From assembly GCA_963704645.1 (NCBI GenBank), contig OY969926.1, positions 64,001-128,000 on the forward strand: DNA of 64,000 nucleotides. The letters run 5' to 3'. Below are positions 1 to 64,000 of the stretch, piece by piece; position 1 is the stretch's first letter, and every line of letters begins with the position of its first letter. The stretch is from an uncultured bacterium (GTDB taxonomy: Bacteria; Patescibacteriota; JACMRA01). The position numbers and the translations under genes are program-made. The notes under the pieces are model-generated. The model had not been told where the DNA came from, ran no database searches, and saw only the letters and a list, made by a program, of their open reading frames with translations.

Positions 1-1
1 C

Positions 2-940
2 CAGTCAATTTATTTTTTTCTACTTAATAGATTTTCTGGCCATTCAGTAGACGGCTATAAAAAGAAGATTTTATTACCAATGCTACCTGAATATATTGGT
101 TATCAGAGTCTATTATTAGACAAAAATAGCATCATTGGTATTCAGCCAATAATTGTTTTAAACAATTCCTCTAACTGCTTTGAGTACTTTCTGAACAAGG
201 AGCAATTAAATATTAATAAGGAAATTGGCTGTATTGTTATATCAAGACCGGCAAATCCTACTGGTAAAATAATTTCAGGTGAGGACTTGAATTATATATT
301 AGATGAAGCTGAGAAATTGGAAATACCAGTTATCATTGATTCTGCTTATAGCGAGCCTTTTCCCTCAATAAATATTGTGCCAACTAAGCCTATAATTCGT
401 AAAAATGTTATAAATACTTACAGCGCTTCAAAAGCAGGAATGCCTGGAGAAAGAGTAGGTATTATAGTTGGAGATCCAGATATAATTAACCAATTTATTA
501 ATTTCCAAACTAATACAATGATGCATTCTTCTGTTTTGGGACAGGCTATACTTGCAAAGGGTTTAGAATCTAATGAAATTTTTGATGTTTCTAAAGAAAC
601 CATAGGACCATATTATTTTTCTGTAGCTAACAAAGTTATTGATCTGTTAAATAAATCCAAAGAACTGCATGATATTCCTTGGAGATACCACAAATACGAA
701 GGTGGCATATTTTTGTGGCTTTGGTTTGAACATTTACCCATCAATGACTTTCAACTTTATCAAGAATTAAAAGAAGAAGGGTTGTTAGTGGTACCTGGAA
801 ATAGTTTTTTTTATAGTTCGTCAAACTGGAATCATGCTCAGCAATGTATTCGGATAAGTCTATCTGCACCACAAAAAGAAATTTTTACTGGAATAAATAT
901 TTTAACAAAATCAATCAAGAAAATATATGAAAATAAATGA
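2..940 (+). CDS. avtA: AvtA-like (valine-pyruvate type) class I/II PLP aminotransferase, 5'-truncated by window edge
   Basis: Frame is open from base 2 (QSIYFFLLNRFSGHSVDGYKKKILLPMLPEYIGY), matching the AvtA N-terminal region. Motifs SRPANPTG, DSAY, SASKAGMPGERVG (PLP Lys), GGIFLWLWF, CIRIS. Confidence 0.85.
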   Translation, partial: QSIYFFLLNRFSGHSVDGYKKKILLPMLPEYIGYQSLLLDKNSIIGIQPIIVLNNSSNCFEYFLNKEQLNINKEIGCIVISRPANPTGKIISGEDLNYILDEAEKLEIPVIIDSAYSEPFPSINIVPTKPIIRKNVINTYSASKAGMPGERVGIIVGDPDIINQFINFQTNTMMHSSVLGQAILAKGLESNEIFDVSKETIGPYYFSVANKVIDLLNKSKELHDIPWRYHKYEGGIFLWLWFEHLPINDFQLYQELKEEGLLVVPGNSFFYSSSNWNHAQQCIRISLSAPQKEIFTGINILTKSIKKIYENK

Positions 941-3482
941 TAAAGATCTGCTAAGTAATCTTAATAAAATTGCAAAACCTCTGTATTCAACATCAATCAT
1001 TGACGCAAGTTCATTTGGGAGAAAGGCGGCATATTTGGGCGAGCTGATAAGTAATGGTGTCAATGTCCCAGAAGGTATTTGCCTAGACAAATCTGTTTAC
1101 AGTTTTTTTAAAAGCCAAGGGATTTTACCTGATTCCTTGATAAACGATATCAAGGAGTATGGCTCTAATAATACACAAATGGCAGTTCGTAGTTCTGCCA
1201 CCTGTGAAGACTCAGAAGAAGAAACTTTAGCAGGTTTATTCAACACCTATTATGCTTATAGTTCACAGGATATCTTAAATTCTATACAAAAAATTTATGA
1301 GGGAGCAAATTCTATTGAAACATTGGAGTCCTTATCGGTTTATGGTATAGACGATAATAATGTTGAATTAGGTGTTATTATTCAGAATCTAATTGAACCT
1401 AGCATTTCTGGAGTAATTTATAACAAATGGTTAAACAACATTTCTTTAGTACAGTACGTTGAGGGCTTTGGTAACAAGCTGGTTGATGGTGAGTTGAATG
1501 GCTACTCAATTATTTTAGACTCAAATGGTAAAATACAAGATTCCTCTGGCTTTGATATTCTAAGTATTGAGGAAAGAATAATTAAACAAATAAATGAGCA
1601 AATTAGAAAAATTAGAAAAATTGATTCTTTTAAAGGAAAAGATATTGATATTGAGTTTGCAGTGTCTAAAACAAATAATATTCTTTACATATTGCAATGC
1701 AGGGTTGTAAATAATCTGCCACCTAGTTTTGACATTGAAGAAAGTGACGAAGGAGTTATTAATTTAATTAAAAGAAGGGTGGCGATTCTTTCGCAAAATG
1801 AAAAAGCAACGATAGGTATTAAGAGCCCTATTTTTTCAAAATCAAATCATAGTGAATTATTACCTTCATCAAAAGAAATGGATGTAGGAATTTTTCAATA
1901 TATTTTTAGTGGATATGAATCAAACCCTGGAGCTATACAAATAGGGAGAAAAGAGATGGGCTATATTTTAGACGAAAGAGCCAATGGGTTAACTTACTTC
2001 ATTGGCGGAGATGCTTACATCTCTATTGCAAAAGACTCACTATCTTACTATATAGGCTTTCCAGACTCAATCGATAGCTACATTGAACAATTGGTAAATA
2101 ATTATTTAAAACAAATTTCTGATAACCATGAACTAGGACACTACCCACAAATGGGTTTATATCTTCAAGAGCCAACAATGCATGAACTAGAGGGTTTATT
2201 TAATGATAAAGCAAGCGAGTACTATGAAATATCTCAGGAATTTAATTTACATTTAGGTAAAATAGCTAAGGTATTTGAAGATGATTACAATAATAAATAT
2301 AAGCCCCAACTAGATTTATTTTTAGATTCTGTTACTGTAAAGATTAATAAAGAAGATGATTCAGAAAAGTTGGTTAGTTTAATTGATCAAGTTTTGTATA
2401 ATTTAAAAAATCACTCGTGCGTGTATTTCGTTATAGCTGCACGGCTTGGTTTTTATTTCACGCAAAAACTAAGGAAGTCCCTACACCATTCAGGAATGGA
2501 TCAAAACTCAATAGATAACTACTTTAGTCTTTTTGTTCAAGGTCTAGATAATAGTGAATTTACAAGATCAAATCTTATAATTGCCGCTTCCGCCAACATA
2601 GCTGAAGCTTCTAGCATAGCATTGAAAGTTATCGGCCATTACAGCACAGGCGAAATGTTGGAAATTCACCCTCCGAGAATTTCTGAATCTTCTAGTGAGC
2701 TTAAATCTTATGTAGAAAGTATTTATAACAGTAATTACATTGAGACTTTTAATACACAAGTTAAAGAGAGAGAAGTTGCTGAATTAGAGATTGTAAATAA
2801 GATTGATGACCTAGGTTTAACTGAAATAATAAAGTTTACCCAAAGGTACATGGGGTTAAGGGAAACTATTAAATACAATTTTGTTAAAGAATATGGAATA
2901 ATTAGACAGTGTTTAGTAAAATTAGAAAAGAATTTCAACCTGCACCAAGGAGATATATTTTATTTATACCCTTGGGAGATAAGTACTTTATTACAGAATC
3001 AAAGTGAATTTACTCATATAATTAAGTACAGAAAAAGACTGCATGATAAATTTAAAAAGGTAAATATGCCTTTTATTATTGATGCAAACAATTTAGATAA
3101 TATTAAGTTTAATTTTTCCATTGTTAATGAACAGGGCAGCCATACAGGTGTATTGGTATCGAAGGGTAAAAATATCGAAGGAATGATAGTTAACAAGAAA
3201 GACTTTATTAGTAATTCAGAAATCAGCGATTATATTAAAGAATTAAAAAGCCAAGGAATAAATGTTATTTTAACGTCAAATCAATTAAGTATAGGTGATG
3301 ATCCTCTTATTGTTTCAAGCGATGCAATACTACTTGGTAAATCTGGTTTTGTTTCGCATGGTTCTCAAAGAGCTAGAGAATTGGGCAAAGGAGCACTGTC
3401 AGGTCTGCCAATTGAATTGTTTACTACTGGATGTTACGTAAGTATAGATTTTAAATCAAAAATAGCAAGAATTTTAAAATAA
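927..3482 (+). CDS. PEP-utilising dikinase-like phosphotransferase (ATP-grasp / central domain / C-terminal phospho-His swivel domain; RPH / Cj1418-type domain order)
   Basis: N-terminal GRKAAYLGEL..VPEG, AVRSSATCED..LAGLF, SGV, GFGNKLVDG, DIEFAV, LQCR. C-terminal GFVSHGSQRARELG. Overlaps the avtA stop. Confidence 0.85.
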   Translation: MKINDKDLLSNLNKIAKPLYSTSIIDASSFGRKAAYLGELISNGVNVPEGICLDKSVYSFFKSQGILPDSLINDIKEYGSNNTQMAVRSSATCEDSEEETLAGLFNTYYAYSSQDILNSIQKIYEGANSIETLESLSVYGIDDNNVELGVIIQNLIEPSISGVIYNKWLNNISLVQYVEGFGNKLVDGELNGYSIILDSNGKIQDSSGFDILSIEERIIKQINEQIRKIRKIDSFKGKDIDIEFAVSKTNNILYILQCRVVNNLPPSFDIEESDEGVINLIKRRVAILSQNEKATIGIKSPIFSKSNHSELLPSSKEMDVGIFQYIFSGYESNPGAIQIGRKEMGYILDERANGLTYFIGGDAYISIAKDSLSYYIGFPDSIDSYIEQLVNNYLKQISDNHELGHYPQMGLYLQEPTMHELEGLFNDKASEYYEISQEFNLHLGKIAKVFEDDYNNKYKPQLDLFLDSVTVKINKEDDSEKLVSLIDQVLYNLKNHSCVYFVIAARLGFYFTQKLRKSLHHSGMDQNSIDNYFSLFVQGLDNSEFTRSNLIIAASANIAEASSIALKVIGHYSTGEMLEIHPPRISESSSELKSYVESIYNSNYIETFNTQVKEREVAELEIVNKIDDLGLTEIIKFTQRYMGLRETIKYNFVKEYGIIRQCLVKLEKNFNLHQGDIFYLYPWEISTLLQNQSEFTHIIKYRKRLHDKFKKVNMPFIIDANNLDNIKFNFSIVNEQGSHTGVLVSKGKNIEGMIVNKKDFISNSEISDYIKELKSQGINVILTSNQLSIGDDPLIVSSDAILLGKSGFVSHGSQRARELGKGALSGLPIELFTTGCYVSIDFKSKIARILK

Positions 3483-3486
3483 ACAT

Positions 3487-4446
3487 ATGACTGAAAACAT
3501 TGACCAGATCTTAAAATACTACCAAATTAATGAGCTAGACTCTACTGAGTCTGTTACTATTAAACATTTTCATGGCTTAGCCAAACATAATATAAAAAGA
3601 CTATCATCAGTTGTAGATTCAAAAGACTTGGTAAAGATAATTAAGGGTGAATTATCTTTTGAAGATTCCCACAGGATTTCAGCTGTTATTGAGAATAAAA
3701 TTTTCTCGACTATAGAATTAGATGAACACAAACTAGTTGATCATTTTAACTCACCTGACTCAATACATTTGTCTGAATTAGGGATACTAAATATAGAGAA
3801 ACAGATTAAGGGTAAGCAAACAGCAATTGAAAAGCTTCTTTCTCAAAGAGATTTGGGATTATTTTTAGTAAGACCAGAAGCCTATCATCTTATTGAAAGA
3901 ATAAAAATTATATTGGAATCAAACGGACTTAGAATAATTCTATCAAAGAAAACGGAAGTAAATTCAGAACAATATTGGGCTTTGTGCAATGAAAGGCTTG
4001 TGGACTCTAGAACCAATATACATGTTAGATCTAGGGCTTTTGGCTACGTAAATAAACCATTGTACCTATTTGTTTTTGAGCGTGGTGATAATTGTTTAAT
4101 TGAAAGCAATAAACCACTTTCTGATTCTCTAAAAGTTATTAAAGGTATTGCTGGATATTATCAAAAAGGTACAATAAGAGGAGATCTACTTTACGAGTCT
4201 CTTCATTCTTATTTTTATGGTGATAATGCCAGATTGTCTCGTTTGGCTGAACTTGCGCTTGACCCTATAAAAATATATGAAACATTATCTCAAGACACAA
4301 ATGTTTTCTATCAAAAAAATGTACTTTATAAAAGGCTAGCTTCACTACCTGGGGTACACTCCCCTGAAAGCCATGAACTGGTAAAAGATATATCTTGCCT
4401 AATGAGCAAATCTGATATTGAGCTTCTCTTGCATCCAATGCCCTAA
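3487..4446 (+). CDS. Nucleoside-diphosphate-kinase-like protein with N-terminal extension
   Basis: LFLVRPEA (cf. IKPD), IKG..GTIRGD, GVHSPES (cf. N..HGSD catalytic His). Confidence 0.7.
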   Translation: MTENIDQILKYYQINELDSTESVTIKHFHGLAKHNIKRLSSVVDSKDLVKIIKGELSFEDSHRISAVIENKIFSTIELDEHKLVDHFNSPDSIHLSELGILNIEKQIKGKQTAIEKLLSQRDLGLFLVRPEAYHLIERIKIILESNGLRIILSKKTEVNSEQYWALCNERLVDSRTNIHVRSRAFGYVNKPLYLFVFERGDNCLIESNKPLSDSLKVIKGIAGYYQKGTIRGDLLYESLHSYFYGDNARLSRLAELALDPIKIYETLSQDTNVFYQKNVLYKRLASLPGVHSPESHELVKDISCLMSKSDIELLLHPMP

Positions 4447-4447
4447 A

Positions 4448-5173
4448 ATGACAAAAAACATTTATTCATACTTGGCTTACCGTGACTACCAAAATTCGGG
4501 CAGTCCTTATTCAGCATTGATTACAAACAATGCTATAGATGTAGCTCTTGATAGAATATTAAAACCTCATGATGTAACCCATCACTTCATATCTGGCTTT
4601 CTCGACGAGCTAGGAATTAATATACTTGGGAAGACAATACCTCAAGCAAGTATTTTAAACGAAATTATAACGATAGCTTTAACCTTAATTACTATCCCAA
4701 CTTATGCCAAAGTAAGAATGGACAGGATAACAAAGAAATTTAATTTAGATAGGATTTCTTCAGAAGATAGTCTTATCTATTATGAGAGAAAGTGCGTAGA
4801 ACTTTTCACACTGAAATACTTAGCTCGGACAATATCTGATTTTAAAGGTTTAGATTATATGATTGATGAAGGTAGAAAAATAATTTATGATCAATTTTCT
4901 GATTTGGAAAATCAAATTATTACATTACAAGAAATTTTTGATATATCAATAGATCTTTCCAAAAAAATAATTCACATTGAACCACAAAGAATTAATAGTT
5001 GGAACGAGATTGCGAATAAACATATATATTGGTTCAACGGCAAAGGCAATAATAAATTCTCCATTGCGATGACAGCGAACCAAAGCTCATTATATGGTAA
5101 ATATACAGATTACGATAAATATTCTAACTCTCTAAACCAAAAAGTTCAATTTATTAGTAAATACTTAATTTAG
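4448..5173 (+). CDS. Hypothetical protein in the dikinase operon
   Basis: ATG 1 nt after the NDK-like stop; 241 aa ORF with no recognisable motif. Confidence 0.7.
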   Translation: MTKNIYSYLAYRDYQNSGSPYSALITNNAIDVALDRILKPHDVTHHFISGFLDELGINILGKTIPQASILNEIITIALTLITIPTYAKVRMDRITKKFNLDRISSEDSLIYYERKCVELFTLKYLARTISDFKGLDYMIDEGRKIIYDQFSDLENQIITLQEIFDISIDLSKKIIHIEPQRINSWNEIANKHIYWFNGKGNNKFSIAMTANQSSLYGKYTDYDKYSNSLNQKVQFISKYLI

Positions 5174-5223
5174 TCATGGTTTATATATTTGACATTAATT
5201 TACAGATCTAAATCTAATATCTT

Positions 5224-5667
5224 ATGCCAAAGCCAACTGATCCAAAAAAGTGGACACACATGTTCACAGATGACATCAAATTTTCTCAAAAAGCTATAAT
5301 ACTTCACCCCTCTGATGAAACTTTTTTAGTGCTTCAAAGATCTTTAAGCTCCAAAACACACCCAGGATATTGGGACTTTGCTGGTGGCAACGTTTTATAT
5401 GGAGATTCTTCCAAAAATTCCTTGCTAAGTGAAGTTAAAGAAGAAACAGGACTATCAATAACAAACGATTTAACACCCTTAGTCGTTGACGGGAAAATGC
5501 GAGAAGAAAATGGATTTTACCGAATCTTTGTTGGATATTTAACAAAAGCCTTGGAGGATAATGTTACCATTAGCCATGAACATATTGATTATAAGTGGGT
5601 ATCAAAAGATGAATTTATGCTGCTTGAAACTGTAGACATACTCAAAGAAATGGTGAAAAAAATATAG
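5224..5667 (+). CDS. NUDIX hydrolase (MutT/Ap4A-like)
   Basis: WDFAGG..GD..LLSEVKEETGL Nudix box; ISHEHIDYKWV. Confidence 0.9.
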   Translation: MPKPTDPKKWTHMFTDDIKFSQKAIILHPSDETFLVLQRSLSSKTHPGYWDFAGGNVLYGDSSKNSLLSEVKEETGLSITNDLTPLVVDGKMREENGFYRIFVGYLTKALEDNVTISHEHIDYKWVSKDEFMLLETVDILKEMVKKI

Positions 5668-5692
5668 GGTATATCATTTTGATACGCCCTAT
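5664..5692. terminator. Probable bidirectional terminator between convergent genes
   Basis: ATAGGG-TATATC-ATTTT-GATACG-CCCTAT hairpin. Confidence 0.55.
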
Positions 5693-5705
5693 TTTAGATG
5701 AACTA

Positions 5706-6395
5706 CTAGAGTTTTGTATTCCATCCTTTTAACGTCCACCCCATTTCATCATAAGAAGAAATGAAAGCTGCAGTGCTATCCAAATCAAGGTATCTTACAC
5801 TTTGAGTGTTGTAACCAAGAATGTAGTGAAAGAAGCACTTAATCACTTTTGCATGAGTAACAATAAGAATATTAGACACCTCATGTGTTTCGCTTTGTTT
5901 AGACAAGACATCTTCCAGCCATCCAGATGCTCTTCTTTCGATCATTTGCTGTGATTCACCATTTGGCGGTTGAAAAAAATAGCCTCTAGCCCTAATTAGA
6001 GCTTTTACCTCTGGTAAATAAGTTTGTTTTTTATCGCACCCTTCCCAGTCGCCCTGATCAATTGGATTAATTTCAGCAACTTTAAGCACTTTATTGCTTA
6101 TAACGCTGTCGACCTTCCCAAGCTCAGAAATGATGATTTCAGCACTCCTAATTGCTCTTAGTGCCTCAGAGCTGTAAATTTGATTAAAGACAATACCAAG
6201 GCTGGCAAGTTTTTTCCCAATAGATTCTGCTTGAGAAATACCCAATGATGTTAGGTCTGACTCAAGACGCTTTCCTAAAATTACATCTTTTACTAAATGA
6301 TCAGTATCACTTTGTCCGTGACGAACCATATAGACATTAATAAGGAATTTTTTCACTATCTTGTCATTATTAAAAGAACTTTTAAGAGATAACAT
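5706..6395 (-). CDS. Histidine phosphatase (phosphoglycerate mutase family)
   Basis: RHGQS, SSEALRAIRSA, GES, IVTH motifs. Confidence 0.9.
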   Translation of the reverse strand: MLSLKSSFNNDKIVKKFLINVYMVRHGQSDTDHLVKDVILGKRLESDLTSLGISQAESIGKKLASLGIVFNQIYSSEALRAIRSAEIIISELGKVDSVISNKVLKVAEINPIDQGDWEGCDKKQTYLPEVKALIRARGYFFQPPNGESQQMIERRASGWLEDVLSKQSETHEVSNILIVTHAKVIKCFFHYILGYNTQSVRYLDLDSTAAFISSYDEMGWTLKGWNTKL

Positions 6396-6451
6396 AAATT
6401 TTTCATAAAGTAAAGCTTGACCTCCCGCATTTTAGTAGAAATTATTTATTA

Positions 6452-7225
6452 ATGATAATACAATCTTTTGATTGGAACAATAATGTAAACGAAAGTAATA
6501 GCATAACTAGTGAGTCTATTAGAGAATTATTTAGTTGTAAGATAGCTCTTATAGTAGTTAAAGATTTTTACACGAATAATGAGTTAAGTGAGTTAAATGA
6601 CAAAATATCTACTGAAAAAATAAGGTGGATTGTCAGGCATACTAGAATGGGACGGTTTGGACTAACAGCTCGAGAACAGCGAAAATTGCTGGCTGAAGAC
6701 AAAGGTGATATTATAGATCAAGTACGAGCAGAATTAAATACTGCGTTAGGAGAAAGATTTGTAGAGAGAATAAAGCAAATATTTAATATTTTTGCCCCTA
6801 CAGAATTAAAAACAGAACAAAATTTTATTTACGCAGCACCTATTATCCGATATTTTCCATATGCTGACTACCATACTGATTTTGTACCTCAACAAGATAA
6901 GGATTGGAACTTTCCAGATATAATCAAGCAATTCTCTGTAAACTTACATTTAAGCGACCACATTGGTAATGAAGGATCTCTCAGGTTGGCAAAACGAGAG
7001 TATGATTATGACGATGATAAATATGCAATTGGCGACTTTGGCTATTCAGAAGAAATAGTTAAAGGCTATAAATTAGTTTCTTATATCCCAAAAAAAGGTG
7101 ATCTAGTAATAATCAATACTCAGAACTACCATTGTTTCACGCAGTCATCCAATCTTATTGAAATGATTGGTTTGTTTGGAGCTTTGACGAAATCAGACTC
7201 GGAGCATATTTATTTGTGGCCATAA
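6452..7225 (+). CDS. Fe(II)/2-oxoglutarate-dependent oxygenase superfamily protein
   Basis: HTD...H triad; QFSVNLHL, GSL, PKKGDLVIINTQNYH typical of the DSBH fold. Confidence 0.75.
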   Translation: MIIQSFDWNNNVNESNSITSESIRELFSCKIALIVVKDFYTNNELSELNDKISTEKIRWIVRHTRMGRFGLTAREQRKLLAEDKGDIIDQVRAELNTALGERFVERIKQIFNIFAPTELKTEQNFIYAAPIIRYFPYADYHTDFVPQQDKDWNFPDIIKQFSVNLHLSDHIGNEGSLRLAKREYDYDDDKYAIGDFGYSEEIVKGYKLVSYIPKKGDLVIINTQNYHCFTQSSNLIEMIGLFGALTKSDSEHIYLWP

Positions 7226-7226
7226 T

Positions 7227-7850
7227 ATGATTAAACTTTACCTAGTAAGACATGGAGAGTCCGTAATTAATTTAAATAGCAAGACATTTGGGAGTGGATC
7301 TCAAGGGGGTTTAACACACACTGGTGTAGATCAAGCACAAAAAACAGGTGAATGGTTTAAACAGGAAAATATACATTTAGATTACTTTATCACCTCACCC
7401 TATGAAAGAGCCGAAAGTACAATAAATATTATTTTAAAAACTTTAAATTTTGATATTAATAAAGTAATAATTGACCCTTCGCTTTCTGAATGGAATAGAG
7501 GAAGATATTCAGCAATGCCAAAAAGTGAAGCCTGCGATTTGTTGGGAATAAAAAAAAGGGGAGATCTTGGGGCTTGGTTTAATCTGGAAGAGGGTGAGTC
7601 CATTAAACTAATGCAGGCTCGTTTTATAATTTGGATGAATGAAATTACAAACAAATACTATAAAGATGATGTATCAGTTCTAGTTATAACCCATGGTCAT
7701 TTTTTAAAATTTGGGCTTATGTCTATTTTCAACACGCCTGATAATATGCAGAAACTTATAAAAATTAATAACTGTGGGATAACACGTATTGATTTTGTAA
7801 ATAATGAGTGGATTCCTGGAATGATGAATTTTACTGATCACTTAGATTAA
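7227..7850 (+). CDS. Histidine phosphatase family protein
   Basis: LYLVRHGES, TSPYERA, LSEWNRG, GES, VITHG, NCGIT. Confidence 0.92.
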   Translation: MIKLYLVRHGESVINLNSKTFGSGSQGGLTHTGVDQAQKTGEWFKQENIHLDYFITSPYERAESTINIILKTLNFDINKVIIDPSLSEWNRGRYSAMPKSEACDLLGIKKRGDLGAWFNLEEGESIKLMQARFIIWMNEITNKYYKDDVSVLVITHGHFLKFGLMSIFNTPDNMQKLIKINNCGITRIDFVNNEWIPGMMNFTDHLD

Positions 7851-7884
7851 ATTTTAGCCTAAAATTGTATTTTCTAACTCACTT

Positions 7885-8412
7885 ATGCTCGGACCAAAAA
7901 TTATAGTAGATAGCAATATTACTTTACGTGAATTTCAGAAAGATGATACGTTGCTTTGTCTTAAGTGGAATAACGATATAGACTCTCAAAAGTACATGCC
8001 TGAACCTTTTGAAGTTAGAACAATTTTAGATGAGAATGAGTTTTTAGAAGAAGCAACCAAAGAAGAAGATGGTATTTACTGGACTATTGAAGACAGCGCT
8101 ACTTCAACACCAATAGGAATAGTTTCTGTTACTGAAATAAGCCAGCATCACGGGCTTGGTGAGATTGGTATTATTATTGGCGAAAAAGCCTATCACAGTA
8201 AAGGTATTGCAAGTAAGGTAATTGCAGGTGTTTTAGACTATTGTAAAAGTAATGGTTTAAGAAGAATAACCGCAGAATATGAAGAAGGAAACATTGGTAT
8301 GCAAAAAGCCTTGGAAAAAAATAGTTTTATTTTGGAGGCTAAATGCATTGATTCCAGAGTAAAGAATAGTCTTCCAATTAATACTTTTAGATATTATAAG
8401 TTGATTGATTAG
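7885..8412 (+). CDS. GNAT N-acetyltransferase (RimJ/RimL type)
   Basis: ITLREF, EIGIIIGEKAYHSKGIA, NIGMQKALEKNSF. Confidence 0.9.
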   Translation: MLGPKIIVDSNITLREFQKDDTLLCLKWNNDIDSQKYMPEPFEVRTILDENEFLEEATKEEDGIYWTIEDSATSTPIGIVSVTEISQHHGLGEIGIIIGEKAYHSKGIASKVIAGVLDYCKSNGLRRITAEYEEGNIGMQKALEKNSFILEAKCIDSRVKNSLPINTFRYYKLID

Positions 8413-8418
8413 AGTAAT

Positions 8419-8438
8419 TATAGTTTAGGTAATAGCCC
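8419..8438 (+). repeat. 20-bp direct repeat, copy 1 (upstream of second NUDIX gene)
   Basis: TATAGTTTAGGTAATAGCCC; 18/20 identical to 8948-8967. Confidence 0.7.
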
Positions 8439-8484
8439 CCAGCCAATTTACATAATATAATAAAAGTCTTTGTTTAATCAATAT

Positions 8485-8952
8485 ATGCCAAATTTAGAAT
8501 CACAAAAATACAGAGCTAGTGTTGCTGGAATGTTCATTAAAGATAACAGAGAGGTTCTTTTAGTACAAAACAATTCGTTTGGTGCCGATGAGTGGGATTT
8601 TCCTAAAGGAGGTATGAATCTGGGCGAAGACGAAGAAGATACTTTGAAAAGAGAGATACAAGAAGAGCTTGGTGACAAAATTAAATATTCAATAATTAGA
8701 GCAAGTTCATGCAATATAATTTACACTTGGTCTAAAGAAAAGCAAGCAAGGGAGGGTATGCGTGGTCAGGCAAGAATTAGTTATTGGTTAAAATATATTG
8801 AAGAAGAAATTGAAATTGATACAAGCGAACTTAGAGACTATAAATGGGTAGCAGTGACAGAATTGGAAGAAGTTCTGAAAAAGTCTAACTGGCCTTTAGA
8901 AATAGTTGAAAGTCTATTGTTTGATTTAAAAAGTGTATTAAGACAGGTATAG
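8485..8952 (+). CDS. NUDIX hydrolase (RppH-like)
   Basis: YRASVAG, WDFPKGG..GEDEEDTLKREIQEELG; ATG at 8485 preferred over TTG 8470. Confidence 0.9.
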   Translation: MPNLESQKYRASVAGMFIKDNREVLLVQNNSFGADEWDFPKGGMNLGEDEEDTLKREIQEELGDKIKYSIIRASSCNIIYTWSKEKQAREGMRGQARISYWLKYIEEEIEIDTSELRDYKWVAVTELEEVLKKSNWPLEIVESLLFDLKSVLRQV

Positions 8953-8967
8953 TTTGGGCAATAGCCC
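8948..8967 (+). repeat. 20-bp direct repeat, copy 2 (overlaps NUDIX stop codon)
   Basis: TATAGTTTGGGCAATAGCCC. Confidence 0.7.
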
Positions 8968-9130
8968 TAATACTCCCCCGCTCAATTTCCTGAACTATTA
9001 CTTACTCCATTTTTAAAAACGGTATTCCCCCTATTCAAAGCAACCTTAGATTAATTTATTAATTATAATAATTGATTGTTGATTAATATTTATATCAATT
9101 AACTTATAGATTTATAAATTATCTATTGAT

Positions 9131-9430
9131 TTATTTATTGCCATTTAATTTATCAAAATGACTTTTTATCTTCTTAAATTGGTCTGTCATTTGTGGTGGT
9201 TTAGGTTTTATACCTTCAAATAGTTTTTCTAAACTAATTCCTAATACTCCAGCTATATTTACTAGATTATTAAATGATATATTATTCTCCCCTCTTTCCA
9301 CAGCCCCAATAAATGTTCTATGAAGGCCAGACATCATTGCAAGCTCTTCTTGAGATAAATTAAGGCTTTCTCTGGTTAGCTTTATGTTCTTACCTAACTG
9401 TATTAAATAGTTGCTAGAATTGTTTTCCAT
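9131..9430 (-). CDS. XRE-family HTH regulator (C-protein-like)
   Basis: LGKNIK..R....LSQEELA..SGLHRTFIGAVERGENNIS. Confidence 0.9.
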   Translation of the reverse strand: MENNSSNYLIQLGKNIKLTRESLNLSQEELAMMSGLHRTFIGAVERGENNISFNNLVNIAGVLGISLEKLFEGIKPKPPQMTDQFKKIKSHFDKLNGNK

Positions 9431-9477
9431 GAAGCCAATCAAACCTATTTGACAAAGTTTATACTACAGTGTTTGTA

Positions 9478-9497
9478 ATGATGTATATATACATCAT
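9478..9497. promoter_or_regulatory. Perfect 20-bp palindrome, candidate operator between XRE gene and divergent unit
   Basis: ATGATGTATATATACATCAT equals its reverse complement; downstream of TTGACA at 9449. Confidence 0.6.
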
Positions 9498-9500
9498 ATT

Positions 9501-9608
9501 ATGAACCACTACTTTACTATTAAAAGAATTATTAAACTGCTATTTGGATTAGTAGTTGGCCTGTTAGTGTTTGCCTTTGTTTGGTGGGTTTTGGCAAGGG
9601 TTGGGTAA
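9501..9608 (+). CDS. Small 35-aa single-pass membrane peptide (not in ORF track)
   Basis: MNHYFTIKRIIKLLFGLVVGLLVFAFVWWVLARVG*: basic N-terminus plus one hydrophobic helix. Confidence 0.55.
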   Translation: MNHYFTIKRIIKLLFGLVVGLLVFAFVWWVLARVG

Positions 9609-9680
9609 AAATTTAACCTTCCAAACTTTATTAAAGAAACAACATTGACAAATTATACTATCTGGTATAGTTTAATTATT

Positions 9681-11231
9681 ATGCTTCAAGCAATTATATA
9701 CTGCCGTGTTTCTAGTGAAAAACAGGTAACTCAAGGACATGGTTTAGATAGCCAAGAAAAAAGATGTAGAGGGCACGCAAAAAGTCGGGGTTATAAAGTA
9801 ATTAAAATTTTTAGAGAAGAAGGTGTGTCTGGAAAACATTTAATTAGGCCAGAGATGGAAAATTTAATTCAATACCTTTCTAAAAATGCAACAAAAGAAA
9901 ACCCTGTCGCTGTTATTATTGATGATTTAAAAAGATTCGGCCGTGAAACTGAGAACCACTTTTCTCTCAAAAAGAGGATTTATGATAAAAATGGGTTTCT
10001 TGATTCTCCAAGTTTTAGATTTGAACAAAACCCTAATAACAAATTTCTTGAAACAATGTTGGTGGCACACGGAACTTTAGAACGGGAAGAAAATGCCATA
10101 CATGTTAAAAATAAAATGGTTGCCAGATTAGAATCTGGGTATTGGACAAGTAAAGCACCAACTGGCTATAAAATAGTGAATAAAACTGGAAGTGGTAAAA
10201 TACTAGTTATAGATGAAACTTATGGACCAGTTATAAAACAAGCATTGGAAAACTTTTCAAATCAGATTATTTTAACACAAATTGATTTCTGCAATTATCT
10301 TAACAAGCACGGTGTAAAAATTAGCGCAGAAGGAGCAAGAGGAATTTTAAAAAGTGCTGTTTATGCTGGCTATTTAGGAGGAAATGGGTACACAGTAACT
10401 TTAAGACCAGCAAAGCATGAGGGGTTAATTAATTGGAGTACCTACGAGAAGATACAAGGTTTAATCAAAGGCAAGGCCAAGGTAATATATCACTCAGACA
10501 ACGCTACAGACTTTCCTTTAAGAAACTTTATAAAATGTGCCACTTGCCAAAACTTAATGTGCTCTAATTGGGTTGCAGGAAGAAGTAAAAAATATCCCTA
10601 TTATGTTTGTAAGAACAGGTATTGCGATGAATTTAACAAAAATATTTCAAGGGAAGATGTTGAAAGTGAATTTGTAACCATTTTAGAAACAATAACACCC
10701 AAAGGAAATGTATTAAACTTAGCTGAGGCTATTTTAAAAGATGTTTGGAAAAATCAAGATACAGATAACTCAAAAATCGAAAAGGCTCTTAAAACGAAGC
10801 TAAATGCAATTAAACTAGAGTCTGGAAATATAATTGATAGAATATCTAAGACCGAGAGGCAATCTGTGATCAGCATCTATGAAAATAAGTTAGAGGAAAT
10901 TGAAATTGAAAAAGAAAATTTAACAAACCAAATAAAAAATTTAAATACTAACAAGCCAAACTTTCAAACCAGCTTAAAATTAGTTTTAGAATTTATACAA
11001 AATGTAGGAAATATCTGGTCTAAAGGTAATTTAGAGCTTAAACGTTTGGTTTTAAAATTGGTTTTTGATAACTTCCTAGTTTATAGTAAAAAAGATGGTT
11101 TTCAAACCGCCACTTTATCTGGAATATATCAGCTATTTTCTGTTTTTGTTACTACCAAAACAAGTATGGTGGACCTTAGCGGGTTTGAACCGCTCACCTC
11201 TTCCATGCCATGGAAGCGCTCTACCAAATGA
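9681..11231 (+). CDS. Large serine recombinase (integrase)
   Basis: AIIYCRVSS catalytic Ser, EEGVSGK..RP, DDLKRFGR, recombinase domain, Zn ribbon CATC...YYVC..C, coiled coil. The TTG at 9645 is the -35 box (TTGACA-17-TAGTTT), so ATG 9681 is the likely start. Confidence 0.95.
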   Translation: MLQAIIYCRVSSEKQVTQGHGLDSQEKRCRGHAKSRGYKVIKIFREEGVSGKHLIRPEMENLIQYLSKNATKENPVAVIIDDLKRFGRETENHFSLKKRIYDKNGFLDSPSFRFEQNPNNKFLETMLVAHGTLEREENAIHVKNKMVARLESGYWTSKAPTGYKIVNKTGSGKILVIDETYGPVIKQALENFSNQIILTQIDFCNYLNKHGVKISAEGARGILKSAVYAGYLGGNGYTVTLRPAKHEGLINWSTYEKIQGLIKGKAKVIYHSDNATDFPLRNFIKCATCQNLMCSNWVAGRSKKYPYYVCKNRYCDEFNKNISREDVESEFVTILETITPKGNVLNLAEAILKDVWKNQDTDNSKIEKALKTKLNAIKLESGNIIDRISKTERQSVISIYENKLEEIEIEKENLTNQIKNLNTNKPNFQTSLKLVLEFIQNVGNIWSKGNLELKRLVLKLVFDNFLVYSKKDGFQTATLSGIYQLFSVFVTTKTSMVDLSGFEPLTSSMPWKRSTK

Positions 11232-11242
11232 GCTAAAGGCCC
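11167..11242 (-). tRNA. tRNA-Ala(GGC)
   Basis: GGGCCTTTAGCTCATTTGGTAGAGCGCTTCCATGGCATGGAAGAGGTGAGCGGTTCAAACCCGCTAAGGTCCACCA; G3:U70, encoded CCA. Confidence 0.97.
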
Positions 11243-11452
11243 TTACCTCTTAAGCAAGTTAAAAGCTTGATAAATTGTCAATTTATAAACAACTAAACAA
11301 CAACTTTTTATACACTTAATTATAGGCAAAACCCCGTAAATTAGCTATGTTTGGCATAAACGGTTAAGAACCTAGTAAAAAAACTTGCATATTATAGAAA
11401 TGTGAATTATATTTAATTATAACTTATAAACAAATGTAAGTTCAAAGTTTGT

Positions 11453-11872
11453 ATGTCAATCATTAAAAAATTCTTAGCTGGTAGCATTTTAGCTCTAGCA
11501 CTTTTCGCCTTTGTTTCAGCTGTTCCAGCTTCCGCACAAAGTTTACTAGCTCCAACATGTGGAGGATCAACAGGCAACGCTTGTCCTTTAATTGGAGACA
11601 CTCAAATTGATGGTTCCAAAGAAGGCCTTTCAGGTATTATTTTAACAATCGCCAGATTTGCAGTTTACATATTAGGAGCTATTGCTGTACTGTTCTTAGT
11701 ATACGGTGGTTTTCTATATGTTACTGACGATGGAAGTGGTTCTAAAGCCAAACAAGGAGGTACAATTTTTAGAAACGCTGTTGTTGGTTTAATTCTAGCC
11801 ATCGCCGCTTTCGCAATTGTAAACGTAATTGGAAGCTTGGTATCTGGAAACTTAGTTGAAGGTATTCAATAA
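11453..11872 (+). CDS. CPR-type pilin (VirB2/TrbC-like)
   Basis: Signal peptide (PASA/Q), Cys pair, GAIAVLFLVYGGFLYV..G....AK....RNAVVGLIL. Confidence 0.85.
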   Translation: MSIIKKFLAGSILALALFAFVSAVPASAQSLLAPTCGGSTGNACPLIGDTQIDGSKEGLSGIILTIARFAVYILGAIAVLFLVYGGFLYVTDDGSGSKAKQGGTIFRNAVVGLILAIAAFAIVNVIGSLVSGNLVEGIQ

Positions 11873-11896
11873 ACTTAATTAGTTTAAAAACAAAAC

Positions 11897-11924
11897 AAGG
11901 CCCCGAAAGGGGCTTTACATTTTT
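11897..11924 (+). terminator. Intrinsic terminator after pilin
   Basis: AAGGCCCC-GAAA-GGGGCTTT then T-rich tail. Confidence 0.8.
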
Positions 11925-11977
11925 GCAAAAATATGAGTATAATAGAGGTAGAAGAGTTAATTTAGGAGTTTAGAATT

Positions 11978-12523
11978 ATGAAGAGTTTATTTCCAGCTTT
12001 GTTAGTATTTGGAGGAGCTACCTTAGTTTCTCAGTTATCTTTTTCAGAAAGGGCAATTGCTCAAAACTACATTCCACTGAATTCCCAAATTGTTGAGCGT
12101 TGTAAAATTGCTAGAACATTTGACGCTGAATATCGAGTTGGAGGTGGTTGCAATTTTTTCCATGTGACTGCATACTTTAAGGGAAAATTTAGTAACCCAA
12201 TCGTCAACAATTCATCAGGCTGGATTTTGCTAGAAACTCCAAGCGGCAAACCAATAGGTATTTGCTATAGAGCAGGAACCAAGGTTCACCCGAATCTTTA
12301 TGGGTATCAATGCCAAGATGAAGTATCTCAGCCACAAACAACTTGGCAAAACTCTGGAAACACTGGTTACTACAATCAAACCCCAGTGCAACAACGACCT
12401 ACTTTTAGGGTATGTGCAAATACAGGAACTAGAAATACTACAAGTGTTTCTGGCAAGATTGGAGATTGGCGTTTAAACACCTCAACCACAACCTATCAAA
12501 ATGGAAACGGTTGTAATTACTAA
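11978..12523 (+). CDS. Secreted Cys-containing hypothetical protein
   Basis: AGGAG SD, signal peptide ending AIA/Q, 6 Cys. Confidence 0.75.
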   Translation: MKSLFPALLVFGGATLVSQLSFSERAIAQNYIPLNSQIVERCKIARTFDAEYRVGGGCNFFHVTAYFKGKFSNPIVNNSSGWILLETPSGKPIGICYRAGTKVHPNLYGYQCQDEVSQPQTTWQNSGNTGYYNQTPVQQRPTFRVCANTGTRNTTSVSGKIGDWRLNTSTTTYQNGNGCNY

Positions 12524-12592
12524 AAATTTCTTTACCGTTCTGGCTTAGATACAATTTATCAAGCCCATGGGAATAAAATAACAACTTATCGT

Positions 12593-12625
12593 TCTAGTTA
12601 TCACCTTTGGTAACTAGACTTTTTT
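12593..12625 (+). terminator. Intrinsic terminator
   Basis: TCTAGTTATCA-CCTT-TGGTAACTAGA-CTTTTTT. Confidence 0.75.
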
Positions 12626-12648
12626 ATTGGGCGAAAATTTGAATTAAA

Positions 12649-12933
12649 CCTGTAGCGGCGAAGCTTGCGAGCCATTAACTCTAAAAATCATATAACTAAT
12701 GGATATCTCGCAAAGTTAAAAATTCCGCTCTGTAGAGGGGTGGCAAATTCGTAGAATTTGACGGGGTGTTTCCGTATAAGAATAACTTTTGTAATACACA
12801 TCTGAAATTTTTTATATTTTAATGACGAATTAAAATAAAACCCGTAGCGGCGAAGCTTGCGAGCCACACACTTTGTAAAATCAATTATAGAATTTTCAAA
12901 ACAAAAAAATGGAGGGACAGGCCCTCCTCTACA
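12649..12933. repeat. Cluster of palindromic repeats: REP-A at 12649-12674 and 12841-12866, double-hairpin repeat 12725-12770, GTAG variant 12911-12933(-)
   Basis: GTAGCGGCGAAGCTTGCGAGCCA copies identical to those at the RAYT locus. Confidence 0.85.
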
Positions 12934-12948
12934 GTATATACTTATTTC

Positions 12949-13572
12949 TTACTTGCAACTCCACTGACCTGCTTGACCTCTGGCAAACATGTAGGTTGCA
13001 ACGTAGATTTGAGCTTTTGGATCCCAGATACTGGCGTCAGCTAAACCAATTCGTTTTGCATTAGCAGCAAAAGTTTTAGGCATAAACTGGAACAAACCAG
13101 AAGCTCCACTTCCACCACGGTTTACTGCATTAGCACGCCCTCCGCTTTCGCAGTACATAACCCTAATTACTTGGTCTGCATTGCAACCTAGCTCATTGCA
13201 ACGTTCACGAATTAAACTTTCGTAATCGAAACTGGCAAAACTTGTTGAACTTGCTTTTGCTGAAAGAGTAGCTGCAGCTTTTATTTTGTCAGCTTTCTCT
13301 TTAGCAATTCTAGCTTGCTCGGCTTTTTGTTTTTCTTGCTCTTCTGCAATGCGTTTTTCTTCGGCAATGCGTCTGTCTTCTTCAATTTTAGCTTGAATTA
13401 AAGGAAGGGATTGCGTAGTATAATAACTTTGCAAAGTTGTGTAATCAGATGCTAAGGAATTATAACTTCGCACTGAAATTGGTAAATATTCTTGGCTAAT
13501 TGTATTAGCTGAGACTGAAATTGGGTTTATAATAGCTAAAGTTGCTAGTAAAAGGATTTGAGCTTTAAGCAC
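12949..13572 (-). CDS. Secreted lytic transglycosylase (SLT domain) with coiled-coil linker
   Basis: VMYCESGGRANAVN, ASGLFQF, WSC end; signal peptide. Confidence 0.9.
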   Translation of the reverse strand: MLKAQILLLATLAIINPISVSANTISQEYLPISVRSYNSLASDYTTLQSYYTTQSLPLIQAKIEEDRRIAEEKRIAEEQEKQKAEQARIAKEKADKIKAAATLSAKASSTSFASFDYESLIRERCNELGCNADQVIRVMYCESGGRANAVNRGGSGASGLFQFMPKTFAANAKRIGLADASIWDPKAQIYVATYMFARGQAGQWSCK

Positions 13573-13718
13573 AGATGTGTTAGGTGGCGAACCTAAGTAT
13601 ATGTTAGCCGTTAAAATTCAGCCTGGAATAGAATATATTATTTGTCAATGTTAGTGCCAAACAAAAACCAAAAGTGCTTTGTAATTCAAGTTTATCCCTC
13701 CCCGGAATGTTGAGGCAT

Positions 13719-13745
13719 TGTCACCCCGAACTTGTTTCAGGGTCT
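13719..13745 (+). repeat. Palindromic repeat family C (TGTCACCCYGAACTTGTTTCAGGGTCT)
   Basis: 26/27 identical to the reverse complement of 55525-55551; related copies at 26528 and 53652. Confidence 0.8.
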
Positions 13746-14058
13746 GAATGTGGAGTGAGACTTCCACAAGGCAAGTAACCAGTTTAGGCCGAGCGCATTC
13801 CCCGTTAACTTTTATCTCAGAATTGTAGAAAAAGAAAAGTACCATACACCATTTTACAAATTCCAATAGGTGCGGCTGCCTCTTCGCTATGAGTATAGCC
13901 ACAAGAATTGAACATTATTGTGTCATCATAATCAGACATGATTGCCAGAAACATGCAAAATACAGATTTGAGTATTTTTTTAAATTCAAGACACCTTCAC
14001 CCAAAAAATATATATCCAACTTCTTCCAAATCTTCTAATAAATCTTAGTTAAACCAAC

Positions 14059-14113
14059 AAAAAACCCACCTAATGGTGGGCTAAAGTCTGCAGTCCTAAC
14101 CTCCGCAAACCTT
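14059..14113 (-). ncRNA. Candidate structured small RNA or leader: 11-bp hairpin followed by terminator
   Basis: Minus strand AAGGTTTGCGG-AGGTTAGGA-CTGCAGACTTT, then CCCACC-ATTA-GGTGGG-TTTTTT; TTGACA on minus strand at 14196-14201. Confidence 0.35.
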
Positions 14114-14263
14114 AATTTTATAGAATATCTATACCTAGTTTTAACTTTGAAATTAAACCTAGATTAAAATTCAGAAAGAATAAACTAACAACAAATGTCA
14201 AGATAAAAGCAACAAAGCAGTTAACCCCTTGTCAAAACTGTACTGGCTTGTTTGAATAAAATT

Positions 14264-15865
14264 ATGTTTTCTATCTCCAAGAGACCAACCATTAAAGAAA
14301 TATGGAATTTGTATAAAGAAGAAAAAGCTACGCCTTCTCAAGTTACTCATTTCTTTTTAAATAGATCTAAAGAAGTAGATAAAAAGGTTAAATCAATTTT
14401 ACGTTATACCGAAGAATTAGCAGTTACAGAAACAACCAAAGCTGATCAAATTTTGGAAGAATATATTGCCAAAGGTGATAACTGGTTTGAAGATCTTGTT
14501 GCAAATTATCCACTTTTCGGCATTCCTTATTGTTTAAAAGATATTACCATGGCCCAGGGTGAAGTTTTTTCAGCAGCATCACTTATGTTAAAAGGTTTTG
14601 TTGCCCCCTACTCTTCCACTTTATTTTTGAAGTTAGAAAAAGCTGGAGCAATTTGTATTGGTGTAAGCAACATGGACGAATTTGCCCACGGAGCCAGCAC
14701 CGAAAATTCGGCGTATGCAATAACTACGAACCCTTTTGATGAAAACAGAGTTCCTGGAGGATCTTCAGGCGGAGCTGCAGCTAGTGTAGGTTCTGGTCAG
14801 GTTGTATTTTCTATAGGAACAGACACAGGAGGTTCAATAAGATTACCAGCTAGCTTTTGCGATTGCGTAGGTTTAAAGCCAACATATGGATTGGTTTCTA
14901 GGTATGGCGTAATGGCAATGAGCTCTAGTATGGAGCAGCCCGGACCTATAGCTAACAACACCGAAGATGCACTAAGAATTACTTTAATTTTAATGGGTAA
15001 AGATCAGAAAGATCAAACTAGTATTAACTCTGAAGATTTAGCAACTAAGTTGCAAGAACAGCTGGAAAGTATTGAAAAAATTCAACTTGATGACAAGAAG
15101 AGTGACAAACAATATTCAACATCTAAGCCCTTAAAAATTGGCCTTCCAAAAGAATTTTACAAAGCTGGAATTCATCCAAATATTGTAGCCGCTTTAGAAG
15201 AAACAAAGCAAAAACTAGCAGATGCTGGCCACACCTTTGTGGAAGTTAGCATTCCTGCAATTCAACATGCAATTTCGGTTTACTATTTACTGCAAACCGT
15301 AGAAGTTTCTAGTAATTTAGAAAGGTACGATGGAATTAGATACGCCAACTATGAAAAAGTTGAGAACAAAGATAATTTGTATTATCAGCACAGACAGAAT
15401 TTTTTTGGGGAAGAAGCCAAGCGTAGAATTATGCTAGGAACTTATACTTCTAGCGCTGGTTACTACGATGCTTTTTACAATCAAGCCATGAAAGTAAGAG
15501 AATTAGCCAGACAAGATTTTGCCAAAGCTTTTGAAAGTGTTGATGTTTTGCTAACCCCAGTAAGTACAGATTTCCCATTTTTAATTGGTGCAAAAAGTGA
15601 AGACCCATTAAGTATGTATTTAACCGATGTGTTTACATGTGGAATTAATCCAATTTTAATTCCTGGTCTTGCAGTTCCTTTAGGTCTTTTCTCTTCTAAT
15701 GTTGAGGAAATTAATGAAGGTGAGGACGGCGAGGAAGTAAAAAAGGAAAGTAAAGCAGACTTGGAGAAAGAGGTTAAATTACCAGCTGGATGCCAATTAT
15801 TAGGCCCAGAATTAAGCGAAGCAAACTTGTTCCAATTAGCCAAAGAAATAGAAATTCTTAGGTAA
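14264..15865 (+). CDS. gatA: Asp-tRNA(Asn)/Glu-tRNA(Gln) amidotransferase subunit A
   Basis: NMDEFAHG, PGGSSGG, GTDTGGSIRLPA, SSNLERYDG, KRRIMLGTY. Confidence 0.97.
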   Translation: MFSISKRPTIKEIWNLYKEEKATPSQVTHFFLNRSKEVDKKVKSILRYTEELAVTETTKADQILEEYIAKGDNWFEDLVANYPLFGIPYCLKDITMAQGEVFSAASLMLKGFVAPYSSTLFLKLEKAGAICIGVSNMDEFAHGASTENSAYAITTNPFDENRVPGGSSGGAAASVGSGQVVFSIGTDTGGSIRLPASFCDCVGLKPTYGLVSRYGVMAMSSSMEQPGPIANNTEDALRITLILMGKDQKDQTSINSEDLATKLQEQLESIEKIQLDDKKSDKQYSTSKPLKIGLPKEFYKAGIHPNIVAALEETKQKLADAGHTFVEVSIPAIQHAISVYYLLQTVEVSSNLERYDGIRYANYEKVENKDNLYYQHRQNFFGEEAKRRIMLGTYTSSAGYYDAFYNQAMKVRELARQDFAKAFESVDVLLTPVSTDFPFLIGAKSEDPLSMYLTDVFTCGINPILIPGLAVPLGLFSSNVEEINEGEDGEEVKKESKADLEKEVKLPAGCQLLGPELSEANLFQLAKEIEILR

Positions 15866-15931
15866 AATACACAAGCAAAACTGTATCTGGAATACTTTAA
15901 ATTAAATCAATTTGGCCTAAATTACAAAGCT

Positions 15932-16315
15932 ATGACTTTACAAAATTTCTTCAGAATTCCAGCTGTAAAGCTAACTGTTCATATTTTAATAGTGGCTGGT
16001 CTTGTAACAAATATTTGGCAGTTTTATAGAATTTGGGATATTAACAAAAAAATTGAAAGTGAAAACAGACAATTGCAAATTTTGCAACAGCAAACTAACG
16101 ATGCAAGAAATCAGAAAGATTATTTTAGCAGTGATTTATATAAAGAAAAATACAGCAAACAAGATTTAAACTTTAAGAAGAAAGGTGAGGAAGTCATAGA
16201 CACATCCTTGTTAGAAAACGTGAACGATAGTTCTGGAAATAGCTACATTCCTTCCGCCAGTGCAAACAACAATAGCAACGTTGAAAAATGGCTTATTTAT
16301 TTATTTGGGGAGTGA
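15932..16315 (+). CDS. FtsB/DivIC-like septum formation initiator
   Basis: One TM helix, coiled coil, YKEKYSKQDLNFKKKGEEVI. Confidence 0.75.
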   Translation: MTLQNFFRIPAVKLTVHILIVAGLVTNIWQFYRIWDINKKIESENRQLQILQQQTNDARNQKDYFSSDLYKEKYSKQDLNFKKKGEEVIDTSLLENVNDSSGNSYIPSASANNNSNVEKWLIYLFGE

Positions 16316-16428
16316 AATGGGAGAACGTCATGGAATAGTTTAACGTATACGAGCCTGAACTTTAGAGTTGAAGCCATTCACTGACCGTTAACTTTCGAGC
16401 CCTCAGTAAAACAGATTACAATTTAATT

Positions 16429-18243
16429 CTAAATTTTACCCAACTTTTTTGCCAGCGCTATGGTTTCTTCTAAAAGTTTTTGCGTGCTTTGAACAGATTC
16501 AGACCAAAATTGCTTATTGTGAATATCAACCCCTAGATCGGCAAACAAATCAACTGGAGATTTGGAAGAACCAGCAGACATAAACTGTTTAACTTGTAAA
16601 ATATAGCCATTATCTTTTTCAAATTGTGCCTGCATAAACTTAGAAATTAAAAGACCACTTGCGTAAGAGTAAACATAGAAATAACTGCGAATGTGGCTCC
16701 AGTATACCCACCAATTCTGACTTCCCTCGTCTTGACCTACAAAATCTCCCATATAATTAGACATGTTTTTCGTAAAAATTTCGCCAAATTCTTGCTTAGA
16801 TAAATAGCCTTTTTCTTTGTAAGCAGAATGAAGATCGCTCTCAAAATTATAGCAGGCAACTTGTCTAAAAATTGTACTAACGTCGTCATTTAGCTTATTC
16901 ATCATAATGGCCAAACGCAGTTCCTCATCTGCATTTTCTAATATATTTTTCAATACAAAATCTTCCATAAAAGTAGAAGAAACCTCTGCTGTGAACATAG
17001 ATCCGTCTCTGTTTAAGGCATTTTGGTTTTTGTTGAACAAATGATGGTGAATTGCATGGCCCATCTCATGAGACAAGGTTAAAACGTCGTTTAACTTATT
17101 GGTATGGTTTAGCAAAACGTAAACTGGCACTTTAGCTGACCCGGATGTACAATATGCTCCGCCTGCCTTGCCGCTTCTAGGAAGAACATCAAACTGTCCA
17201 TTCTTTAACATATTTTCAAAAATTTCCAGAAACTCTGGGTCTAGTTTGGCGAAAACTGATCTAACTAATTCAACCGATTCTTCCCAAGAATATTTTTTAT
17301 CTAATTTTCCGTAAGGAACATTTCTTTCATGATAGGCCAGCTTTTCCTGACCCATTAATTTAGCCTTAAATTCGTAATAACGGTTGGGTATACTAAAATG
17401 CTCAGTCACCCCACCAACCAAAGCATCTACAACATCTGAAGGCACATCATCCGACAAATGCCTAGATTGGTCTGGCCTGGAATAACCACGCAAAGCATCC
17501 ATATTTTTTCTGTAACCAAGAACGGCGTTCATTTCATTTTCGGCAACATCTAGGTTAGTTTCCAATATTTTGTTCAAAGCTTTTACGGCAGAAGTTCTAG
17601 TTTCTATGTTAAGATCGCTAATAAAACCAAACAATTCATTAAAAGTAACTGTTTTGTTTTCACCATTAACCAAAATTTCAGCCTCCGTTGTGTTCAAGAA
17701 TTTATCTGTCATTTCAACCCAATTGGTATAGGAAATGCTTCGCTGCATTGTTAAAACCTTTTCAGCCTCTTCACTTAAAACGTGCTTAGCTTCTTCAAAA
17801 AGTCTAGAAAGAAAATGATGATAATCTGACAACTCTGTAGCTTTTAGAAACTTTTCTTGATTTTCTAACTCTATTTTAGAAATTCTAATTGGGAAAAATT
17901 GTAGCAAATTAGAAATATCCTTAGAAATGTCTTCAGCCTTGCTATTTTTGGATCTTAATTCTGTATTGTTTTGCTCTTGGTCTAAGCGTAAAGAAAGGTA
18001 ATAATAACCAGCAAAAGAGCCGTATTCTTCTTCGTAGTTTAAGTATTCATCTAATGCTAATTTAAGCACGCTAGGGTTTTCTAGATAGTCTGTTCTGTTA
18101 ATCCAATTCAAGTTAAATTGCTTAGCTTTTTCTAAACATGCATCTAGATTTTGTTGAATTTTAGGGTCAGAATCGGAACTGAAAAGTGATTTAAAATTCC
18201 AAGTTAAATTATTATTTAGCGAATTTGGGGTGTTATTTTCCAT
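16429..18243 (-). CDS. pepF: Oligoendopeptidase F (M3B)
   Basis: TWNF..LF, GKAGGAYC, TLSHEMGHAIH, AEVSSTFME, HIRSYFYVYSYA. Confidence 0.95.
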   Translation of the reverse strand: MENNTPNSLNNNLTWNFKSLFSSDSDPKIQQNLDACLEKAKQFNLNWINRTDYLENPSVLKLALDEYLNYEEEYGSFAGYYYLSLRLDQEQNNTELRSKNSKAEDISKDISNLLQFFPIRISKIELENQEKFLKATELSDYHHFLSRLFEEAKHVLSEEAEKVLTMQRSISYTNWVEMTDKFLNTTEAEILVNGENKTVTFNELFGFISDLNIETRTSAVKALNKILETNLDVAENEMNAVLGYRKNMDALRGYSRPDQSRHLSDDVPSDVVDALVGGVTEHFSIPNRYYEFKAKLMGQEKLAYHERNVPYGKLDKKYSWEESVELVRSVFAKLDPEFLEIFENMLKNGQFDVLPRSGKAGGAYCTSGSAKVPVYVLLNHTNKLNDVLTLSHEMGHAIHHHLFNKNQNALNRDGSMFTAEVSSTFMEDFVLKNILENADEELRLAIMMNKLNDDVSTIFRQVACYNFESDLHSAYKEKGYLSKQEFGEIFTKNMSNYMGDFVGQDEGSQNWWVYWSHIRSYFYVYSYASGLLISKFMQAQFEKDNGYILQVKQFMSAGSSKSPVDLFADLGVDIHNKQFWSESVQSTQKLLEETIALAKKLGKI

Positions 18244-18328
18244 ATAATATTCTATAGCAAGAACATAAAATGATAACCTACCAATGTCAAAGTTTAAAAA
18301 ATTTAAATTTTATATTTTGTTTTTATTT

Positions 18329-18405
18329 TGGTAGCGGCGAGTGGGATCGAACCACCGACCTCAGGCTTATGAGTCCTGCGCTCTAACCAACTGAGCTACG
18401 CCGCC
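18329..18405 (-). tRNA. tRNA-Met(CAT), elongator type
   Basis: GGCGGCGTAGCTCAGTTGGTTAGAGCGCAGGACTCATAAGCCTGAGGTCGGTGGTTCGATCCCACTCGCCGCTACCA. Confidence 0.93.
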
Positions 18406-18480
18406 ATGCCTTATAATTAATCTGGAATAGGCATGCTTTGTCAAGATTACTGATATTGTGCAAATAATAATACTTTTTTT

Positions 18481-18716
18481 AGGGGTGGCAAATTTGCAGT
18501 ATTTGACGGGGCGTTTCTTGGAAATATGCTTGTTACATTAAATTTAGTGGGTGGCGAGACAGGCTCGCCTCTACACGCATTTCAAAGTTTTTAGTTTTAA
18601 TTGATTCGCTTAAAGGCTCTTACGGACCGGGCTTAAATTATAAACTTAATCTCTTGGGGTCTGAAAATTAAGTAATTGGATTTTTAAGGTTAATGGCTCG
18701 CAAGCTTCGCCACCAC
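18481..18716. repeat. Repeat cluster: double-hairpin remnant 18481-18517, GTAG variant 18550-18575(-), REP-A 18694-18716(-)
   Basis: Matches to 12736-12770, 50215-50240 and the RAYT-flanking REPs. Confidence 0.8.
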
Positions 18717-18723
18717 AAGATTC

Positions 18724-19905
18724 CTATTTATGATTTCCTAATAAATCATCTAAACCTTTGGGTGGTCTGTTTAAACCTGCAATTGGTTTTGGGAGTGTGT
18801 TAATAGGTCTTTGTGCTGTTGAGGCATCGGCATTATTAAATTGAGGGTAAGACGTAGGATAGCTTGGCGGAATGTTTTGTTGTATTGGTGCAGCCTGTGG
18901 ATTTGGCTGAACAGGCATATTCTGTTGAACTGGCACTTGAATATTAGGCAAATTTACTTGCTGAAACTGTGGACTAAAACCATTTTGTACTTGGTTATTT
19001 TGATAGCTAGATTGAGCTTGCATAGACTGTTGAATGTTGGGCTGGAAATTTGCAGTTGGTTGAATTTCTTGAACCGGGAAAGTTTCAGAATTTGGTTGAA
19101 CAAATTGAGCATTTGCTGTTCTGTTAGGAACTCTTACTGGTGGAATATTTGGCCTAACTGGAATTTGTGCTGGCTGAGAATTACGTGCATTTACAAGCTC
19201 GCTAACATCTTTAGAAGTTAAAGTTGAGGCAGAAAAACCACGACGATTCAATACCTTTTCTAAATTCTTCTTGGCGTAGGCCTCGGTTTCTTCGTCTATA
19301 ATTAAATCAGGTTCTCCATCTACACCTATTTCCATAGCCTTTCTTTCTTCTTCAACAACTTTTTCTAGCAGTTCTTTCGGCATTTCCTGATTAGTTTGAA
19401 TATAATAAATTAACTTTTCTTGCGAAACAGGGTCTAAGCTATCAAATAAATCTTGCCATTCTTGGAAGTTTTCCTCTTCATCTAAATATTGCTGAATAAC
19501 TAAGTTTTCACTTAATTTTGTTCTATATAATCTGTCTAAATCACTATTTATTTGTTGTTTTTCTTCAACAGTAGTAGGAATGAATCTCTTATAATAAATG
19601 TCAATTTCTTCATCAGACAGCATTTCCCATTTATACATATTCCTCATTAAATCGAAGAAAGAATTATACAAGGGAATTTCATCTTGAGTTATTGCAGGTG
19701 GCAAGGAAAGACCCAATTTTAAATTAAGATTATCATTTATAACTTGGGCTTTGTCTACTTCCATGTCTTCTATTGCATCGGGTGAAAGATTGGCAATACC
19801 TGCATTGGTCGAATTAAAACTTGCCGTAGCAGGTGTAAAACCACTAGATGTTTGATTAGTGTCAACAAATTGAGATGCATTATCATCTTGATTATTTGGG
19901 TTCAT
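18724..19905 (-). CDS. Hypothetical protein: acidic helical core, Q/P/N-rich disordered C-terminus
   Basis: 393-aa ORF 17 nt downstream of the VirB6-like gene. Confidence 0.8.
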   Translation of the reverse strand: MNPNNQDDNASQFVDTNQTSSGFTPATASFNSTNAGIANLSPDAIEDMEVDKAQVINDNLNLKLGLSLPPAITQDEIPLYNSFFDLMRNMYKWEMLSDEEIDIYYKRFIPTTVEEKQQINSDLDRLYRTKLSENLVIQQYLDEEENFQEWQDLFDSLDPVSQEKLIYYIQTNQEMPKELLEKVVEEERKAMEIGVDGEPDLIIDEETEAYAKKNLEKVLNRRGFSASTLTSKDVSELVNARNSQPAQIPVRPNIPPVRVPNRTANAQFVQPNSETFPVQEIQPTANFQPNIQQSMQAQSSYQNNQVQNGFSPQFQQVNLPNIQVPVQQNMPVQPNPQAAPIQQNIPPSYPTSYPQFNNADASTAQRPINTLPKPIAGLNRPPKGLDDLLGNHK

Positions 19906-19922
19906 ATGTTAAGGTATTTATA

Positions 19923-22900
19923 TTAATTTGGTTTTGCTTTGTTGAAAATAAGTTCAACTTCTTTTACAGCGTTAGGTAGGCCGTCTAAAGCTTTTTTATT
20001 TGCGCTTTCAATTGCCCTCGAGTTTTCCAAAGTAATAGTTCTAGCAAACTCTGCAAGCTTTGAAGCACTCACACCTCCTCCGGATGTGGTTGCTTTAGAC
20101 CTAGCTTTATCTACTATTTCTGTGCTTTTATTATCTCTTTCTATTGTAAAATTACTGTTTATATCGTTAATGTAAGAAGTTGCAGCGGCGTTACCAGAAT
20201 ACTTTGCTACTAAAGCAGCGTGTTCAGTAGCTCTATCAGCTGGGCTAGCGGCGGCGTATTTACGAAGACCTTTAATTAAATCTTTTTGCGCTGAAGTTGT
20301 TAAATCTAAATTCATTACTGTACCACCCACTGTCACTTCTCCAGTTTTAATGTCGTCTATCTTATCTTTCATAAGCTCTAAAGCTGCCTGCTTTTGAACA
20401 TCTCTTTCGGTAATGTTTGTAACAGTATTAGATCTTAATCTAAGCTCCAGGTCTTTCATTTCTTTTCTAGCTTCAACTTCCAATGTGGACTCGTTGTTGG
20501 CTTTGCTTTTAGCATCATAAATTTGGTCGGCTACTCTTGCATACTGATCTTTCATTACCTCCTTAGTTTGAGTTAAATTTTCAACATTTCTTGCCATGGC
20601 AGCTTGATAAATTTTTAATGTTTCAGCATCGTTTGCCCCACTTACATTTACACCTTTAAACTGACCATTATTTTTTATTGCATCAATAATTTGCGCATCA
20701 GTAGATCCAACTGGTAGGTTTAGATTTGCTGCTATAGCATTCTTATCTTTTGCCTCAGCAACAGTGCTGGCACCAATGTTTTTCTTCATGTAACTTTCTA
20801 GATGGCGTGAATAATCAGCTGGATTAAAAACTCCATTATTAGCATTCTTATCTTCAATAATTTTACCAACTAAATAGGCTTCATCAATTTTGCTTGAAGA
20901 CCCTCTCAGGGCAGCATCAGTTTTTTCTGCAAAGGCTTTACCCGCTTCTGAATTCAAATCTACACCCATGCCAGTTAATATATCTTTTTTTACTGTTGAA
21001 TCTACGAATTGGCTAAATCCACCTTTCAAACCTGCATACTGCACCATTTCCTCGGTTGCTTTCTCTTTTCCAACAATGCCCACCCTTGTATCGTAAAACT
21101 CTTTAGCCTCCTCTGGATGAGCAGCAAGCCAACTACCATCCATCTCTTTTAAAGCTTCAGCCGAACTAGCAGATTTTCTTACTGCTGCATTTCTTTCAGC
21201 TTGATTTCCAACAAAAACCGGAACAACTTTTTTAACTCTGTCTTTTAATCCACTATCTAAAACATTGTCAGAATCCATAGCTTCTTGAATTAAACTAGTC
21301 ATGTTCTTACTGCCAATAAACTGTTGTCTTACATCTCCAATTTCAATACCATCCTTAACATAATCTACAAATTGAGACTGCTCACTAGCTGAAAGATTAG
21401 ATAATTTACCCTTAGCTTTGTCAGCAAGTTTTATTCCTTTAGAGGCCAATTTACTTCTAGGAATTTTAGCATCATTTCCCAAAGATTTATCATAGGCAAG
21501 CTTTTCATATTCCTTGCTCTTGTCTCGCACCCAATTTGGATTTGCTTTTTCAAAACCTGCAATATCACTGGCGTCTAGACCTCGTAACTTAGCTTTATTT
21601 CCGTATATCAAATCTGCTTGTTCGCTAAAGCCTGCTTTCCTCATTCTTACTTCATTCCTAAACCTGTCCGATTCTTTATACCCTGCAATTCTAGCTTTTT
21701 TAGCGGCTTCACTAGCACCTAAAATGCCTTTAGCACCTTCCGTCCAATCTTTATTTGTCCAGCGTTCAAAATTGTTACCCCAACCTTCAAATTTGTCTTT
21801 AAGTGCAGTTCTTCCCGCAGCAAATTTAGCTGCTCTCTTATCAGCCATGGCCTTTAAATTAACGGCAGCATTTGCTCTTCTTTGTGCAACAATATTATTT
21901 AAACTTGTTTTCATTGCACCAGCAGGTAGAGAGTTTGCACGCGCCTCTATTTTAGCAGTTCTACTTGAATATCTTAATTCATCTTTCAAACCAGCCAGCC
22001 TTTCTTGAAGTCTTAATTTACCTGCTATACCTGGAGCAACCGCGCCAGCAGCCATAGCCCCTAGCCTACCAGCATCGCCAACTTTACTAACTACATTACC
22101 AATTGCTGAAGTTGCAGATTTTATTCCAGCTTTGATAGCATCTAGCATTTTTTTGTAATTGCTGGTTAATAAACCAAGCATGTAAACCGAAGCAAAAGCA
22201 ACTGCTACGTACAATGCCAATGTTGTTACCAGCTGTGCAGTACCCTGATCAGTGCCTTGAGCATTTACCAAAACTCCATTTGCATCTAAACCATTAGCCG
22301 TATTTGTGAGTTTTTTAATATTTGAATTAGCCGCAGCTGAAAAAGCCGATGATACCCTACCAACTAAAATTAAAGCAAAAATGAAAATTGGATAGAAAAA
22401 AGCTAATGAAGAAAAGTTTTCCCACCATTCTTTAGCTAGCTTCTTTAACTGGTCTATTGGCGAGAAGAATGCAACTAAAGCCAACGGTGAAGCTACCATT
22501 AAAAGCCACAAGCCTACCACGCGCAACAAGGCCAAAAACATAGCCCTCCACATTTGCATTATAGCGTAAATTATAACAATTAAGTAAACTATTTCCCCAG
22601 AAGTAATGGCCACAGTACCACCAGCTTTTTTACCAAACAAACTTGCAAATAGGTTAAATCCAACATTAAGTCCTCCCCCAACAGTTCCACCAAGTCTACC
22701 AATTTCACCAAATTGATTTGTATCGCACTCTTTACCTCCAGTGGCAGGCTTTCCGCCCTCTGTAACATTCACGGCTCCACATCTGATGTAAGACAATTGT
22801 TTAATATTGCTCATGAAATCACCGATAATTGCATCGCTTTTAGTTCTGCCCGATGTTGTTGTATAGGCTCCTATAAAAGTATCACCAATACCGTGTGTAA

Positions 22901-24128
22901 AATTAATAAAAGCAGCGCAGGCAAACAAACTTAAGTTAACAGTAACACCAATAATTAAAATATTAGTTACAAAGCTTTCCCATTTATTGTTTTTAGTAAT
23001 GCTTTTAACACCCAATAAATAGCCAAAACCAAGGTATATAAAAGAAAATAAAATAAGTAAGTTAGCTATGGAAACCACAATTTGCCAAGGTTCAGTAGCC
23101 ACGCTTAAAAATTCAGAGCTGGCTGGGTTAATTTGAACAATAACTAGAAACACGAAGGACACCATCCACAAAACTAGAGTTGCAAACCAACTTGCCAAGT
23201 AGACGAAAATTAAAACTATAGCTGCCACGAAGTCTAACAGAACTTTTATTAGTTCGTTTAGTGGGTTAGTAACTTCTTTTGGTGTTTCTCCGGCTAGCTT
23301 GGCATCAACACTAGCTACAGTCAGATCTGTAGCACTTAAACCCAAATCAGATATTTTTTTTGCATCACCCGTAAATGTAGATGTCTTGCCACAAGAAAAA
23401 TCTTTTCCACCTTGAGCAGTATTTCCTCTGTCGGTACATGAATAATAATACTTGTAAGTATTGTCAGAATTCTTCACTCTACAAACTTTAGTTCCTTGAT
23501 CTTTATTTATAATTGAACATTCCGCTGTAACTTTTTTACCCCCAGAAAATGTGGTTCCTCCTTCACCTTCTACAATATCAGTAAAAACCTCTTGGCTTGA
23601 CCAGCTAAGATCAACTGTGGATGTAATTTCATTAATTACAGTGGTGGTGGCCTGTTTTAACTCACCAACTGTTGGGTTGTTAGTACTAAATGAAGTATTT
23701 ATTTCTGATGCACATTGAACTTTCGTACCACTCCCACTTGTAACACCTCCAAGACCTGTAGTGCCTACGTTTAAACAACCTGTAGCATATTGATAACCTC
23801 CATCGTTTTTAGGTATTCTACACACTGTACCGTAACACTCAACCTGAGCAAAGTTAGGGTTTTGATTCCAAGTCTTGTTATTATCCTTATTAACAGAAAC
23901 ATCGTATGTTGGGTAGGCTCTGAAGCTTGATTGAGTTGTATCAGGTAAACTATCAATTGAAGTTCCTATATTCTGCCCCAAAACTAACACTCCTCCACCA
24001 AAAAAAGAGACAACTAACAAACCTAACATTAATAAACTGGAAATCTTTGTTAAGCCTAACAATTTTGCAGACTTAATTTGGGCAAAAGTTTTGTGTACTC
24101 TCTTTCTTAAATTTACTTTTATATTCAC
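19923..24128 (-). CDS. Giant VirB6/TrbL-like membrane protein
   Basis: WQIVVSIAN, VNLSLF, LLRVVGLWLLMVASPLALVAFFSP...KEWWE..FFYP multi-TM core typical of CPR VirB6-like proteins; long K/A-rich C-terminus. Confidence 0.75.
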   Translation of the reverse strand: MNIKVNLRKRVHKTFAQIKSAKLLGLTKISSLLMLGLLVVSFFGGGVLVLGQNIGTSIDSLPDTTQSSFRAYPTYDVSVNKDNNKTWNQNPNFAQVECYGTVCRIPKNDGGYQYATGCLNVGTTGLGGVTSGSGTKVQCASEINTSFSTNNPTVGELKQATTTVINEITSTVDLSWSSQEVFTDIVEGEGGTTFSGGKKVTAECSIINKDQGTKVCRVKNSDNTYKYYYSCTDRGNTAQGGKDFSCGKTSTFTGDAKKISDLGLSATDLTVASVDAKLAGETPKEVTNPLNELIKVLLDFVAAIVLIFVYLASWFATLVLWMVSFVFLVIVQINPASSEFLSVATEPWQIVVSIANLLILFSFIYLGFGYLLGVKSITKNNKWESFVTNILIIGVTVNLSLFACAAFINFTHGIGDTFIGAYTTTSGRTKSDAIIGDFMSNIKQLSYIRCGAVNVTEGGKPATGGKECDTNQFGEIGRLGGTVGGGLNVGFNLFASLFGKKAGGTVAITSGEIVYLIVIIYAIMQMWRAMFLALLRVVGLWLLMVASPLALVAFFSPIDQLKKLAKEWWENFSSLAFFYPIFIFALILVGRVSSAFSAAANSNIKKLTNTANGLDANGVLVNAQGTDQGTAQLVTTLALYVAVAFASVYMLGLLTSNYKKMLDAIKAGIKSATSAIGNVVSKVGDAGRLGAMAAGAVAPGIAGKLRLQERLAGLKDELRYSSRTAKIEARANSLPAGAMKTSLNNIVAQRRANAAVNLKAMADKRAAKFAAGRTALKDKFEGWGNNFERWTNKDWTEGAKGILGASEAAKKARIAGYKESDRFRNEVRMRKAGFSEQADLIYGNKAKLRGLDASDIAGFEKANPNWVRDKSKEYEKLAYDKSLGNDAKIPRSKLASKGIKLADKAKGKLSNLSASEQSQFVDYVKDGIEIGDVRQQFIGSKNMTSLIQEAMDSDNVLDSGLKDRVKKVVPVFVGNQAERNAAVRKSASSAEALKEMDGSWLAAHPEEAKEFYDTRVGIVGKEKATEEMVQYAGLKGGFSQFVDSTVKKDILTGMGVDLNSEAGKAFAEKTDAALRGSSSKIDEAYLVGKIIEDKNANNGVFNPADYSRHLESYMKKNIGASTVAEAKDKNAIAANLNLPVGSTDAQIIDAIKNNGQFKGVNVSGANDAETLKIYQAAMARNVENLTQTKEVMKDQYARVADQIYDAKSKANNESTLEVEARKEMKDLELRLRSNTVTNITERDVQKQAALELMKDKIDDIKTGEVTVGGTVMNLDLTTSAQKDLIKGLRKYAAASPADRATEHAALVAKYSGNAAATSYINDINSNFTIERDNKSTEIVDKARSKATTSGGGVSASKLAEFARTITLENSRAIESANKKALDGLPNAVKEVELIFNKAKPN

Positions 24129-24299
24129 AAGTTCTGGTAATTATACTTATATTATACACCAATTTTCATGTTCGGGCAAAAGGGCAAAATTTTGGTGGAA
24201 AGTGGGAGTATATTTGGCTCAAAGATTGTGGGTTTTATCTATGCCCATTAAAAGTTGAAAGAAGTTGAAGGTTTCGCCTTATCGGTTAAAAAATTATCA

Positions 24300-24346
24300 T
24301 GTTGGATTTTTAACGTTGATGGCTCGCAAGCTTCGCCGCTACAGGG
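24300..24346 (-). repeat. REP-A with conserved tail upstream of RAYT
   Basis: Reverse complement CCCTGTAGCGGCGAAGCTTGCGAGCCATCAACGTTAAAAATCCAAC. Confidence 0.9.
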
Positions 24347-24417
24347 TTGTCCAATAGTTGAACAATTATTTTTTAGTCATTAATTGGCTTATTAGTAAAA
24401 ATTCAATTTCAAGGTAT

Positions 24418-25071
24418 ATGTTTATCAGAAAAAATGTTAGAACTGAAAAATATAATTACACCCAACCAAACTACTATTTTATTACCATATGTGAGAAATT
24501 TCGCAGACCTTTATTTTCCTCAATTATAAATCAACAAAATCACGAGACATCCTGTAGCGGCGAAGCTTGCGAGCCAAAGTCTTTGGGATCCAATCACAAT
24601 ATTAGCGAAGCTTGCGAGCCATCAACATTAGAAATTCAAACACATAATTCCTACATCGATAACAACAAATCACATTTTCATAACGCACCCTTAGTAAAAT
24701 TAACCAAAATTGGTGAAAGCATAGAGACTAGCCTACAGTATATAAACAATATGTTCATTGGTGTTTCAGTGTCAGATTATGTTATAATGCCAAATCACAT
24801 TCATTTTATACTTATTTTAAGCTTATCATCACCCCAATACAAAAGCTCTAATAAACCAGTAGCATTTGGCCAAATTTTGAGCACAATAAAATCTATGTCT
24901 CTAACAATGTGCAGAAAAGAAGCTCTTGAATTAGATTGGCAAACTTCATTTTATGAAAAAATTATTCGAAATGAGAAAGAGCTATATTCTATAAAAAAAT
25001 ATATTTTAGAAAATCCTTTAAAATGGAAACTGGATTGTTTTAATCCTAAATATAGGAAATTCGATGATTGA
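24418..25071 (+). CDS. REP-associated tyrosine transposase (RAYT, IS200/IS605-like Y1 HUH)
   Basis: YYFITIC, YVIMPNHIH (HUH), WQTSFYEKIIR, KYILENP (catalytic Tyr); flanked by GTAG REPs. Confidence 0.93.
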   Translation: MFIRKNVRTEKYNYTQPNYYFITICEKFRRPLFSSIINQQNHETSCSGEACEPKSLGSNHNISEACEPSTLEIQTHNSYIDNNKSHFHNAPLVKLTKIGESIETSLQYINNMFIGVSVSDYVIMPNHIHFILILSLSSPQYKSSNKPVAFGQILSTIKSMSLTMCRKEALELDWQTSFYEKIIRNEKELYSIKKYILENPLKWKLDCFNPKYRKFDD

Positions 25072-25085
25072 ATTTTTAGTGTGTA

Positions 25086-25164
25086 TGGCTCGTAAACTTC
25101 GCTAATATTATGATTGGATCCCAAAGACTTTTGCTCGCAAGCTTCGTCGCTACCAAGCTTCGCC
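25086..25164 (-). repeat. REP-A doublet downstream of RAYT; inverted copy of 24554-24621
   Basis: Reverse complement GTAGCGACGAAGCTTGCGAGCAAAAGTCTTTGGGATCCAATCATAATATTAGCGAAGTTTACGAGCCA. Confidence 0.9.
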
Positions 25165-25228
25165 TCAATTTATGATTTATTTGGCATATTTTCTTTACAA
25201 GCTATAAAAAGTTTTAGAACATAAGCTG

Positions 25229-26506
25229 GTGAACTATTTACAAATAACCCCTACTGTGCATTTGCTAACCCACAGTATGAACAGGCAAGAAAGCCAACTG
25301 GATATTATTTTAACAAGCGGAGGTAGTTGGTTTGAAGATAAAAATAATTTAGGAAGAAGACATTTAATGGAACACTGTGTCGTAGCCAGAACCCACCAGC
25401 TAAATTTCAATGAACTTAAAGATTATGCTTTCAAAAACAACTTAAGTTTAAATGCATTTACTTCACCTTTAAACATGGGTTTTGATGGCACTTCTCACCA
25501 CTCTGATTTTGAAACTATGTTGGATATTTTATTGGAAACAAGTTTAAACCCAAATTTTGTTGAAGAAGATTTAAACAGGGAGAAGGAAATTGTATTACGC
25601 GAAATTAGCGAACGTCGAGGTGACCCTAATTACAAATTATATTTTGATGTAAACAACCAAATATTCACTCCAAACAGTATAGCCAATCACCAAGTTTTAG
25701 GTGATGAAAAAATTGTGGCCACAACAAAATTAGAAAACTTTTTTGAACTTTACGAACAAGCAACTAAACAAAGCCACTTGGTTATTAAAGCTACAGGAGG
25801 AGGAATTGATGAAAAAAGAATTGTAGAAAAAGTTCAAGCATATTTAGCTAAAACTAATTTGGAATGGATTAAAAACTTAAGCAGTTTGGAAGATAAGAAA
25901 GCAATAGATTACAAGCCAAAAAATACTTTGCAAGAGTTCAGCTTTAAAACCTTTCAAAGTGACATTGCCCACGAACATGCAGAAGTAACAATAGCTTTAG
26001 ACGTACCAATTAATTTTGAGAACAGACCAATTTTACCATATTTAACCAATTTGTATTTTAGATATGGAGGAATTTTATACGATAAACTACGTGACGAGCT
26101 TGGTTTAGTTTATGGTTTTTCTAGCAGCTATGAAAAAGATTTAGACAAAATTGTACTTCAGCTTTCTTGTGAATTGCAATATGTAAACACTATAATTGAT
26201 GAAGTTGTTAAAGTATTCAGTGATTTTGAAAATAATTTTAAACCTAGTAAATTTGAAGAATTCAAAGCTATTTTAAGCAAAAGACAAGACTTGGCCTTAG
26301 ATAAAATTGCCACAGAAATTAACCATACATATGGCACTTTGCGTAGTTACGGAACTTTGGAAACCTACCAAGAATTTAGTACCAAAATTAGACAAGTCGA
26401 CCAATCTAAGTTTCAGGCTTTCTACGAAATTATACAGTCTAAATTAGATAATATAAAAGTTTTCGTTGTAAGCAAAGACAAAAAGGTTTTGGAGTTGAAA
26501 AGGTAA
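25229..26506 (+). CDS. M16 family zinc peptidase
   Basis: HLMEH (HxxEH), NAFTS, EKEIVLREI, LRDELGLVYG. Confidence 0.92.
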   Translation: MNYLQITPTVHLLTHSMNRQESQLDIILTSGGSWFEDKNNLGRRHLMEHCVVARTHQLNFNELKDYAFKNNLSLNAFTSPLNMGFDGTSHHSDFETMLDILLETSLNPNFVEEDLNREKEIVLREISERRGDPNYKLYFDVNNQIFTPNSIANHQVLGDEKIVATTKLENFFELYEQATKQSHLVIKATGGGIDEKRIVEKVQAYLAKTNLEWIKNLSSLEDKKAIDYKPKNTLQEFSFKTFQSDIAHEHAEVTIALDVPINFENRPILPYLTNLYFRYGGILYDKLRDELGLVYGFSSSYEKDLDKIVLQLSCELQYVNTIIDEVVKVFSDFENNFKPSKFEEFKAILSKRQDLALDKIATEINHTYGTLRSYGTLETYQEFSTKIRQVDQSKFQAFYEIIQSKLDNIKVFVVSKDKKVLELKR

Positions 26507-26716
26507 TTAAAGCAAAGTGTTGATAGCTGTCCCCCTGAACTTGTTTCAAAAAGGCTGGTGCGAGCTGAGCTTGTCTTAGCGTTAGTTTTGACCCGAAGGT
26601 CTAAGCCATAAAATAGTGCTAAGTGATTATCTCGGCATAAAAATTTCCCTAGAAAAAACAAATGAAGCAACTTGAGCTTCAAAAGTTAGAATTTTATAAA
26701 TATTTTACCCCCCCCC

Positions 26717-27598
26717 TTAAACCTTCAAAAACTCTCGGAAATCGTAGATGAAACTAACCAAATCTTCATCCATAGTATTATGTCCCACACCTTTGTACAT
26801 TTTATAATGGAAAGTTGGAGTTGCAGAAGTATTATTTAAATCGATAATAGTTTTTTTACTTTTAGCTACATCAGCATAACTTTCAATTACTATGCCTAAT
26901 TTTTGTACCTCACTAACTGTAGCCAGCAAATCAGTTTGACCTGAAATAGCTAAAATTGGAATTTTAATAAGCTTTAACTGATCTTCTAAGGTTAGCTTTC
27001 TAAATTCTTTCTCAAAGTTATGAGCTTGAACAATTTTCATACAACTGTTAAAACCTTTTCTTTTGGGGTTTTCTATAAAAATTTGCAAGGCTGTTTTCCA
27101 TCTAATAGAACCTACTATTTTCTGAATTCTTTTTAAAGTTTTTTCCGATCTAGTAAAAATTAAATTCTTGTAAAACCAGTTAAGTGAATTAATTAAACCT
27201 GAATTGAATCTATTCGGCGTAGAAATTAAAACTATCTTTTCAACCAAATTTGGCATTTTCATTGCGAAATTTAAGGCTATAACTCCCCCTACTGAATGAC
27301 CTACTAATACAATTTTATCTAATCTTAAGGCTGAAACTACTTCTGGCTTACCCGTAAGAATTAATTTATTAGCTAATTTCTGTTGTAACGCTAACTTAGG
27401 TAAAAAGTTTTCTTCAATTAATTTGTTTGTATCTTCTAACGAAAAAGTTTTGTCATTATTAGGATGCCCAGGCAAGGACAAAGTAAAAGTTTCTAAAATA
27501 GAAGCATCTGAGTATGTTTCGTCTAAGTTTAAAATTCCTCTTATTTGAGGAATCCAAAAACTGCTAGTTGCTGCTGTGCCATGGATGAATAAGTACAT
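26717..27598 (-). CDS. Alpha/beta hydrolase
   Basis: FIHG, LPGH, GHSVGG nucleophile elbow, G..D, GVGH. Confidence 0.9.
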   Translation of the reverse strand: MYLFIHGTAATSSFWIPQIRGILNLDETYSDASILETFTLSLPGHPNNDKTFSLEDTNKLIEENFLPKLALQQKLANKLILTGKPEVVSALRLDKIVLVGHSVGGVIALNFAMKMPNLVEKIVLISTPNRFNSGLINSLNWFYKNLIFTRSEKTLKRIQKIVGSIRWKTALQIFIENPKRKGFNSCMKIVQAHNFEKEFRKLTLEDQLKLIKIPILAISGQTDLLATVSEVQKLGIVIESYADVAKSKKTIIDLNNTSATPTFHYKMYKGVGHNTMDEDLVSFIYDFREFLKV

Positions 27599-27644
27599 TT
27601 AATGTAGTGTTATTTACAGTTGAAAGTGTTGTCAAAGCAATAAA

Positions 27645-28043
27645 TTATTTAGAAGGACTCTCTAGGTTTAATTTTGTTCTTTCTTCCTCGCCTAAAAATT
27701 TAATTATAAAGAAGCGAATTGATAAATACACCACAAAAGTAATAATTACGAAGTTAATTAAATCGGTTATAAATGAACCAACTTTTATATCGTAAGGGCT
27801 AAAATTACTTAAATCTACTAAACCAATAAACTTAGCTAAAATTTTATTAATAATATTATCTACTAAAGAATTAACTAATTTTGTTACAGCCTGACCAATA
27901 ACAACACCAATTGCCAAACCAACTACGCCGTATTTTTTTATAAAATCTACGAAATCGGCAATTAAATTGCTTTTTGCTTTTTTATTGATTTGTTCTTCTT
28001 TCTCTAATGAAACTTGTTCTAAATTGTTATCTATTTTGTTCAT
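27645..28043 (-). CDS. mscL: Large-conductance mechanosensitive channel
   Basis: F.DFIKKYGVVGLAIGVVIG.A..LVNSLV.NII, GSFITDLINFVII. Confidence 0.92.
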   Translation of the reverse strand: MNKIDNNLEQVSLEKEEQINKKAKSNLIADFVDFIKKYGVVGLAIGVVIGQAVTKLVNSLVDNIINKILAKFIGLVDLSNFSPYDIKVGSFITDLINFVIITFVVYLSIRFFIIKFLGEEERTKLNLESPSK

Positions 28044-28158
28044 AAAATAAGGACATTTTTAAAGAATAAAGAGGCACAAAAACCAACCTGTCAAGCAAAA
28101 TTTGTTTTGACATAAGCATATTTGTGACGTATTCTTAGTTAAACATAAAACCACAGCA

Positions 28159-29103
28159 ATGCCTCTTATTTCTTTTATTTTACCTGTTCATAACGAGGAA
28201 GATAATATTAAAATACTTTACAATAGAATAATTAAGCTAAAAAAAGACCTTCCTAAATATTCTTTTGAATTAATTTTTGTAAACGATTTTAGCACCGACA
28301 ATTCTTTTAAGGAAATGCAAGATTTGCATAAAAAAGACCCTGAGCAAGTTAAAATTATTAACTTTAGTAAAAATTATGGACACCAAATTGCTGTAACTGC
28401 AGCACAAGATTACGCTGAAGGAGATGCTGTAATTATAATGGACACCGACTTACAAGATCCGCCAGAGGTTTGTTTAGAATTAGTTCAAAAGTATGAAGAA
28501 GGTTTTGATGTGGTTTACGCTCAACGTTCAAAATATAAATCTAGTTTTACCAAACAACTATTCGGGTTTGTTTTTTACAGATTATTAAAAAGTATTGCCA
28601 GTGTAGATATTCCAGTAGATACAGGAGACTTCAGACTTCTAAGCCGAAGAGTTAATTTAGAAATGAGAAAATACAAAGAAAAATCTAGATATTTAAGAGC
28701 TATTTCTTCTTTAATAGGGTTCAAGCAAACTGCCGTACAATTTGTTAGAGCCCCAAGATTAAATGGCGAACCGAGTTATAATTTCACCAAAAGTTTAAAG
28801 CTAGCCATGGATGGAATTACGTCTTTTTCTTTGTTCCCAATAAGATTTATTAGCTTTTTTGGTATTTTAATTTCCACCTCCAGCTTATTGGCCATGGTAA
28901 CCTATTTTGTGTATGCCATATTTTTTAAAGGCGAGCTTTCGGCTTGGGGCAGCATTTTATTAATAATAATTTTTATGGGTGGAATACAAATGTTTATGCT
29001 AGGAATTATTGGCGAATACGTGGGAAGAATTTTTATTGAAGTTTTAAATAGACCGCTTTACACAGTAGCAAATTTTGTTGGTTTGGAAGAAAAGACAAAG
29101 TAA
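28159..29103 (+). CDS. GT2 polyprenol-phosphate glycosyltransferase (GtrB-like)
   Basis: PVHNEE, NDFSTD, MDTDLQDPP, TGDFRLL, two C-terminal TM helices, GEYVGRIF. Confidence 0.93.
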   Translation: MPLISFILPVHNEEDNIKILYNRIIKLKKDLPKYSFELIFVNDFSTDNSFKEMQDLHKKDPEQVKIINFSKNYGHQIAVTAAQDYAEGDAVIIMDTDLQDPPEVCLELVQKYEEGFDVVYAQRSKYKSSFTKQLFGFVFYRLLKSIASVDIPVDTGDFRLLSRRVNLEMRKYKEKSRYLRAISSLIGFKQTAVQFVRAPRLNGEPSYNFTKSLKLAMDGITSFSLFPIRFISFFGILISTSSLLAMVTYFVYAIFFKGELSAWGSILLIIIFMGGIQMFMLGIIGEYVGRIFIEVLNRPLYTVANFVGLEEKTK

Positions 29104-29125
29104 TAAACTTTATAAAAGAAAAATT

Positions 29126-29155
29126 CCCCAGATTACAATATTGTAATTTTTGGGG
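29126..29155. terminator. Bidirectional terminator-like hairpin
   Basis: CCCCA-GATTACAA-TA-TTGTAATT-TT-TGGGG between convergent genes. Confidence 0.6.
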
Positions 29156-29178
29156 CATTTGTTTTGTTGAAAATGAAA

Positions 29179-29616
29179 TTAATATTCAATGATTTCTAGG
29201 TTGATATCAGGCCACCATTGACTGCAAAATTCTATTAAGTAGGTGGCTAGTTCACTAGAACCATCTTCATGAATTAATTCTGAGTAATCTAATGAAGCCG
29301 ATTTCAATGAGCAGGCATGTTTATAGATATAAATACTTGAAACTGGGTGCAGACTTGGAACTAGCTGAGATAAAATTTCTTCCAGATCTGGTGAGAAAAA
29401 ACCGTCGATTGAAGAAATGTAAACTCTTGGAGGTCGTGGCTCAAACTCTACATCTAAAATATAGTGGGGATTTTTAGAAATATTTCTAGCAAATGACTCA
29501 ACAGTTCGAGAATCGTAGGCATTTGGAACTAAATCCAAAACGCAAATCAACTCTTGATTAGGAAGGCTACGAAGCTTCTCAATCCATAAATCAGCAAGGC
29601 TTTTAGTTCTAGGCAC
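29179..29616 (-). CDS. Hypothetical protein (ORFan-like)
   Basis: 145-aa ORF filling the gap between two glycosyltransferases. Confidence 0.6.
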   Translation of the reverse strand: MPRTKSLADLWIEKLRSLPNQELICVLDLVPNAYDSRTVESFARNISKNPHYILDVEFEPRPPRVYISSIDGFFSPDLEEILSQLVPSLHPVSSIYIYKHACSLKSASLDYSELIHEDGSSELATYLIEFCSQWWPDINLEIIEY

Positions 29617-29769
29617 TTTTGTTCACTAACTCTACATCTTTTTAATACAAAGCAAAAGGCTGAAGCAAGTCAAGCGATATAACAATTTGCTAAAACAAAT
29701 CTGTCTTGTAATACAATCTTGACTAAAGCTAATTTTAATAGGTTAACTTATCAAAATAACAAGCACACA

Positions 29770-31041
29770 ATGGTTAATCAAAAAGCTTCAGACAATGTTT
29801 CTGAATTACGAAAAAATGTGGAAATTGCACACATAGTTACCTACCCAAGTTTAGGTCAAAAACATTCAAATTTTAGTGCTTTAGCAGGTTATACCAAAAA
29901 CTTAATAGACGGGTTTGAACCAGAACAAAGAGCAAAGCAAGTAGTTCTTTCTAATATAAAAACTGAACAAGACAATGGCGATGGTGAAAATAGTTTTGAG
30001 TTTGATGGGGTTTTAGTAGAAGAAATTTGGCATAGGGGTAGTTTAATGTTTTGGTTACCAATTTTTAATTATTTAAGGCGAAACAAACAAATTAAAGTAG
30101 TTCACTTGCAACATGAATTTAACATGTTTGGTGGTTTACTAAGTATTATTTTAATTCCATGGCTTTTGTTTTTAATTAGAATTGTTTTAAGGAGGAGAAT
30201 TGTATCAACGTTCCACGAAATTTTTAGTCCGAAATTAATTAATAAAAACTTCATGCAGGCTAATAATTTAGACATTCCTGTATGGATAGCTAAAATTGTA
30301 TTCTATTTTTACTTCCAACTAACCATTTTACTATTTATAGACAAAGTTGTTGTACACGATGATTTCTTTAAAAATATTTTGAAAAACGAGTACCACTTCA
30401 CCAAAAAAGTTGTAACCATTGCCCATGGCGTAGAAAATTTAAGCTGGAGCATGACACAAACTGATGCAAGGCAAAAACTTAATCTTCCTGAAAATAAAAA
30501 AGTATTAATGTTCTTTGGCTTTTTAGCAGGTTACAAAGGAGTTGAGCTTTTAATTGAAGGCTTTAAGAAACTAGAAAACAAACAAGATTATCAATTAATT
30601 ATTGCTGGCGGAAAAGTAAAACGCGTAGCTGGCGACCCACGATACCAGGCGTGGCTAGATAAAATTATGGAAGACTGTAAAAACCTTGGAATTCAAACCC
30701 CTGGCTTTGTAAAAAACGACGATATTGAAACCTATTTCAGAGCTTCCGATTTGTTAATTCTGCCATATTTAACCCCTCAATCTATGAGTGGAATTATGGC
30801 TATGGCCGTTGGTTTTGGGCAACCATTTATAGCTAGCAGTTCATTCAAAGAACGAGTAGAAGACAATTGGTTATTTAATTTAGAGCCTCAAGCCTTGGCA
30901 GATAAAGTAGATTGGTTCTTCAGTGCAGACAAAAATTCACAGGAAATGATTAGCTATTTGAAAGTACTTAAAAATGAACGCTTATGGACTGTAATTGCAA
31001 CTGAAACTGACCAAGTTTACAAACAACTTTTAGCTGCCTAA
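29770..31041 (+). CDS. GT4 glycosyltransferase
   Basis: HLQHEF, TFHE, IAHG, FFGFLAGYKG, DLLILPY, SGIMAMA. Confidence 0.92.
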   Translation: MVNQKASDNVSELRKNVEIAHIVTYPSLGQKHSNFSALAGYTKNLIDGFEPEQRAKQVVLSNIKTEQDNGDGENSFEFDGVLVEEIWHRGSLMFWLPIFNYLRRNKQIKVVHLQHEFNMFGGLLSIILIPWLLFLIRIVLRRRIVSTFHEIFSPKLINKNFMQANNLDIPVWIAKIVFYFYFQLTILLFIDKVVVHDDFFKNILKNEYHFTKKVVTIAHGVENLSWSMTQTDARQKLNLPENKKVLMFFGFLAGYKGVELLIEGFKKLENKQDYQLIIAGGKVKRVAGDPRYQAWLDKIMEDCKNLGIQTPGFVKNDDIETYFRASDLLILPYLTPQSMSGIMAMAVGFGQPFIASSSFKERVEDNWLFNLEPQALADKVDWFFSADKNSQEMISYLKVLKNERLWTVIATETDQVYKQLLAA

Positions 31042-31058
31042 TTTTGATTATATAGAAT

Positions 31059-32300
31059 ATGACCGGTCCAGATTTAACAAATACAATGCCTGAAAATTTA
31101 AACAATAAAAATAAGAAAACTATTTTACTTCTTGGCACCCACGGGCAAGATAACTGGGGAGACGAAATTTTATTAGAAACATTTTTACAAAGCCTTGGCG
31201 AACAAAATAAATACTTAGTAAATTCTTATAACCCAGAACAAACTTTGCAAAGATTTAGCAAAGAATTTAGAGGAGATTTTGACGTGGAAGTTTTTCATAC
31301 AACCAAAGAAATTTTAAAATTACCATTTAGAATTTGGAAAAGCGATGTAGTTTTTTTTGCTGGTGGAAGCATTTTAAAAGAACTATACGCCAGTTACGGA
31401 AGATGGGCTTATTCTACACTTTTCATGATTTTGGGCATAGTAACTTTTGCTAATATTATTGCCAGAAAAACTATAGTAACCAGCAACATTGGGGTTGGAC
31501 CTGTAAAAACTAAATTTGGCAGGTTTTTAGTTAAATTAATTTTAAGCCAAGTTGATGTAATTAGTTTAAGAGATGAAGCCAGCAAAGCCATTGTTTTAGA
31601 AGCTGGAATTAAAGAAACAAGAGTGATTGTAGTTCCAGATATTGTGTTTATTAGAGATCCGCAATCTTTTGGTGTTTTAGTACAAAGCGAAGACAAGAGA
31701 ATAGCCAATATTTCTTCTAATAAAGCTACTTTAACCATTGGTTTAAACCTAAACAAAGATATTGCCAAGCCAGAAATGTGGCCAAGTTTACTTGAAAATG
31801 TAAGCCAATGTTTAACCCAGTTGAAGAAAGACAAAGGTGGAACAGATCAGGAAATTGAAATTATTGGAATTCCAATGCAAATTGGCTATAATAACCATCA
31901 CGATTTGTTAATTTTAAACCAGTTTGCAGATGCAAACCCTGCCCTAAATATTAAGGTAGAAAACCCTAAAACTTCGGCTGCCCTAGCTAAAATTATTAGA
32001 TCTTGCGACTTCATTATAGCCGAACGCTTACATGCTATAATTATTGCCACGGTCTTAAACGTTCCATCCATTCCTTTGATGTACGACCCTAAAGTTGTTA
32101 GCTTGGCCAATTATCTTGGCCTTGAAGATTTTGCTGTTGATGTAAACAAAGCTTTTACACCAGAAGAATTAGGTAAAAAAATAAACTTGCTTCAAGAATA
32201 TTTCACCGAAACAAAACAACATATTCAACAACAATACATGAAGCTGAACAACCAAGATAAAAATTATTTTGACCAACTTATAAATAAGCTAGGTTTATAA
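31059..32300 (+). CDS. Polysaccharide pyruvyltransferase (CsaB-like)
   Basis: G..NWGDEILL, GGS, GVGP, ISLRDEAS, PD, RLHAII.A, YDPKV; start may be 31086. Confidence 0.9.
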   Translation: MTGPDLTNTMPENLNNKNKKTILLLGTHGQDNWGDEILLETFLQSLGEQNKYLVNSYNPEQTLQRFSKEFRGDFDVEVFHTTKEILKLPFRIWKSDVVFFAGGSILKELYASYGRWAYSTLFMILGIVTFANIIARKTIVTSNIGVGPVKTKFGRFLVKLILSQVDVISLRDEASKAIVLEAGIKETRVIVVPDIVFIRDPQSFGVLVQSEDKRIANISSNKATLTIGLNLNKDIAKPEMWPSLLENVSQCLTQLKKDKGGTDQEIEIIGIPMQIGYNNHHDLLILNQFADANPALNIKVENPKTSAALAKIIRSCDFIIAERLHAIIIATVLNVPSIPLMYDPKVVSLANYLGLEDFAVDVNKAFTPEELGKKINLLQEYFTETKQHIQQQYMKLNNQDKNYFDQLINKLGL

Positions 32301-32335
32301 AAATGAATTAAATACTAAGCCGACCTTAATATAGT

Positions 32336-35300
32336 ATGTTCAACCAAGAAAAAGATACTTCTCCTAAACCAGAACAAGAAACGCAGTCTCATAGAATTGA
32401 GTCTGTAAAAAATAGTGGTATCTCTAATAATTCCCAAAGCGAAAGTAAAAGCTCTTCCACAGCTCAAGCTTTGGGCAACAAATGGAGCGAAATAATGAAG
32501 ATGCCCTCTGGCCAAGAGTTGTTAATGGTAATGCAAAATGGTGTAATAAGAACAGCCAAAAACCTTAAACAAAAGCTATTCACTAAAAAGGCAGCTAAAC
32601 GTAACATAAAAACAATTTTAACTTCTCACTATGTTTGGGTTTTTGTGTTTGGAGTACTTTTAAATAGCTTTATTTTTAGAGGAGTATTAGCAAGCTACCC
32701 ACAAATTTTAGCTGGAGATGTATTGGTTGGGCCAGAAGAATTGGTACCTATAACAGATTTCAATACTCAGTACATAGACCAACAGCTTAACCCATTTTCA
32801 GTTTTAACAGACAACTACGAATTTAGAGTTAGGTATTCTTTATTAACTACTTGGACTAGGTATTATTTAGCTTTACCACTTGTTGGTTTAGTTGGGCTAA
32901 ATGCCGCTTCCTTAACCATAATTTATGCTGCAATTTACAAGTTGCTTAAACATTTGTTCAAAATTGATAGAAGACAAAATCTGTTAGATGAAAATATAGA
33001 AGCAGATAGTAGTGGTGTTGAACATAGCCTTGGTAGCAGGACGCACAAAACTTTACCTAAACTGCATACCAGCTATTATACACATTTTCAAACTAATAAT
33101 TCAAAATTTAATAGCAATTCTTCTAAACTAAACAAAAGCAGTGCAGAGCTTCATTCTGAAAACTCTAAAATTTACTTAGAATCTCAAACCCACACTGAGC
33201 GTAGACAACTAGCAAATTTTAACATTGTACCCAAAGAGTTTATAATACTTGCCTCTTTAGTTGGGGCAATGTTAAGTTATTTCATTTTACTTTACGCCAA
33301 AATTACCCACTTCTATACCTTAATTTTTGGATTTAGTTTATTTAGCTTAGCGGTTAGCTTCTTAATAATTTTGTTACTTAACTTTAATAATCAAACAAAG
33401 AAAGAAAGAAATTTTTCGGTTATAGCTGTAATTTTGCTTACTGTTTTTAACCCTGCCACTCATTACGTAATTTTAACCGTTTTTGTTGGTGGAATTTTAT
33501 TGTTCTTTAGTTTGGTTTCTAATACTATAAATATTTTAAAATATAAAGGTCTTTGGAAACAAGAGCTAATTAAATCTGGTTATATTTTAACAGCCATTGT
33601 TAGCAGTGCCTCTTTTTACCTTGCTTATTACTTTATTTACATAACAACATTTAACAAATTTAGCGTTTCAGAATACGTTTTTATTACAAATAATTTAATT
33701 AGATACGCCTCTTCCGATATTTTACAAATTATATCTTTACAAACTGGTTCCATTTTAGATTTTTACTACTACGGCAACTATCAAATTAGTCCACCAGAAA
33801 GCCGTTTGTTTAATATTTTTTACAGTTTAGCCATTCCTGCAATATTCTTATACAGCCTTTTTAAATACAAATCTAATAAAAAACTTTTTAGCTTAAGTTC
33901 TGCCGTCATAATTATTTCAGCAGTAGCAATATTTTTTGCTTTTGGTTTTGAAAACCCCTACTCCGCACACAATTTAACTGCTCAAATTTTACCAGCTTTA
34001 AATAACAGTCCAAGTTTTATTAATAATACTTTAATTCAGTTAATTTCTACTTTCTTTTTAGTTTTACGTTTTCCACACAGATTCTTGTTTATTTACGAAT
34101 TAATGGTGTCTATTGGTTTTGGCATATTTAGTGTTATAATTTTGCAAAATTTAAACAAGTTTTATAATTTCAACCAAACCATTTTTAAACACACAATTTT
34201 AGTTTTAATTGGAACAATTCTAATGCTGCCTTTTTTTTATGGAGCAAATGTTTCTGAAACTTTATTTACAGGAAACTACAATGGATTTTTCAGCAACTAC
34301 ACAGTTCCTCAAGATTTAAAAGATATTAAAGAATATCTAGCTAATAGCAAGGATGGTGGAAAAGTTATAATTTTACCCACTACAGAAGCTCCATTTAGAG
34401 TCACATCTGATGTAAATGGAAATCAAATAAGAGTTATAGATAAATTCTTTTTGTATTACCTAAATTATCCCGGCCAGTATTACGGATTAAGTGCAGACAT
34501 TGAGTATAAAAATAACTATTTCTTACTTTATTTATCAGCCAAGGAAAACTTAGATTGGTTTAATTTTCTAAGAAATAAAGATATTGAATACGTATTAGTA
34601 AATAAGACCCAAAAAATTAAAGATGGTTATAGCAATTTAAATGATATAGAGCAAAATTTAAAAGATGGTACAGACGAAATTGTTAGCCAAGGTTTAGCTA
34701 CAAAGGTAGTTTCTGGTGAATATTTTGATTTAATAAAAATTAATAAAGAATATGTTCCTGAAAAAACTTTGCTATTTTTAAATGACGATTGGCAAAATGT
34801 TAAAGACAGTTTAACAAAAAACATGGTCGATTACCCAGACAACAGTGTATACAATATATCTAAAAGAATTTGTACAGAGCAAAAATTTGATGTTTTAGGC
34901 AATGTTGAAAAAACAATTGAAGACTTAAATATTTTGTGCAATAAATCTATCTTAGACTATAATTCTAGGTTAACCCCGTTCAGCAAAACAGTACAATCTA
35001 CCAACGATTTCATCTCCAATATTTTTAGTATGATTGCCACTTCACAATCTACTAAAGTTAATATTTATAACACTTTAAATTCTATAAACCCTGGAACATA
35101 CAACGCCTTGGGCAGAGAAATATTATTTATAGATAACAAAGATGACACTTTAAACTATAATTTTTCTGTGAAAGACAATGGTAGTTATTCTATAGATGTT
35201 AGGGCCAGAGCTGCTAATGCTAAAGTTGAATTTACTATTTACGATGAGGAAAACAATATTAAATACCAAACTAAGCAAGATTTAATAGATGAAGCAAACT

Positions 35301-35530
35301 ATGTTAACAGCCAAGACGATGTAGTTTTAAACAATTTTAAATATTACAATTTGGCCGAAAACTTAAATTTAGAAAAGGGAAATTATTTAGTAAAACTAAC
35401 AAAAGTAGACAACCAACCCATTGGTGTAGACAGCATTTCTTATTACACCGCTGGCCAGCTAGACAATATAAAAAACCAATATCAAATTACCCAAAAAGAC
35501 ACAGATTTATATGAATTTGTTAAGAAGTAA
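32336..35530 (+). CDS. Large polytopic membrane protein (GT-C/AftD-like) with extracellular beta-rich, CBM-like C-terminus
   Basis: About 12 hydrophobic segments, LRFPHRF, VP..LKDIKEYL..KVIILP, IEYVLVNK; C-terminal YSIDVR..NLEKGNYLVKL..VDSI. Confidence 0.6.
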   Translation: MFNQEKDTSPKPEQETQSHRIESVKNSGISNNSQSESKSSSTAQALGNKWSEIMKMPSGQELLMVMQNGVIRTAKNLKQKLFTKKAAKRNIKTILTSHYVWVFVFGVLLNSFIFRGVLASYPQILAGDVLVGPEELVPITDFNTQYIDQQLNPFSVLTDNYEFRVRYSLLTTWTRYYLALPLVGLVGLNAASLTIIYAAIYKLLKHLFKIDRRQNLLDENIEADSSGVEHSLGSRTHKTLPKLHTSYYTHFQTNNSKFNSNSSKLNKSSAELHSENSKIYLESQTHTERRQLANFNIVPKEFIILASLVGAMLSYFILLYAKITHFYTLIFGFSLFSLAVSFLIILLLNFNNQTKKERNFSVIAVILLTVFNPATHYVILTVFVGGILLFFSLVSNTINILKYKGLWKQELIKSGYILTAIVSSASFYLAYYFIYITTFNKFSVSEYVFITNNLIRYASSDILQIISLQTGSILDFYYYGNYQISPPESRLFNIFYSLAIPAIFLYSLFKYKSNKKLFSLSSAVIIISAVAIFFAFGFENPYSAHNLTAQILPALNNSPSFINNTLIQLISTFFLVLRFPHRFLFIYELMVSIGFGIFSVIILQNLNKFYNFNQTIFKHTILVLIGTILMLPFFYGANVSETLFTGNYNGFFSNYTVPQDLKDIKEYLANSKDGGKVIILPTTEAPFRVTSDVNGNQIRVIDKFFLYYLNYPGQYYGLSADIEYKNNYFLLYLSAKENLDWFNFLRNKDIEYVLVNKTQKIKDGYSNLNDIEQNLKDGTDEIVSQGLATKVVSGEYFDLIKINKEYVPEKTLLFLNDDWQNVKDSLTKNMVDYPDNSVYNISKRICTEQKFDVLGNVEKTIEDLNILCNKSILDYNSRLTPFSKTVQSTNDFISNIFSMIATSQSTKVNIYNTLNSINPGTYNALGREILFIDNKDDTLNYNFSVKDNGSYSIDVRARAANAKVEFTIYDEENNIKYQTKQDLIDEANYVNSQDDVVLNNFKYYNLAENLNLEKGNYLVKLTKVDNQPIGVDSISYYTAGQLDNIKNQYQITQKDTDLYEFVKK

Positions 35531-35581
35531 AAGTCTAAAAACAATCCAAAGCCAAACATTAGCAACAAAGGATGGCAAAGT

Positions 35582-35665
35582 CCCCTCTAGAGAGGGGTGG
35601 GCCGAAGGCTCGGGGTGTGTTTTACAATAAACCAAAAGCACAGGAGGATAAATCCTTCCCCTACA
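35582..35665. repeat. Double-hairpin repeat (35582-35617) and GTAG variant (35643-35665,-)
   Basis: CCCCTC-TAGA-GAGGGG-TG-GGCC-GAA-GGCT-CGGGGTG; reverse complement TGTAGGGGAAGGATTTATCCTCC. Confidence 0.7.
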
Positions 35666-35724
35666 ACGAATATAAAATAAGGATATTTTTTTCCCACATA
35701 AACAATAACACCAAACAATACAAT

Positions 35725-38700
35725 ATGTCAGACTTGAACCAAAAACCAAATATGTTTTCAGACATTAAAGCCAAAGACGCCCAAACCCAAGCCGAATTAT
35801 CAGACTACAACACCGAAGGTAACAATCTAGATTCTTCGGTTTCAAGCGAAGCTAAAGTACCCCTGGTAAGGGGTGAAACCGATAGGTTTCGGGGTAGTGA
35901 AACACCAGAACAAACCCCTGTAGCGGCGAAGCTTGCAAGCCAAAAATTTGATACCAAAAACCTACGTGAAAAGGCCAACCAAATTCTAAAAAACAAAATA
36001 ACTTGGGGTATTGCAGCAATTGTAATTTTAGGTTCACTTGGTGGCTTTTTATATTTCAGATCTGATGGTAAATTTTTTGGCGCAACAACACCTACAGAAG
36101 TGCAAGTTGATATGTTTATTTTAGGTGGTGGCCTTGGTGGCGCATCAGCTGCTATTCAAGCAACTAAAGACAACAATAGTTTTGTTCTGTCTGAAGCTAC
36201 AAATTGGCTTGGCGGGCAAGCTACTATTCAAGGTGTTTCAACTTTAGATCAGAATAATAAAAACTTTCAAAAATCTGGTATTTATAATGAAATTTTAGAG
36301 AACATGAAGTTAAATTCTGTTTCTACAATTGGCCCATATGTTGGTAACGCCACAACCGGCCCAGGAGACTTACCTGCCAGCATAGATAGCTATTTAAAAA
36401 GCAGACTAAGCAGCTATAACAAAGGTAAATTATTGTTTAACACCCAGCTTGAAAGCGTAGACAAGGTTGGAGAAACAATAACTTCGGTAACTGTACGAGA
36501 CAGAAATGAGCTTAGTAAAAAGTACACTGTAAAAGCAAAATATTATTTAGACAGCACAGATTATTCAGATTTAACCAGAATGGCTGGCATTGAATATAAT
36601 TTTGGTTTAGACTCTCAAGAAGACACCAAGGAAAGAATTGCCTTAACCCAAAAAGAAAAAGATGTTTTAATAAATGGTACAACTTATGCCGGCGCACAGG
36701 TTGGAGGTTTCGGTAATTTAATTCAACCAATTACAACCCCTTTTGCAATTTTAGATAAAGGTTATGTTGGTAATAAAATTAATTTAAACGATGTTGTACC
36801 AGCTCAAAGTCTGGGCTTGGCTTCAACAGGATCAACTTTTGCAAGCTGCCAAATAGATAAAAACAAAAGCTGTATTTTAATTAACCCAAACAGCAAGTTA
36901 GAAAAAAACCTAGATTTAAATTACCTTGGTAAACAGCATTTCACCTTTATTTTTGAAGGAAAATTAACCAGCGCTGATTTACAAATTAATGTAAATAATG
37001 AGGCAACTAACCTTCAACCAATTAATGAAAAAATTAATAACGCAGATTACACTTTATTTAAAATTGCTTATTTAAAAGATACTGCTAATTTTAACTTTGT
37101 TGTTTCTAGTAAGAAGAATTCACTTTCTTTATCAGATATAATAACTACACCTTTCAACTTTGAAAACTTAAGCAGCACAGAAAACCTAGCAGATATAACC
37201 GCTAAAGCCGATTTAAACATTGGCTTAGATAAGCTAAAATTTGATGAAGCTAAAAAGACTTACACCTTAAATTTAAACGACTATAAAGGTAAATTAGACC
37301 CAAACAAAAACTATTACATTCTAACCACTTTCCCTCAAAAAAATAACCTAACATTATCTAAAAATATCTCAGCTTTTGTAAACGAAAGTAATAAAAATGT
37401 TTTTGCAGTAAACATTGACCCAGTCTTCGATTTTAATGAAGAATATTTACCAACCTACAAATTAAAATATGATGAAACAAAAAACCAACAATTTATTTTA
37501 ACAAACAACGAAGCAAAAGAAAAAAGTATAGCTTCCAGCATAATAATTATTGATGAAACAAAAGTAGGAGGGTTTAAATTAATTAAAAATAAGGAAGGTT
37601 ATGCTTACACTAATTCCCAGTTCATAGATATTACCTATCTTGGTTTACAGAAAAACTTGAAAGCTACAAAGCAGGTTTTGAACGGCGATAGTATAATTTT
37701 TAGTAATGTAATTAATGCTGAAGATAAAACCCCAAGACTTGGTCAATTGGGCAGAACAGAAGTTGGAAATGGAGACACTTTAAGTTTAGAGGACAAAGAA
37801 AACAACAGTATTTTAATATTGAAAAATTTGAATTTAGAACATTACTTTGATCAAATTTTTAACAGCTTTACTTCTTCTAAAACTAGAATGGAGCAAACTT
37901 TAGCCGCCGGAAACTACGATATTTTTATTAAAACATTAAATATTAATAAGCTTGAAGTAGACGACAAAATTGATTTAAAAATTAGCTATACTGGAAACAA
38001 CAGCGTAAAAAGAAATATAGATTTAATACCTGGAAAATTTGAAAAATTATATAGTTTCACCCTACAAAACCCAGACAATTTACAGCTTGAGGTAATAAGT
38101 AAATGCAAATCTGATTGTTTAAAAAATGTTTCTATTCTGGTTACGTCCAGCGTTCCTAACAATTACGATTCTGGCTTTTTAAATCGTAAAATTAGTGTAG
38201 ACAAAGACTTCCTAAAACCGCTTTATTCTTCCAGTGAAATTGGGCAAGACTACTTCTTTAAATTTAGACAGATTTTAGATCCAATTAATGTTTCTAGGTC
38301 TAACGTTTTAGATGTTGCAACTAAAAATATTATAGCTACCAGAGGGCTGGGTATTTCTCAAATTAATACTGGTTTTAACGATTTTTATTTAAAGGGTATT
38401 GATACTCAAAAATATATTTCCGATGAAGCTTATTTCAATGAAATAAATAAGAATTCTAAAGATTATTCTGCTAGATATTATTATTGGTTAAAGTATGATG
38501 TGCCTAAAAATTATTTAGGATGTTCTAATACCGAGGCTTTTTGTGCCAGCACTAGAATAAATATTTCCCCAATAGCCATGAATACTAAAGATGGCTTTTC
38601 TGAATTACCTTACGTACGTGACCCAGTAAGGCCAGTTGGAAAATCTATGATTACTTATCAGGATATTTCTTTAAACGAAAATTTGTGCAGTTCTACCGAC

Positions 38701-39615
38701 GTTGCTTCTGGTAAAAAATGTGATGAGCTTAGCATTACCAACACCCCAAATAAATTATTAGTTTCTTCAGATTTCCTGCAAAAATTTAACAAAAAACCAC
38801 TGTTTGGCTATTTCTACGCTGCTGATGTTCACAGTATTTTAAGCACAACTGATATAAAAACTTTCTACGATTATTTAGAAGCAAATAAATTAAGAAATAA
38901 GAATAATTTACCAAAGTTCCTACCAGGTATTTACGATACCAACGTTCGACCTTATTCTGTAGGTTTTGATAATATTCACTCTGATGAAGCAGACAATTTG
39001 CTTTTCTGTGGGAAAAACATTTCTGTGTCTCAAATTGCTAACGGTTCTACCAGATTGCACCCAGCTGAAAGCATGGCTGGGCAAAGTTGCGGTGTAGTTG
39101 TAAACTTCTTAATTAAAAACGGAGACAAAAAACTTAACTATTTAGGTATTGACAGTGTTTATGCAAGCTTTAGCCAAGACTTGGTAAAAAATAATATGTA
39201 TCCAATTCCTTTTGAAGATCAAGAGTTTATTCAACTATATGCAGATTCTAAGTACGATGTTCTAACCAGTTACTTCAAAGCAACTGAAGACAAAATTTTG
39301 CCTGCTGAACTTGTTTTAAACGACAGATACCAATATGCAATTTACAAATTTACACCTAAAAGAATAGCTACAGGAGCTGAAGTAAAAACTGTATTTGATG
39401 CTGTTTCAATTAAAACAACCAATTTTGACACTAGCAAAGTTTCTTACACCTACAAAGATTTACTAGACTACACCGAAGACAAAAATGATGACCAAAAACT
39501 TTCAACTGTATTAAATGAATATGTTTATAGTTTATCAACTGACACTAAATTAACTGGAACAAGAACTATTACTAAGGGAGATTTAGCCTATATTTACTAT
39601 AAGCTAGGGAAATAG
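35725..39615 (+). CDS. Membrane-anchored FAD-dependent oxidoreductase (FAD_oxidored type) with ~500-aa insertion and degenerate SLH-like C-terminus
   Basis: TM anchor; GGGLGGASAAIQA, WLGGQAT.QGVS..D, YLDSTDYSDL, PYVRD, ADVH, NLLFCGKNISVSQIANGSTRLHP..GQ..G. ATG 35725 preferred because the upstream in-frame part is repeat DNA. Confidence 0.85.
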   Translation: MSDLNQKPNMFSDIKAKDAQTQAELSDYNTEGNNLDSSVSSEAKVPLVRGETDRFRGSETPEQTPVAAKLASQKFDTKNLREKANQILKNKITWGIAAIVILGSLGGFLYFRSDGKFFGATTPTEVQVDMFILGGGLGGASAAIQATKDNNSFVLSEATNWLGGQATIQGVSTLDQNNKNFQKSGIYNEILENMKLNSVSTIGPYVGNATTGPGDLPASIDSYLKSRLSSYNKGKLLFNTQLESVDKVGETITSVTVRDRNELSKKYTVKAKYYLDSTDYSDLTRMAGIEYNFGLDSQEDTKERIALTQKEKDVLINGTTYAGAQVGGFGNLIQPITTPFAILDKGYVGNKINLNDVVPAQSLGLASTGSTFASCQIDKNKSCILINPNSKLEKNLDLNYLGKQHFTFIFEGKLTSADLQINVNNEATNLQPINEKINNADYTLFKIAYLKDTANFNFVVSSKKNSLSLSDIITTPFNFENLSSTENLADITAKADLNIGLDKLKFDEAKKTYTLNLNDYKGKLDPNKNYYILTTFPQKNNLTLSKNISAFVNESNKNVFAVNIDPVFDFNEEYLPTYKLKYDETKNQQFILTNNEAKEKSIASSIIIIDETKVGGFKLIKNKEGYAYTNSQFIDITYLGLQKNLKATKQVLNGDSIIFSNVINAEDKTPRLGQLGRTEVGNGDTLSLEDKENNSILILKNLNLEHYFDQIFNSFTSSKTRMEQTLAAGNYDIFIKTLNINKLEVDDKIDLKISYTGNNSVKRNIDLIPGKFEKLYSFTLQNPDNLQLEVISKCKSDCLKNVSILVTSSVPNNYDSGFLNRKISVDKDFLKPLYSSSEIGQDYFFKFRQILDPINVSRSNVLDVATKNIIATRGLGISQINTGFNDFYLKGIDTQKYISDEAYFNEINKNSKDYSARYYYWLKYDVPKNYLGCSNTEAFCASTRINISPIAMNTKDGFSELPYVRDPVRPVGKSMITYQDISLNENLCSSTDVASGKKCDELSITNTPNKLLVSSDFLQKFNKKPLFGYFYAADVHSILSTTDIKTFYDYLEANKLRNKNNLPKFLPGIYDTNVRPYSVGFDNIHSDEADNLLFCGKNISVSQIANGSTRLHPAESMAGQSCGVVVNFLIKNGDKKLNYLGIDSVYASFSQDLVKNNMYPIPFEDQEFIQLYADSKYDVLTSYFKATEDKILPAELVLNDRYQYAIYKFTPKRIATGAEVKTVFDAVSIKTTNFDTSKVSYTYKDLLDYTEDKNDDQKLSTVLNEYVYSLSTDTKLTGTRTITKGDLAYIYYKLGK

Positions 39616-39669
39616 AAAACCTTTGACAAGTTTAAAATTTAATGCTTATATATTAATATAATATTTATT

Positions 39670-39840
39670 ATGAACAACAACCGCAACACTCTTATTGGCC
39701 TTATAATTGCCTTATTACTTATAGTTGGAATTGGATTTGGTGTATATTCTATTACAAACCAAAACAAAACAACAACTGCCGAAGTTAAAGGTGCCAGTGA
39801 TAGCAACACTTCACAAAGCACAAATCCTAACGAATCATAA
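39670..39840 (+). CDS. Small 56-aa membrane-anchored protein (not in ORF track)
   Basis: MNNNRNTLIGLIIALLLIVGIGFGVYSITNQNKTTTAEVKGASDSNTSQSTNPNES*; TTGACA upstream, terminator downstream. Confidence 0.75.
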   Translation: MNNNRNTLIGLIIALLLIVGIGFGVYSITNQNKTTTAEVKGASDSNTSQSTNPNES

Positions 39841-39863
39841 TTCAATTTTTTGTTAAGTAAGTT

Positions 39864-39885
39864 CCAGCCTTAGGGCTGGTTTTTT
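39864..39885 (+). terminator. Intrinsic terminator
   Basis: CCAGCC-TTAG-GGCTGG-TTTTTT. Confidence 0.8.
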
Positions 39886-39910
39886 GTTGGTTGGATGTGC
39901 AGATTAGGGT

Positions 39911-40399
39911 TTAAATATTAATTATTCTATAGGGAACACCAAAAAAGTTAGATCCTAAAAGTTGTTTCACTTTATCAAAATCATCCTTACCTGTTATGGT
40001 TATTTTAATGTCGGCTTTGTCCTCACACTCCTTTTTATTAAGGCTTAAATTATCACTATTATTTGCATACTCATAAACCGATATGGAAACATAGTGCCCA
40101 ATATAGCCAAGTCCATTTGAATAAACAGAAGTATTTTTAACTTTAACATTTAAGCCATCAATTTTAACTTCGTCACCATTAATTTCAGCCACTTTTATTG
40201 CCATATTCAAATTTGTTTCGAAAACATTTCTCACCTCCTTGGCACTTGGTAATTCGTTGCAAGTTAAACCATGTTCAAACGAATTTAATGAGAACAAAGA
40301 ATTTACTGATGATTTTATTTCCTTGTTATTAAAGTAGATTAAGACAGCTGCCGAAACTATAAGTAAAATTATGCCTATTATCAAAATTATTTTTTTCAT
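39911..40399 (-). CDS. Membrane-anchored hypothetical protein with Cys pair
   Basis: N-terminal TM; TCNELPS...CEDKADI...FFGVPYRIIN. Confidence 0.8.
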   Translation of the reverse strand: MKKIILIIGIILLIVSAAVLIYFNNKEIKSSVNSLFSLNSFEHGLTCNELPSAKEVRNVFETNLNMAIKVAEINGDEVKIDGLNVKVKNTSVYSNGLGYIGHYVSISVYEYANNSDNLSLNKKECEDKADIKITITGKDDFDKVKQLLGSNFFGVPYRIINI

Positions 40400-40406
40400 A
40401 TCTTAA

Positions 40407-41228
40407 CTAATATTGACTATGCCACCAATAAACGTAAGCTGGCCAGTCTGCATACGGCCAAGGGCCAGAAGAATAAACTTCAGGATTGGGTTCTCCGTTT
40501 GGTGACCAACCACTATAGTTTTGTTCATATATTAAATCTGGTGTTCTTTCATCTGTCCATGCATTATCTCTAAAAGTATTCCAACCGCAATAAAAAGAAT
40601 TCCATGTTCTAGCTCTTGTCCAACCCAATGAACCTAAACCAGGTAGTGGTCGACGATAGCCCCAATTTGATAAAGTACTTTCTCTATTACTCTTACCAAC
40701 ATTAAATGAATTTCTGGGCGCTCCTCTATATGGCTTAGGGTTTCCATAAACTCCACAAACTAGCCTACCAGCCAAATCTCCTGCAAAGGCTGCTTGTACA
40801 TTTACATCTCCCACTTTCTTTTTAATTGAATTTTTCTTGACATCTGGCGTAACACCTCCTTTTTTACTAATTTCTGTAGCCATGATAAAAAATTCTTTTA
40901 CCTCAGGATATTTATTTAAATCTGCTTGAAAATTGTTTTCCGAGAGATCTTTACTAAAATTAGTTAATTGTTCAGCCAGCTCTATTGATTCTTTTGAAAA
41001 GTTTTTATCAATTGCTTTCTTTTTATCAAAATTAGGTTTATTTTCTTTAATAGTAATAATGTCACCTGTCATTAAAGTTATATCACCTAGCTTGATTTCA
41101 AAATCAAGAGGTTGTTTTTTACCTGATGCAATCACATCAAAAGATAGAGGAACTATATTAATAGCAATAATTGAAAATATTGATAAATTACGGACTGCTG
41201 TGTTTATTTTTACTAAAGAAAAAATCAT
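40407..41228 (-). CDS. Secreted protein with Trp/Gly/Pro/Tyr-rich C-terminal domain
   Basis: Signal-like N-terminus; TTGACA 35 nt upstream; ends GEPNPEV..GPWPYADWPAYVYWWH. Confidence 0.8.
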   Translation of the reverse strand: MIFSLVKINTAVRNLSIFSIIAINIVPLSFDVIASGKKQPLDFEIKLGDITLMTGDIITIKENKPNFDKKKAIDKNFSKESIELAEQLTNFSKDLSENNFQADLNKYPEVKEFFIMATEISKKGGVTPDVKKNSIKKKVGDVNVQAAFAGDLAGRLVCGVYGNPKPYRGAPRNSFNVGKSNRESTLSNWGYRRPLPGLGSLGWTRARTWNSFYCGWNTFRDNAWTDERTPDLIYEQNYSGWSPNGEPNPEVYSSGPWPYADWPAYVYWWHSQY

Positions 41229-41382
41229 GGCTAAGAGTTAAAATTATAAATATAAATTGTCAACTTAAATATTTTTTTGTTAGAATTTAGAGTTATTTAA
41301 ATCATTATTCCGTAGTATTAAACAAATTAAAAATTAATATATGCCCTATTATAAGATCAAAGTTCTTGCCTATAACTAAGAC

Positions 41383-43650
41383 CTACTCCTCATCAGAAAG
41401 TGTATAAACATCCCTTGGTTTAGAGCCATTTTGCGGCCCCACTACGCCCTCTTCTTCTAGTTGCTGAATAATTCTAGCCGCCTTTGGGTAGCCTATTCCC
41501 ATCATTTGCTGTAAGAAAGAAGCCGAAGCTTTTTGGTATTGAACAACCAGGTTCTTTGCTTCTATGTAAACATCATCTTGAGCGTCTTCATCGTTGCGGT
41601 TAACCATTCCGGGAACATTAATTTTAACCTTGGGAGTTTCTAAAACTTTTAAATCTAGGTTGCTAAAATTATCGTTATCTTCTGCTAGACGTTTTAAATA
41701 TTCTACACATTTCTTAACCTCTTCATCGGAAACGTTTGGACCTTGAAAACGTATAGCAGCCATAGAATTTGGGTTCATAAATAAACCGTCTCCCTGCCCT
41801 AACAATTTTTCAGCTCCACCTTGATCTAAAATAACTCTGGAATCTATTTGAGAAGCCACAGCAAAAGCAATTCTGGAAGGAACATTTGCCTTAATAAGCC
41901 CAGTAACAACATGCGTATCAGGGCGCTGAGTACCCAATACTAAGTGAATTCCTACAGCTCTAGACATTTGGGTTAAACGTACAATAATTGGCTCTACTTC
42001 TGCCTTAGCCATCATCATTAAATCTCCTAGTTCGTCTATTACAAAAACTTGATATGGCAAACTTTCTAAACCTGTTAATTTAGCTAGTTTATTATAATCG
42101 GCAATATTACGTTTTGCGTGTTGTTCCAGCAATTTATAGCGTCGTTCCATTTCTAAAACTGTCCATTTCAAAGCATTAATAGCCTTGTCTGCGTCTGTAA
42201 TTACTGGGGCAAGCAAATGTGGAACTTTATCATAAAGTTTAAGCTCTACCCTTTTCATATCAACTAAAATAAGTTGAAGTTCCGAGGGCGAATAACGATA
42301 CAATAAACTTAGCAATAACCCGTTAATCCAAACAGATTTTCCACTTCCAGTAGACCCAGCTACCAACAAATGAGGCATCTTAGACAAGGCAAAAATAACA
42401 TTGTTTCCCGCTACATCCTTTCCCATTGCAATAGCCAATTCATCGGAAAAATTAAGGAATTTATGGGTTTGCAAAATATCTCGCAAAAGCACCATACTTT
42501 TTTGCTTATTAGGAACCTCTACACCCACCAAACTTTGCCCATTTACAGGTGATTCAACTCTAATATTGTTGGTAGCTAAAGCCAAGGCTAAATCTCTTTG
42601 TAGGGCATCTATTGCAGAAAGACGAACACCGTTAGCTGGTTTTAAAGTGTATTGGGTTACAGTAGGCCCAACTGAAACATCTCCCATTTCTACACTAATA
42701 CCAAAATGAGCCAAAGTTTCTTTAATAGTTTTTTTGTTTCCTTCAATATCACCAGGTTCAACTTTTGTATGGTTTTCACGAAGAATGTCGAAGGGCGGAA
42801 GCTTCCAATCTACCAAACTTTCGGCTGGCTGCATTTCTAAAATATCTTTTTCAGAACCAGCGAAACTAAACTTTGGTTTAGCCGTTTTTGTTGAGGAAGA
42901 AACTGGCCTGGCTTGAACATCAATAACATCGGAATTTGCACCAGAATTTCTACTTACTTTTTCATTAATCTTAGGATCAGACTTAGAAGCTGGAACATCT
43001 ACTGAACCAAATTCCTTAAAGTTTTCCGAAGGCCTGTCTTCAGCATTATTTGCTATATTGGAAATTGGTGTAGTGCTAGGGTTTTTCCAAACCTCAAAAA
43101 TGTCTGGAATAAAATCCCAAAATTCACCGGGATTTTTTAAAGTGTGTTTTAAATTTTCCAAAAACTGAGCAAAGGTTAAATTAGAAACCAAGAAAAACCC
43201 GAATATTCCTATACAAGCAATTATAAAAGCTCCACCAATTAGCCCGAAATAGCCCAAACTAACTGGGTAAATAAAATAGCCAAAAAGCCCTCCACCTTTT
43301 TCTACATCGGCCGGTGTTCTAACTTGCATTATTAAGCTTAAAAAGCCGTTCAAACAAGCAGCCAAAAAGAAAAAGCCCCAAGCAAGGCGGCTATTAACAT
43401 CTGTTACCAGCTGGTTGTTACGTTGAAGCCTAATTAAAATTATTCCCATAAAAAAGAAAATAATTGGCAAAATAACCGAACCTCTTCCTAAAAATATTCC
43501 TAAAAAAGCCCCAATAACCCTACCGAAATTACCAGCCAATCCAAAAATACTTAAATAAGTTAAAATACCAACAGCGAAGCTGGCCACAATAGAAAGTGTA
43601 ATTTTTGTATTTACATCTAGGTCTGGTAAAAGTTTAGGCCATTTCATCAT
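41383..43650 (-). CDS. ftsK: DNA translocase FtsK/SpoIIIE
   Basis: 4TM N-terminus, MPHLLVAGSTGSGKS, IDELGDLMM, TQRP, GAEKLLGQGD, gamma domain ASFLQ..IGYPKAARII. The TTG at 43683 is probably a -35 box. Confidence 0.97.
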   Translation of the reverse strand: MMKWPKLLPDLDVNTKITLSIVASFAVGILTYLSIFGLAGNFGRVIGAFLGIFLGRGSVILPIIFFFMGIILIRLQRNNQLVTDVNSRLAWGFFFLAACLNGFLSLIMQVRTPADVEKGGGLFGYFIYPVSLGYFGLIGGAFIIACIGIFGFFLVSNLTFAQFLENLKHTLKNPGEFWDFIPDIFEVWKNPSTTPISNIANNAEDRPSENFKEFGSVDVPASKSDPKINEKVSRNSGANSDVIDVQARPVSSSTKTAKPKFSFAGSEKDILEMQPAESLVDWKLPPFDILRENHTKVEPGDIEGNKKTIKETLAHFGISVEMGDVSVGPTVTQYTLKPANGVRLSAIDALQRDLALALATNNIRVESPVNGQSLVGVEVPNKQKSMVLLRDILQTHKFLNFSDELAIAMGKDVAGNNVIFALSKMPHLLVAGSTGSGKSVWINGLLLSLLYRYSPSELQLILVDMKRVELKLYDKVPHLLAPVITDADKAINALKWTVLEMERRYKLLEQHAKRNIADYNKLAKLTGLESLPYQVFVIDELGDLMMMAKAEVEPIIVRLTQMSRAVGIHLVLGTQRPDTHVVTGLIKANVPSRIAFAVASQIDSRVILDQGGAEKLLGQGDGLFMNPNSMAAIRFQGPNVSDEEVKKCVEYLKRLAEDNDNFSNLDLKVLETPKVKINVPGMVNRNDEDAQDDVYIEAKNLVVQYQKASASFLQQMMGIGYPKAARIIQQLEEEGVVGPQNGSKPRDVYTLSDEE

Positions 43651-43827
43651 TTGGAAACTGAAAGTATTACACCATTTTGGCAAGGCTTTATAAAGTTACC
43701 CAAAAAATTAGGGCCAAGTGAGGTGCTTGGCCTTAGTATTTAAAATTGTTAAAACTTTAAGAACTGCAATCTTGAGTTTAATTAAGCTGTTACCATGTAC
43801 TTATTTTGAATTCCTAAAACTCTAGGT

Positions 43828-44088
43828 CTAAAATCCAAAATAGGTTTGAACAGCCTTTCTCAAACGATCATCACAAATTCCCTTGCCTGTGAAGTTGTTA
43901 ACAACAGCGGACTGGATATGTGCGATCCAAGTTGAATCATAGTCTCCAAAGTTTTCCGAAATATAATTGTTTATATCATCAATCCTTAGCTCAGAAGAAT
44001 TATTATAGTCTAAGGATTGTCTACTTTCCCTCCCGCATTGTGGAATGGTTTTATTTGGAATTCTATGATTCATGCTTACCCCATACAA
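43828..44088 (-). CDS. Small hypothetical protein (ORFan-like)
   Basis: 81-86 aa ORF with own promoter block upstream and hairpin at 43711-43733 downstream. Confidence 0.5.
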   Translation of the reverse strand: MYGVSMNHRIPNKTIPQCGRESRQSLDYNNSSELRIDDINNYISENFGDYDSTWIAHIQSAVVNNFTGKGICDDRLRKAVQTYFGF

Positions 44089-44255
44089 AAACTGAGTTTG
44101 TATTTATTTTTATATATTTTTTAGAAAGTTTGGCAAGTAGAAGTTGTTTATCTAACTTAATCTACAAAAAAATAGATATTCAACTTAGTAAAAAAACTAA
44201 ACAATTTTATTTTTGGTTGAATTGTTTAGTATTATTATGATTCTTCAATGCCTTT

Positions 44256-44277
44256 GGAGACCAGGGGTCTCCCCTAC
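44256..44277 (-). repeat. GTAG-type REP variant
   Basis: Reverse complement GTAGGGGAGACCCCTGGTCTCC. Confidence 0.6.
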
Positions 44278-44282
44278 GGTTT

Positions 44283-45623
44283 CTACTTCCCCGCGTAAGA
44301 GTAATTCAACCCCACTTTAGTTTGTTCCCATTTGGCTTGGCTTAAAACTTTCTTTGCTACTGCGTCGTCGGCTTTTTTGGCTAGTTTGTTGCTGTTATCT
44401 GTTGGAATTAAATTGGCTATTAGGCTGAATTTTGGTTTAGTTAAATTTTGTAATTTAGCCTGGGACAAACAATCATCTTTAAATTTTAAGCAGCTTGGGG
44501 CCAGTTTAGACCAGCTGGCCATGTTAGAATCCATTTCAAAGTTAAAGTTTAAATTTACAGCTAAACCTTGCCTGTAAAGCGGTGCACTTTGCTGGTCAAA
44601 AATAAAGTTTCCCATAGAATAAACAATTAATTTACCTTTGTAAGCTTCAGTGTTTTGTACGGAATGAGTATGATTTCCCAAAATAACATCGGCTCCTAAA
44701 TCTAACATTTTTTTGTAATAAGTTTGCTGCAATTCATCGGCTGTTAAACTATATTCTTTACCTTGATGGGGCATAATTATAGTAGGTAAGTAGTTTGAGT
44801 ATTTAGAAATTACAGCTAAATCATCTTCGGTAGGAAGTTTAAAAACGTTATGATACCCACACATTGCAACAGGTATTAGAAATTGTGTTGTGTCTTGAAT
44901 ACTCTCCTTAGAACTATTCTGTGTATTATTTTGACCAGCAATTTCGGTGCCAACTTCCATTATAGAAAAATTTGATTTAGAAGGTAAGGCAATTATTTCG
45001 CAAATTTCATCTTTGCCGTTTTCATCACGGAAGGCATTATCGAAATGGCCAAAATACTGAATTTTATTAGTTTCTAAATTCTGCCTAGTCTGCGCCAGTC
45101 CGTTTACTTCCTCCATATTATCTGTGTGATTGTTAGCCAAAGTAAAAGCGTTGAACCACTTAGCAGCTTCCACTGTATATTCTATAGGACAACTAAATTT
45201 TAACAAATTATCTTGGCTGGCAGAATTTATGTATGTAGAAGTTACAGGGCATTCCAAATCTGCTATCCAGGCTTGGTAATCTTGCCGGTTAAAACTAGAA
45301 AGTCCAGAAAAAGGGTAAGCAAATTTTAAATCACTGGCCTTAGACCAATCGTCTACATATCTTCCCCAAAACACATCGCCAAAAAATAAAGTGTTCATGC
45401 TTAAAGACGTTGGTTGAATAATTTCGGGCTTTTTTATTTCTGCTTGTGTATTTGTAGAATCTGTCTGGGTTTTAGCAATTTGGGAGCTTTGATTTTCAGC
45501 ATTTTTACTTTTATAATTAGGAAGATTATTTCCCAAAAAAACCAACAAAACAACTATTGGGAATGATATAATTAAAATAAATAAAAGGTTAGATACTATA
45601 TTTTTTAAACTGCTCTTAGTCAT
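44283..45623 (-). CDS. CapA/PGA_cap family metallophosphoesterase-like membrane-anchored protein
   Basis: GDVFWGR, DLECP, TLANNH, PHQGKEY, GADVILGNHTHSVQ, YSMGNFIFDQ. Confidence 0.92.
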   Translation of the reverse strand: MTKSSLKNIVSNLLFILIISFPIVVLLVFLGNNLPNYKSKNAENQSSQIAKTQTDSTNTQAEIKKPEIIQPTSLSMNTLFFGDVFWGRYVDDWSKASDLKFAYPFSGLSSFNRQDYQAWIADLECPVTSTYINSASQDNLLKFSCPIEYTVEAAKWFNAFTLANNHTDNMEEVNGLAQTRQNLETNKIQYFGHFDNAFRDENGKDEICEIIALPSKSNFSIMEVGTEIAGQNNTQNSSKESIQDTTQFLIPVAMCGYHNVFKLPTEDDLAVISKYSNYLPTIIMPHQGKEYSLTADELQQTYYKKMLDLGADVILGNHTHSVQNTEAYKGKLIVYSMGNFIFDQQSAPLYRQGLAVNLNFNFEMDSNMASWSKLAPSCLKFKDDCLSQAKLQNLTKPKFSLIANLIPTDNSNKLAKKADDAVAKKVLSQAKWEQTKVGLNYSYAGK

Positions 45624-45648
45624 ATTTTAAAGGTTTATTTTGAATATT

Positions 45649-46632
45649 TTACACCTTGGAAAGATAATTTTTAAACCAGTTAGCCGTTTCCACAATAGCC
45701 TCTTCATTAGAATTTTTAGACATATCTGGAAAATATTTTTCGAACTTTGATGAATTTATTAAAAGACTATTTTGAAGTAAATATTGACTATCTTTGGCCG
45801 CAAGCATGTTTGTGTTAAAAAAAGATTCTATCTGAAACTGCCAGTTTGGAATGGTCGATATTCTGGCATTTATTTTAAGCTGTTCAGCAATTTGATTAGC
45901 TAAATTTAACAAAGAAACTTGCTGCATACACGGAGTTAAAAACACTTTATCATCCAAATTTAAAGTATTGTATTTTTCCACAATTTTAGTTACAGCGGCA
46001 GCTAAGTCTCGAGTATAGGTAAATGTAAATGGAAGGTTTAAATTAGGAATTAACTTAATATCTGGGCGTTTAGAAAACAGAAGTTGATTAAAAAATTGCT
46101 CTCCAAAAATAGATTTTACAGCGTAAGGACCAAACAAAGGTGAGGCTTTAAGGATTGTAATTGGCAAATCTTGATGGGTAACTTCTTTTTCTAAACTTTG
46201 GGAGACAAAGGCCCTAATTTGTGTTCGTGGCGAAATAGGTTTAAAATTGGTAGTTTCACTAATTTCCTGCCCTGAAACATCGCCGTAGGCTTCAATTCCA
46301 TCAATAAAAATAATTGGCTTACCAGTTTTAGCTAAACTTATTATATTTTCAATAAAAATAGGGTATTCCTCTTTCCAAACTTTTAAAGTATAGCTGCTTG
46401 GTTTATAGCAACAAATTACCAAATCACATTTATTGGTAAATTCTGTTAATTCTTTTATATTTAAAACATTGCCTTTTTGAATAACATTTTCAAAATTAGA
46501 AGCTTGCTTAAAGTGGGCTTTGCCAGACTTTGAAAATCCGTAAACAGTATAGCCCTGTTCTATTAATTCTTCATTAATTACAGAACCAACAGTTCCCGTA
46601 GAACCTATTATACAAATTGTTGGCTTGGGCAT
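45649..46632 (-). CDS. NAD-dependent epimerase/dehydratase (atypical SDR)
   Basis: IIGSTGTVG, AYG, LFGP, FTYTRDLA. Confidence 0.85.
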   Translation of the reverse strand: MPKPTICIIGSTGTVGSVINEELIEQGYTVYGFSKSGKAHFKQASNFENVIQKGNVLNIKELTEFTNKCDLVICCYKPSSYTLKVWKEEYPIFIENIISLAKTGKPIIFIDGIEAYGDVSGQEISETTNFKPISPRTQIRAFVSQSLEKEVTHQDLPITILKASPLFGPYAVKSIFGEQFFNQLLFSKRPDIKLIPNLNLPFTFTYTRDLAAAVTKIVEKYNTLNLDDKVFLTPCMQQVSLLNLANQIAEQLKINARISTIPNWQFQIESFFNTNMLAAKDSQYLLQNSLLINSSKFEKYFPDMSKNSNEEAIVETANWFKNYLSKV

Positions 46633-46658
46633 ATTTAAAATTTATTTGGATTTATTAT

Positions 46659-48422
46659 TTATATTACAATCTTTAACTCTTCGTCTAAAACTTCTTGAAA
46701 ATTAGTTTTGTACTTCAAATTACTTAAAATACCTTTCAACTCTGGCCCAAAAATTTCGGCGACTGCATTTTCGTTATCTGAATTTAACTCTATTTTTTCT
46801 AAAACTTTTTGATATACAGAAATTATTACGAACAACATAGCCTGCATTTTTTCAAAAGAACAATATGTGTCAATTTTATCGAAGCCGTTTTGTTGAAGAT
46901 AGTCTTCCCGCAAAGATTTTGCAATTTCCAGAACTAAACGTTTGTTATTATCCAAACCGTCTGGACCAACTAATTTCACAATTTCTAGCAATTCTGTTTC
47001 TTCTGCTAGTATTTGTTTAGCTAACTTTCTGTTTTGTAAATATTTGCTACCAACAGGTAAACTAGTATCTAAAATTTTGGCATAACTTTCTTCAAATAAA
47101 GAATAGCTTGTTCTCCAATTAATAGCTGGATAGTGTCTTTTCTGTGCTAAATCTGAATCTAAAGCCAAGAAAACCTGACTATTTTTTAAGCTATTCTGGG
47201 TCATCGGTTCAGAAAAGTCTCCACCTGCTGGCGAAACAGTACCAATTACAGTAACCGATCCTTCCTGATTAGAAAAAGTTTTGACTACACCACCACGCTC
47301 ATAAAAAGCCGCAATTCTACTACCTAAATATGCTGGGTAACCTTCCTCCGAAGGCATTTCACCAAGCCTTTGGGAAACTTCACGCAAAGCTTCTGCCCAT
47401 CTACTTGTGGAATCGGCCATTAAAACCACGTTTAAACCCATATCTCTATAGTATTCTGCAATGGTTATACCTGTATAAATACTGGCTTCGCGGGCTGCCA
47501 GTGGCATATTGGACGTATTAGCAATTAAAATTGTTCTTTCCATTAAAGGCCTGCCTGTTTTAGGGTCTTCAAGAGTTGGGAAAAGTTTAATAATTTCTGT
47601 CATTTCGTTGCCACGCTCTCCACAACCAATGTACACTACCACTTCAGCGTCGCTCCATTTAGCAATTTGCTGTTGAGTAAAAGTTTTACCAGCTCCGAAT
47701 GGGCCAGGCGTAGATACTTTTCCACCTAACAAGATTGGAAAAAATGAATCTATAACTCGCTGCCCTGTTTTAAATATTTTTTTAGACTCTAATTTTTCAG
47801 CTACTGGTCTGGCAATTTTTACTGGCCATTTGGTAATTAAATTAAGTTTTTTTATTCCACCCTTGCTTCCTTTTAAAACTGCTACAATATCAGTAACTTT
47901 ATAGCTTCCTGCAGTAATTTTTTCAACGCTCCAAATTTGGTTTTTATCTAGTTCGGGAGCAATTAGCCAATGTTTAATTAAGGCTGTTTCTTGCACAAAA
48001 CCAAGCTTAGAACCACGCTCTATTTCTTCATCAAGCTGAACTGTAGGAATAAAATCCCATAATTTTTCTCTATCTAGAGCTGGTATATTGGTTCCTGGTT
48101 GAATAAAAATTGGACTGATTTCTTCAATCTTTTTTAAAGGACGCTGAATTCCATCAAACATTTCACCTAGCAAACCTGGACCTAATTCTACACTAAGTAG
48201 TTCGCCTAACAATTCTACTTCTTCACCTACTTGTAAACCAATAGTTTCTTCGTAAACCTGAATTTTACAGCTATTTTCTGTTATAGCAATAATTTCTCCA
48301 AGAAGTTTTTTACTTCCAATATACACCGTTTCAAGCATTTTTGGAGGATGAAAACTTACACCTTCCTGTTCTATAATTTCAGCAATAACAAGCGGACCAA
48401 GCACGTGGGTAACTTTCAGCAT
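46659..48422 (-). CDS. atpA: V/A-type ATPase catalytic subunit A
   Basis: QVYEET.GL, LGPGLLGEMFDGIQRPL, GPFGAGKT, GCGERGNEM, DSTSRWAEALRE, EEGYPAYL; 587 aa from ATG 48422. Confidence 0.96.
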   Translation of the reverse strand: MLKVTHVLGPLVIAEIIEQEGVSFHPPKMLETVYIGSKKLLGEIIAITENSCKIQVYEETIGLQVGEEVELLGELLSVELGPGLLGEMFDGIQRPLKKIEEISPIFIQPGTNIPALDREKLWDFIPTVQLDEEIERGSKLGFVQETALIKHWLIAPELDKNQIWSVEKITAGSYKVTDIVAVLKGSKGGIKKLNLITKWPVKIARPVAEKLESKKIFKTGQRVIDSFFPILLGGKVSTPGPFGAGKTFTQQQIAKWSDAEVVVYIGCGERGNEMTEIIKLFPTLEDPKTGRPLMERTILIANTSNMPLAAREASIYTGITIAEYYRDMGLNVVLMADSTSRWAEALREVSQRLGEMPSEEGYPAYLGSRIAAFYERGGVVKTFSNQEGSVTVIGTVSPAGGDFSEPMTQNSLKNSQVFLALDSDLAQKRHYPAINWRTSYSLFEESYAKILDTSLPVGSKYLQNRKLAKQILAEETELLEIVKLVGPDGLDNNKRLVLEIAKSLREDYLQQNGFDKIDTYCSFEKMQAMLFVIISVYQKVLEKIELNSDNENAVAEIFGPELKGILSNLKYKTNFQEVLDEELKIVI

Positions 48423-48604
48423 ATTAACCTCAGCCAAGGTTTTAGAGCAAGTTATGTCAATTGATATAATGTCCACATTCCACGCTAATTCTTTTCTTGG
48501 GCAAGAAATATTTTGTGTTTAACTAAATAACTTTCTGCTCTAATTAATCGCTTCCTTGCCATTTTAAAAGAACTTTTGCCATAATAAATTAGCAAATTGC
48601 TCCA

Positions 48605-50206
48605 ATGATTTATATGTACTATATTACCACTTCCCGCCCCTACTCTAACGCAACACCACATTTGGGAACCAGCATGGATGCTATTTACGGCGATGTTTTC
48701 GCCAGGTTTCAAAGCATGCTAAATGATGGCCAGGTTTTGTTCAGTATGGGAATGGATGATCATAGTTTCAAAATTGCCGACAAAGCTATTGAGCTTGGTA
48801 TAGAACCTAAGCAGTTTGTAGATCAAAAAAAGAACGAATTTTTGGAGACTTACAGCAAATTGAATATTTGTAACAATAATTTTATTCAAAGTTCTAATGC
48901 CAAACATCATTGGGTTGCTAATATAGTTTGGCAAAACCTAAGTCAAAAAGGCTATATTTATAGCAAAAGTTACAATGGTTTGTATTGCAAAGGATGTGAA
49001 GATTTTTATGCTACATCGCAGCTGGTTAATTCACAATGCCCTGTTCACCCCTATTTAGAAATTCAAGAGGTAGAAGAAACCAACTATTTTTTTAAATTAA
49101 GCCATTTTAAAACTGAGCTTTTACAATATTTAGGTGAAGTAAATGTACCAGATACAAGTGTTATTGTGGAAATGAAAAACTTTGCTAAAGACCTACAAGA
49201 CATTTCTATTTCCAGAGACAAAAGCAGATTAAACCTCGACTGGGGAATTCCAGTTTGGTCAGACCCAACCCAAGTAATGTACGTGTGGTTTGAAGCTTTA
49301 ATTACATATTTAACCCCGCTAGTTAACGAAGATTTGTTTGTAGAATTTTTGAATTTCCATGCTAATAACTCTAAAACTGATAATTTAGACGAGTTTTCAG
49401 TGGAAGATTTATACGAATGCTATGTTCCAAATAAATTTAGCCAAAATGAAGAAAATTTAGCCAACCAAGTTATAACAGTGCTACGAAACAAGCTTCCCCA
49501 AAACTTACAAATTATTGGCCGAGACAACGCTAAATTCCATTTAATTATTTGGCCTGCCATTTTGTTTGGTTTAGATTTACCACAGATTCAAAATTGTTTA
49601 GTTCACGGTATGATTACAGACAGTTTAGGCAGAAAGTTTAGTAAATCTTTAGGCAACGGAGTAGAACTAGACGACATTATTGAAAAAATTGGAGCGGAAG
49701 GTGTTAGATTTTTTATTTTAAACGAATGTAATTCTATAGGCGACAGCCCGTTTAGCTGGGAAAGATTAATTAATGCCTACAATTCCCACTTGGCTAACAA
49801 TTTAGGCAACTGTTTAATGCGTATTACAACCTTGGTTGAAAAATATTTAGATGGTTATCTAGACCTAGATAGCTTTAGAAATGAAGGCCAAATTGATATT
49901 GATACAGCAATTATATTAAAACATCTGCAAAACCTAACGCCTGAAAAAGCCAGTCAAGAATTATTCCACCAGTTAAGTAAAATTAACCTTTATTTGGAAG
50001 AAACCAAGCCTTGGAGTTTAGGAAAAGATTTGCCAAAAAGCCTTCCTAAAATTAAAGAAGTTCTAATGGTTTCCGCTTGGAATTTACGCTACCTAGCCGA
50101 AGTTTTAAGCATATTTCTACCAGAAACAGCAGACTACATTATTGAAACTTTAAATTCACCAGTAATTAAAAAAGCCAAAATTTTATTCGAAAAAGCCGAG
50201 TTATAG
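48605..50206 (+). CDS. metG: Methionine--tRNA ligase (short form)
   Basis: YYITT..Y.N..PHLG, GMDDH, YC..CEDF..CP.H, WGIPV, YVWFEAL, KFSKSLGN, LANNLGN. Confidence 0.95.
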   Translation: MIYMYYITTSRPYSNATPHLGTSMDAIYGDVFARFQSMLNDGQVLFSMGMDDHSFKIADKAIELGIEPKQFVDQKKNEFLETYSKLNICNNNFIQSSNAKHHWVANIVWQNLSQKGYIYSKSYNGLYCKGCEDFYATSQLVNSQCPVHPYLEIQEVEETNYFFKLSHFKTELLQYLGEVNVPDTSVIVEMKNFAKDLQDISISRDKSRLNLDWGIPVWSDPTQVMYVWFEALITYLTPLVNEDLFVEFLNFHANNSKTDNLDEFSVEDLYECYVPNKFSQNEENLANQVITVLRNKLPQNLQIIGRDNAKFHLIIWPAILFGLDLPQIQNCLVHGMITDSLGRKFSKSLGNGVELDDIIEKIGAEGVRFFILNECNSIGDSPFSWERLINAYNSHLANNLGNCLMRITTLVEKYLDGYLDLDSFRNEGQIDIDTAIILKHLQNLTPEKASQELFHQLSKINLYLEETKPWSLGKDLPKSLPKIKEVLMVSAWNLRYLAEVLSIFLPETADYIIETLNSPVIKKAKILFEKAEL

Positions 50207-50214
50207 GTAGCCAA

Positions 50215-50296
50215 TGTAGAGGCGAGCCCGTCTTGCCACCAGGCAAAATAATAAATGATGTAACACATTCTTGTAGGGGAGATGCTTGCCATCTCC
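50215..50296 (+). repeat. Two GTAG-type REP variants
   Basis: TGTAGAGGCGAGCCCGTCTTGCCACC (matches 18550-18575 reverse complement) and TGTAGGGGAGATGCTTGCCATCTCC. Confidence 0.75.
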
Positions 50297-50389
50297 TTCG
50301 TCTGAAATTCAACACACCCAATAAGAAAGCCCTAGATATGTTCTAGGGAAAGAGTGTTTAAATTAAGCCAGCCCAATTAATATAATCAT

Positions 50390-50902
50390 CTACTCGTAGA
50401 AAAAATCATCAAGAGGACAGTATGGGCCAAAAATTTCTTCTAGAAAAGTTGGTTCGGAGACGTAGACTCTAACATATTTTTCTAGTTCAGGATAAACCGA
50501 AACTAGCCCTTCAGTTGGCACTTCATTTTCTGAGGTTTCAAACAGAATAAAATGTACTGTGTCTAAATGCTGCAAAGTAATAGCGTCTTTATAGTCATCG
50601 TCTAGAATGGAATGGTCTGTATAATCAGATTTTGCACATTCTAAAATGAAGGCTTTAGGAACTACTAGCAAGCAACGCCCGTCTCTTTTCAGTTTTACTG
50701 AAATAAGATTATACAACTCATATTTAGATACATTAATGGCAAGGCTATTGTTTTTGTTGGAACAAATTAGATTCACAGTTTCCTGCTCGTTGATAATTGT
50801 TCCATCATGAATTTCAATACAATCATACCGAAAAGAAACTTTATTCTTTATCAATTCATACCCATCACTGCGGCCATCTACAGTGGACAATTTTGATAAC
50901 AT
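50390..50902 (-). CDS. Hypothetical protein (ORFan-like)
   Basis: GGAGG SD before ATG; hairpin at 50330-50348 downstream. Confidence 0.7.
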   Translation of the reverse strand: MLSKLSTVDGRSDGYELIKNKVSFRYDCIEIHDGTIINEQETVNLICSNKNNSLAINVSKYELYNLISVKLKRDGRCLLVVPKAFILECAKSDYTDHSILDDDYKDAITLQHLDTVHFILFETSENEVPTEGLVSVYPELEKYVRVYVSEPTFLEEIFGPYCPLDDFFYE

Positions 50903-51002
50903 TCACACCTCCGTATCTACATAAAATAACAAAATCTCCTCAAAATTCCTCTAATTCCAATAATATATTTTTTATGAAGAGTTTGGCAAGTAAATACTAA
51001 AA

Positions 51003-52367
51003 CTAACTGTTAAAAACCTCAATTTTGGCCCCAATAGAATTTAGTTTTTCAGCTATAGATTCATAGCCACGGTTAATAGAATAAACGTTTCTAAGCACTG
51101 ACGTTCCTTCTGCGGCTAACATGGCAATTAAAATAATCATTGCAGGGCGAAGAGCTGGAGGGCAAACTACTTGTGCAGCTTTTAACTTGGTTTTACCGTG
51201 CACAAAAACCCTGTGCGGGTCGGCTAAAATCATATTTGCACCTAGCCTATTTAATTCCATAAAATATATAGCTCTGTTTTCCCAAGCCCAATCGTGAATT
51301 AAAGTTGTTCCTTCAGCCTGCGTTGCGATTGGCACAAAAAATGGTAAATTATCAATGTTTACACCTGGGAAAGGGCGGCCATAAATTTTGTCATCTAAAG
51401 CTTTTAATTTAGATTGCTTTATCTGAATATCTACCAACTTGGTTCTACCATTTTCGGCTAAATAAGCTTTGGAAAGTTTAAATTTTAAGCCCATTTTTTC
51501 AAGTTTTAACAACTCCAATTCCAAAAAATCTATTGGACAACGCGTAACAGTAATTTCGGAATCTGTTGTTACAGCCGCTGCAATGTACATCATGCTTTCA
51601 ATTGGATCTTCAGAATTAGTATATTCAACATCCATATTAATTTCCTTCACCCCATAAATTGTTAAAGTGGTTGTGCCCACGCCTTCAATTTTAACCCCAA
51701 ATTTTTCTAAGAAGAAACAAACTTCTTGCACCATGTAATTACTGGTAGCAAATTTAATTACAGTTTTTTCTACTAAACTAGCTGCAATTAGCAAATTCTC
51801 CACAGCTGTGTCTCCAGATTCGTACATTATAATTTCTGAAGATTTTAAACCTTTATTAGTAACAATGTAATTATTTTCTTCTACTTTAACTTTCACACCC
51901 ATTTTTTCTAACCCAAAAATATGAGCAGCAACGGTGCGCTTCCCCATTTTACAACCTTGTGAGTTAGGCAAGCTGAAATTATTAAAATAATGAACTAAAG
52001 AGCCCATAAACATTATAATTGTCCTGGTTTTAGAGGCAGACTGTCTATTTATATTTTCTATTGCTATAACTTTTGGTGGTACAATTAACAAGCTGTTTAA
52101 ACCCGTCCATTCAACTTTAAAATTTATACTTTCAAGCACTTCTATAATTCTATATACTTCTTCAATTCTAGGTATTCCGTATAATTTAGTTTTTCCCTTG
52201 TTTAACAAAGAAGCACAAAGTAAACCCATAGCTCCATTTTTGGAATAATTTGTAGCTACGCTTCCGTGTAATTTAGTACCGCCTTCAATTCTAAAATCTA
52301 AACTTGGCGCATGATTTGGCTTTAAAGTTTTGGTATTTTCTTCTTTAATTATTTCTTTTGTATTCAT
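51003..52367 (-). CDS. murA: UDP-N-acetylglucosamine 1-carboxyvinyltransferase
   Basis: SKNGA, GCKMGKR..AH (catalytic Cys), DPIE, PFPG.N.D, ENR, RGYE. Confidence 0.95.
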   Translation of the reverse strand: MNTKEIIKEENTKTLKPNHAPSLDFRIEGGTKLHGSVATNYSKNGAMGLLCASLLNKGKTKLYGIPRIEEVYRIIEVLESINFKVEWTGLNSLLIVPPKVIAIENINRQSASKTRTIIMFMGSLVHYFNNFSLPNSQGCKMGKRTVAAHIFGLEKMGVKVKVEENNYIVTNKGLKSSEIIMYESGDTAVENLLIAASLVEKTVIKFATSNYMVQEVCFFLEKFGVKIEGVGTTTLTIYGVKEINMDVEYTNSEDPIESMMYIAAAVTTDSEITVTRCPIDFLELELLKLEKMGLKFKLSKAYLAENGRTKLVDIQIKQSKLKALDDKIYGRPFPGVNIDNLPFFVPIATQAEGTTLIHDWAWENRAIYFMELNRLGANMILADPHRVFVHGKTKLKAAQVVCPPALRPAMIILIAMLAAEGTSVLRNVYSINRGYESIAEKLNSIGAKIEVFNS

Positions 52368-52570
52368 ATTTAATTGTTATCAATATAATCTATTTAGATG
52401 TAATTGGGGTTTTTTAAGTCTGGGATGTTTGCACACTAAATATACAATTTATGCATTTGTGATTGCATATTTTTAAATCAGTACGCCCCAAGATACAACC
52501 AGCATGTAAATATATTCATAACCTGTCAAAGTTTGACACATAGTTAATTCTGAACTAAAATTAGCCCAAT

Positions 52571-52993
52571 ATGCACAGTTTCCAAGCCCGCAGAAAAACC
52601 ATTAAGCAAATTATTTTTTGGACTATAATTTTAGGTGCTTTCGTTGCCTTATTTGTACCAATTCTAGCTAGTGCCCAGCCAGCAGATGTTTGCGAAGTGT
52701 TTGGAAACTGCGCAACAGGAATAGATCAATACAGCGGAGGTGGAACCAACAGTTTAGCCCAGTTAATTTTAACAATTGCTTATACTTTAGTTTACATTTT
52801 TGGAGCTATTTCAGTTTTGTTCATGGTATTTGGAGGCTACACCATGATTTCCAGTGGAGGAGATTCAGCTAAATACAAAAAAGGCTTGGAAACAGTGAAA
52901 AATGCAATAATTGGAATAGTTTTAAGTATTGCTTCTTTTGCCATTGTAAGCGTTATTGGCAGCGTATTTTCTACTGTAGACATTGGGAAATAG
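52571..52993 (+). CDS. CPR-type pilin (VirB2/TrbC-like)
   Basis: Signal peptide ASA/Q, Cys pair, GAISVLFMVFGGYTMISSGGD...KG...KNAIIG; TTGACA-17-TAAAAT upstream. Confidence 0.88.
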   Translation: MHSFQARRKTIKQIIFWTIILGAFVALFVPILASAQPADVCEVFGNCATGIDQYSGGGTNSLAQLILTIAYTLVYIFGAISVLFMVFGGYTMISSGGDSAKYKKGLETVKNAIIGIVLSIASFAIVSVIGSVFSTVDIGK

Positions 52994-53257
52994 CTCACCT
53001 TTTCTACTTTCAAATGAAGCCAAAGCTCAAGCTGAGACAAACTCAACACTTATCTTAACTCAACATTTAGACTGTAAAAATAAGTTTAGACTAACAGCAA
53101 ATCTGGCTTAAAGGGGAAGCTGTTCGACCAAGACAACACACACTCAAGTTTGCCGTGATAATTTAATAAGGTGTCAGTGATATTCACTTTTGATAGCCTA
53201 CAAACATAGAAAGCTTGACATACCAACAAAAAACCATTTTTTTCTGTAATACGTGTT

Positions 53258-53348
53258 GGAGAGGTGACTGAGTGGTCGAAAGTACCTCACTGCTAACGAG
53301 ACGTCCCTTCAACAAGGACCCAGGGTTCGAATCCCTGCCTCTCCGCCA
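53258..53348 (+). tRNA. tRNA-Ser(GCT)
   Basis: GGAGAGG..CTGCTAA..long variable arm..GGTTCGAATCC..CCTCTCCGCCA. Confidence 0.93.
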
Positions 53349-53376
53349 CCAAAAGAAACAAAAAATTAACGAGCTT

Positions 53377-53452
53377 GGATTCGTAGCTCAGTCGGTAGAG
53401 CAATGGACTTTTAATCCAGTGGTCGTGGGTTCGATCCCCACCGAATCCACCA
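53377..53452 (+). tRNA. tRNA-Lys(TTT)
   Basis: GGATTCGTAGCTCAGTCGGTAGAGCAATGGACTTTTAATCCAGTGGTCGTGGGTTCGATCCCCACCGAATCCACCA. Confidence 0.96.
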
Positions 53453-53647
53453 ACAAAAATACAATAAGTTTAATCTTGTATTTCATTTTATAAGCGATGC
53501 CCCCTAGTGGGGCTAAACTTGTGGGATAACTGTGGATAACTTTAAACTTTTACTTATTAGAGGAGTGTGCAACTTTCATCATCCAAGGGAGTAGATTGCT
53601 AATTGTACCTTTTAAAAAACAAAAACACATTATTTAATTATATATCT

Positions 53648-53692
53648 GCTTAGACCCTAAAACAAATTCACGGTGATGGTTCAAAATAATGT
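53648..53692 (+). repeat. Family C repeat, degenerate (downstream of gltX)
   Basis: GCTTAGACCCTAAAACAAATTCACGGTGATGGTTCAAAATAATGT resembles 55521-55566. Confidence 0.75.
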
Positions 53693-53706
53693 CACAATTA
53701 CTACAC

Positions 53707-55374
53707 CTACAACCCCTTCAAAACCAAACTAATTCTCTTCTCAATCTCACTTAGACTTAATATGGAAATTAATTCAAAAGGTGTGGCAGACTTAGCCCTA
53801 CCCGAAAGTGTGTAACGCAAAGGCCACAGCATATTTCCAGCCTGAATTTCATTTTGTTCCAAATAGCTTTTAAAACTATTTTCCCAGAATACAACCAGAT
53901 TGCTCAAAGCAAAGTTAAATTCAGATTCAAAGCTAATATCCTGCAAATATTTAACCAGTAAACTTTCTAATTCTGTTTTGATTTGCTCGGCGACCAACCA
54001 ATTTTCCTGGATATATTTTAACGCGATTTGCAAGTTTTCCTTTGTTTCTTCAGCATTACTTTTCTTCCAAATTACTAAGCTAGAATCTGGAGCCTGCCAA
54101 TTTTTTAATACTTCACTTTCTAAGCCTATTTGGCTTAATAAACTAGCCCTATTTTGATCTAATTTCCAACCCAAATAATTTAAAGTTTCTTCAGATAAAT
54201 TTTCTACAGGGTCTCTTGTAATATCGTTATTAAGACTGACAAAACCAAGCTCAGCCGAACGCTCAACGAACTCTGGCAAGCTTAACATGTTAATATATTG
54301 CTTATTAAACCAATCAAGTTTCTCTAAATTAAACCTAGCGGGAGACTTAGATAATTTTTCCAAACTAAAATCTTTAGCCAAATTATCTATAAGTTTAGCC
54401 AGCCTTTCAGACTGATTCAGTTTTAAGAAATCATCTTTTTCTAAGTATAATTCTTTTTCTGTTCCAGGGTTCCACCCCAAGAAAGCAATATAATTAACTA
54501 CAGCTTCAGGTAAATAGCCTTTGTCTAAATAATCTTGTAAATTAACATTTCCATCGCGTTTACTCATTTTTTTGTTACCAACTTCACCTAGAATAACTGG
54601 TAAATGCATGTAATCTGGCACAAAACCAAAATAATCTTGGAACATTACAACATGCTTTGGAAGGCTTGAATACCATTCCTGAGTTCTAATTACCAAAGTA
54701 GTTTTCATTGAATAATCATCAATAATATGGGCAAAATGGTAAGTAGGAAAACCGTCCGATTTTATAGCTGTGAAATCTTCTTCTAAATTTAAATCAAACT
54801 CAGTAGTTCCAAGTAAAACATCGGTAGTAGTAACTTTGCTTTCCCGTTGCAGCTTATACATTAAAACTGGTTTGGCTGAATTAGACAATCCTTCTTCCAA
54901 ATTAACAAACATTTTTTCTTCTCCAAACTTTTCTAAACAAATTTTAAAATAGTTAATTGGCCTTTTATTTAATTGCTTAAGTTCTTGTAATTCTTGTTTT
55001 TCTTCAGGTGTTAGATAATTCCAATAAGCCAACTTTTTATCTATCATTTTTTGAGCATGTTGGTGATAAATATCTAATCTTTCAGACTGAATATATGGAC
55101 CATATTCTCCAGCTTGATATACATTGTAAAAACTATCGGCAACACCATTCTGGTTTAAAGTTACACCTTCATCAGCCGATAAACCAATACTAGATAATGC
55201 TTTTAATAAAATTTGAACAGTGCTTGGTTGAAGTCTGTTTCTGTCTGTGTCTTCAATTCTTAAGTAAAAAATACCGTTATTAATTTTAGCCATTAACTTT
55301 GTGAACAACACTGTTCTTGCCGTTCCAATGTGTAAAAAACCTGTTGGTGAAGGGGCTTGTCTTGTACGAAACAT
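53707..55374 (-). CDS. gltX: Glutamate--tRNA ligase
   Basis: APSPTGFLHIG, LRIEDTD, GPYIQSER, KSDGFPTYH, KMSKR, LGWNP. Confidence 0.97.
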   Translation of the reverse strand: MFRTRQAPSPTGFLHIGTARTVLFTKLMAKINNGIFYLRIEDTDRNRLQPSTVQILLKALSSIGLSADEGVTLNQNGVADSFYNVYQAGEYGPYIQSERLDIYHQHAQKMIDKKLAYWNYLTPEEKQELQELKQLNKRPINYFKICLEKFGEEKMFVNLEEGLSNSAKPVLMYKLQRESKVTTTDVLLGTTEFDLNLEEDFTAIKSDGFPTYHFAHIIDDYSMKTTLVIRTQEWYSSLPKHVVMFQDYFGFVPDYMHLPVILGEVGNKKMSKRDGNVNLQDYLDKGYLPEAVVNYIAFLGWNPGTEKELYLEKDDFLKLNQSERLAKLIDNLAKDFSLEKLSKSPARFNLEKLDWFNKQYINMLSLPEFVERSAELGFVSLNNDITRDPVENLSEETLNYLGWKLDQNRASLLSQIGLESEVLKNWQAPDSSLVIWKKSNAEETKENLQIALKYIQENWLVAEQIKTELESLLVKYLQDISFESEFNFALSNLVVFWENSFKSYLEQNEIQAGNMLWPLRYTLSGRAKSATPFELISILSLSEIEKRISLVLKGL

Positions 55375-55520
55375 GTTTTAACTAGGCTTTTTGTGTGTAA
55401 ATTTGTCAAAGAGCAATCTTGCAATCCAACTCCAAGGCCAACACTATCATTATTAGTCTTTACCACCCAGACTGCTCACCGTTAGTATTGCTAGAATTTT
55501 AATTAATTTGAGTTTCAAGA

Positions 55521-55566
55521 GCTTAGACCCTGAAACAAGTTCAGGGTGACAGGCTCAAAATATTGT
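55521..55566 (+). repeat. Family C repeat (upstream of gltX)
   Basis: GCTTAGACCCTGAAACAAGTTCAGGGTGACAGGCTCAAAATATTGT. Confidence 0.8.
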
Positions 55567-55663
55567 GTCGGGATAAACTCTATCTATTATTTGATAATTC
55601 ACACACAGCGTTGACAAAAAATAATAGCACATTTAGTATTAGATGGTGTTGCGTTAAAGTAAT

Positions 55664-55739
55664 GCCAAATTAGCTCAGTTGGTAGAGCAACGGTTTTGTA
55701 AACCGTAGGTCGTTGGTTCGAACCCTACATTTGGCTCCA
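55664..55739 (+). tRNA. tRNA-Thr(TGT)
   Basis: GCCAAATTAGCTCAGTTGGTAGAGCAACGGTTTTGTAAACCGTAGG..TTCGAA..ATTTGGCTCCA; TTGACA-17-TAGTAT promoter upstream. Confidence 0.95.
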
Positions 55740-56068
55740 TTTCTGGATATCCTTTTTTGAAGAATTTTTAAAATTAAACACAAATAAAAATCAATTTAAA
55801 AATTAGTACATTGAATACTAAATGAATAAAATTTTAAAACTTTTTTCCCAAAATAAAACTTTTTGGATACTAATTCTAACTTCATTTGTAGTTATGTTGC
55901 TTGGAGTAATAGCTAAACATTACACACCCTCATAAGTAAAACTGAGAGGTGTTTTTTGTTATTTTAGTAAGAATATATAACACTTGCTAGTTTTTTTGAT
56001 AATCAAAACAGGTCACTAATTGACATTTAGTCTATCGCCAGCAACTCTTAATTTATTAATCACTCCCA

Positions 56069-56518
56069 ATGCTCAGCGTAAATAATTATAGTATAAAATA
56101 CATAGACAAATGTAACCAGCAAATAAATACACAACTTTCTGCTTACAGTAACTTACTAAGCAAGTTAAACGGACAAACTTCTGCAGCTAGCATTGAAATT
56201 TATAATTTTGAAAACCTTTTCTTCAACAATTTAGTTTTAGTTTTAGACAATTTATTTGCACACAGAAGCAGGGCTATAGAAAAAAAGGATGGTAACGCTT
56301 TGAACGAAGTAAGAGTTTTATGCAATTCAATAATTAATAATAATGCTGAATTGTTAGAAGACCCTTCGCTTAAATTAAACTCAGAAACTTCTGTTTTAAA
56401 ATATACTGCCGGCCAAAAAATTAAGTTAAATTTAGCAGACTTCAGCAGTCTTTCCAAAGCATACTTTCAAGAAATGAAAGATAAATATTCTGAGAAATCG
56501 GAAAAATTGATAAAGTAA
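56069..56518 (+). CDS. Conserved-looking hypothetical protein
   Basis: FFNNLVLVLD..FAHR.R..EKKDGNALNEVR; coupled to the next gene. Confidence 0.8.
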   Translation: MLSVNNYSIKYIDKCNQQINTQLSAYSNLLSKLNGQTSAASIEIYNFENLFFNNLVLVLDNLFAHRSRAIEKKDGNALNEVRVLCNSIINNNAELLEDPSLKLNSETSVLKYTAGQKIKLNLADFSSLSKAYFQEMKDKYSEKSEKLIK

Positions 56519-56522
56519 AATT

Positions 56523-56786
56523 ATGACATTAGAATCTTTTCAATCTTTTATAGATAAAATAAAACTACAAACCGGCAGAAATATAGAAGAATATGCCAAA
56601 TTTGCAAAGGCCAAAGGTTTCTTTAAACCCGACGTTAAGGCTGGCCAAATTGTAGATTGGCTTAAAAAAGATTTTGGCTTTAAACAAGGTGATGCAATGG
56701 CTATGTACGGGTTATTTAAATATATGGGCTTAATTACTAAACCCGACAGGGCAGCAAAACCAAATGATAGTATTGACAAATTGTAG
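56523..56786 (+). CDS. DUF4287-like protein
   Basis: SFQSFIDKI...TGR...KAGQIVDWLKKDFG...GDAMA. Confidence 0.7.
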   Translation: MTLESFQSFIDKIKLQTGRNIEEYAKFAKAKGFFKPDVKAGQIVDWLKKDFGFKQGDAMAMYGLFKYMGLITKPDRAAKPNDSIDKL

Positions 56787-56821
56787 GTTTTTAAGATTTA
56801 AAGAATAGAACACTAATAATT

Positions 56822-57151
56822 ATGGCCAAGAGCATTGAAATCACCTATTTTCCAACTGCAACAGCTAGATGCTTAAATTGCGGAAGTATCTACACAGCTG
56901 GAATGACAACAGAAAGTTTAACAATTGAAGTTTGCGGAAACTGTCATCCATTTTATACACAACAAGACACTTTGGTAGATACAGCTGGTAGAATTGAAAA
57001 ATTCCAAAACAGAATGGCTAAAGCTACAGCTGCATTAGCTAAAAAAGACTCAACCAAGAAGAGAAAGTTTAAGCAATCTTTAGCAGACATAACAGCAGAA
57101 CCTGATTTTTCTGAAATAGAAAACACAGAGACTGTTGACAAGGAAGCATAA
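56822..57151 (+). CDS. rpmE: 50S ribosomal protein L31 (Zn-binding type) with C-terminal extension
   Basis: CLNCG...EVCGNCHPFYT...VDTAGRIEKF. Confidence 0.95.
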   Translation: MAKSIEITYFPTATARCLNCGSIYTAGMTTESLTIEVCGNCHPFYTQQDTLVDTAGRIEKFQNRMAKATAALAKKDSTKKRKFKQSLADITAEPDFSEIENTETVDKEA

Positions 57152-57196
57152 TTTTTTTCTTCTATACTAAACTTTCAGACCTTACGAATTTAGCAG

Positions 57197-57715
57197 ATGA
57201 AGATTTATTACACACAGCCAACTCTTAGCATTAAGTCTAAGAACTCTAAGTTTCTTAAAGGGTCTTTTAAGTCTACCGTTAAACAATCTGGTTTAAAGAA
57301 ATCTATAGATTCCTGGATAGAAAGTAATAACAGCTTTTATTTCCAAATTGTAGGAGTATTTATTTTAACAATTGGAATGATTTTGTCTTTACAAAACTTT
57401 TTAGATGGAACCAAGTTGAATGCTTCTGCTAAAGAAAACAGCGAAGTTAGAATATTAACTAATTTCAAACAATCTACTAAAGCCAACGCCGATTCTAATA
57501 ATTTACAAGAATTAACAGATGTTGTAATTGCTCCTGTCAATAACACTGTTGTAGAGCAAACTTACGTTGAATACACTGTAAAAAAGGGAGATAGCCTAGC
57601 TTTAATAGCCAGTAAATTTAAAATTACTTTAGAAGATGTAGCTAAATTAAACAGTCTTGATACAAAAGCTAGCTTAAACGTTGGTTCAAAAATTAAAGTA
57701 CCTTTCCAGGGTTAG
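57197..57715 (+). CDS. Membrane-anchored LysM protein
   Basis: One TM; YTVKKGDSLALIASKF.I....AKLN....LNVGSKIKVP. Confidence 0.92.
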   Translation: MKIYYTQPTLSIKSKNSKFLKGSFKSTVKQSGLKKSIDSWIESNNSFYFQIVGVFILTIGMILSLQNFLDGTKLNASAKENSEVRILTNFKQSTKANADSNNLQELTDVVIAPVNNTVVEQTYVEYTVKKGDSLALIASKFKITLEDVAKLNSLDTKASLNVGSKIKVPFQG

Positions 57716-57943
57716 TTTAAAAATATTTACAGAGGCTAATTAATAGAATCTATGATTATGCCTATGTTGAATATTACACTAATAAATTATTAAGTATCTT
57801 CTAACAATATCAATCGATTAAAAGTTATGATCTGATAAAGAAGGTATATAGCACATTTACTAGAAGGATACTCACAAATAATATGCTGGACAAATACCAA
57901 CTTTTCTTGACAAAGAGCTAACGAATAGACATTTTTATTTTAC

Positions 57944-58027
57944 GCCCAGATGGTGAAATGGTAGACACACTAGCCTTAGGAGCTAGCGCCGCAAGGTATG
58001 AGAGTTCAAGTCTCTCTCTGGGCACCA
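57944..58027 (+). tRNA. tRNA-Leu(TAG)
   Basis: GCCCAGATGGTGAAATGGTAGACACACTAGCCTTAGGAGCTAG..GTTCAAGTC..CTGGGCACCA. Confidence 0.95.
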
Positions 58028-58047
58028 TAAAACTATTTAAAATATTA

Positions 58048-58070
58048 AACCCCGCAAGGGGTTGTTTTTT
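58048..58070 (+). terminator. Intrinsic terminator after tRNA-Leu
   Basis: AACCCC-GCAA-GGGGTT-GTTTTTT. Confidence 0.85.
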
Positions 58071-58240
58071 ATTATCTACCTTTACAGTACCAAACTAACC
58101 CAAATTCGTGTAAAATGCTAGGTAATTCCAATTTACAATTACTTAATATTAACCTCTACATAGTTTGGAAACTGTGGCTAATCATTAATTAGAAAATCAT
58201 TCTAGGGAGAAAGTGAGTCAGCTGATCTCCGAGCTGCTAA

Positions 58241-61200
58241 TTATACTAGGCTAACTGTTGTGGCAGTGTTACCATTACTAGCTCCAATCTGACCTTTAAT
58301 GGCTACAGACGCCGATGCATTACCTGTAGCAACCCCACTACAATTTACATTACTTCCAGTTGTAGAGCAAGAGCCTGTGAAACCTCCTCCAATGCTTAAT
58401 TTAAAACTAGCAGGAAGAGTTTTACCAGCTGGCAATGTAAAGGAACAGCTAACTGTGCTATTAGCTACTAAAACTAGCCCTCCTGGAGTGCAGTTTACAC
58501 TTAGGCTAGATAAATCTGATATAGATAAACTTGAACTGGTGTTAGAAAAATTAACATTAGCTATACTTATTATGTTTTTAATTCCATAACTATCTACAGC
58601 TTCAACTTCCACAACTTGTATGCCACTAATTCCAACTGGAACGTAGCTTAAAGCACTTCCGCCAACACTAGCCACTTCGTTTCCATCCACTCTTAATCTT
58701 ATTGCAATAATTGTTTTACCTGAAGCACCTATTGTGGTTGCACTAGCGGTTATAGTTGCAGGTGCATTTCCTCCAGCAGTTAAGTTTGAACTAATGACTG
58801 GCTTGTTATTTTGTTCAGCTATTTGATCTTGTTGACTTGTTTCCGTGGGAAGAATACAATAACCACCTTTGTTATTCAAAGACTCGGTAGCCTTAAGCCA
58901 GTTAGGCTGCAGGGGGAATTCTGAAATTGGTTCGGCGCAAATTTTTTCTTCAGAATTTTGAGGTAGTGTTCTACCTTCAACTGCCAATTTTCCAGTTAAC
59001 ATATCAATTTTAACTTTTCTTAAAATTACAGCCGATCTATTTTGAAAAATATTCTGAGCTCTTGGGTTATATTCTGGGTTATTTACTCTAGAACCTGCTT
59101 CTTGCAATGCCTTTAGCTGATTAGGAGTTAGCAACTCTGATGTGCCAGAATCACTTAGAAAACCTGTCTTTGAGTCAATTTTAACACTTTGCAAACCTTC
59201 TCTTGAACATTGCTTCTTTTCTCTACCTTGGTGAATTGCTGTCATTAATCTCTTCCAAACAAAGGCGTTAGAGTTAGAGGCACTGGCAGTGTCTTTCATG
59301 GGTGTATTATCTGTATTTCCAACCCACATTGTCATGGTGAAATAAGGACTAAATCCAACTGTCCAAGTATCTCTTACATCGTTAGAAGTTCCAGTTTTTG
59401 CAGCTATTCTCCAGCCGTCGATTTCTAAGTTTCTTCTAAAAGATCCCCAAACAGCAGGATCTCTAGCACCGTAGTCACTCATAATATCGCAAACCTGACG
59501 AGCAATTAATGGGTCTATGGCTTTGTCTACACGTGGATAAATATCATCGCATGTCTTAGCACATAAATCTACATTAGTTTTTGTATCAATTACGTTTTTA
59601 AATGGTCTTGCCGTTCTTAAGTTTCCATCTTGTGCAAAAGTGCTCATACCTGTTGCGTGTGAAAGCATAGATACTTCACATCCTCCTAATGCGGAGGCGA
59701 GCGTGCACCTATCACGGTAGGCAGAACTTGCCTGAGACAAATCATCACATTTTTCTCCATCGGCGTTAGGTTGGCAAGGGTATTTAACTCCAATTCTATC
59801 TGTTAAATTAAATACCTCATTAATACCTTGCGTTCCGTTAGGTACATTACCTTGTCCGGAAGCCAGATAAGCAGCTTTTACAGCAGGAATATTTAAAGAG
59901 TTTTGCAATGCATACCTTATACTTACTGGACCAGAAAAAGTTCCACTAAAGTTTTTAGGAACATAACCTCCACCAAAATCGGTTCTGCTATCTAGCAAAA
60001 TTGTTCCCGGGTTAAAGTTTTTTTCTAATGCAGCTGCATAAACGTAAGGTTTATAACTACTACCTGGTTGTTGAGGTGAAGTAGTAATGTTTACTTGGCC
60101 ATCAATTCCTTCATTATTATAATCAGCAGAGCCAATCATAGCTAAAATTTCACCAGTTGGACCATCTAAAATAGTAGAGGCAATATTATTAGCTCCGCTA
60201 TCTAGAACATATTGCTTATAATTTTCATTAATTATATTCTGTGCAGTGTTTTGCATGTCTGGGTCTAGAGTGGTAACTATTTTGTAGCCTCTTGTGTATA
60301 AAGCCTGTTCAGAAATGTTAAACTTACGTAGTTCCAATGTAATATAATCTTTAAAGTGTGGATATAAAACATCAATTCTGTTTGGTATAAATACAACCCT
60401 ACCCAATTCTCTTAAAGCTCCAGCCTGATTTTTATCTGTTGCTACAGATACCTCTACTTGTTGTAATTTGGTTAATTCGTCGTCTGTTTTAATGAATGGA
60501 TCTACATTGTCACCTTCCAATTTATTTTGCCTTAACTTAGTGAGACAAGTATTCTTTCTAGATTCGTATACCTTCCATGCCGATGTGTCATATTTACCTA
60601 TACTTCCATTGTAAACTGATGGTTGCTGAACTAAACCAGCAAGAAAACAAGCTTCAACAGTGGTAATATCTTTTACATCTTTACCGTAATAACTTTTGGC
60701 TGCCTCTTGCACTCCGAATGCATTCCTACTAAAACCTACTTGGTTTAAATACAATTCAAGAACCTGACTTTTATTTACAACTTGGTTTAATTTTACAGCA
60801 GTAATTAGTTCTTCAACTTTTCTTTGTGGAGTTTTAGCATCGTTGCCTGTAAAGTTTTTTACTGTTTGTTGGTAAAGTCCACTACCTCCACGGCAATCTT
60901 CTTTAGACTGAGTTATAATAATTTTTGCACAATCTACTATTGCTCCACCTATGTTAGACCACGGAATTCCATCTGGGTTATAGTTGAACCTTTCGTCTTC
61001 CAAACCAATTATGGCCAATTGCATATTTTTAGGAATACAATTGTTGCTTTTATCTTCAACACCGTCTTTAATTGGGCAAAGACCTACTACTTCCCTTTTC
61101 CCTTCATCAAAAAACTTAAAGAGTTCGGTTTTACCATCTCTAGCATAAACAATACTACTTTCAATTTGCTGAGTATTCAGCGGCAAACTATTATTATAAA

Positions 61201-61630
61201 TATCTATAGCCCAAGCTGCAACACCACTTGCTAAAACAATTCCAAAAACTAAAGCTATTATTAAGAATAGACCAAAACTGCGACCAAGTTTTTTCCAAGA
61301 AAAACCAAATTTTGTTTTTAAACTATCAATGTTTAAACTCCATGTACCTTTGCCTTTTTTACCGATACTGGATAATTCTGACACAGAAGCGACAGAACTA
61401 GTTTTATTAAACTCGTGAGAAACTTTGGAACCTGCCTTTACCACAGTAGCCGACCTGGCAATAATATTTCCATCTTCTTGAAGAGACAAGCCAGACAAGT
61501 CTGCATCTTCTTGTGGTAAAGTAATTACACTTTTATTTAAAACTTGATTGCTGCTTTCTTGGTGCGTTTCTTCTTGGCTTAAGTTGGCGTTTTCTTTATT
61601 AGAATGGTGTTTAGAAACTCTACTGGGCAT
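58241..61630 (-). CDS. Class A penicillin-binding protein (transglycosylase + transpeptidase) with Ig-like C-terminal domains
   Basis: EDERF, GGS..QQ.VKN, RKVEE, LELYLN; QPGSSYKP, SLN, AAKTGT. Confidence 0.95.
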   Translation of the reverse strand: MPSRVSKHHSNKENANLSQEETHQESSNQVLNKSVITLPQEDADLSGLSLQEDGNIIARSATVVKAGSKVSHEFNKTSSVASVSELSSIGKKGKGTWSLNIDSLKTKFGFSWKKLGRSFGLFLIIALVFGIVLASGVAAWAIDIYNNSLPLNTQQIESSIVYARDGKTELFKFFDEGKREVVGLCPIKDGVEDKSNNCIPKNMQLAIIGLEDERFNYNPDGIPWSNIGGAIVDCAKIIITQSKEDCRGGSGLYQQTVKNFTGNDAKTPQRKVEELITAVKLNQVVNKSQVLELYLNQVGFSRNAFGVQEAAKSYYGKDVKDITTVEACFLAGLVQQPSVYNGSIGKYDTSAWKVYESRKNTCLTKLRQNKLEGDNVDPFIKTDDELTKLQQVEVSVATDKNQAGALRELGRVVFIPNRIDVLYPHFKDYITLELRKFNISEQALYTRGYKIVTTLDPDMQNTAQNIINENYKQYVLDSGANNIASTILDGPTGEILAMIGSADYNNEGIDGQVNITTSPQQPGSSYKPYVYAAALEKNFNPGTILLDSRTDFGGGYVPKNFSGTFSGPVSIRYALQNSLNIPAVKAAYLASGQGNVPNGTQGINEVFNLTDRIGVKYPCQPNADGEKCDDLSQASSAYRDRCTLASALGGCEVSMLSHATGMSTFAQDGNLRTARPFKNVIDTKTNVDLCAKTCDDIYPRVDKAIDPLIARQVCDIMSDYGARDPAVWGSFRRNLEIDGWRIAAKTGTSNDVRDTWTVGFSPYFTMTMWVGNTDNTPMKDTASASNSNAFVWKRLMTAIHQGREKKQCSREGLQSVKIDSKTGFLSDSGTSELLTPNQLKALQEAGSRVNNPEYNPRAQNIFQNRSAVILRKVKIDMLTGKLAVEGRTLPQNSEEKICAEPISEFPLQPNWLKATESLNNKGGYCILPTETSQQDQIAEQNNKPVISSNLTAGGNAPATITASATTIGASGKTIIAIRLRVDGNEVASVGGSALSYVPVGISGIQVVEVEAVDSYGIKNIISIANVNFSNTSSSLSISDLSSLSVNCTPGGLVLVANSTVSCSFTLPAGKTLPASFKLSIGGGFTGSCSTTGSNVNCSGVATGNASASVAIKGQIGASNGNTATTVSLV

Positions 61631-61836
61631 ACTTACTTATTTATATAATAAGTAGTTGTGTGTATTTGTTTAGTCAAGTTTATCTGGTTTGTGCGGTTAG
61701 ACAGATTAAAGGTGCAAAGAAGTTATTTTATATCACAATTTTCAAATATTTTTTTAGACTAACCGTGTTACTTTTTAAGCTGTTAGTGGGTAGCAAGCTT
61801 TGACAAAACTAGCCTATATTAATATCCTAACTTTAT

Positions 61837-63141
61837 ATGCCAAATGCAAAACATTTGCTAAATAACCTTTATAAAGTATTTGTAGCTCTAGTACTTGTAT
61901 CAAATTTTATTTTACCAACTTCATCTGTACAAGTTTTAGCTGCCGAGGCTTTACAAAGTAAATTTGATAGGCAGAAAGCGGAAATAGCTGCTAGTATTAA
62001 TAGTATAAATAGCAAAATAGAAGGTGCAAAGGAAGATGTCCACAACTTTGGTGAGAAAAAAACCACTTTAAGGGAAGAAATTAAAAACGTTGAAACAGAA
62101 ATTAAAAATATTGACAATGTAATAACTGAAATTAACTTAACAAGTGCCAAGTTAGAAGGTCAAATTGGTGAATTAAACCTTAAAATTAATGCTATTCAAG
62201 CTGATTTGAAGAGTTTAATTAGAGAAATACAAAAAACCGACGAGTTAAGTGACATACAAATAATGTTAGCTAGTCAAAATTTGGGCGAAGCTTACAACAA
62301 AGTTAGAAATTTATCGGAATTACAATCTAGATCAGATAGTTTGGCAAAAAAAATAGTTGACTCTAAAGCTCAATTAGAAGAAAGCCAAAAAAACTTGGCT
62401 GAATCTAAAAAGAACTTACAGGATGCCAGATTTTTAATTGCCAATAAAAAAGACTCTTTGCAAAACTTATTAGAAATAACCCAAGGTGAAGAAGCGCAAT
62501 ATCAGCAATTGTTAAGCGGTTTATTAACTCAAAAAACCCAATTAGATGCTCAGGCAGCCGAAGCTCAGCGTAAATTTCAAGAAGATCTTGCAAAACAAAA
62601 CGCAAACACAGGAACTAGTGGTGGGAATAACGGAGGAGGTGGAGGTGGAGGAGTACCAACTTCACCAAACGTTGTAGGCTGTTTTTTTGAAGACAAAAGA
62701 AGTTTAGATGTTCCTGCAGGTTATTTTGGCTCACCTACCTCTGGTGTAATTACCCAAAACTTTGCTTGCAAACCATCGCACGATGGAATTGATATTGGAA
62801 ATGCATCTGGTACAGCTTTGTATGCAATTGCCAATTGTACAGTTGAAAAAATAGGTTATGAGTCTGGTGGTTTTGGACACTATATTTTATTAAAATGTGT
62901 TTTGCCTTCCGGTAGCAAAGTCTATCCGCTGTACGCACATATGAAGTTTAAATCCAGTTTAATTGAAGGTCAATCAGTAACCAAAGGAACTCAAGTTGGA
63001 AGTATGGGAGCAACAGGTTATGTAACAGGCGTACATTTACATTTTATGTTAATTTCTGACAGTTACGAAAGCACTAAGAACGTAGGCTGCTTATACGGAA
63101 GTTCTAAATGTTTCAATCCTGCCAGGTTTATTAACTTTTAA
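61837..63141 (+). CDS. Coiled-coil M23 peptidase (EnvC/CwlO-like murein hydrolase or activator)
   Basis: Signal peptide, long coiled coil, HDGID, YAH, TGVHLHF. Confidence 0.93.
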   Translation: MPNAKHLLNNLYKVFVALVLVSNFILPTSSVQVLAAEALQSKFDRQKAEIAASINSINSKIEGAKEDVHNFGEKKTTLREEIKNVETEIKNIDNVITEINLTSAKLEGQIGELNLKINAIQADLKSLIREIQKTDELSDIQIMLASQNLGEAYNKVRNLSELQSRSDSLAKKIVDSKAQLEESQKNLAESKKNLQDARFLIANKKDSLQNLLEITQGEEAQYQQLLSGLLTQKTQLDAQAAEAQRKFQEDLAKQNANTGTSGGNNGGGGGGGVPTSPNVVGCFFEDKRSLDVPAGYFGSPTSGVITQNFACKPSHDGIDIGNASGTALYAIANCTVEKIGYESGGFGHYILLKCVLPSGSKVYPLYAHMKFKSSLIEGQSVTKGTQVGSMGATGYVTGVHLHFMLISDSYESTKNVGCLYGSSKCFNPARFINF

Positions 63142-63143
63142 TT

Positions 63144-64000
63144 ATGAAAAATACATTGGAAAAAGGTATTAAAACATCAATATTAGGTTGGATAATAGCC
63201 GTAATTGGTTTTATATCTTTCATTGTTTTATACTATCCTTTTTCTCAATTTTTCAATTTAAGTTGGTCTTTAAATCAGCAAGTAGACTTATTTGACGCTG
63301 GAACATTAAACATTTTTGGGTCAGAATTACCAATTGGTGTTATAACTTTAAGGTTTTATGCCGTATGTATTTTTCTTGGAGTATTAGCTGGATATTTTTT
63401 AGCTCTACATCTTTCAAAGCACCACTTAATTGCAAACACAGTAGTTGATAGATTACTTATAGGTTTAGTAATTTTTGGCTTAATTGGAGCTAGAGTTTTT
63501 TATGTTGCTTTCAACTGGCAAGAATTTGCTAACGAGCCTGTAAATGTTTTATATATAAACCGTGGTGGATTAGCTATATTTGGAATGGTAATAACAGGTT
63601 TGTTGTATTTAATATTTTATACTAAATGGTTTAAGTTCAATTTATGGGAATTTTTAGATTTTCTTGCTCCAAGCGTACTTGTTGGTCAAGTTTTAGGTAG
63701 ATTTGGGAACTTTTTTAACTACGAAGCCTATGGACAACCAACAAGGGTATTTTGGGCAATGCGTATTCCTGAATCTGCTAATTTGTATACAGACTTAAAC
63801 CAGCAATTCTTCCACCCAACTTTTCTTTATGAAATTATTCCTAATTTTATTTTACTTTGCTACCTATTAATTAACTATGAAAAACTAATTAAAAGAAGAG
63901 CTGGAATTGTTTTTGCAATTTGGGCAATGGGTTATGGAACAGTAAGATTTTTTACAGAATTCTTTAGACTTGATGCTTTAAAAATTGCCCTTCCAAGAAC
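63144..64000 (+). CDS. lgt: Prolipoprotein diacylglyceryl transferase, 3'-truncated by window edge (not in ORF track)
   Basis: LRFYAVCI, GARVFYV, RGGLAIFG, GQVLGRFGNFFNYEAYG, HPTFLYE, RFFTEFFR. Confidence 0.95.
   Translation, partial: MKNTLEKGIKTSILGWIIAVIGFISFIVLYYPFSQFFNLSWSLNQQVDLFDAGTLNIFGSELPIGVITLRFYAVCIFLGVLAGYFLALHLSKHHLIANTVVDRLLIGLVIFGLIGARVFYVAFNWQEFANEPVNVLYINRGGLAIFGMVITGLLYLIFYTKWFKFNLWEFLDFLAPSVLVGQVLGRFGNFFNYEAYGQPTRVFWAMRIPESANLYTDLNQQFFHPTFLYEIIPNFILLCYLLINYEKLIKRRAGIVFAIWAMGYGTVRFFTEFFRLDALKIALPR

Follow-up and report, generated by a model that had tools for sequence, protein, structure and literature searches.

Among the dikinases with the domain order of rifampin phosphotransferase (RPH), the L-glutamine kinase of Campylobacter jejuni (Cj1418) phosphorylates an amino-acid amide. 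In the Cj1415–Cj1418 pathway the dikinase is followed by a nucleotidyltransferase and a further kinase, which build a nucleotide-linked phosphoramidate. Compared by description, a similar logic could be realized at the locus considered here, which combines a dikinase, a protein with a nucleotidyltransferase (NTase) motif (ORF0) and an NDK-fold protein (ORF3); the Campylobacter nucleotidyltransferase belongs to another fold class.

Rifampin phosphotransferase converts ATP and the acceptor into AMP, Pi and phospho-acceptor via a phosphohistidine, as outlined in PMC4844700. HpeHI, CreHI and PpsAB appear in PMC12167813 as RPH-like two-component small-molecule dikinases with a swivel histidine. By this description they could be likened to the dikinase of the locus, although they are split in two proteins, act on phenols and belong to catabolic clusters. 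According to PMC12167813, Ser precedes the catalytic His in CreH and in phenylphosphate synthase, as it precedes the swivel His of the dikinase described below.

The island and its gene content

The window, i.e., the whole stretch of 64,000 nucleotides analyzed, contains most of the cluster listed in Table 1. The cluster is carried by an island of 22.3 kb at tRNA-Ala(GGC) in a small host genome (1.27 Mb). A 15-nt repeat, ATGGTGGACCTTAGC, is present in one copy at L002:6832–6846 and in one copy in the window (Table 1), with 0 expected by chance and a repeat-to-repeat spacing of 22,334 bp. The corresponding site is empty in G025, a genome of the same genus, where L002:~6846 is joined straight to window position ~11166. 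The repeat pair, the empty site and the serine recombinase at the right end confirm the tRNA-integrated element described in the earlier note, and the mobility of the element is supported. Integration of the island into the 3' end of the tRNA gene would be performed by the large serine recombinase.

Table 1. Features of the cluster and of the right end of the island (window positions unless L002 is given; AT, aminotransferase; DK, dikinase; HP1 and HP2, histidine phosphatases).
Feature	Position	Strand	Remarks
ORF0, 365 aa	L002:16580-17677		upstream of the window; ends 3 nt before AT
AvtA-class aminotransferase (AT), 3' part	1..940	+	Pfam Aminotran_1_2
ATP dikinase (DK), RPH domain order	927..3482	+	ATP-grasp, conserved central acceptor domain, His swivel domain
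ORF3	3487..4446	+	helical N-terminal domain 1-118; NDK-fold domain 119-319 with invariant His291
ORF4, orphan	4448..5173	+	coupled to ORF3; alternative TTG start 4418
NUDIX1	5224..5667	+	Nudix box slightly degenerate (by eye); G025 orthologue, 68% protein identity
HP1, His_Phos_1 histidine phosphatase	5706..6395	-	RHG motif present
Fe(II)/2OG-type oxygenase candidate	6452..7225	+	HxD...H triad
HP2, His_Phos_1 histidine phosphatase	7227..7850	+	coupled to oxygenase, 1-nt gap
GNAT acetyltransferase (Acetyltransf_3)	7885..8412	+	G025 orthologue, 86% protein identity
NUDIX2	8470..8952	+	canonical Nudix box; G025 orthologue, 90% protein identity
HTH_3 (Cro/C1-type) island regulator	9131..9442	-
Large serine recombinase	9645..11231	+	right island end; ORF crosses attR into tRNA gene
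tRNA-Ala(GGC) 11167-11242 and 15-nt att repeat 11166-11180	11166..11242	-

All genes named in the earlier note are present where it had placed them. The coupling of its four genes stands, and their number rises to five with ORF0, located upstream of the window: ORF0 is separated from AT by 3 nt, AT and DK overlap by 14 nt, and the gaps DK–ORF3 and ORF3–ORF4 (ATG 4448) are 4 nt and 1 nt. This left block is supported as one tightly coupled operon. A second strain carries the whole region between ORF0 and the recombinase without interruption (~97% identity). The only close relatives in word-index searches were full-length proteins with identities of 96% (DK), 94% (ORF3) and 98% (ORF0), and the longest contig was 40,280 bp for each.

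The cluster encodes mostly enzymes of phosphoryl or nucleotidyl transfer and hydrolysis: the dikinase, the NDK-fold protein, the NTase-motif ORF, both NUDIX proteins and both histidine phosphatases. Amino-acid enzymes of the cluster are represented by the AvtA-class transaminase and by the oxygenase, which has a distant homologue among genes annotated as proC-type amino-acid genes. The full aminotransferase gene (L002:17681–18940, 419 aa) begins 320 nt before the first window position. Its product, a candidate valine–pyruvate transaminase, passes NCBIfam NF006967 (AvtA) over the full length (449.6 bits, cut-off 402); it is only 41–42% identical to its nearest phylum homologues. ORF0 bears the Pol-beta nucleotidyltransferase motif GS...DSDID, with weak NTP_transf_2 (E 0.08) and MdcG (E 0.11) matches over the motif stretch; the motif and these sub-threshold matches make it a candidate NTase. 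The structure model of ORF0 has a pLDDT of 35.8. ORF4 matches no recognised family.

The Pfam WelO5 match of the oxygenase is weak (29.6 bits, cut-off 27), and the triad H141-x-D143...H227 is unchanged in both of the distant plasmid homologues with which it was aligned. According to the annotations, the homologue on a Pseudomonas aeruginosa plasmid is flanked by a DMT transporter on one side and by a Zn-dehydrogenase, proC and a phytanoyl-CoA dioxygenase on the other. In the sister genome G025 the order NUDIX1–GNAT–LdcA–NUDIX2 is found outside any island and without the rest of the cluster. The right half is therefore a mosaic, in which HP1–oxygenase–HP2 looks inserted between NUDIX1 and GNAT.

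The dikinase and its orthologues

The dikinase is recognized by PPDK_N (E 1.6e-24) and, weakly, by the C-terminal PEP-utilizers mobile domain (E 0.004); the domain search found no PEP/pyruvate TIM barrel. Domain order and the missing barrel are common with RPH-Lm (PDB 5FBS/5HV1; NCBIfam NF041857). RPH chains are also its best PDB sequence matches (E 1e-11), only over the ATP-grasp region, and it scores 66 bits against the RPH model NF041857 (cut-off 999). The central domain has no Pfam match; in precomputed Pfam lists, PF27448 covers most of the more distant RPH-like matches (P0043 onwards) but only 2 of 41 orthologue clusters. In contrast to RPH, the gene context comprises amino-acid enzymes and not antibiotic resistance.

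Approximately 41 clusters of full-length orthologues (33–39% identity) were obtained. An alignment of 26 sequences contains 94 invariant columns, including the swivel His811, which sits in the motif VSHGSQRARELG. Conservation relative to the window protein is highest in the central domain (identity 0.37, versus 0.35 for the swivel and 0.32 for the ATP-grasp domain), with 55 of its 480 columns invariant. The 26 other genomes of the order lack this dikinase. It forms a long branch, sister to all remaining members of the family, so a changed role is possible.

The gene just downstream of the orthologue dikinase encodes His_Phos_1 in 9 of 18 loci, AsnB in 6 and LMW phosphatase in 1. An amino-acid or aminoacyl-tRNA gene (TrpRS, TrpR, AsnB, OTCase, Asp/Glu racemase, YbaK or chorismate mutase) lies within ~5 kb in 15 of 18 loci, TrpR or TrpRS in 9; the corresponding neighbor of the window dikinase is the AvtA-class transaminase. 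Since orthologues with the same conserved acceptor domain need just a phosphatase or AsnB adjacent, the dikinase substrate is probably a common metabolite and not an intermediate made by the cluster.

Operons of a dikinase and a histidine phosphatase near TrpR/TrpRS, on which no publication was found, occur in Patescibacteria and others and contain the same orthologous dikinase family. Unlike them, the window has neither the coupled 203-aa phosphatase nor an adjacent TrpRS, whereas AvtA, the NDK-fold protein and the NTase-motif ORF are new partners. The orthologue-coupled phosphatase is a distinct subfamily of ~203 aa; HP1 and HP2 are ordinary RHG-type proteins outside it.

The NDK-fold protein

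The NDK signal of ORF3 is barely visible to sequence methods, and there is no PF00334 match. The AlphaFold2 model (pLDDT 91.8, pTM 0.91) bears out the ‘NDK-like protein’ of the earlier note as to its fold: residues 119–319 superimpose on the 150-residue NDK chain 1lwx_A with Z 14.3 and rmsd 2.4 Å over 138 aligned residues, and the best 50 fold matches listed are all NDKs. With the insertion of 43 residues removed, hhalign pairs VRPE, TLRGD and GVH291IP of ORF3 with KPD, TIRGD and the catalytic NxxH of NDK; the score of 28.4 was reached by none of 20 column shuffles. Compared with NDK (PF00334), ORF3 has an extra helical N-terminal domain of 118 residues and the insertion of ~43 residues. A canonical ndk is separately present in the host genome, and the modelled fold by itself would not indicate a function for ORF3.

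Among eight unusually long ORF3 relatives scanned, two have a C-terminal APH kinase domain and three others show weak P-loop matches (AAA_16/AAA_33, below the Pfam cut-off). In two of the three other phylum genomes carrying the ORF3 family, a NUDIX gene adjoins it, once coupled to an APH–NUDIX fusion.

A possible phosphoryl-transfer operon and its rivals

The cluster is tentatively regarded, at somewhat below an even chance, as a lineage-specific operon for small-molecule phosphoryl transfer, directed at an amino-acid-type metabolite; a shared pathway for the operon genes is plausible. The dikinase could transfer the first phosphate onto an acceptor X via phospho-His811 (ATP → AMP + Pi + X-P). 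Subsequently, the NDK-fold protein (via phospho-His291) and/or the NTase-motif protein could extend X-P or join it to a nucleotide, and the NUDIX enzymes and histidine phosphatases could remove these groups again. The amino-acid skeleton could be supplied or tailored by the aminotransferase and the oxygenase. The phospho-metabolite pathway proposed in the earlier note is thus upheld in part: the mobile element, the coupled operon and its phosphoryl-transfer and amino-acid enzymes favor it, while the missing co-occurrence and the separate NUDIX1, GNAT and NUDIX2 of G025 speak against it. No characterized pathway matching the cluster was found.

A serious rival, if in itself an unlikely one, is the accretion of unrelated accessory, house-cleaning or detoxifying enzymes, such as NUDIX, phosphatases, GNAT, the RPH-like kinase and the ANT-like NTase, with their own substrates, the spacing reflecting a compact genome. 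The earlier note had regarded genes that do not co-occur elsewhere as the mark of random accretion, and this is largely what was found: tblastn detected AT, ORF0, ORF3, ORF4, the oxygenase and GNAT in none of 20 dikinase-orthologue loci, and the ORF3 family is missing from all five whole genomes with a dikinase orthologue. The mosaic right half also favors accretion, as does the rare and patchy occurrence of the single genes in the phylum, where, of 400 other genomes, 3 have the ORF3 family, 3 the aminotransferase, none the oxygenase and 2 a marginal match to ORF4. At one orthologue locus (L022) an AadA-like NTase and a GNAT likewise occur, in no conserved order. However, five co-directional genes with gaps from -14 to 4 nt remain intact in the second strain. 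Chance accretion does not predict that relatives of ORF3 are repeatedly combined with APH-type or P-loop domains and with NUDIX genes, a pattern that the window matches, with the dikinase before ORF3 and NUDIX after it.

It is also conceivable, though rather improbable, that the dikinase keeps the usual job of its family, a kinase–phosphatase pair serving amino-acid, possibly tryptophan, supply, with HP1/HP2 as substitute phosphatase and the aminotransferase, ORF0, ORF3 and ORF4 as passengers. The phosphatase or AsnB directly downstream in most orthologue loci, TrpR/TrpRS nearby in half of them, the conserved acceptor domain and two His_Phos_1 genes within 4.5 kb at this locus are consistent with this. 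However, no TrpR family match was obtained in the host genome, HP1 and HP2 are outside the coupled subfamily and not adjacent to the dikinase (one is on the other strand), and the dikinase itself is the long sister branch. Very unlikely is a weapon against phages or other bacteria, along the lines suggested in the earlier note: the operon would make a toxic molecule, phosphorylated or nucleotide-like, and NUDIX, phosphatases and GNAT would protect the producer. This reading is favored by the Shango system that directly adjoins the operon on the mobile island (PADLOC SngA, SngB and SngC, E 6.6e-9, 2.4e-159 and 2.9e-198) and by the match of both NUDIX proteins to the PADLOC candidate model PDC-S07 (E about 1e-12). 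However, PADLOC matches none of the other cluster proteins, viral contigs yielded no member of the dikinase or ORF3 families, and the dikinase orthologues are mostly surrounded by amino-acid genes rather than by defence genes. Moreover, the second strain keeps the operon without cover over Shango, its contig continuing into unlike sequence; operon and Shango are therefore separable.

Two strains share the gene combination, which was found in no further species. If it is a phosphoryl-transfer operon for an amino-acid-type metabolite, it would be a recent assembly of parts that elsewhere work with different partners: a phosphatase or AsnB, frequently close to TrpR/TrpRS, for the dikinase, and APH-type or P-loop domains together with NUDIX for the NDK-fold protein.

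The five-gene operon and its mobile island

The window (G000:C1:64001-128000) belongs to a single-contig genome of 1.27 Mb. ORF calls and domain profiles recovered every ORF named in the earlier note and confirmed the domains given to each. The four genes described there as translationally coupled are indeed coupled; their number rises to five once the upstream ORF0 is included. The junction spacings (table below) therefore define a coupled block of five genes: ORF0, an AvtA-class aminotransferase, the dikinase, ORF3 (an NDK-fold protein) and the orphan ORF4. This five-gene operon is kept in two strains, and hydrolases for phosphate and pyrophosphate bonds (two histidine phosphatases, HP1 and HP2, and two NUDIX proteins) lie alongside it.

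Coordinates and spacings of the features discussed; L002 is the locus of the host genome (G000) reaching upstream of the window, and G025 is the same-genus genome used for comparison
Feature	Location	Strand	Length or position	Spacing to next gene (nt)
Class II tRNA synthetase with DUF2000 domain	L002:2575-4683
Left copy of 15-nt repeat	L002:6832-6846
Shango system, YhcG-nuclease fragment after it	L002:9461-15299 (G000 55,461-61,299)	minus (Shango)	upstream of window
Stretch between YhcG fragment and ORF0	L002:15572-16579		1008 nt
ORF0	L002:16580-17677		365 aa; directly upstream of aminotransferase	gap 3
Aminotransferase	L002:17681-18940		419 aa	overlap 14
Dikinase				gap 4
ORF3				gap 1
ORF4			followed by NUDIX1	gap 50
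Oxygenase			followed by HP2	gap 1
NUDIX2 3' end, exchanged in second strain	window 8915-8949
Large serine recombinase ORF	window 9645-11231
Right copy of 15-nt repeat	window 11166-11180
tRNA-Ala gene	window 11167-11242
T4SS pilin and SLT transglycosylase genes	window 11453-13572		right of tRNA
Junction in G025 (empty site)	L002:~6846 to window ~11166
NUDIX1-GNAT-LdcA-NUDIX2 block of G025	L072:3240-5783
ORF3-relative locus, activated-sludge contig	L107:433-2623

The aminotransferase, truncated at the window edge, is complete in the upstream locus. It scores 449.6 bits against the NCBIfam valine--pyruvate transaminase model NF006967 (cut-off 402). Of 400 other genomes searched in the phylum, three have this aminotransferase, in no case with a dikinase nearby. 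ORF0 has no above-threshold Pfam family. Its stretch CGS...DSDID, read by eye, is typical of Pol-beta nucleotidyltransferases, and the same residues give sub-threshold matches to NTP_transf_2 (E 0.081) and MdcG (E 0.11). The near-identical strain supplied its sole relative in a word-index search, a PDB sequence search and searches of phages and plasmids returned no match, and a single-sequence structure model (pLDDT 35.8) was not usable. ORF4 belongs to no recognised family, with two marginal partial matches in 400 genomes.

The operon is carried by a mobile island. Synteny with G025 holds on both flanks, where G025 joins the two sides directly and its tRNA-Ala(GGC) site is unoccupied, while G000 has one copy of the 3'-terminal 15 nt of the tRNA at each border; the tRNA-integrated element proposed in the earlier note is thereby borne out. 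The left part of the island, which that note proposed to recover, extends to the left repeat in L002. From repeat to repeat the island measures 22,334 bp. It opens on the left with a MerR-like gene, a gene with no assigned identity, a Shango system and a YhcG fragment; the enzyme cluster comes next, and an HTH gene followed by a large serine recombinase occupies the right end. Shango is complete, with SngC, SngB and SngA in adjacent genes (PADLOC E 2.9e-198, 2.4e-159 and 6.6e-9, respectively). The recombinase ORF crosses the right attachment repeat (attR) and overlaps the tRNA-Ala gene by 65 nt, so its C-terminus would alter upon excision.

The stretch between the YhcG fragment and ORF0 contains no ORF of at least 60 aa, has no Rfam match and is indel-rich between the two strains. 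No Rfam family was found in L002 as a whole, and promoter and terminator scans gave counts no higher than shuffles. To the right of the tRNA, the genes for a T4SS pilin and an SLT transglycosylase are syntenic in G025 and are thus chromosomal, outside the island. Just outside the other end of the island lies a class II (Asp/Lys/Asn-type) tRNA synthetase with a DUF2000 domain fused at its C-terminus.

In the second strain (run X1, ~97% identical) unbroken contig cover begins at ORF0, extends over the recombinase and includes the tRNA. Shango has no contig cover there, and one contig continues into unlike sequence at that place. At the 3' end of NUDIX2, 33 nt are exchanged in this strain for 1185 nt of other sequence.

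The dikinase and its orthologue loci

The dikinase is intact and belongs to a conserved but uncharacterised family. Its N-terminal ATP-grasp domain matches PPDK_N (PF01326, E 1.6e-24), and PDB chains of rifampin phosphotransferase (RPH) match residues 77-275 at E 1e-11, in the ATP-grasp part only. The C-terminal swivel is matched weakly by PF00391 (E 0.004; 17.1 bits against a cut-off of 23.1). The protein has the ATP-grasp and the His-bearing swivel of RPH. Against the whole-protein RPH model NF041857, which takes in the rifampin-binding central domain, it reaches 66.4 bits (cut-off 999), and its own central domain has no Pfam match. It differs from PEP synthase and PPDK in lacking the PEP/pyruvate TIM barrel (PF02896), their models giving 52-106 bits against cut-offs of 598-976.

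A word-index search returned one near-identical protein (96%). Full-length orthologues form 41 clusters at 33-39% identity and 90-99% coverage, followed by ordinary RPH-like proteins at no more than 27%. An alignment of 26 sequences has 94 invariant columns, among them His811 in the motif VSHG.QRARELG, of which QRARELG is invariant in all 26 orthologues. Conservation between the window protein and its orthologues is highest in the central (acceptor) domain, at 0.37 identity, where 55 of the 480 columns do not vary. A tree with RPH-like proteins as outgroups places the window dikinase in the 41-cluster family, as the long-branched sister of every other member. No relatives were found in the 26 other genomes of the order or in viral contigs, and matches in plasmids were confined to the ATP-grasp part.

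Few RPH-type small-molecule dikinases have been described, and, to our knowledge, every characterised one performs unusual chemistry. These chemistries include antibiotic inactivation, phenol activation, prodiginine ligation and P-N bond formation. The small-molecule dikinases named in PMC12167813 include HpeHI, CreHI, PpsAB and RPH. Full-text literature searches centred on RPH and related swivel-domain enzymes returned no paper on the 41-cluster branch or on the ORF3 family.

A contig search with the dikinase alone found no relative, while the alignment used as query found the orthologue loci. Their hosts are MAGs of Gammaproteobacteria, several Patescibacteria, Paenibacillus ferrarius and one archaeal MAG. 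The earlier note, which proposed a candidate phospho-metabolite pathway here, named a lack of co-occurrence of the genes elsewhere as grounds against it. Such co-occurrence was largely lacking: tblastn with all 16 island proteins detected the aminotransferase, ORF0, ORF3, ORF4, the oxygenase and the GNAT in none of 20 orthologue loci (L003-L022), the sole matches being weak ones to a histidine phosphatase in two loci (L008 and L013) and one to a NUDIX protein (L009).

Neighbourhoods were surveyed with Pfam in 18 of these loci, L008 and L017 being omitted as too short. The next gene 3' of the dikinase encodes a histidine phosphatase (His_Phos_1) of ~203 aa in nine loci and a glutamine-hydrolysing asparagine synthase (AsnB) in six (its identity supported by TIGR01536 in L016); an LMW phosphatase (LMWPc), a Trp repressor and a gene with no assigned identity follow it in one locus each. 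TrpRS lies within ~5 kb of the dikinase in five of the 18 loci (both of those tested match TIGR00233), TrpR likewise in five, and one or the other in nine. Altogether, an amino-acid or aminoacyl-tRNA gene was found nearby in 15 of the 18.

Two forms of the family can be seen in these neighbourhoods: one with the distinct ~203-aa phosphatase next to the dikinase, often near TrpR or TrpRS, and one with asparagine synthase next. The latter has HAD or histidine phosphatase genes nearby and forms a clade nested within the phosphatase-linked form. Compared with the TrpR/TrpRS-linked phosphatase operons, the window dikinase is a full-length orthologue, but ORF3, rather than a phosphatase or AsnB, is located directly downstream. 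TrpR (PF01371) had no match in the whole window genome, and no TrpRS was found in the island. HP1 and HP2 are ordinary RHG-type enzymes outside the subfamily coupled to the orthologues.

ORF3, an NDK-fold partner with a conserved histidine

One protein of the operon, ORF3, has an NDK fold and a conserved His. The sister strain was the sole relative of ORF3 in a word-index search; an exhaustive HMMER search returned 97 relatives, 48 of them at E <= 1e-10 and two at E <= 1e-30. In 50 family sequences the invariant or nearly invariant positions are R129-P130-E131, Y163, Y167, R183, K219-G220, T229, R231-G232, D259-P260 and H291, the last invariant in all 50.

The label "NDK-like" of the earlier note holds for the fold and does not extend to membership of PF00334. 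This profile gave no match to ORF3 up to E 10, matched two of the 50 family members (best E 0.0011) and, genome-wide, found canonical ndk alone. A PDB profile search with ORF3 gave NME5 at E 0.09. With hhalign, the untrimmed family aligned to nine NDKs of the order over its first 44 columns only (probability 3%). Removal of a 43-residue insertion raised the probability to 21% (score 28.4), and only in this trimmed form does His291 pair with the catalytic His of NDK. All 20 column shuffles stayed below that score, the highest at 23.2, and a reversed query gave 9.8. An AlphaFold2 model built from the 50-sequence alignment has a pLDDT of 91.8 and a pTM of 0.91. Among the top Foldseek matches listed, all are NDKs (best E 1.3e-3, TM per target up to 0.77). 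VIA-align superposes model residues 119-318 on 1lwx_A (150 residues) with Z 14.3 and rmsd 2.4 A over 138 aligned residues, and 246 chains reach Z >= 8. The best ESM Atlas scores (0.76 for ORF3, 0.83 for ORF4) were too low for use.

A role of ORF3 as a PSRP-like regulator was considered and dropped: PF03618 gave no match, and the residue two positions before the swivel His is Val, not the regulatory Thr.

Of 400 other genomes searched in the phylum, three have the ORF3 family. In two of these it adjoins a NUDIX gene, and in one of the two it is coupled to a fusion of APH and NUDIX. It was found in none of five genomes carrying a dikinase orthologue and in none of 301 genomes of a different phylum (that of G407); viral contigs gave no relatives, and phages and plasmids no match. 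Eight unusually long relatives were scanned: two have a C-terminal APH kinase domain, and three have weak P-loop matches (AAA_16/AAA_33) below the Pfam cut-off (these fusion proteins are P0131, P0149, P0160, P0166 and P0198). A metagenome scan gave one 2.6-kb locus (L107), in which two coupled ORFs lie ahead of an ORF3 relative. Judged by eye, the two ORFs look APH-like and CYTH-like, and a PDB sequence search of both returned no match.

The mosaic right half and the readings of the operon

Homologues of the oxygenase were absent from 400 genomes of the phylum and from a PDB sequence search. WelO5 is matched in the N-terminal part only (29.6 bits, cut-off 27), and distant homologues are carried by two proteobacterial plasmids. 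In the three-sequence alignment with the latter, H141, D143 and H227 are invariant and would correspond to the HxD/E...H iron triad of an Fe(II)/2OG oxygenase; no 2OG-binding residue was identified. On the P. aeruginosa plasmid, the homologue is flanked, according to the annotations, by a DMT transporter gene and by genes for a Zn-dehydrogenase, proC and phytanoyl-CoA dioxygenase.

Orthologues of NUDIX1 (68% protein identity), GNAT (86%) and NUDIX2 (90%) are found in G025 in the order NUDIX1-GNAT-LdcA-NUDIX2, ~31 kb from its tRNA site in a region that belongs to no island, the LdcA and HAD orthologues of G000 being located elsewhere in that genome. This arrangement marks the right half as a mosaic, with HP1, the oxygenase and HP2 apparently inserted between NUDIX1 and GNAT. 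GNAT and NUDIX2 share 90-92% nucleotide identity with G025, against a lower 78-85% for flanking core genes, which hints at a recent exchange. The G025 block, in which LdcA is an LD-carboxypeptidase, adjoins a NACHT/NB-ARC ATPase.

The operon enzymes could act in sequence on one shared amino-acid-type metabolite, a tentative reading, somewhat less likely than not but the most probable of those considered. It is favoured by the tight coupling of the genes, by the way ORF3 relatives repeatedly occur with APH-type or P-loop domains and with NUDIX genes, and by dikinase neighbours of amino-acid flavour everywhere. Against it stand the restriction of this combination to one species and the patchwork of the right half. 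The acceptor domain also argues against this reading: it is conserved in common with orthologues whose only partner is an adjacent phosphatase or AsnB, and this suggests that the dikinase substrate is a common metabolite rather than an intermediate made by the cluster. That the genes of the cluster have accumulated and are unrelated in function is a somewhat unlikely account. That the dikinase keeps the usual job of its family, with the remaining genes as passengers, is judged unlikely.

The cluster could also be a defence or a weapon as such, which is very improbable; since the second strain covers the enzyme cluster and not Shango, the cluster and Shango are separable. The five-gene operon could be a working biosynthetic route, in a Patescibacteria-type bacterium, to a phosphorylated, possibly nucleotide-linked amino-acid derivative (phosphoester or phosphoramidate) used by the island against phages or neighbouring cells. 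The ORF3 family would also represent a new class of NDK-fold phosphotransferases that act second, after a small-molecule kinase (dikinase, APH or P-loop), and not on ordinary nucleoside diphosphates. This combined proposal is decidedly improbable.

The window dikinase diverges from the other members of its RPH-type branch, which is widespread but uncharacterised and elsewhere stands among amino-acid genes. Here it is joined to a previously unrecognised NDK-fold family otherwise partnered by APH-type or P-loop domains and NUDIX. If the operon is not a pathway, both families are still placed, and the assembly of an island from exchangeable blocks is illustrated. If it is one, it would offer a handle on the dikinase and ORF3 families together and would represent a rare metabolic gain, borne by a mobile element, in a bacterium with a reduced genome.
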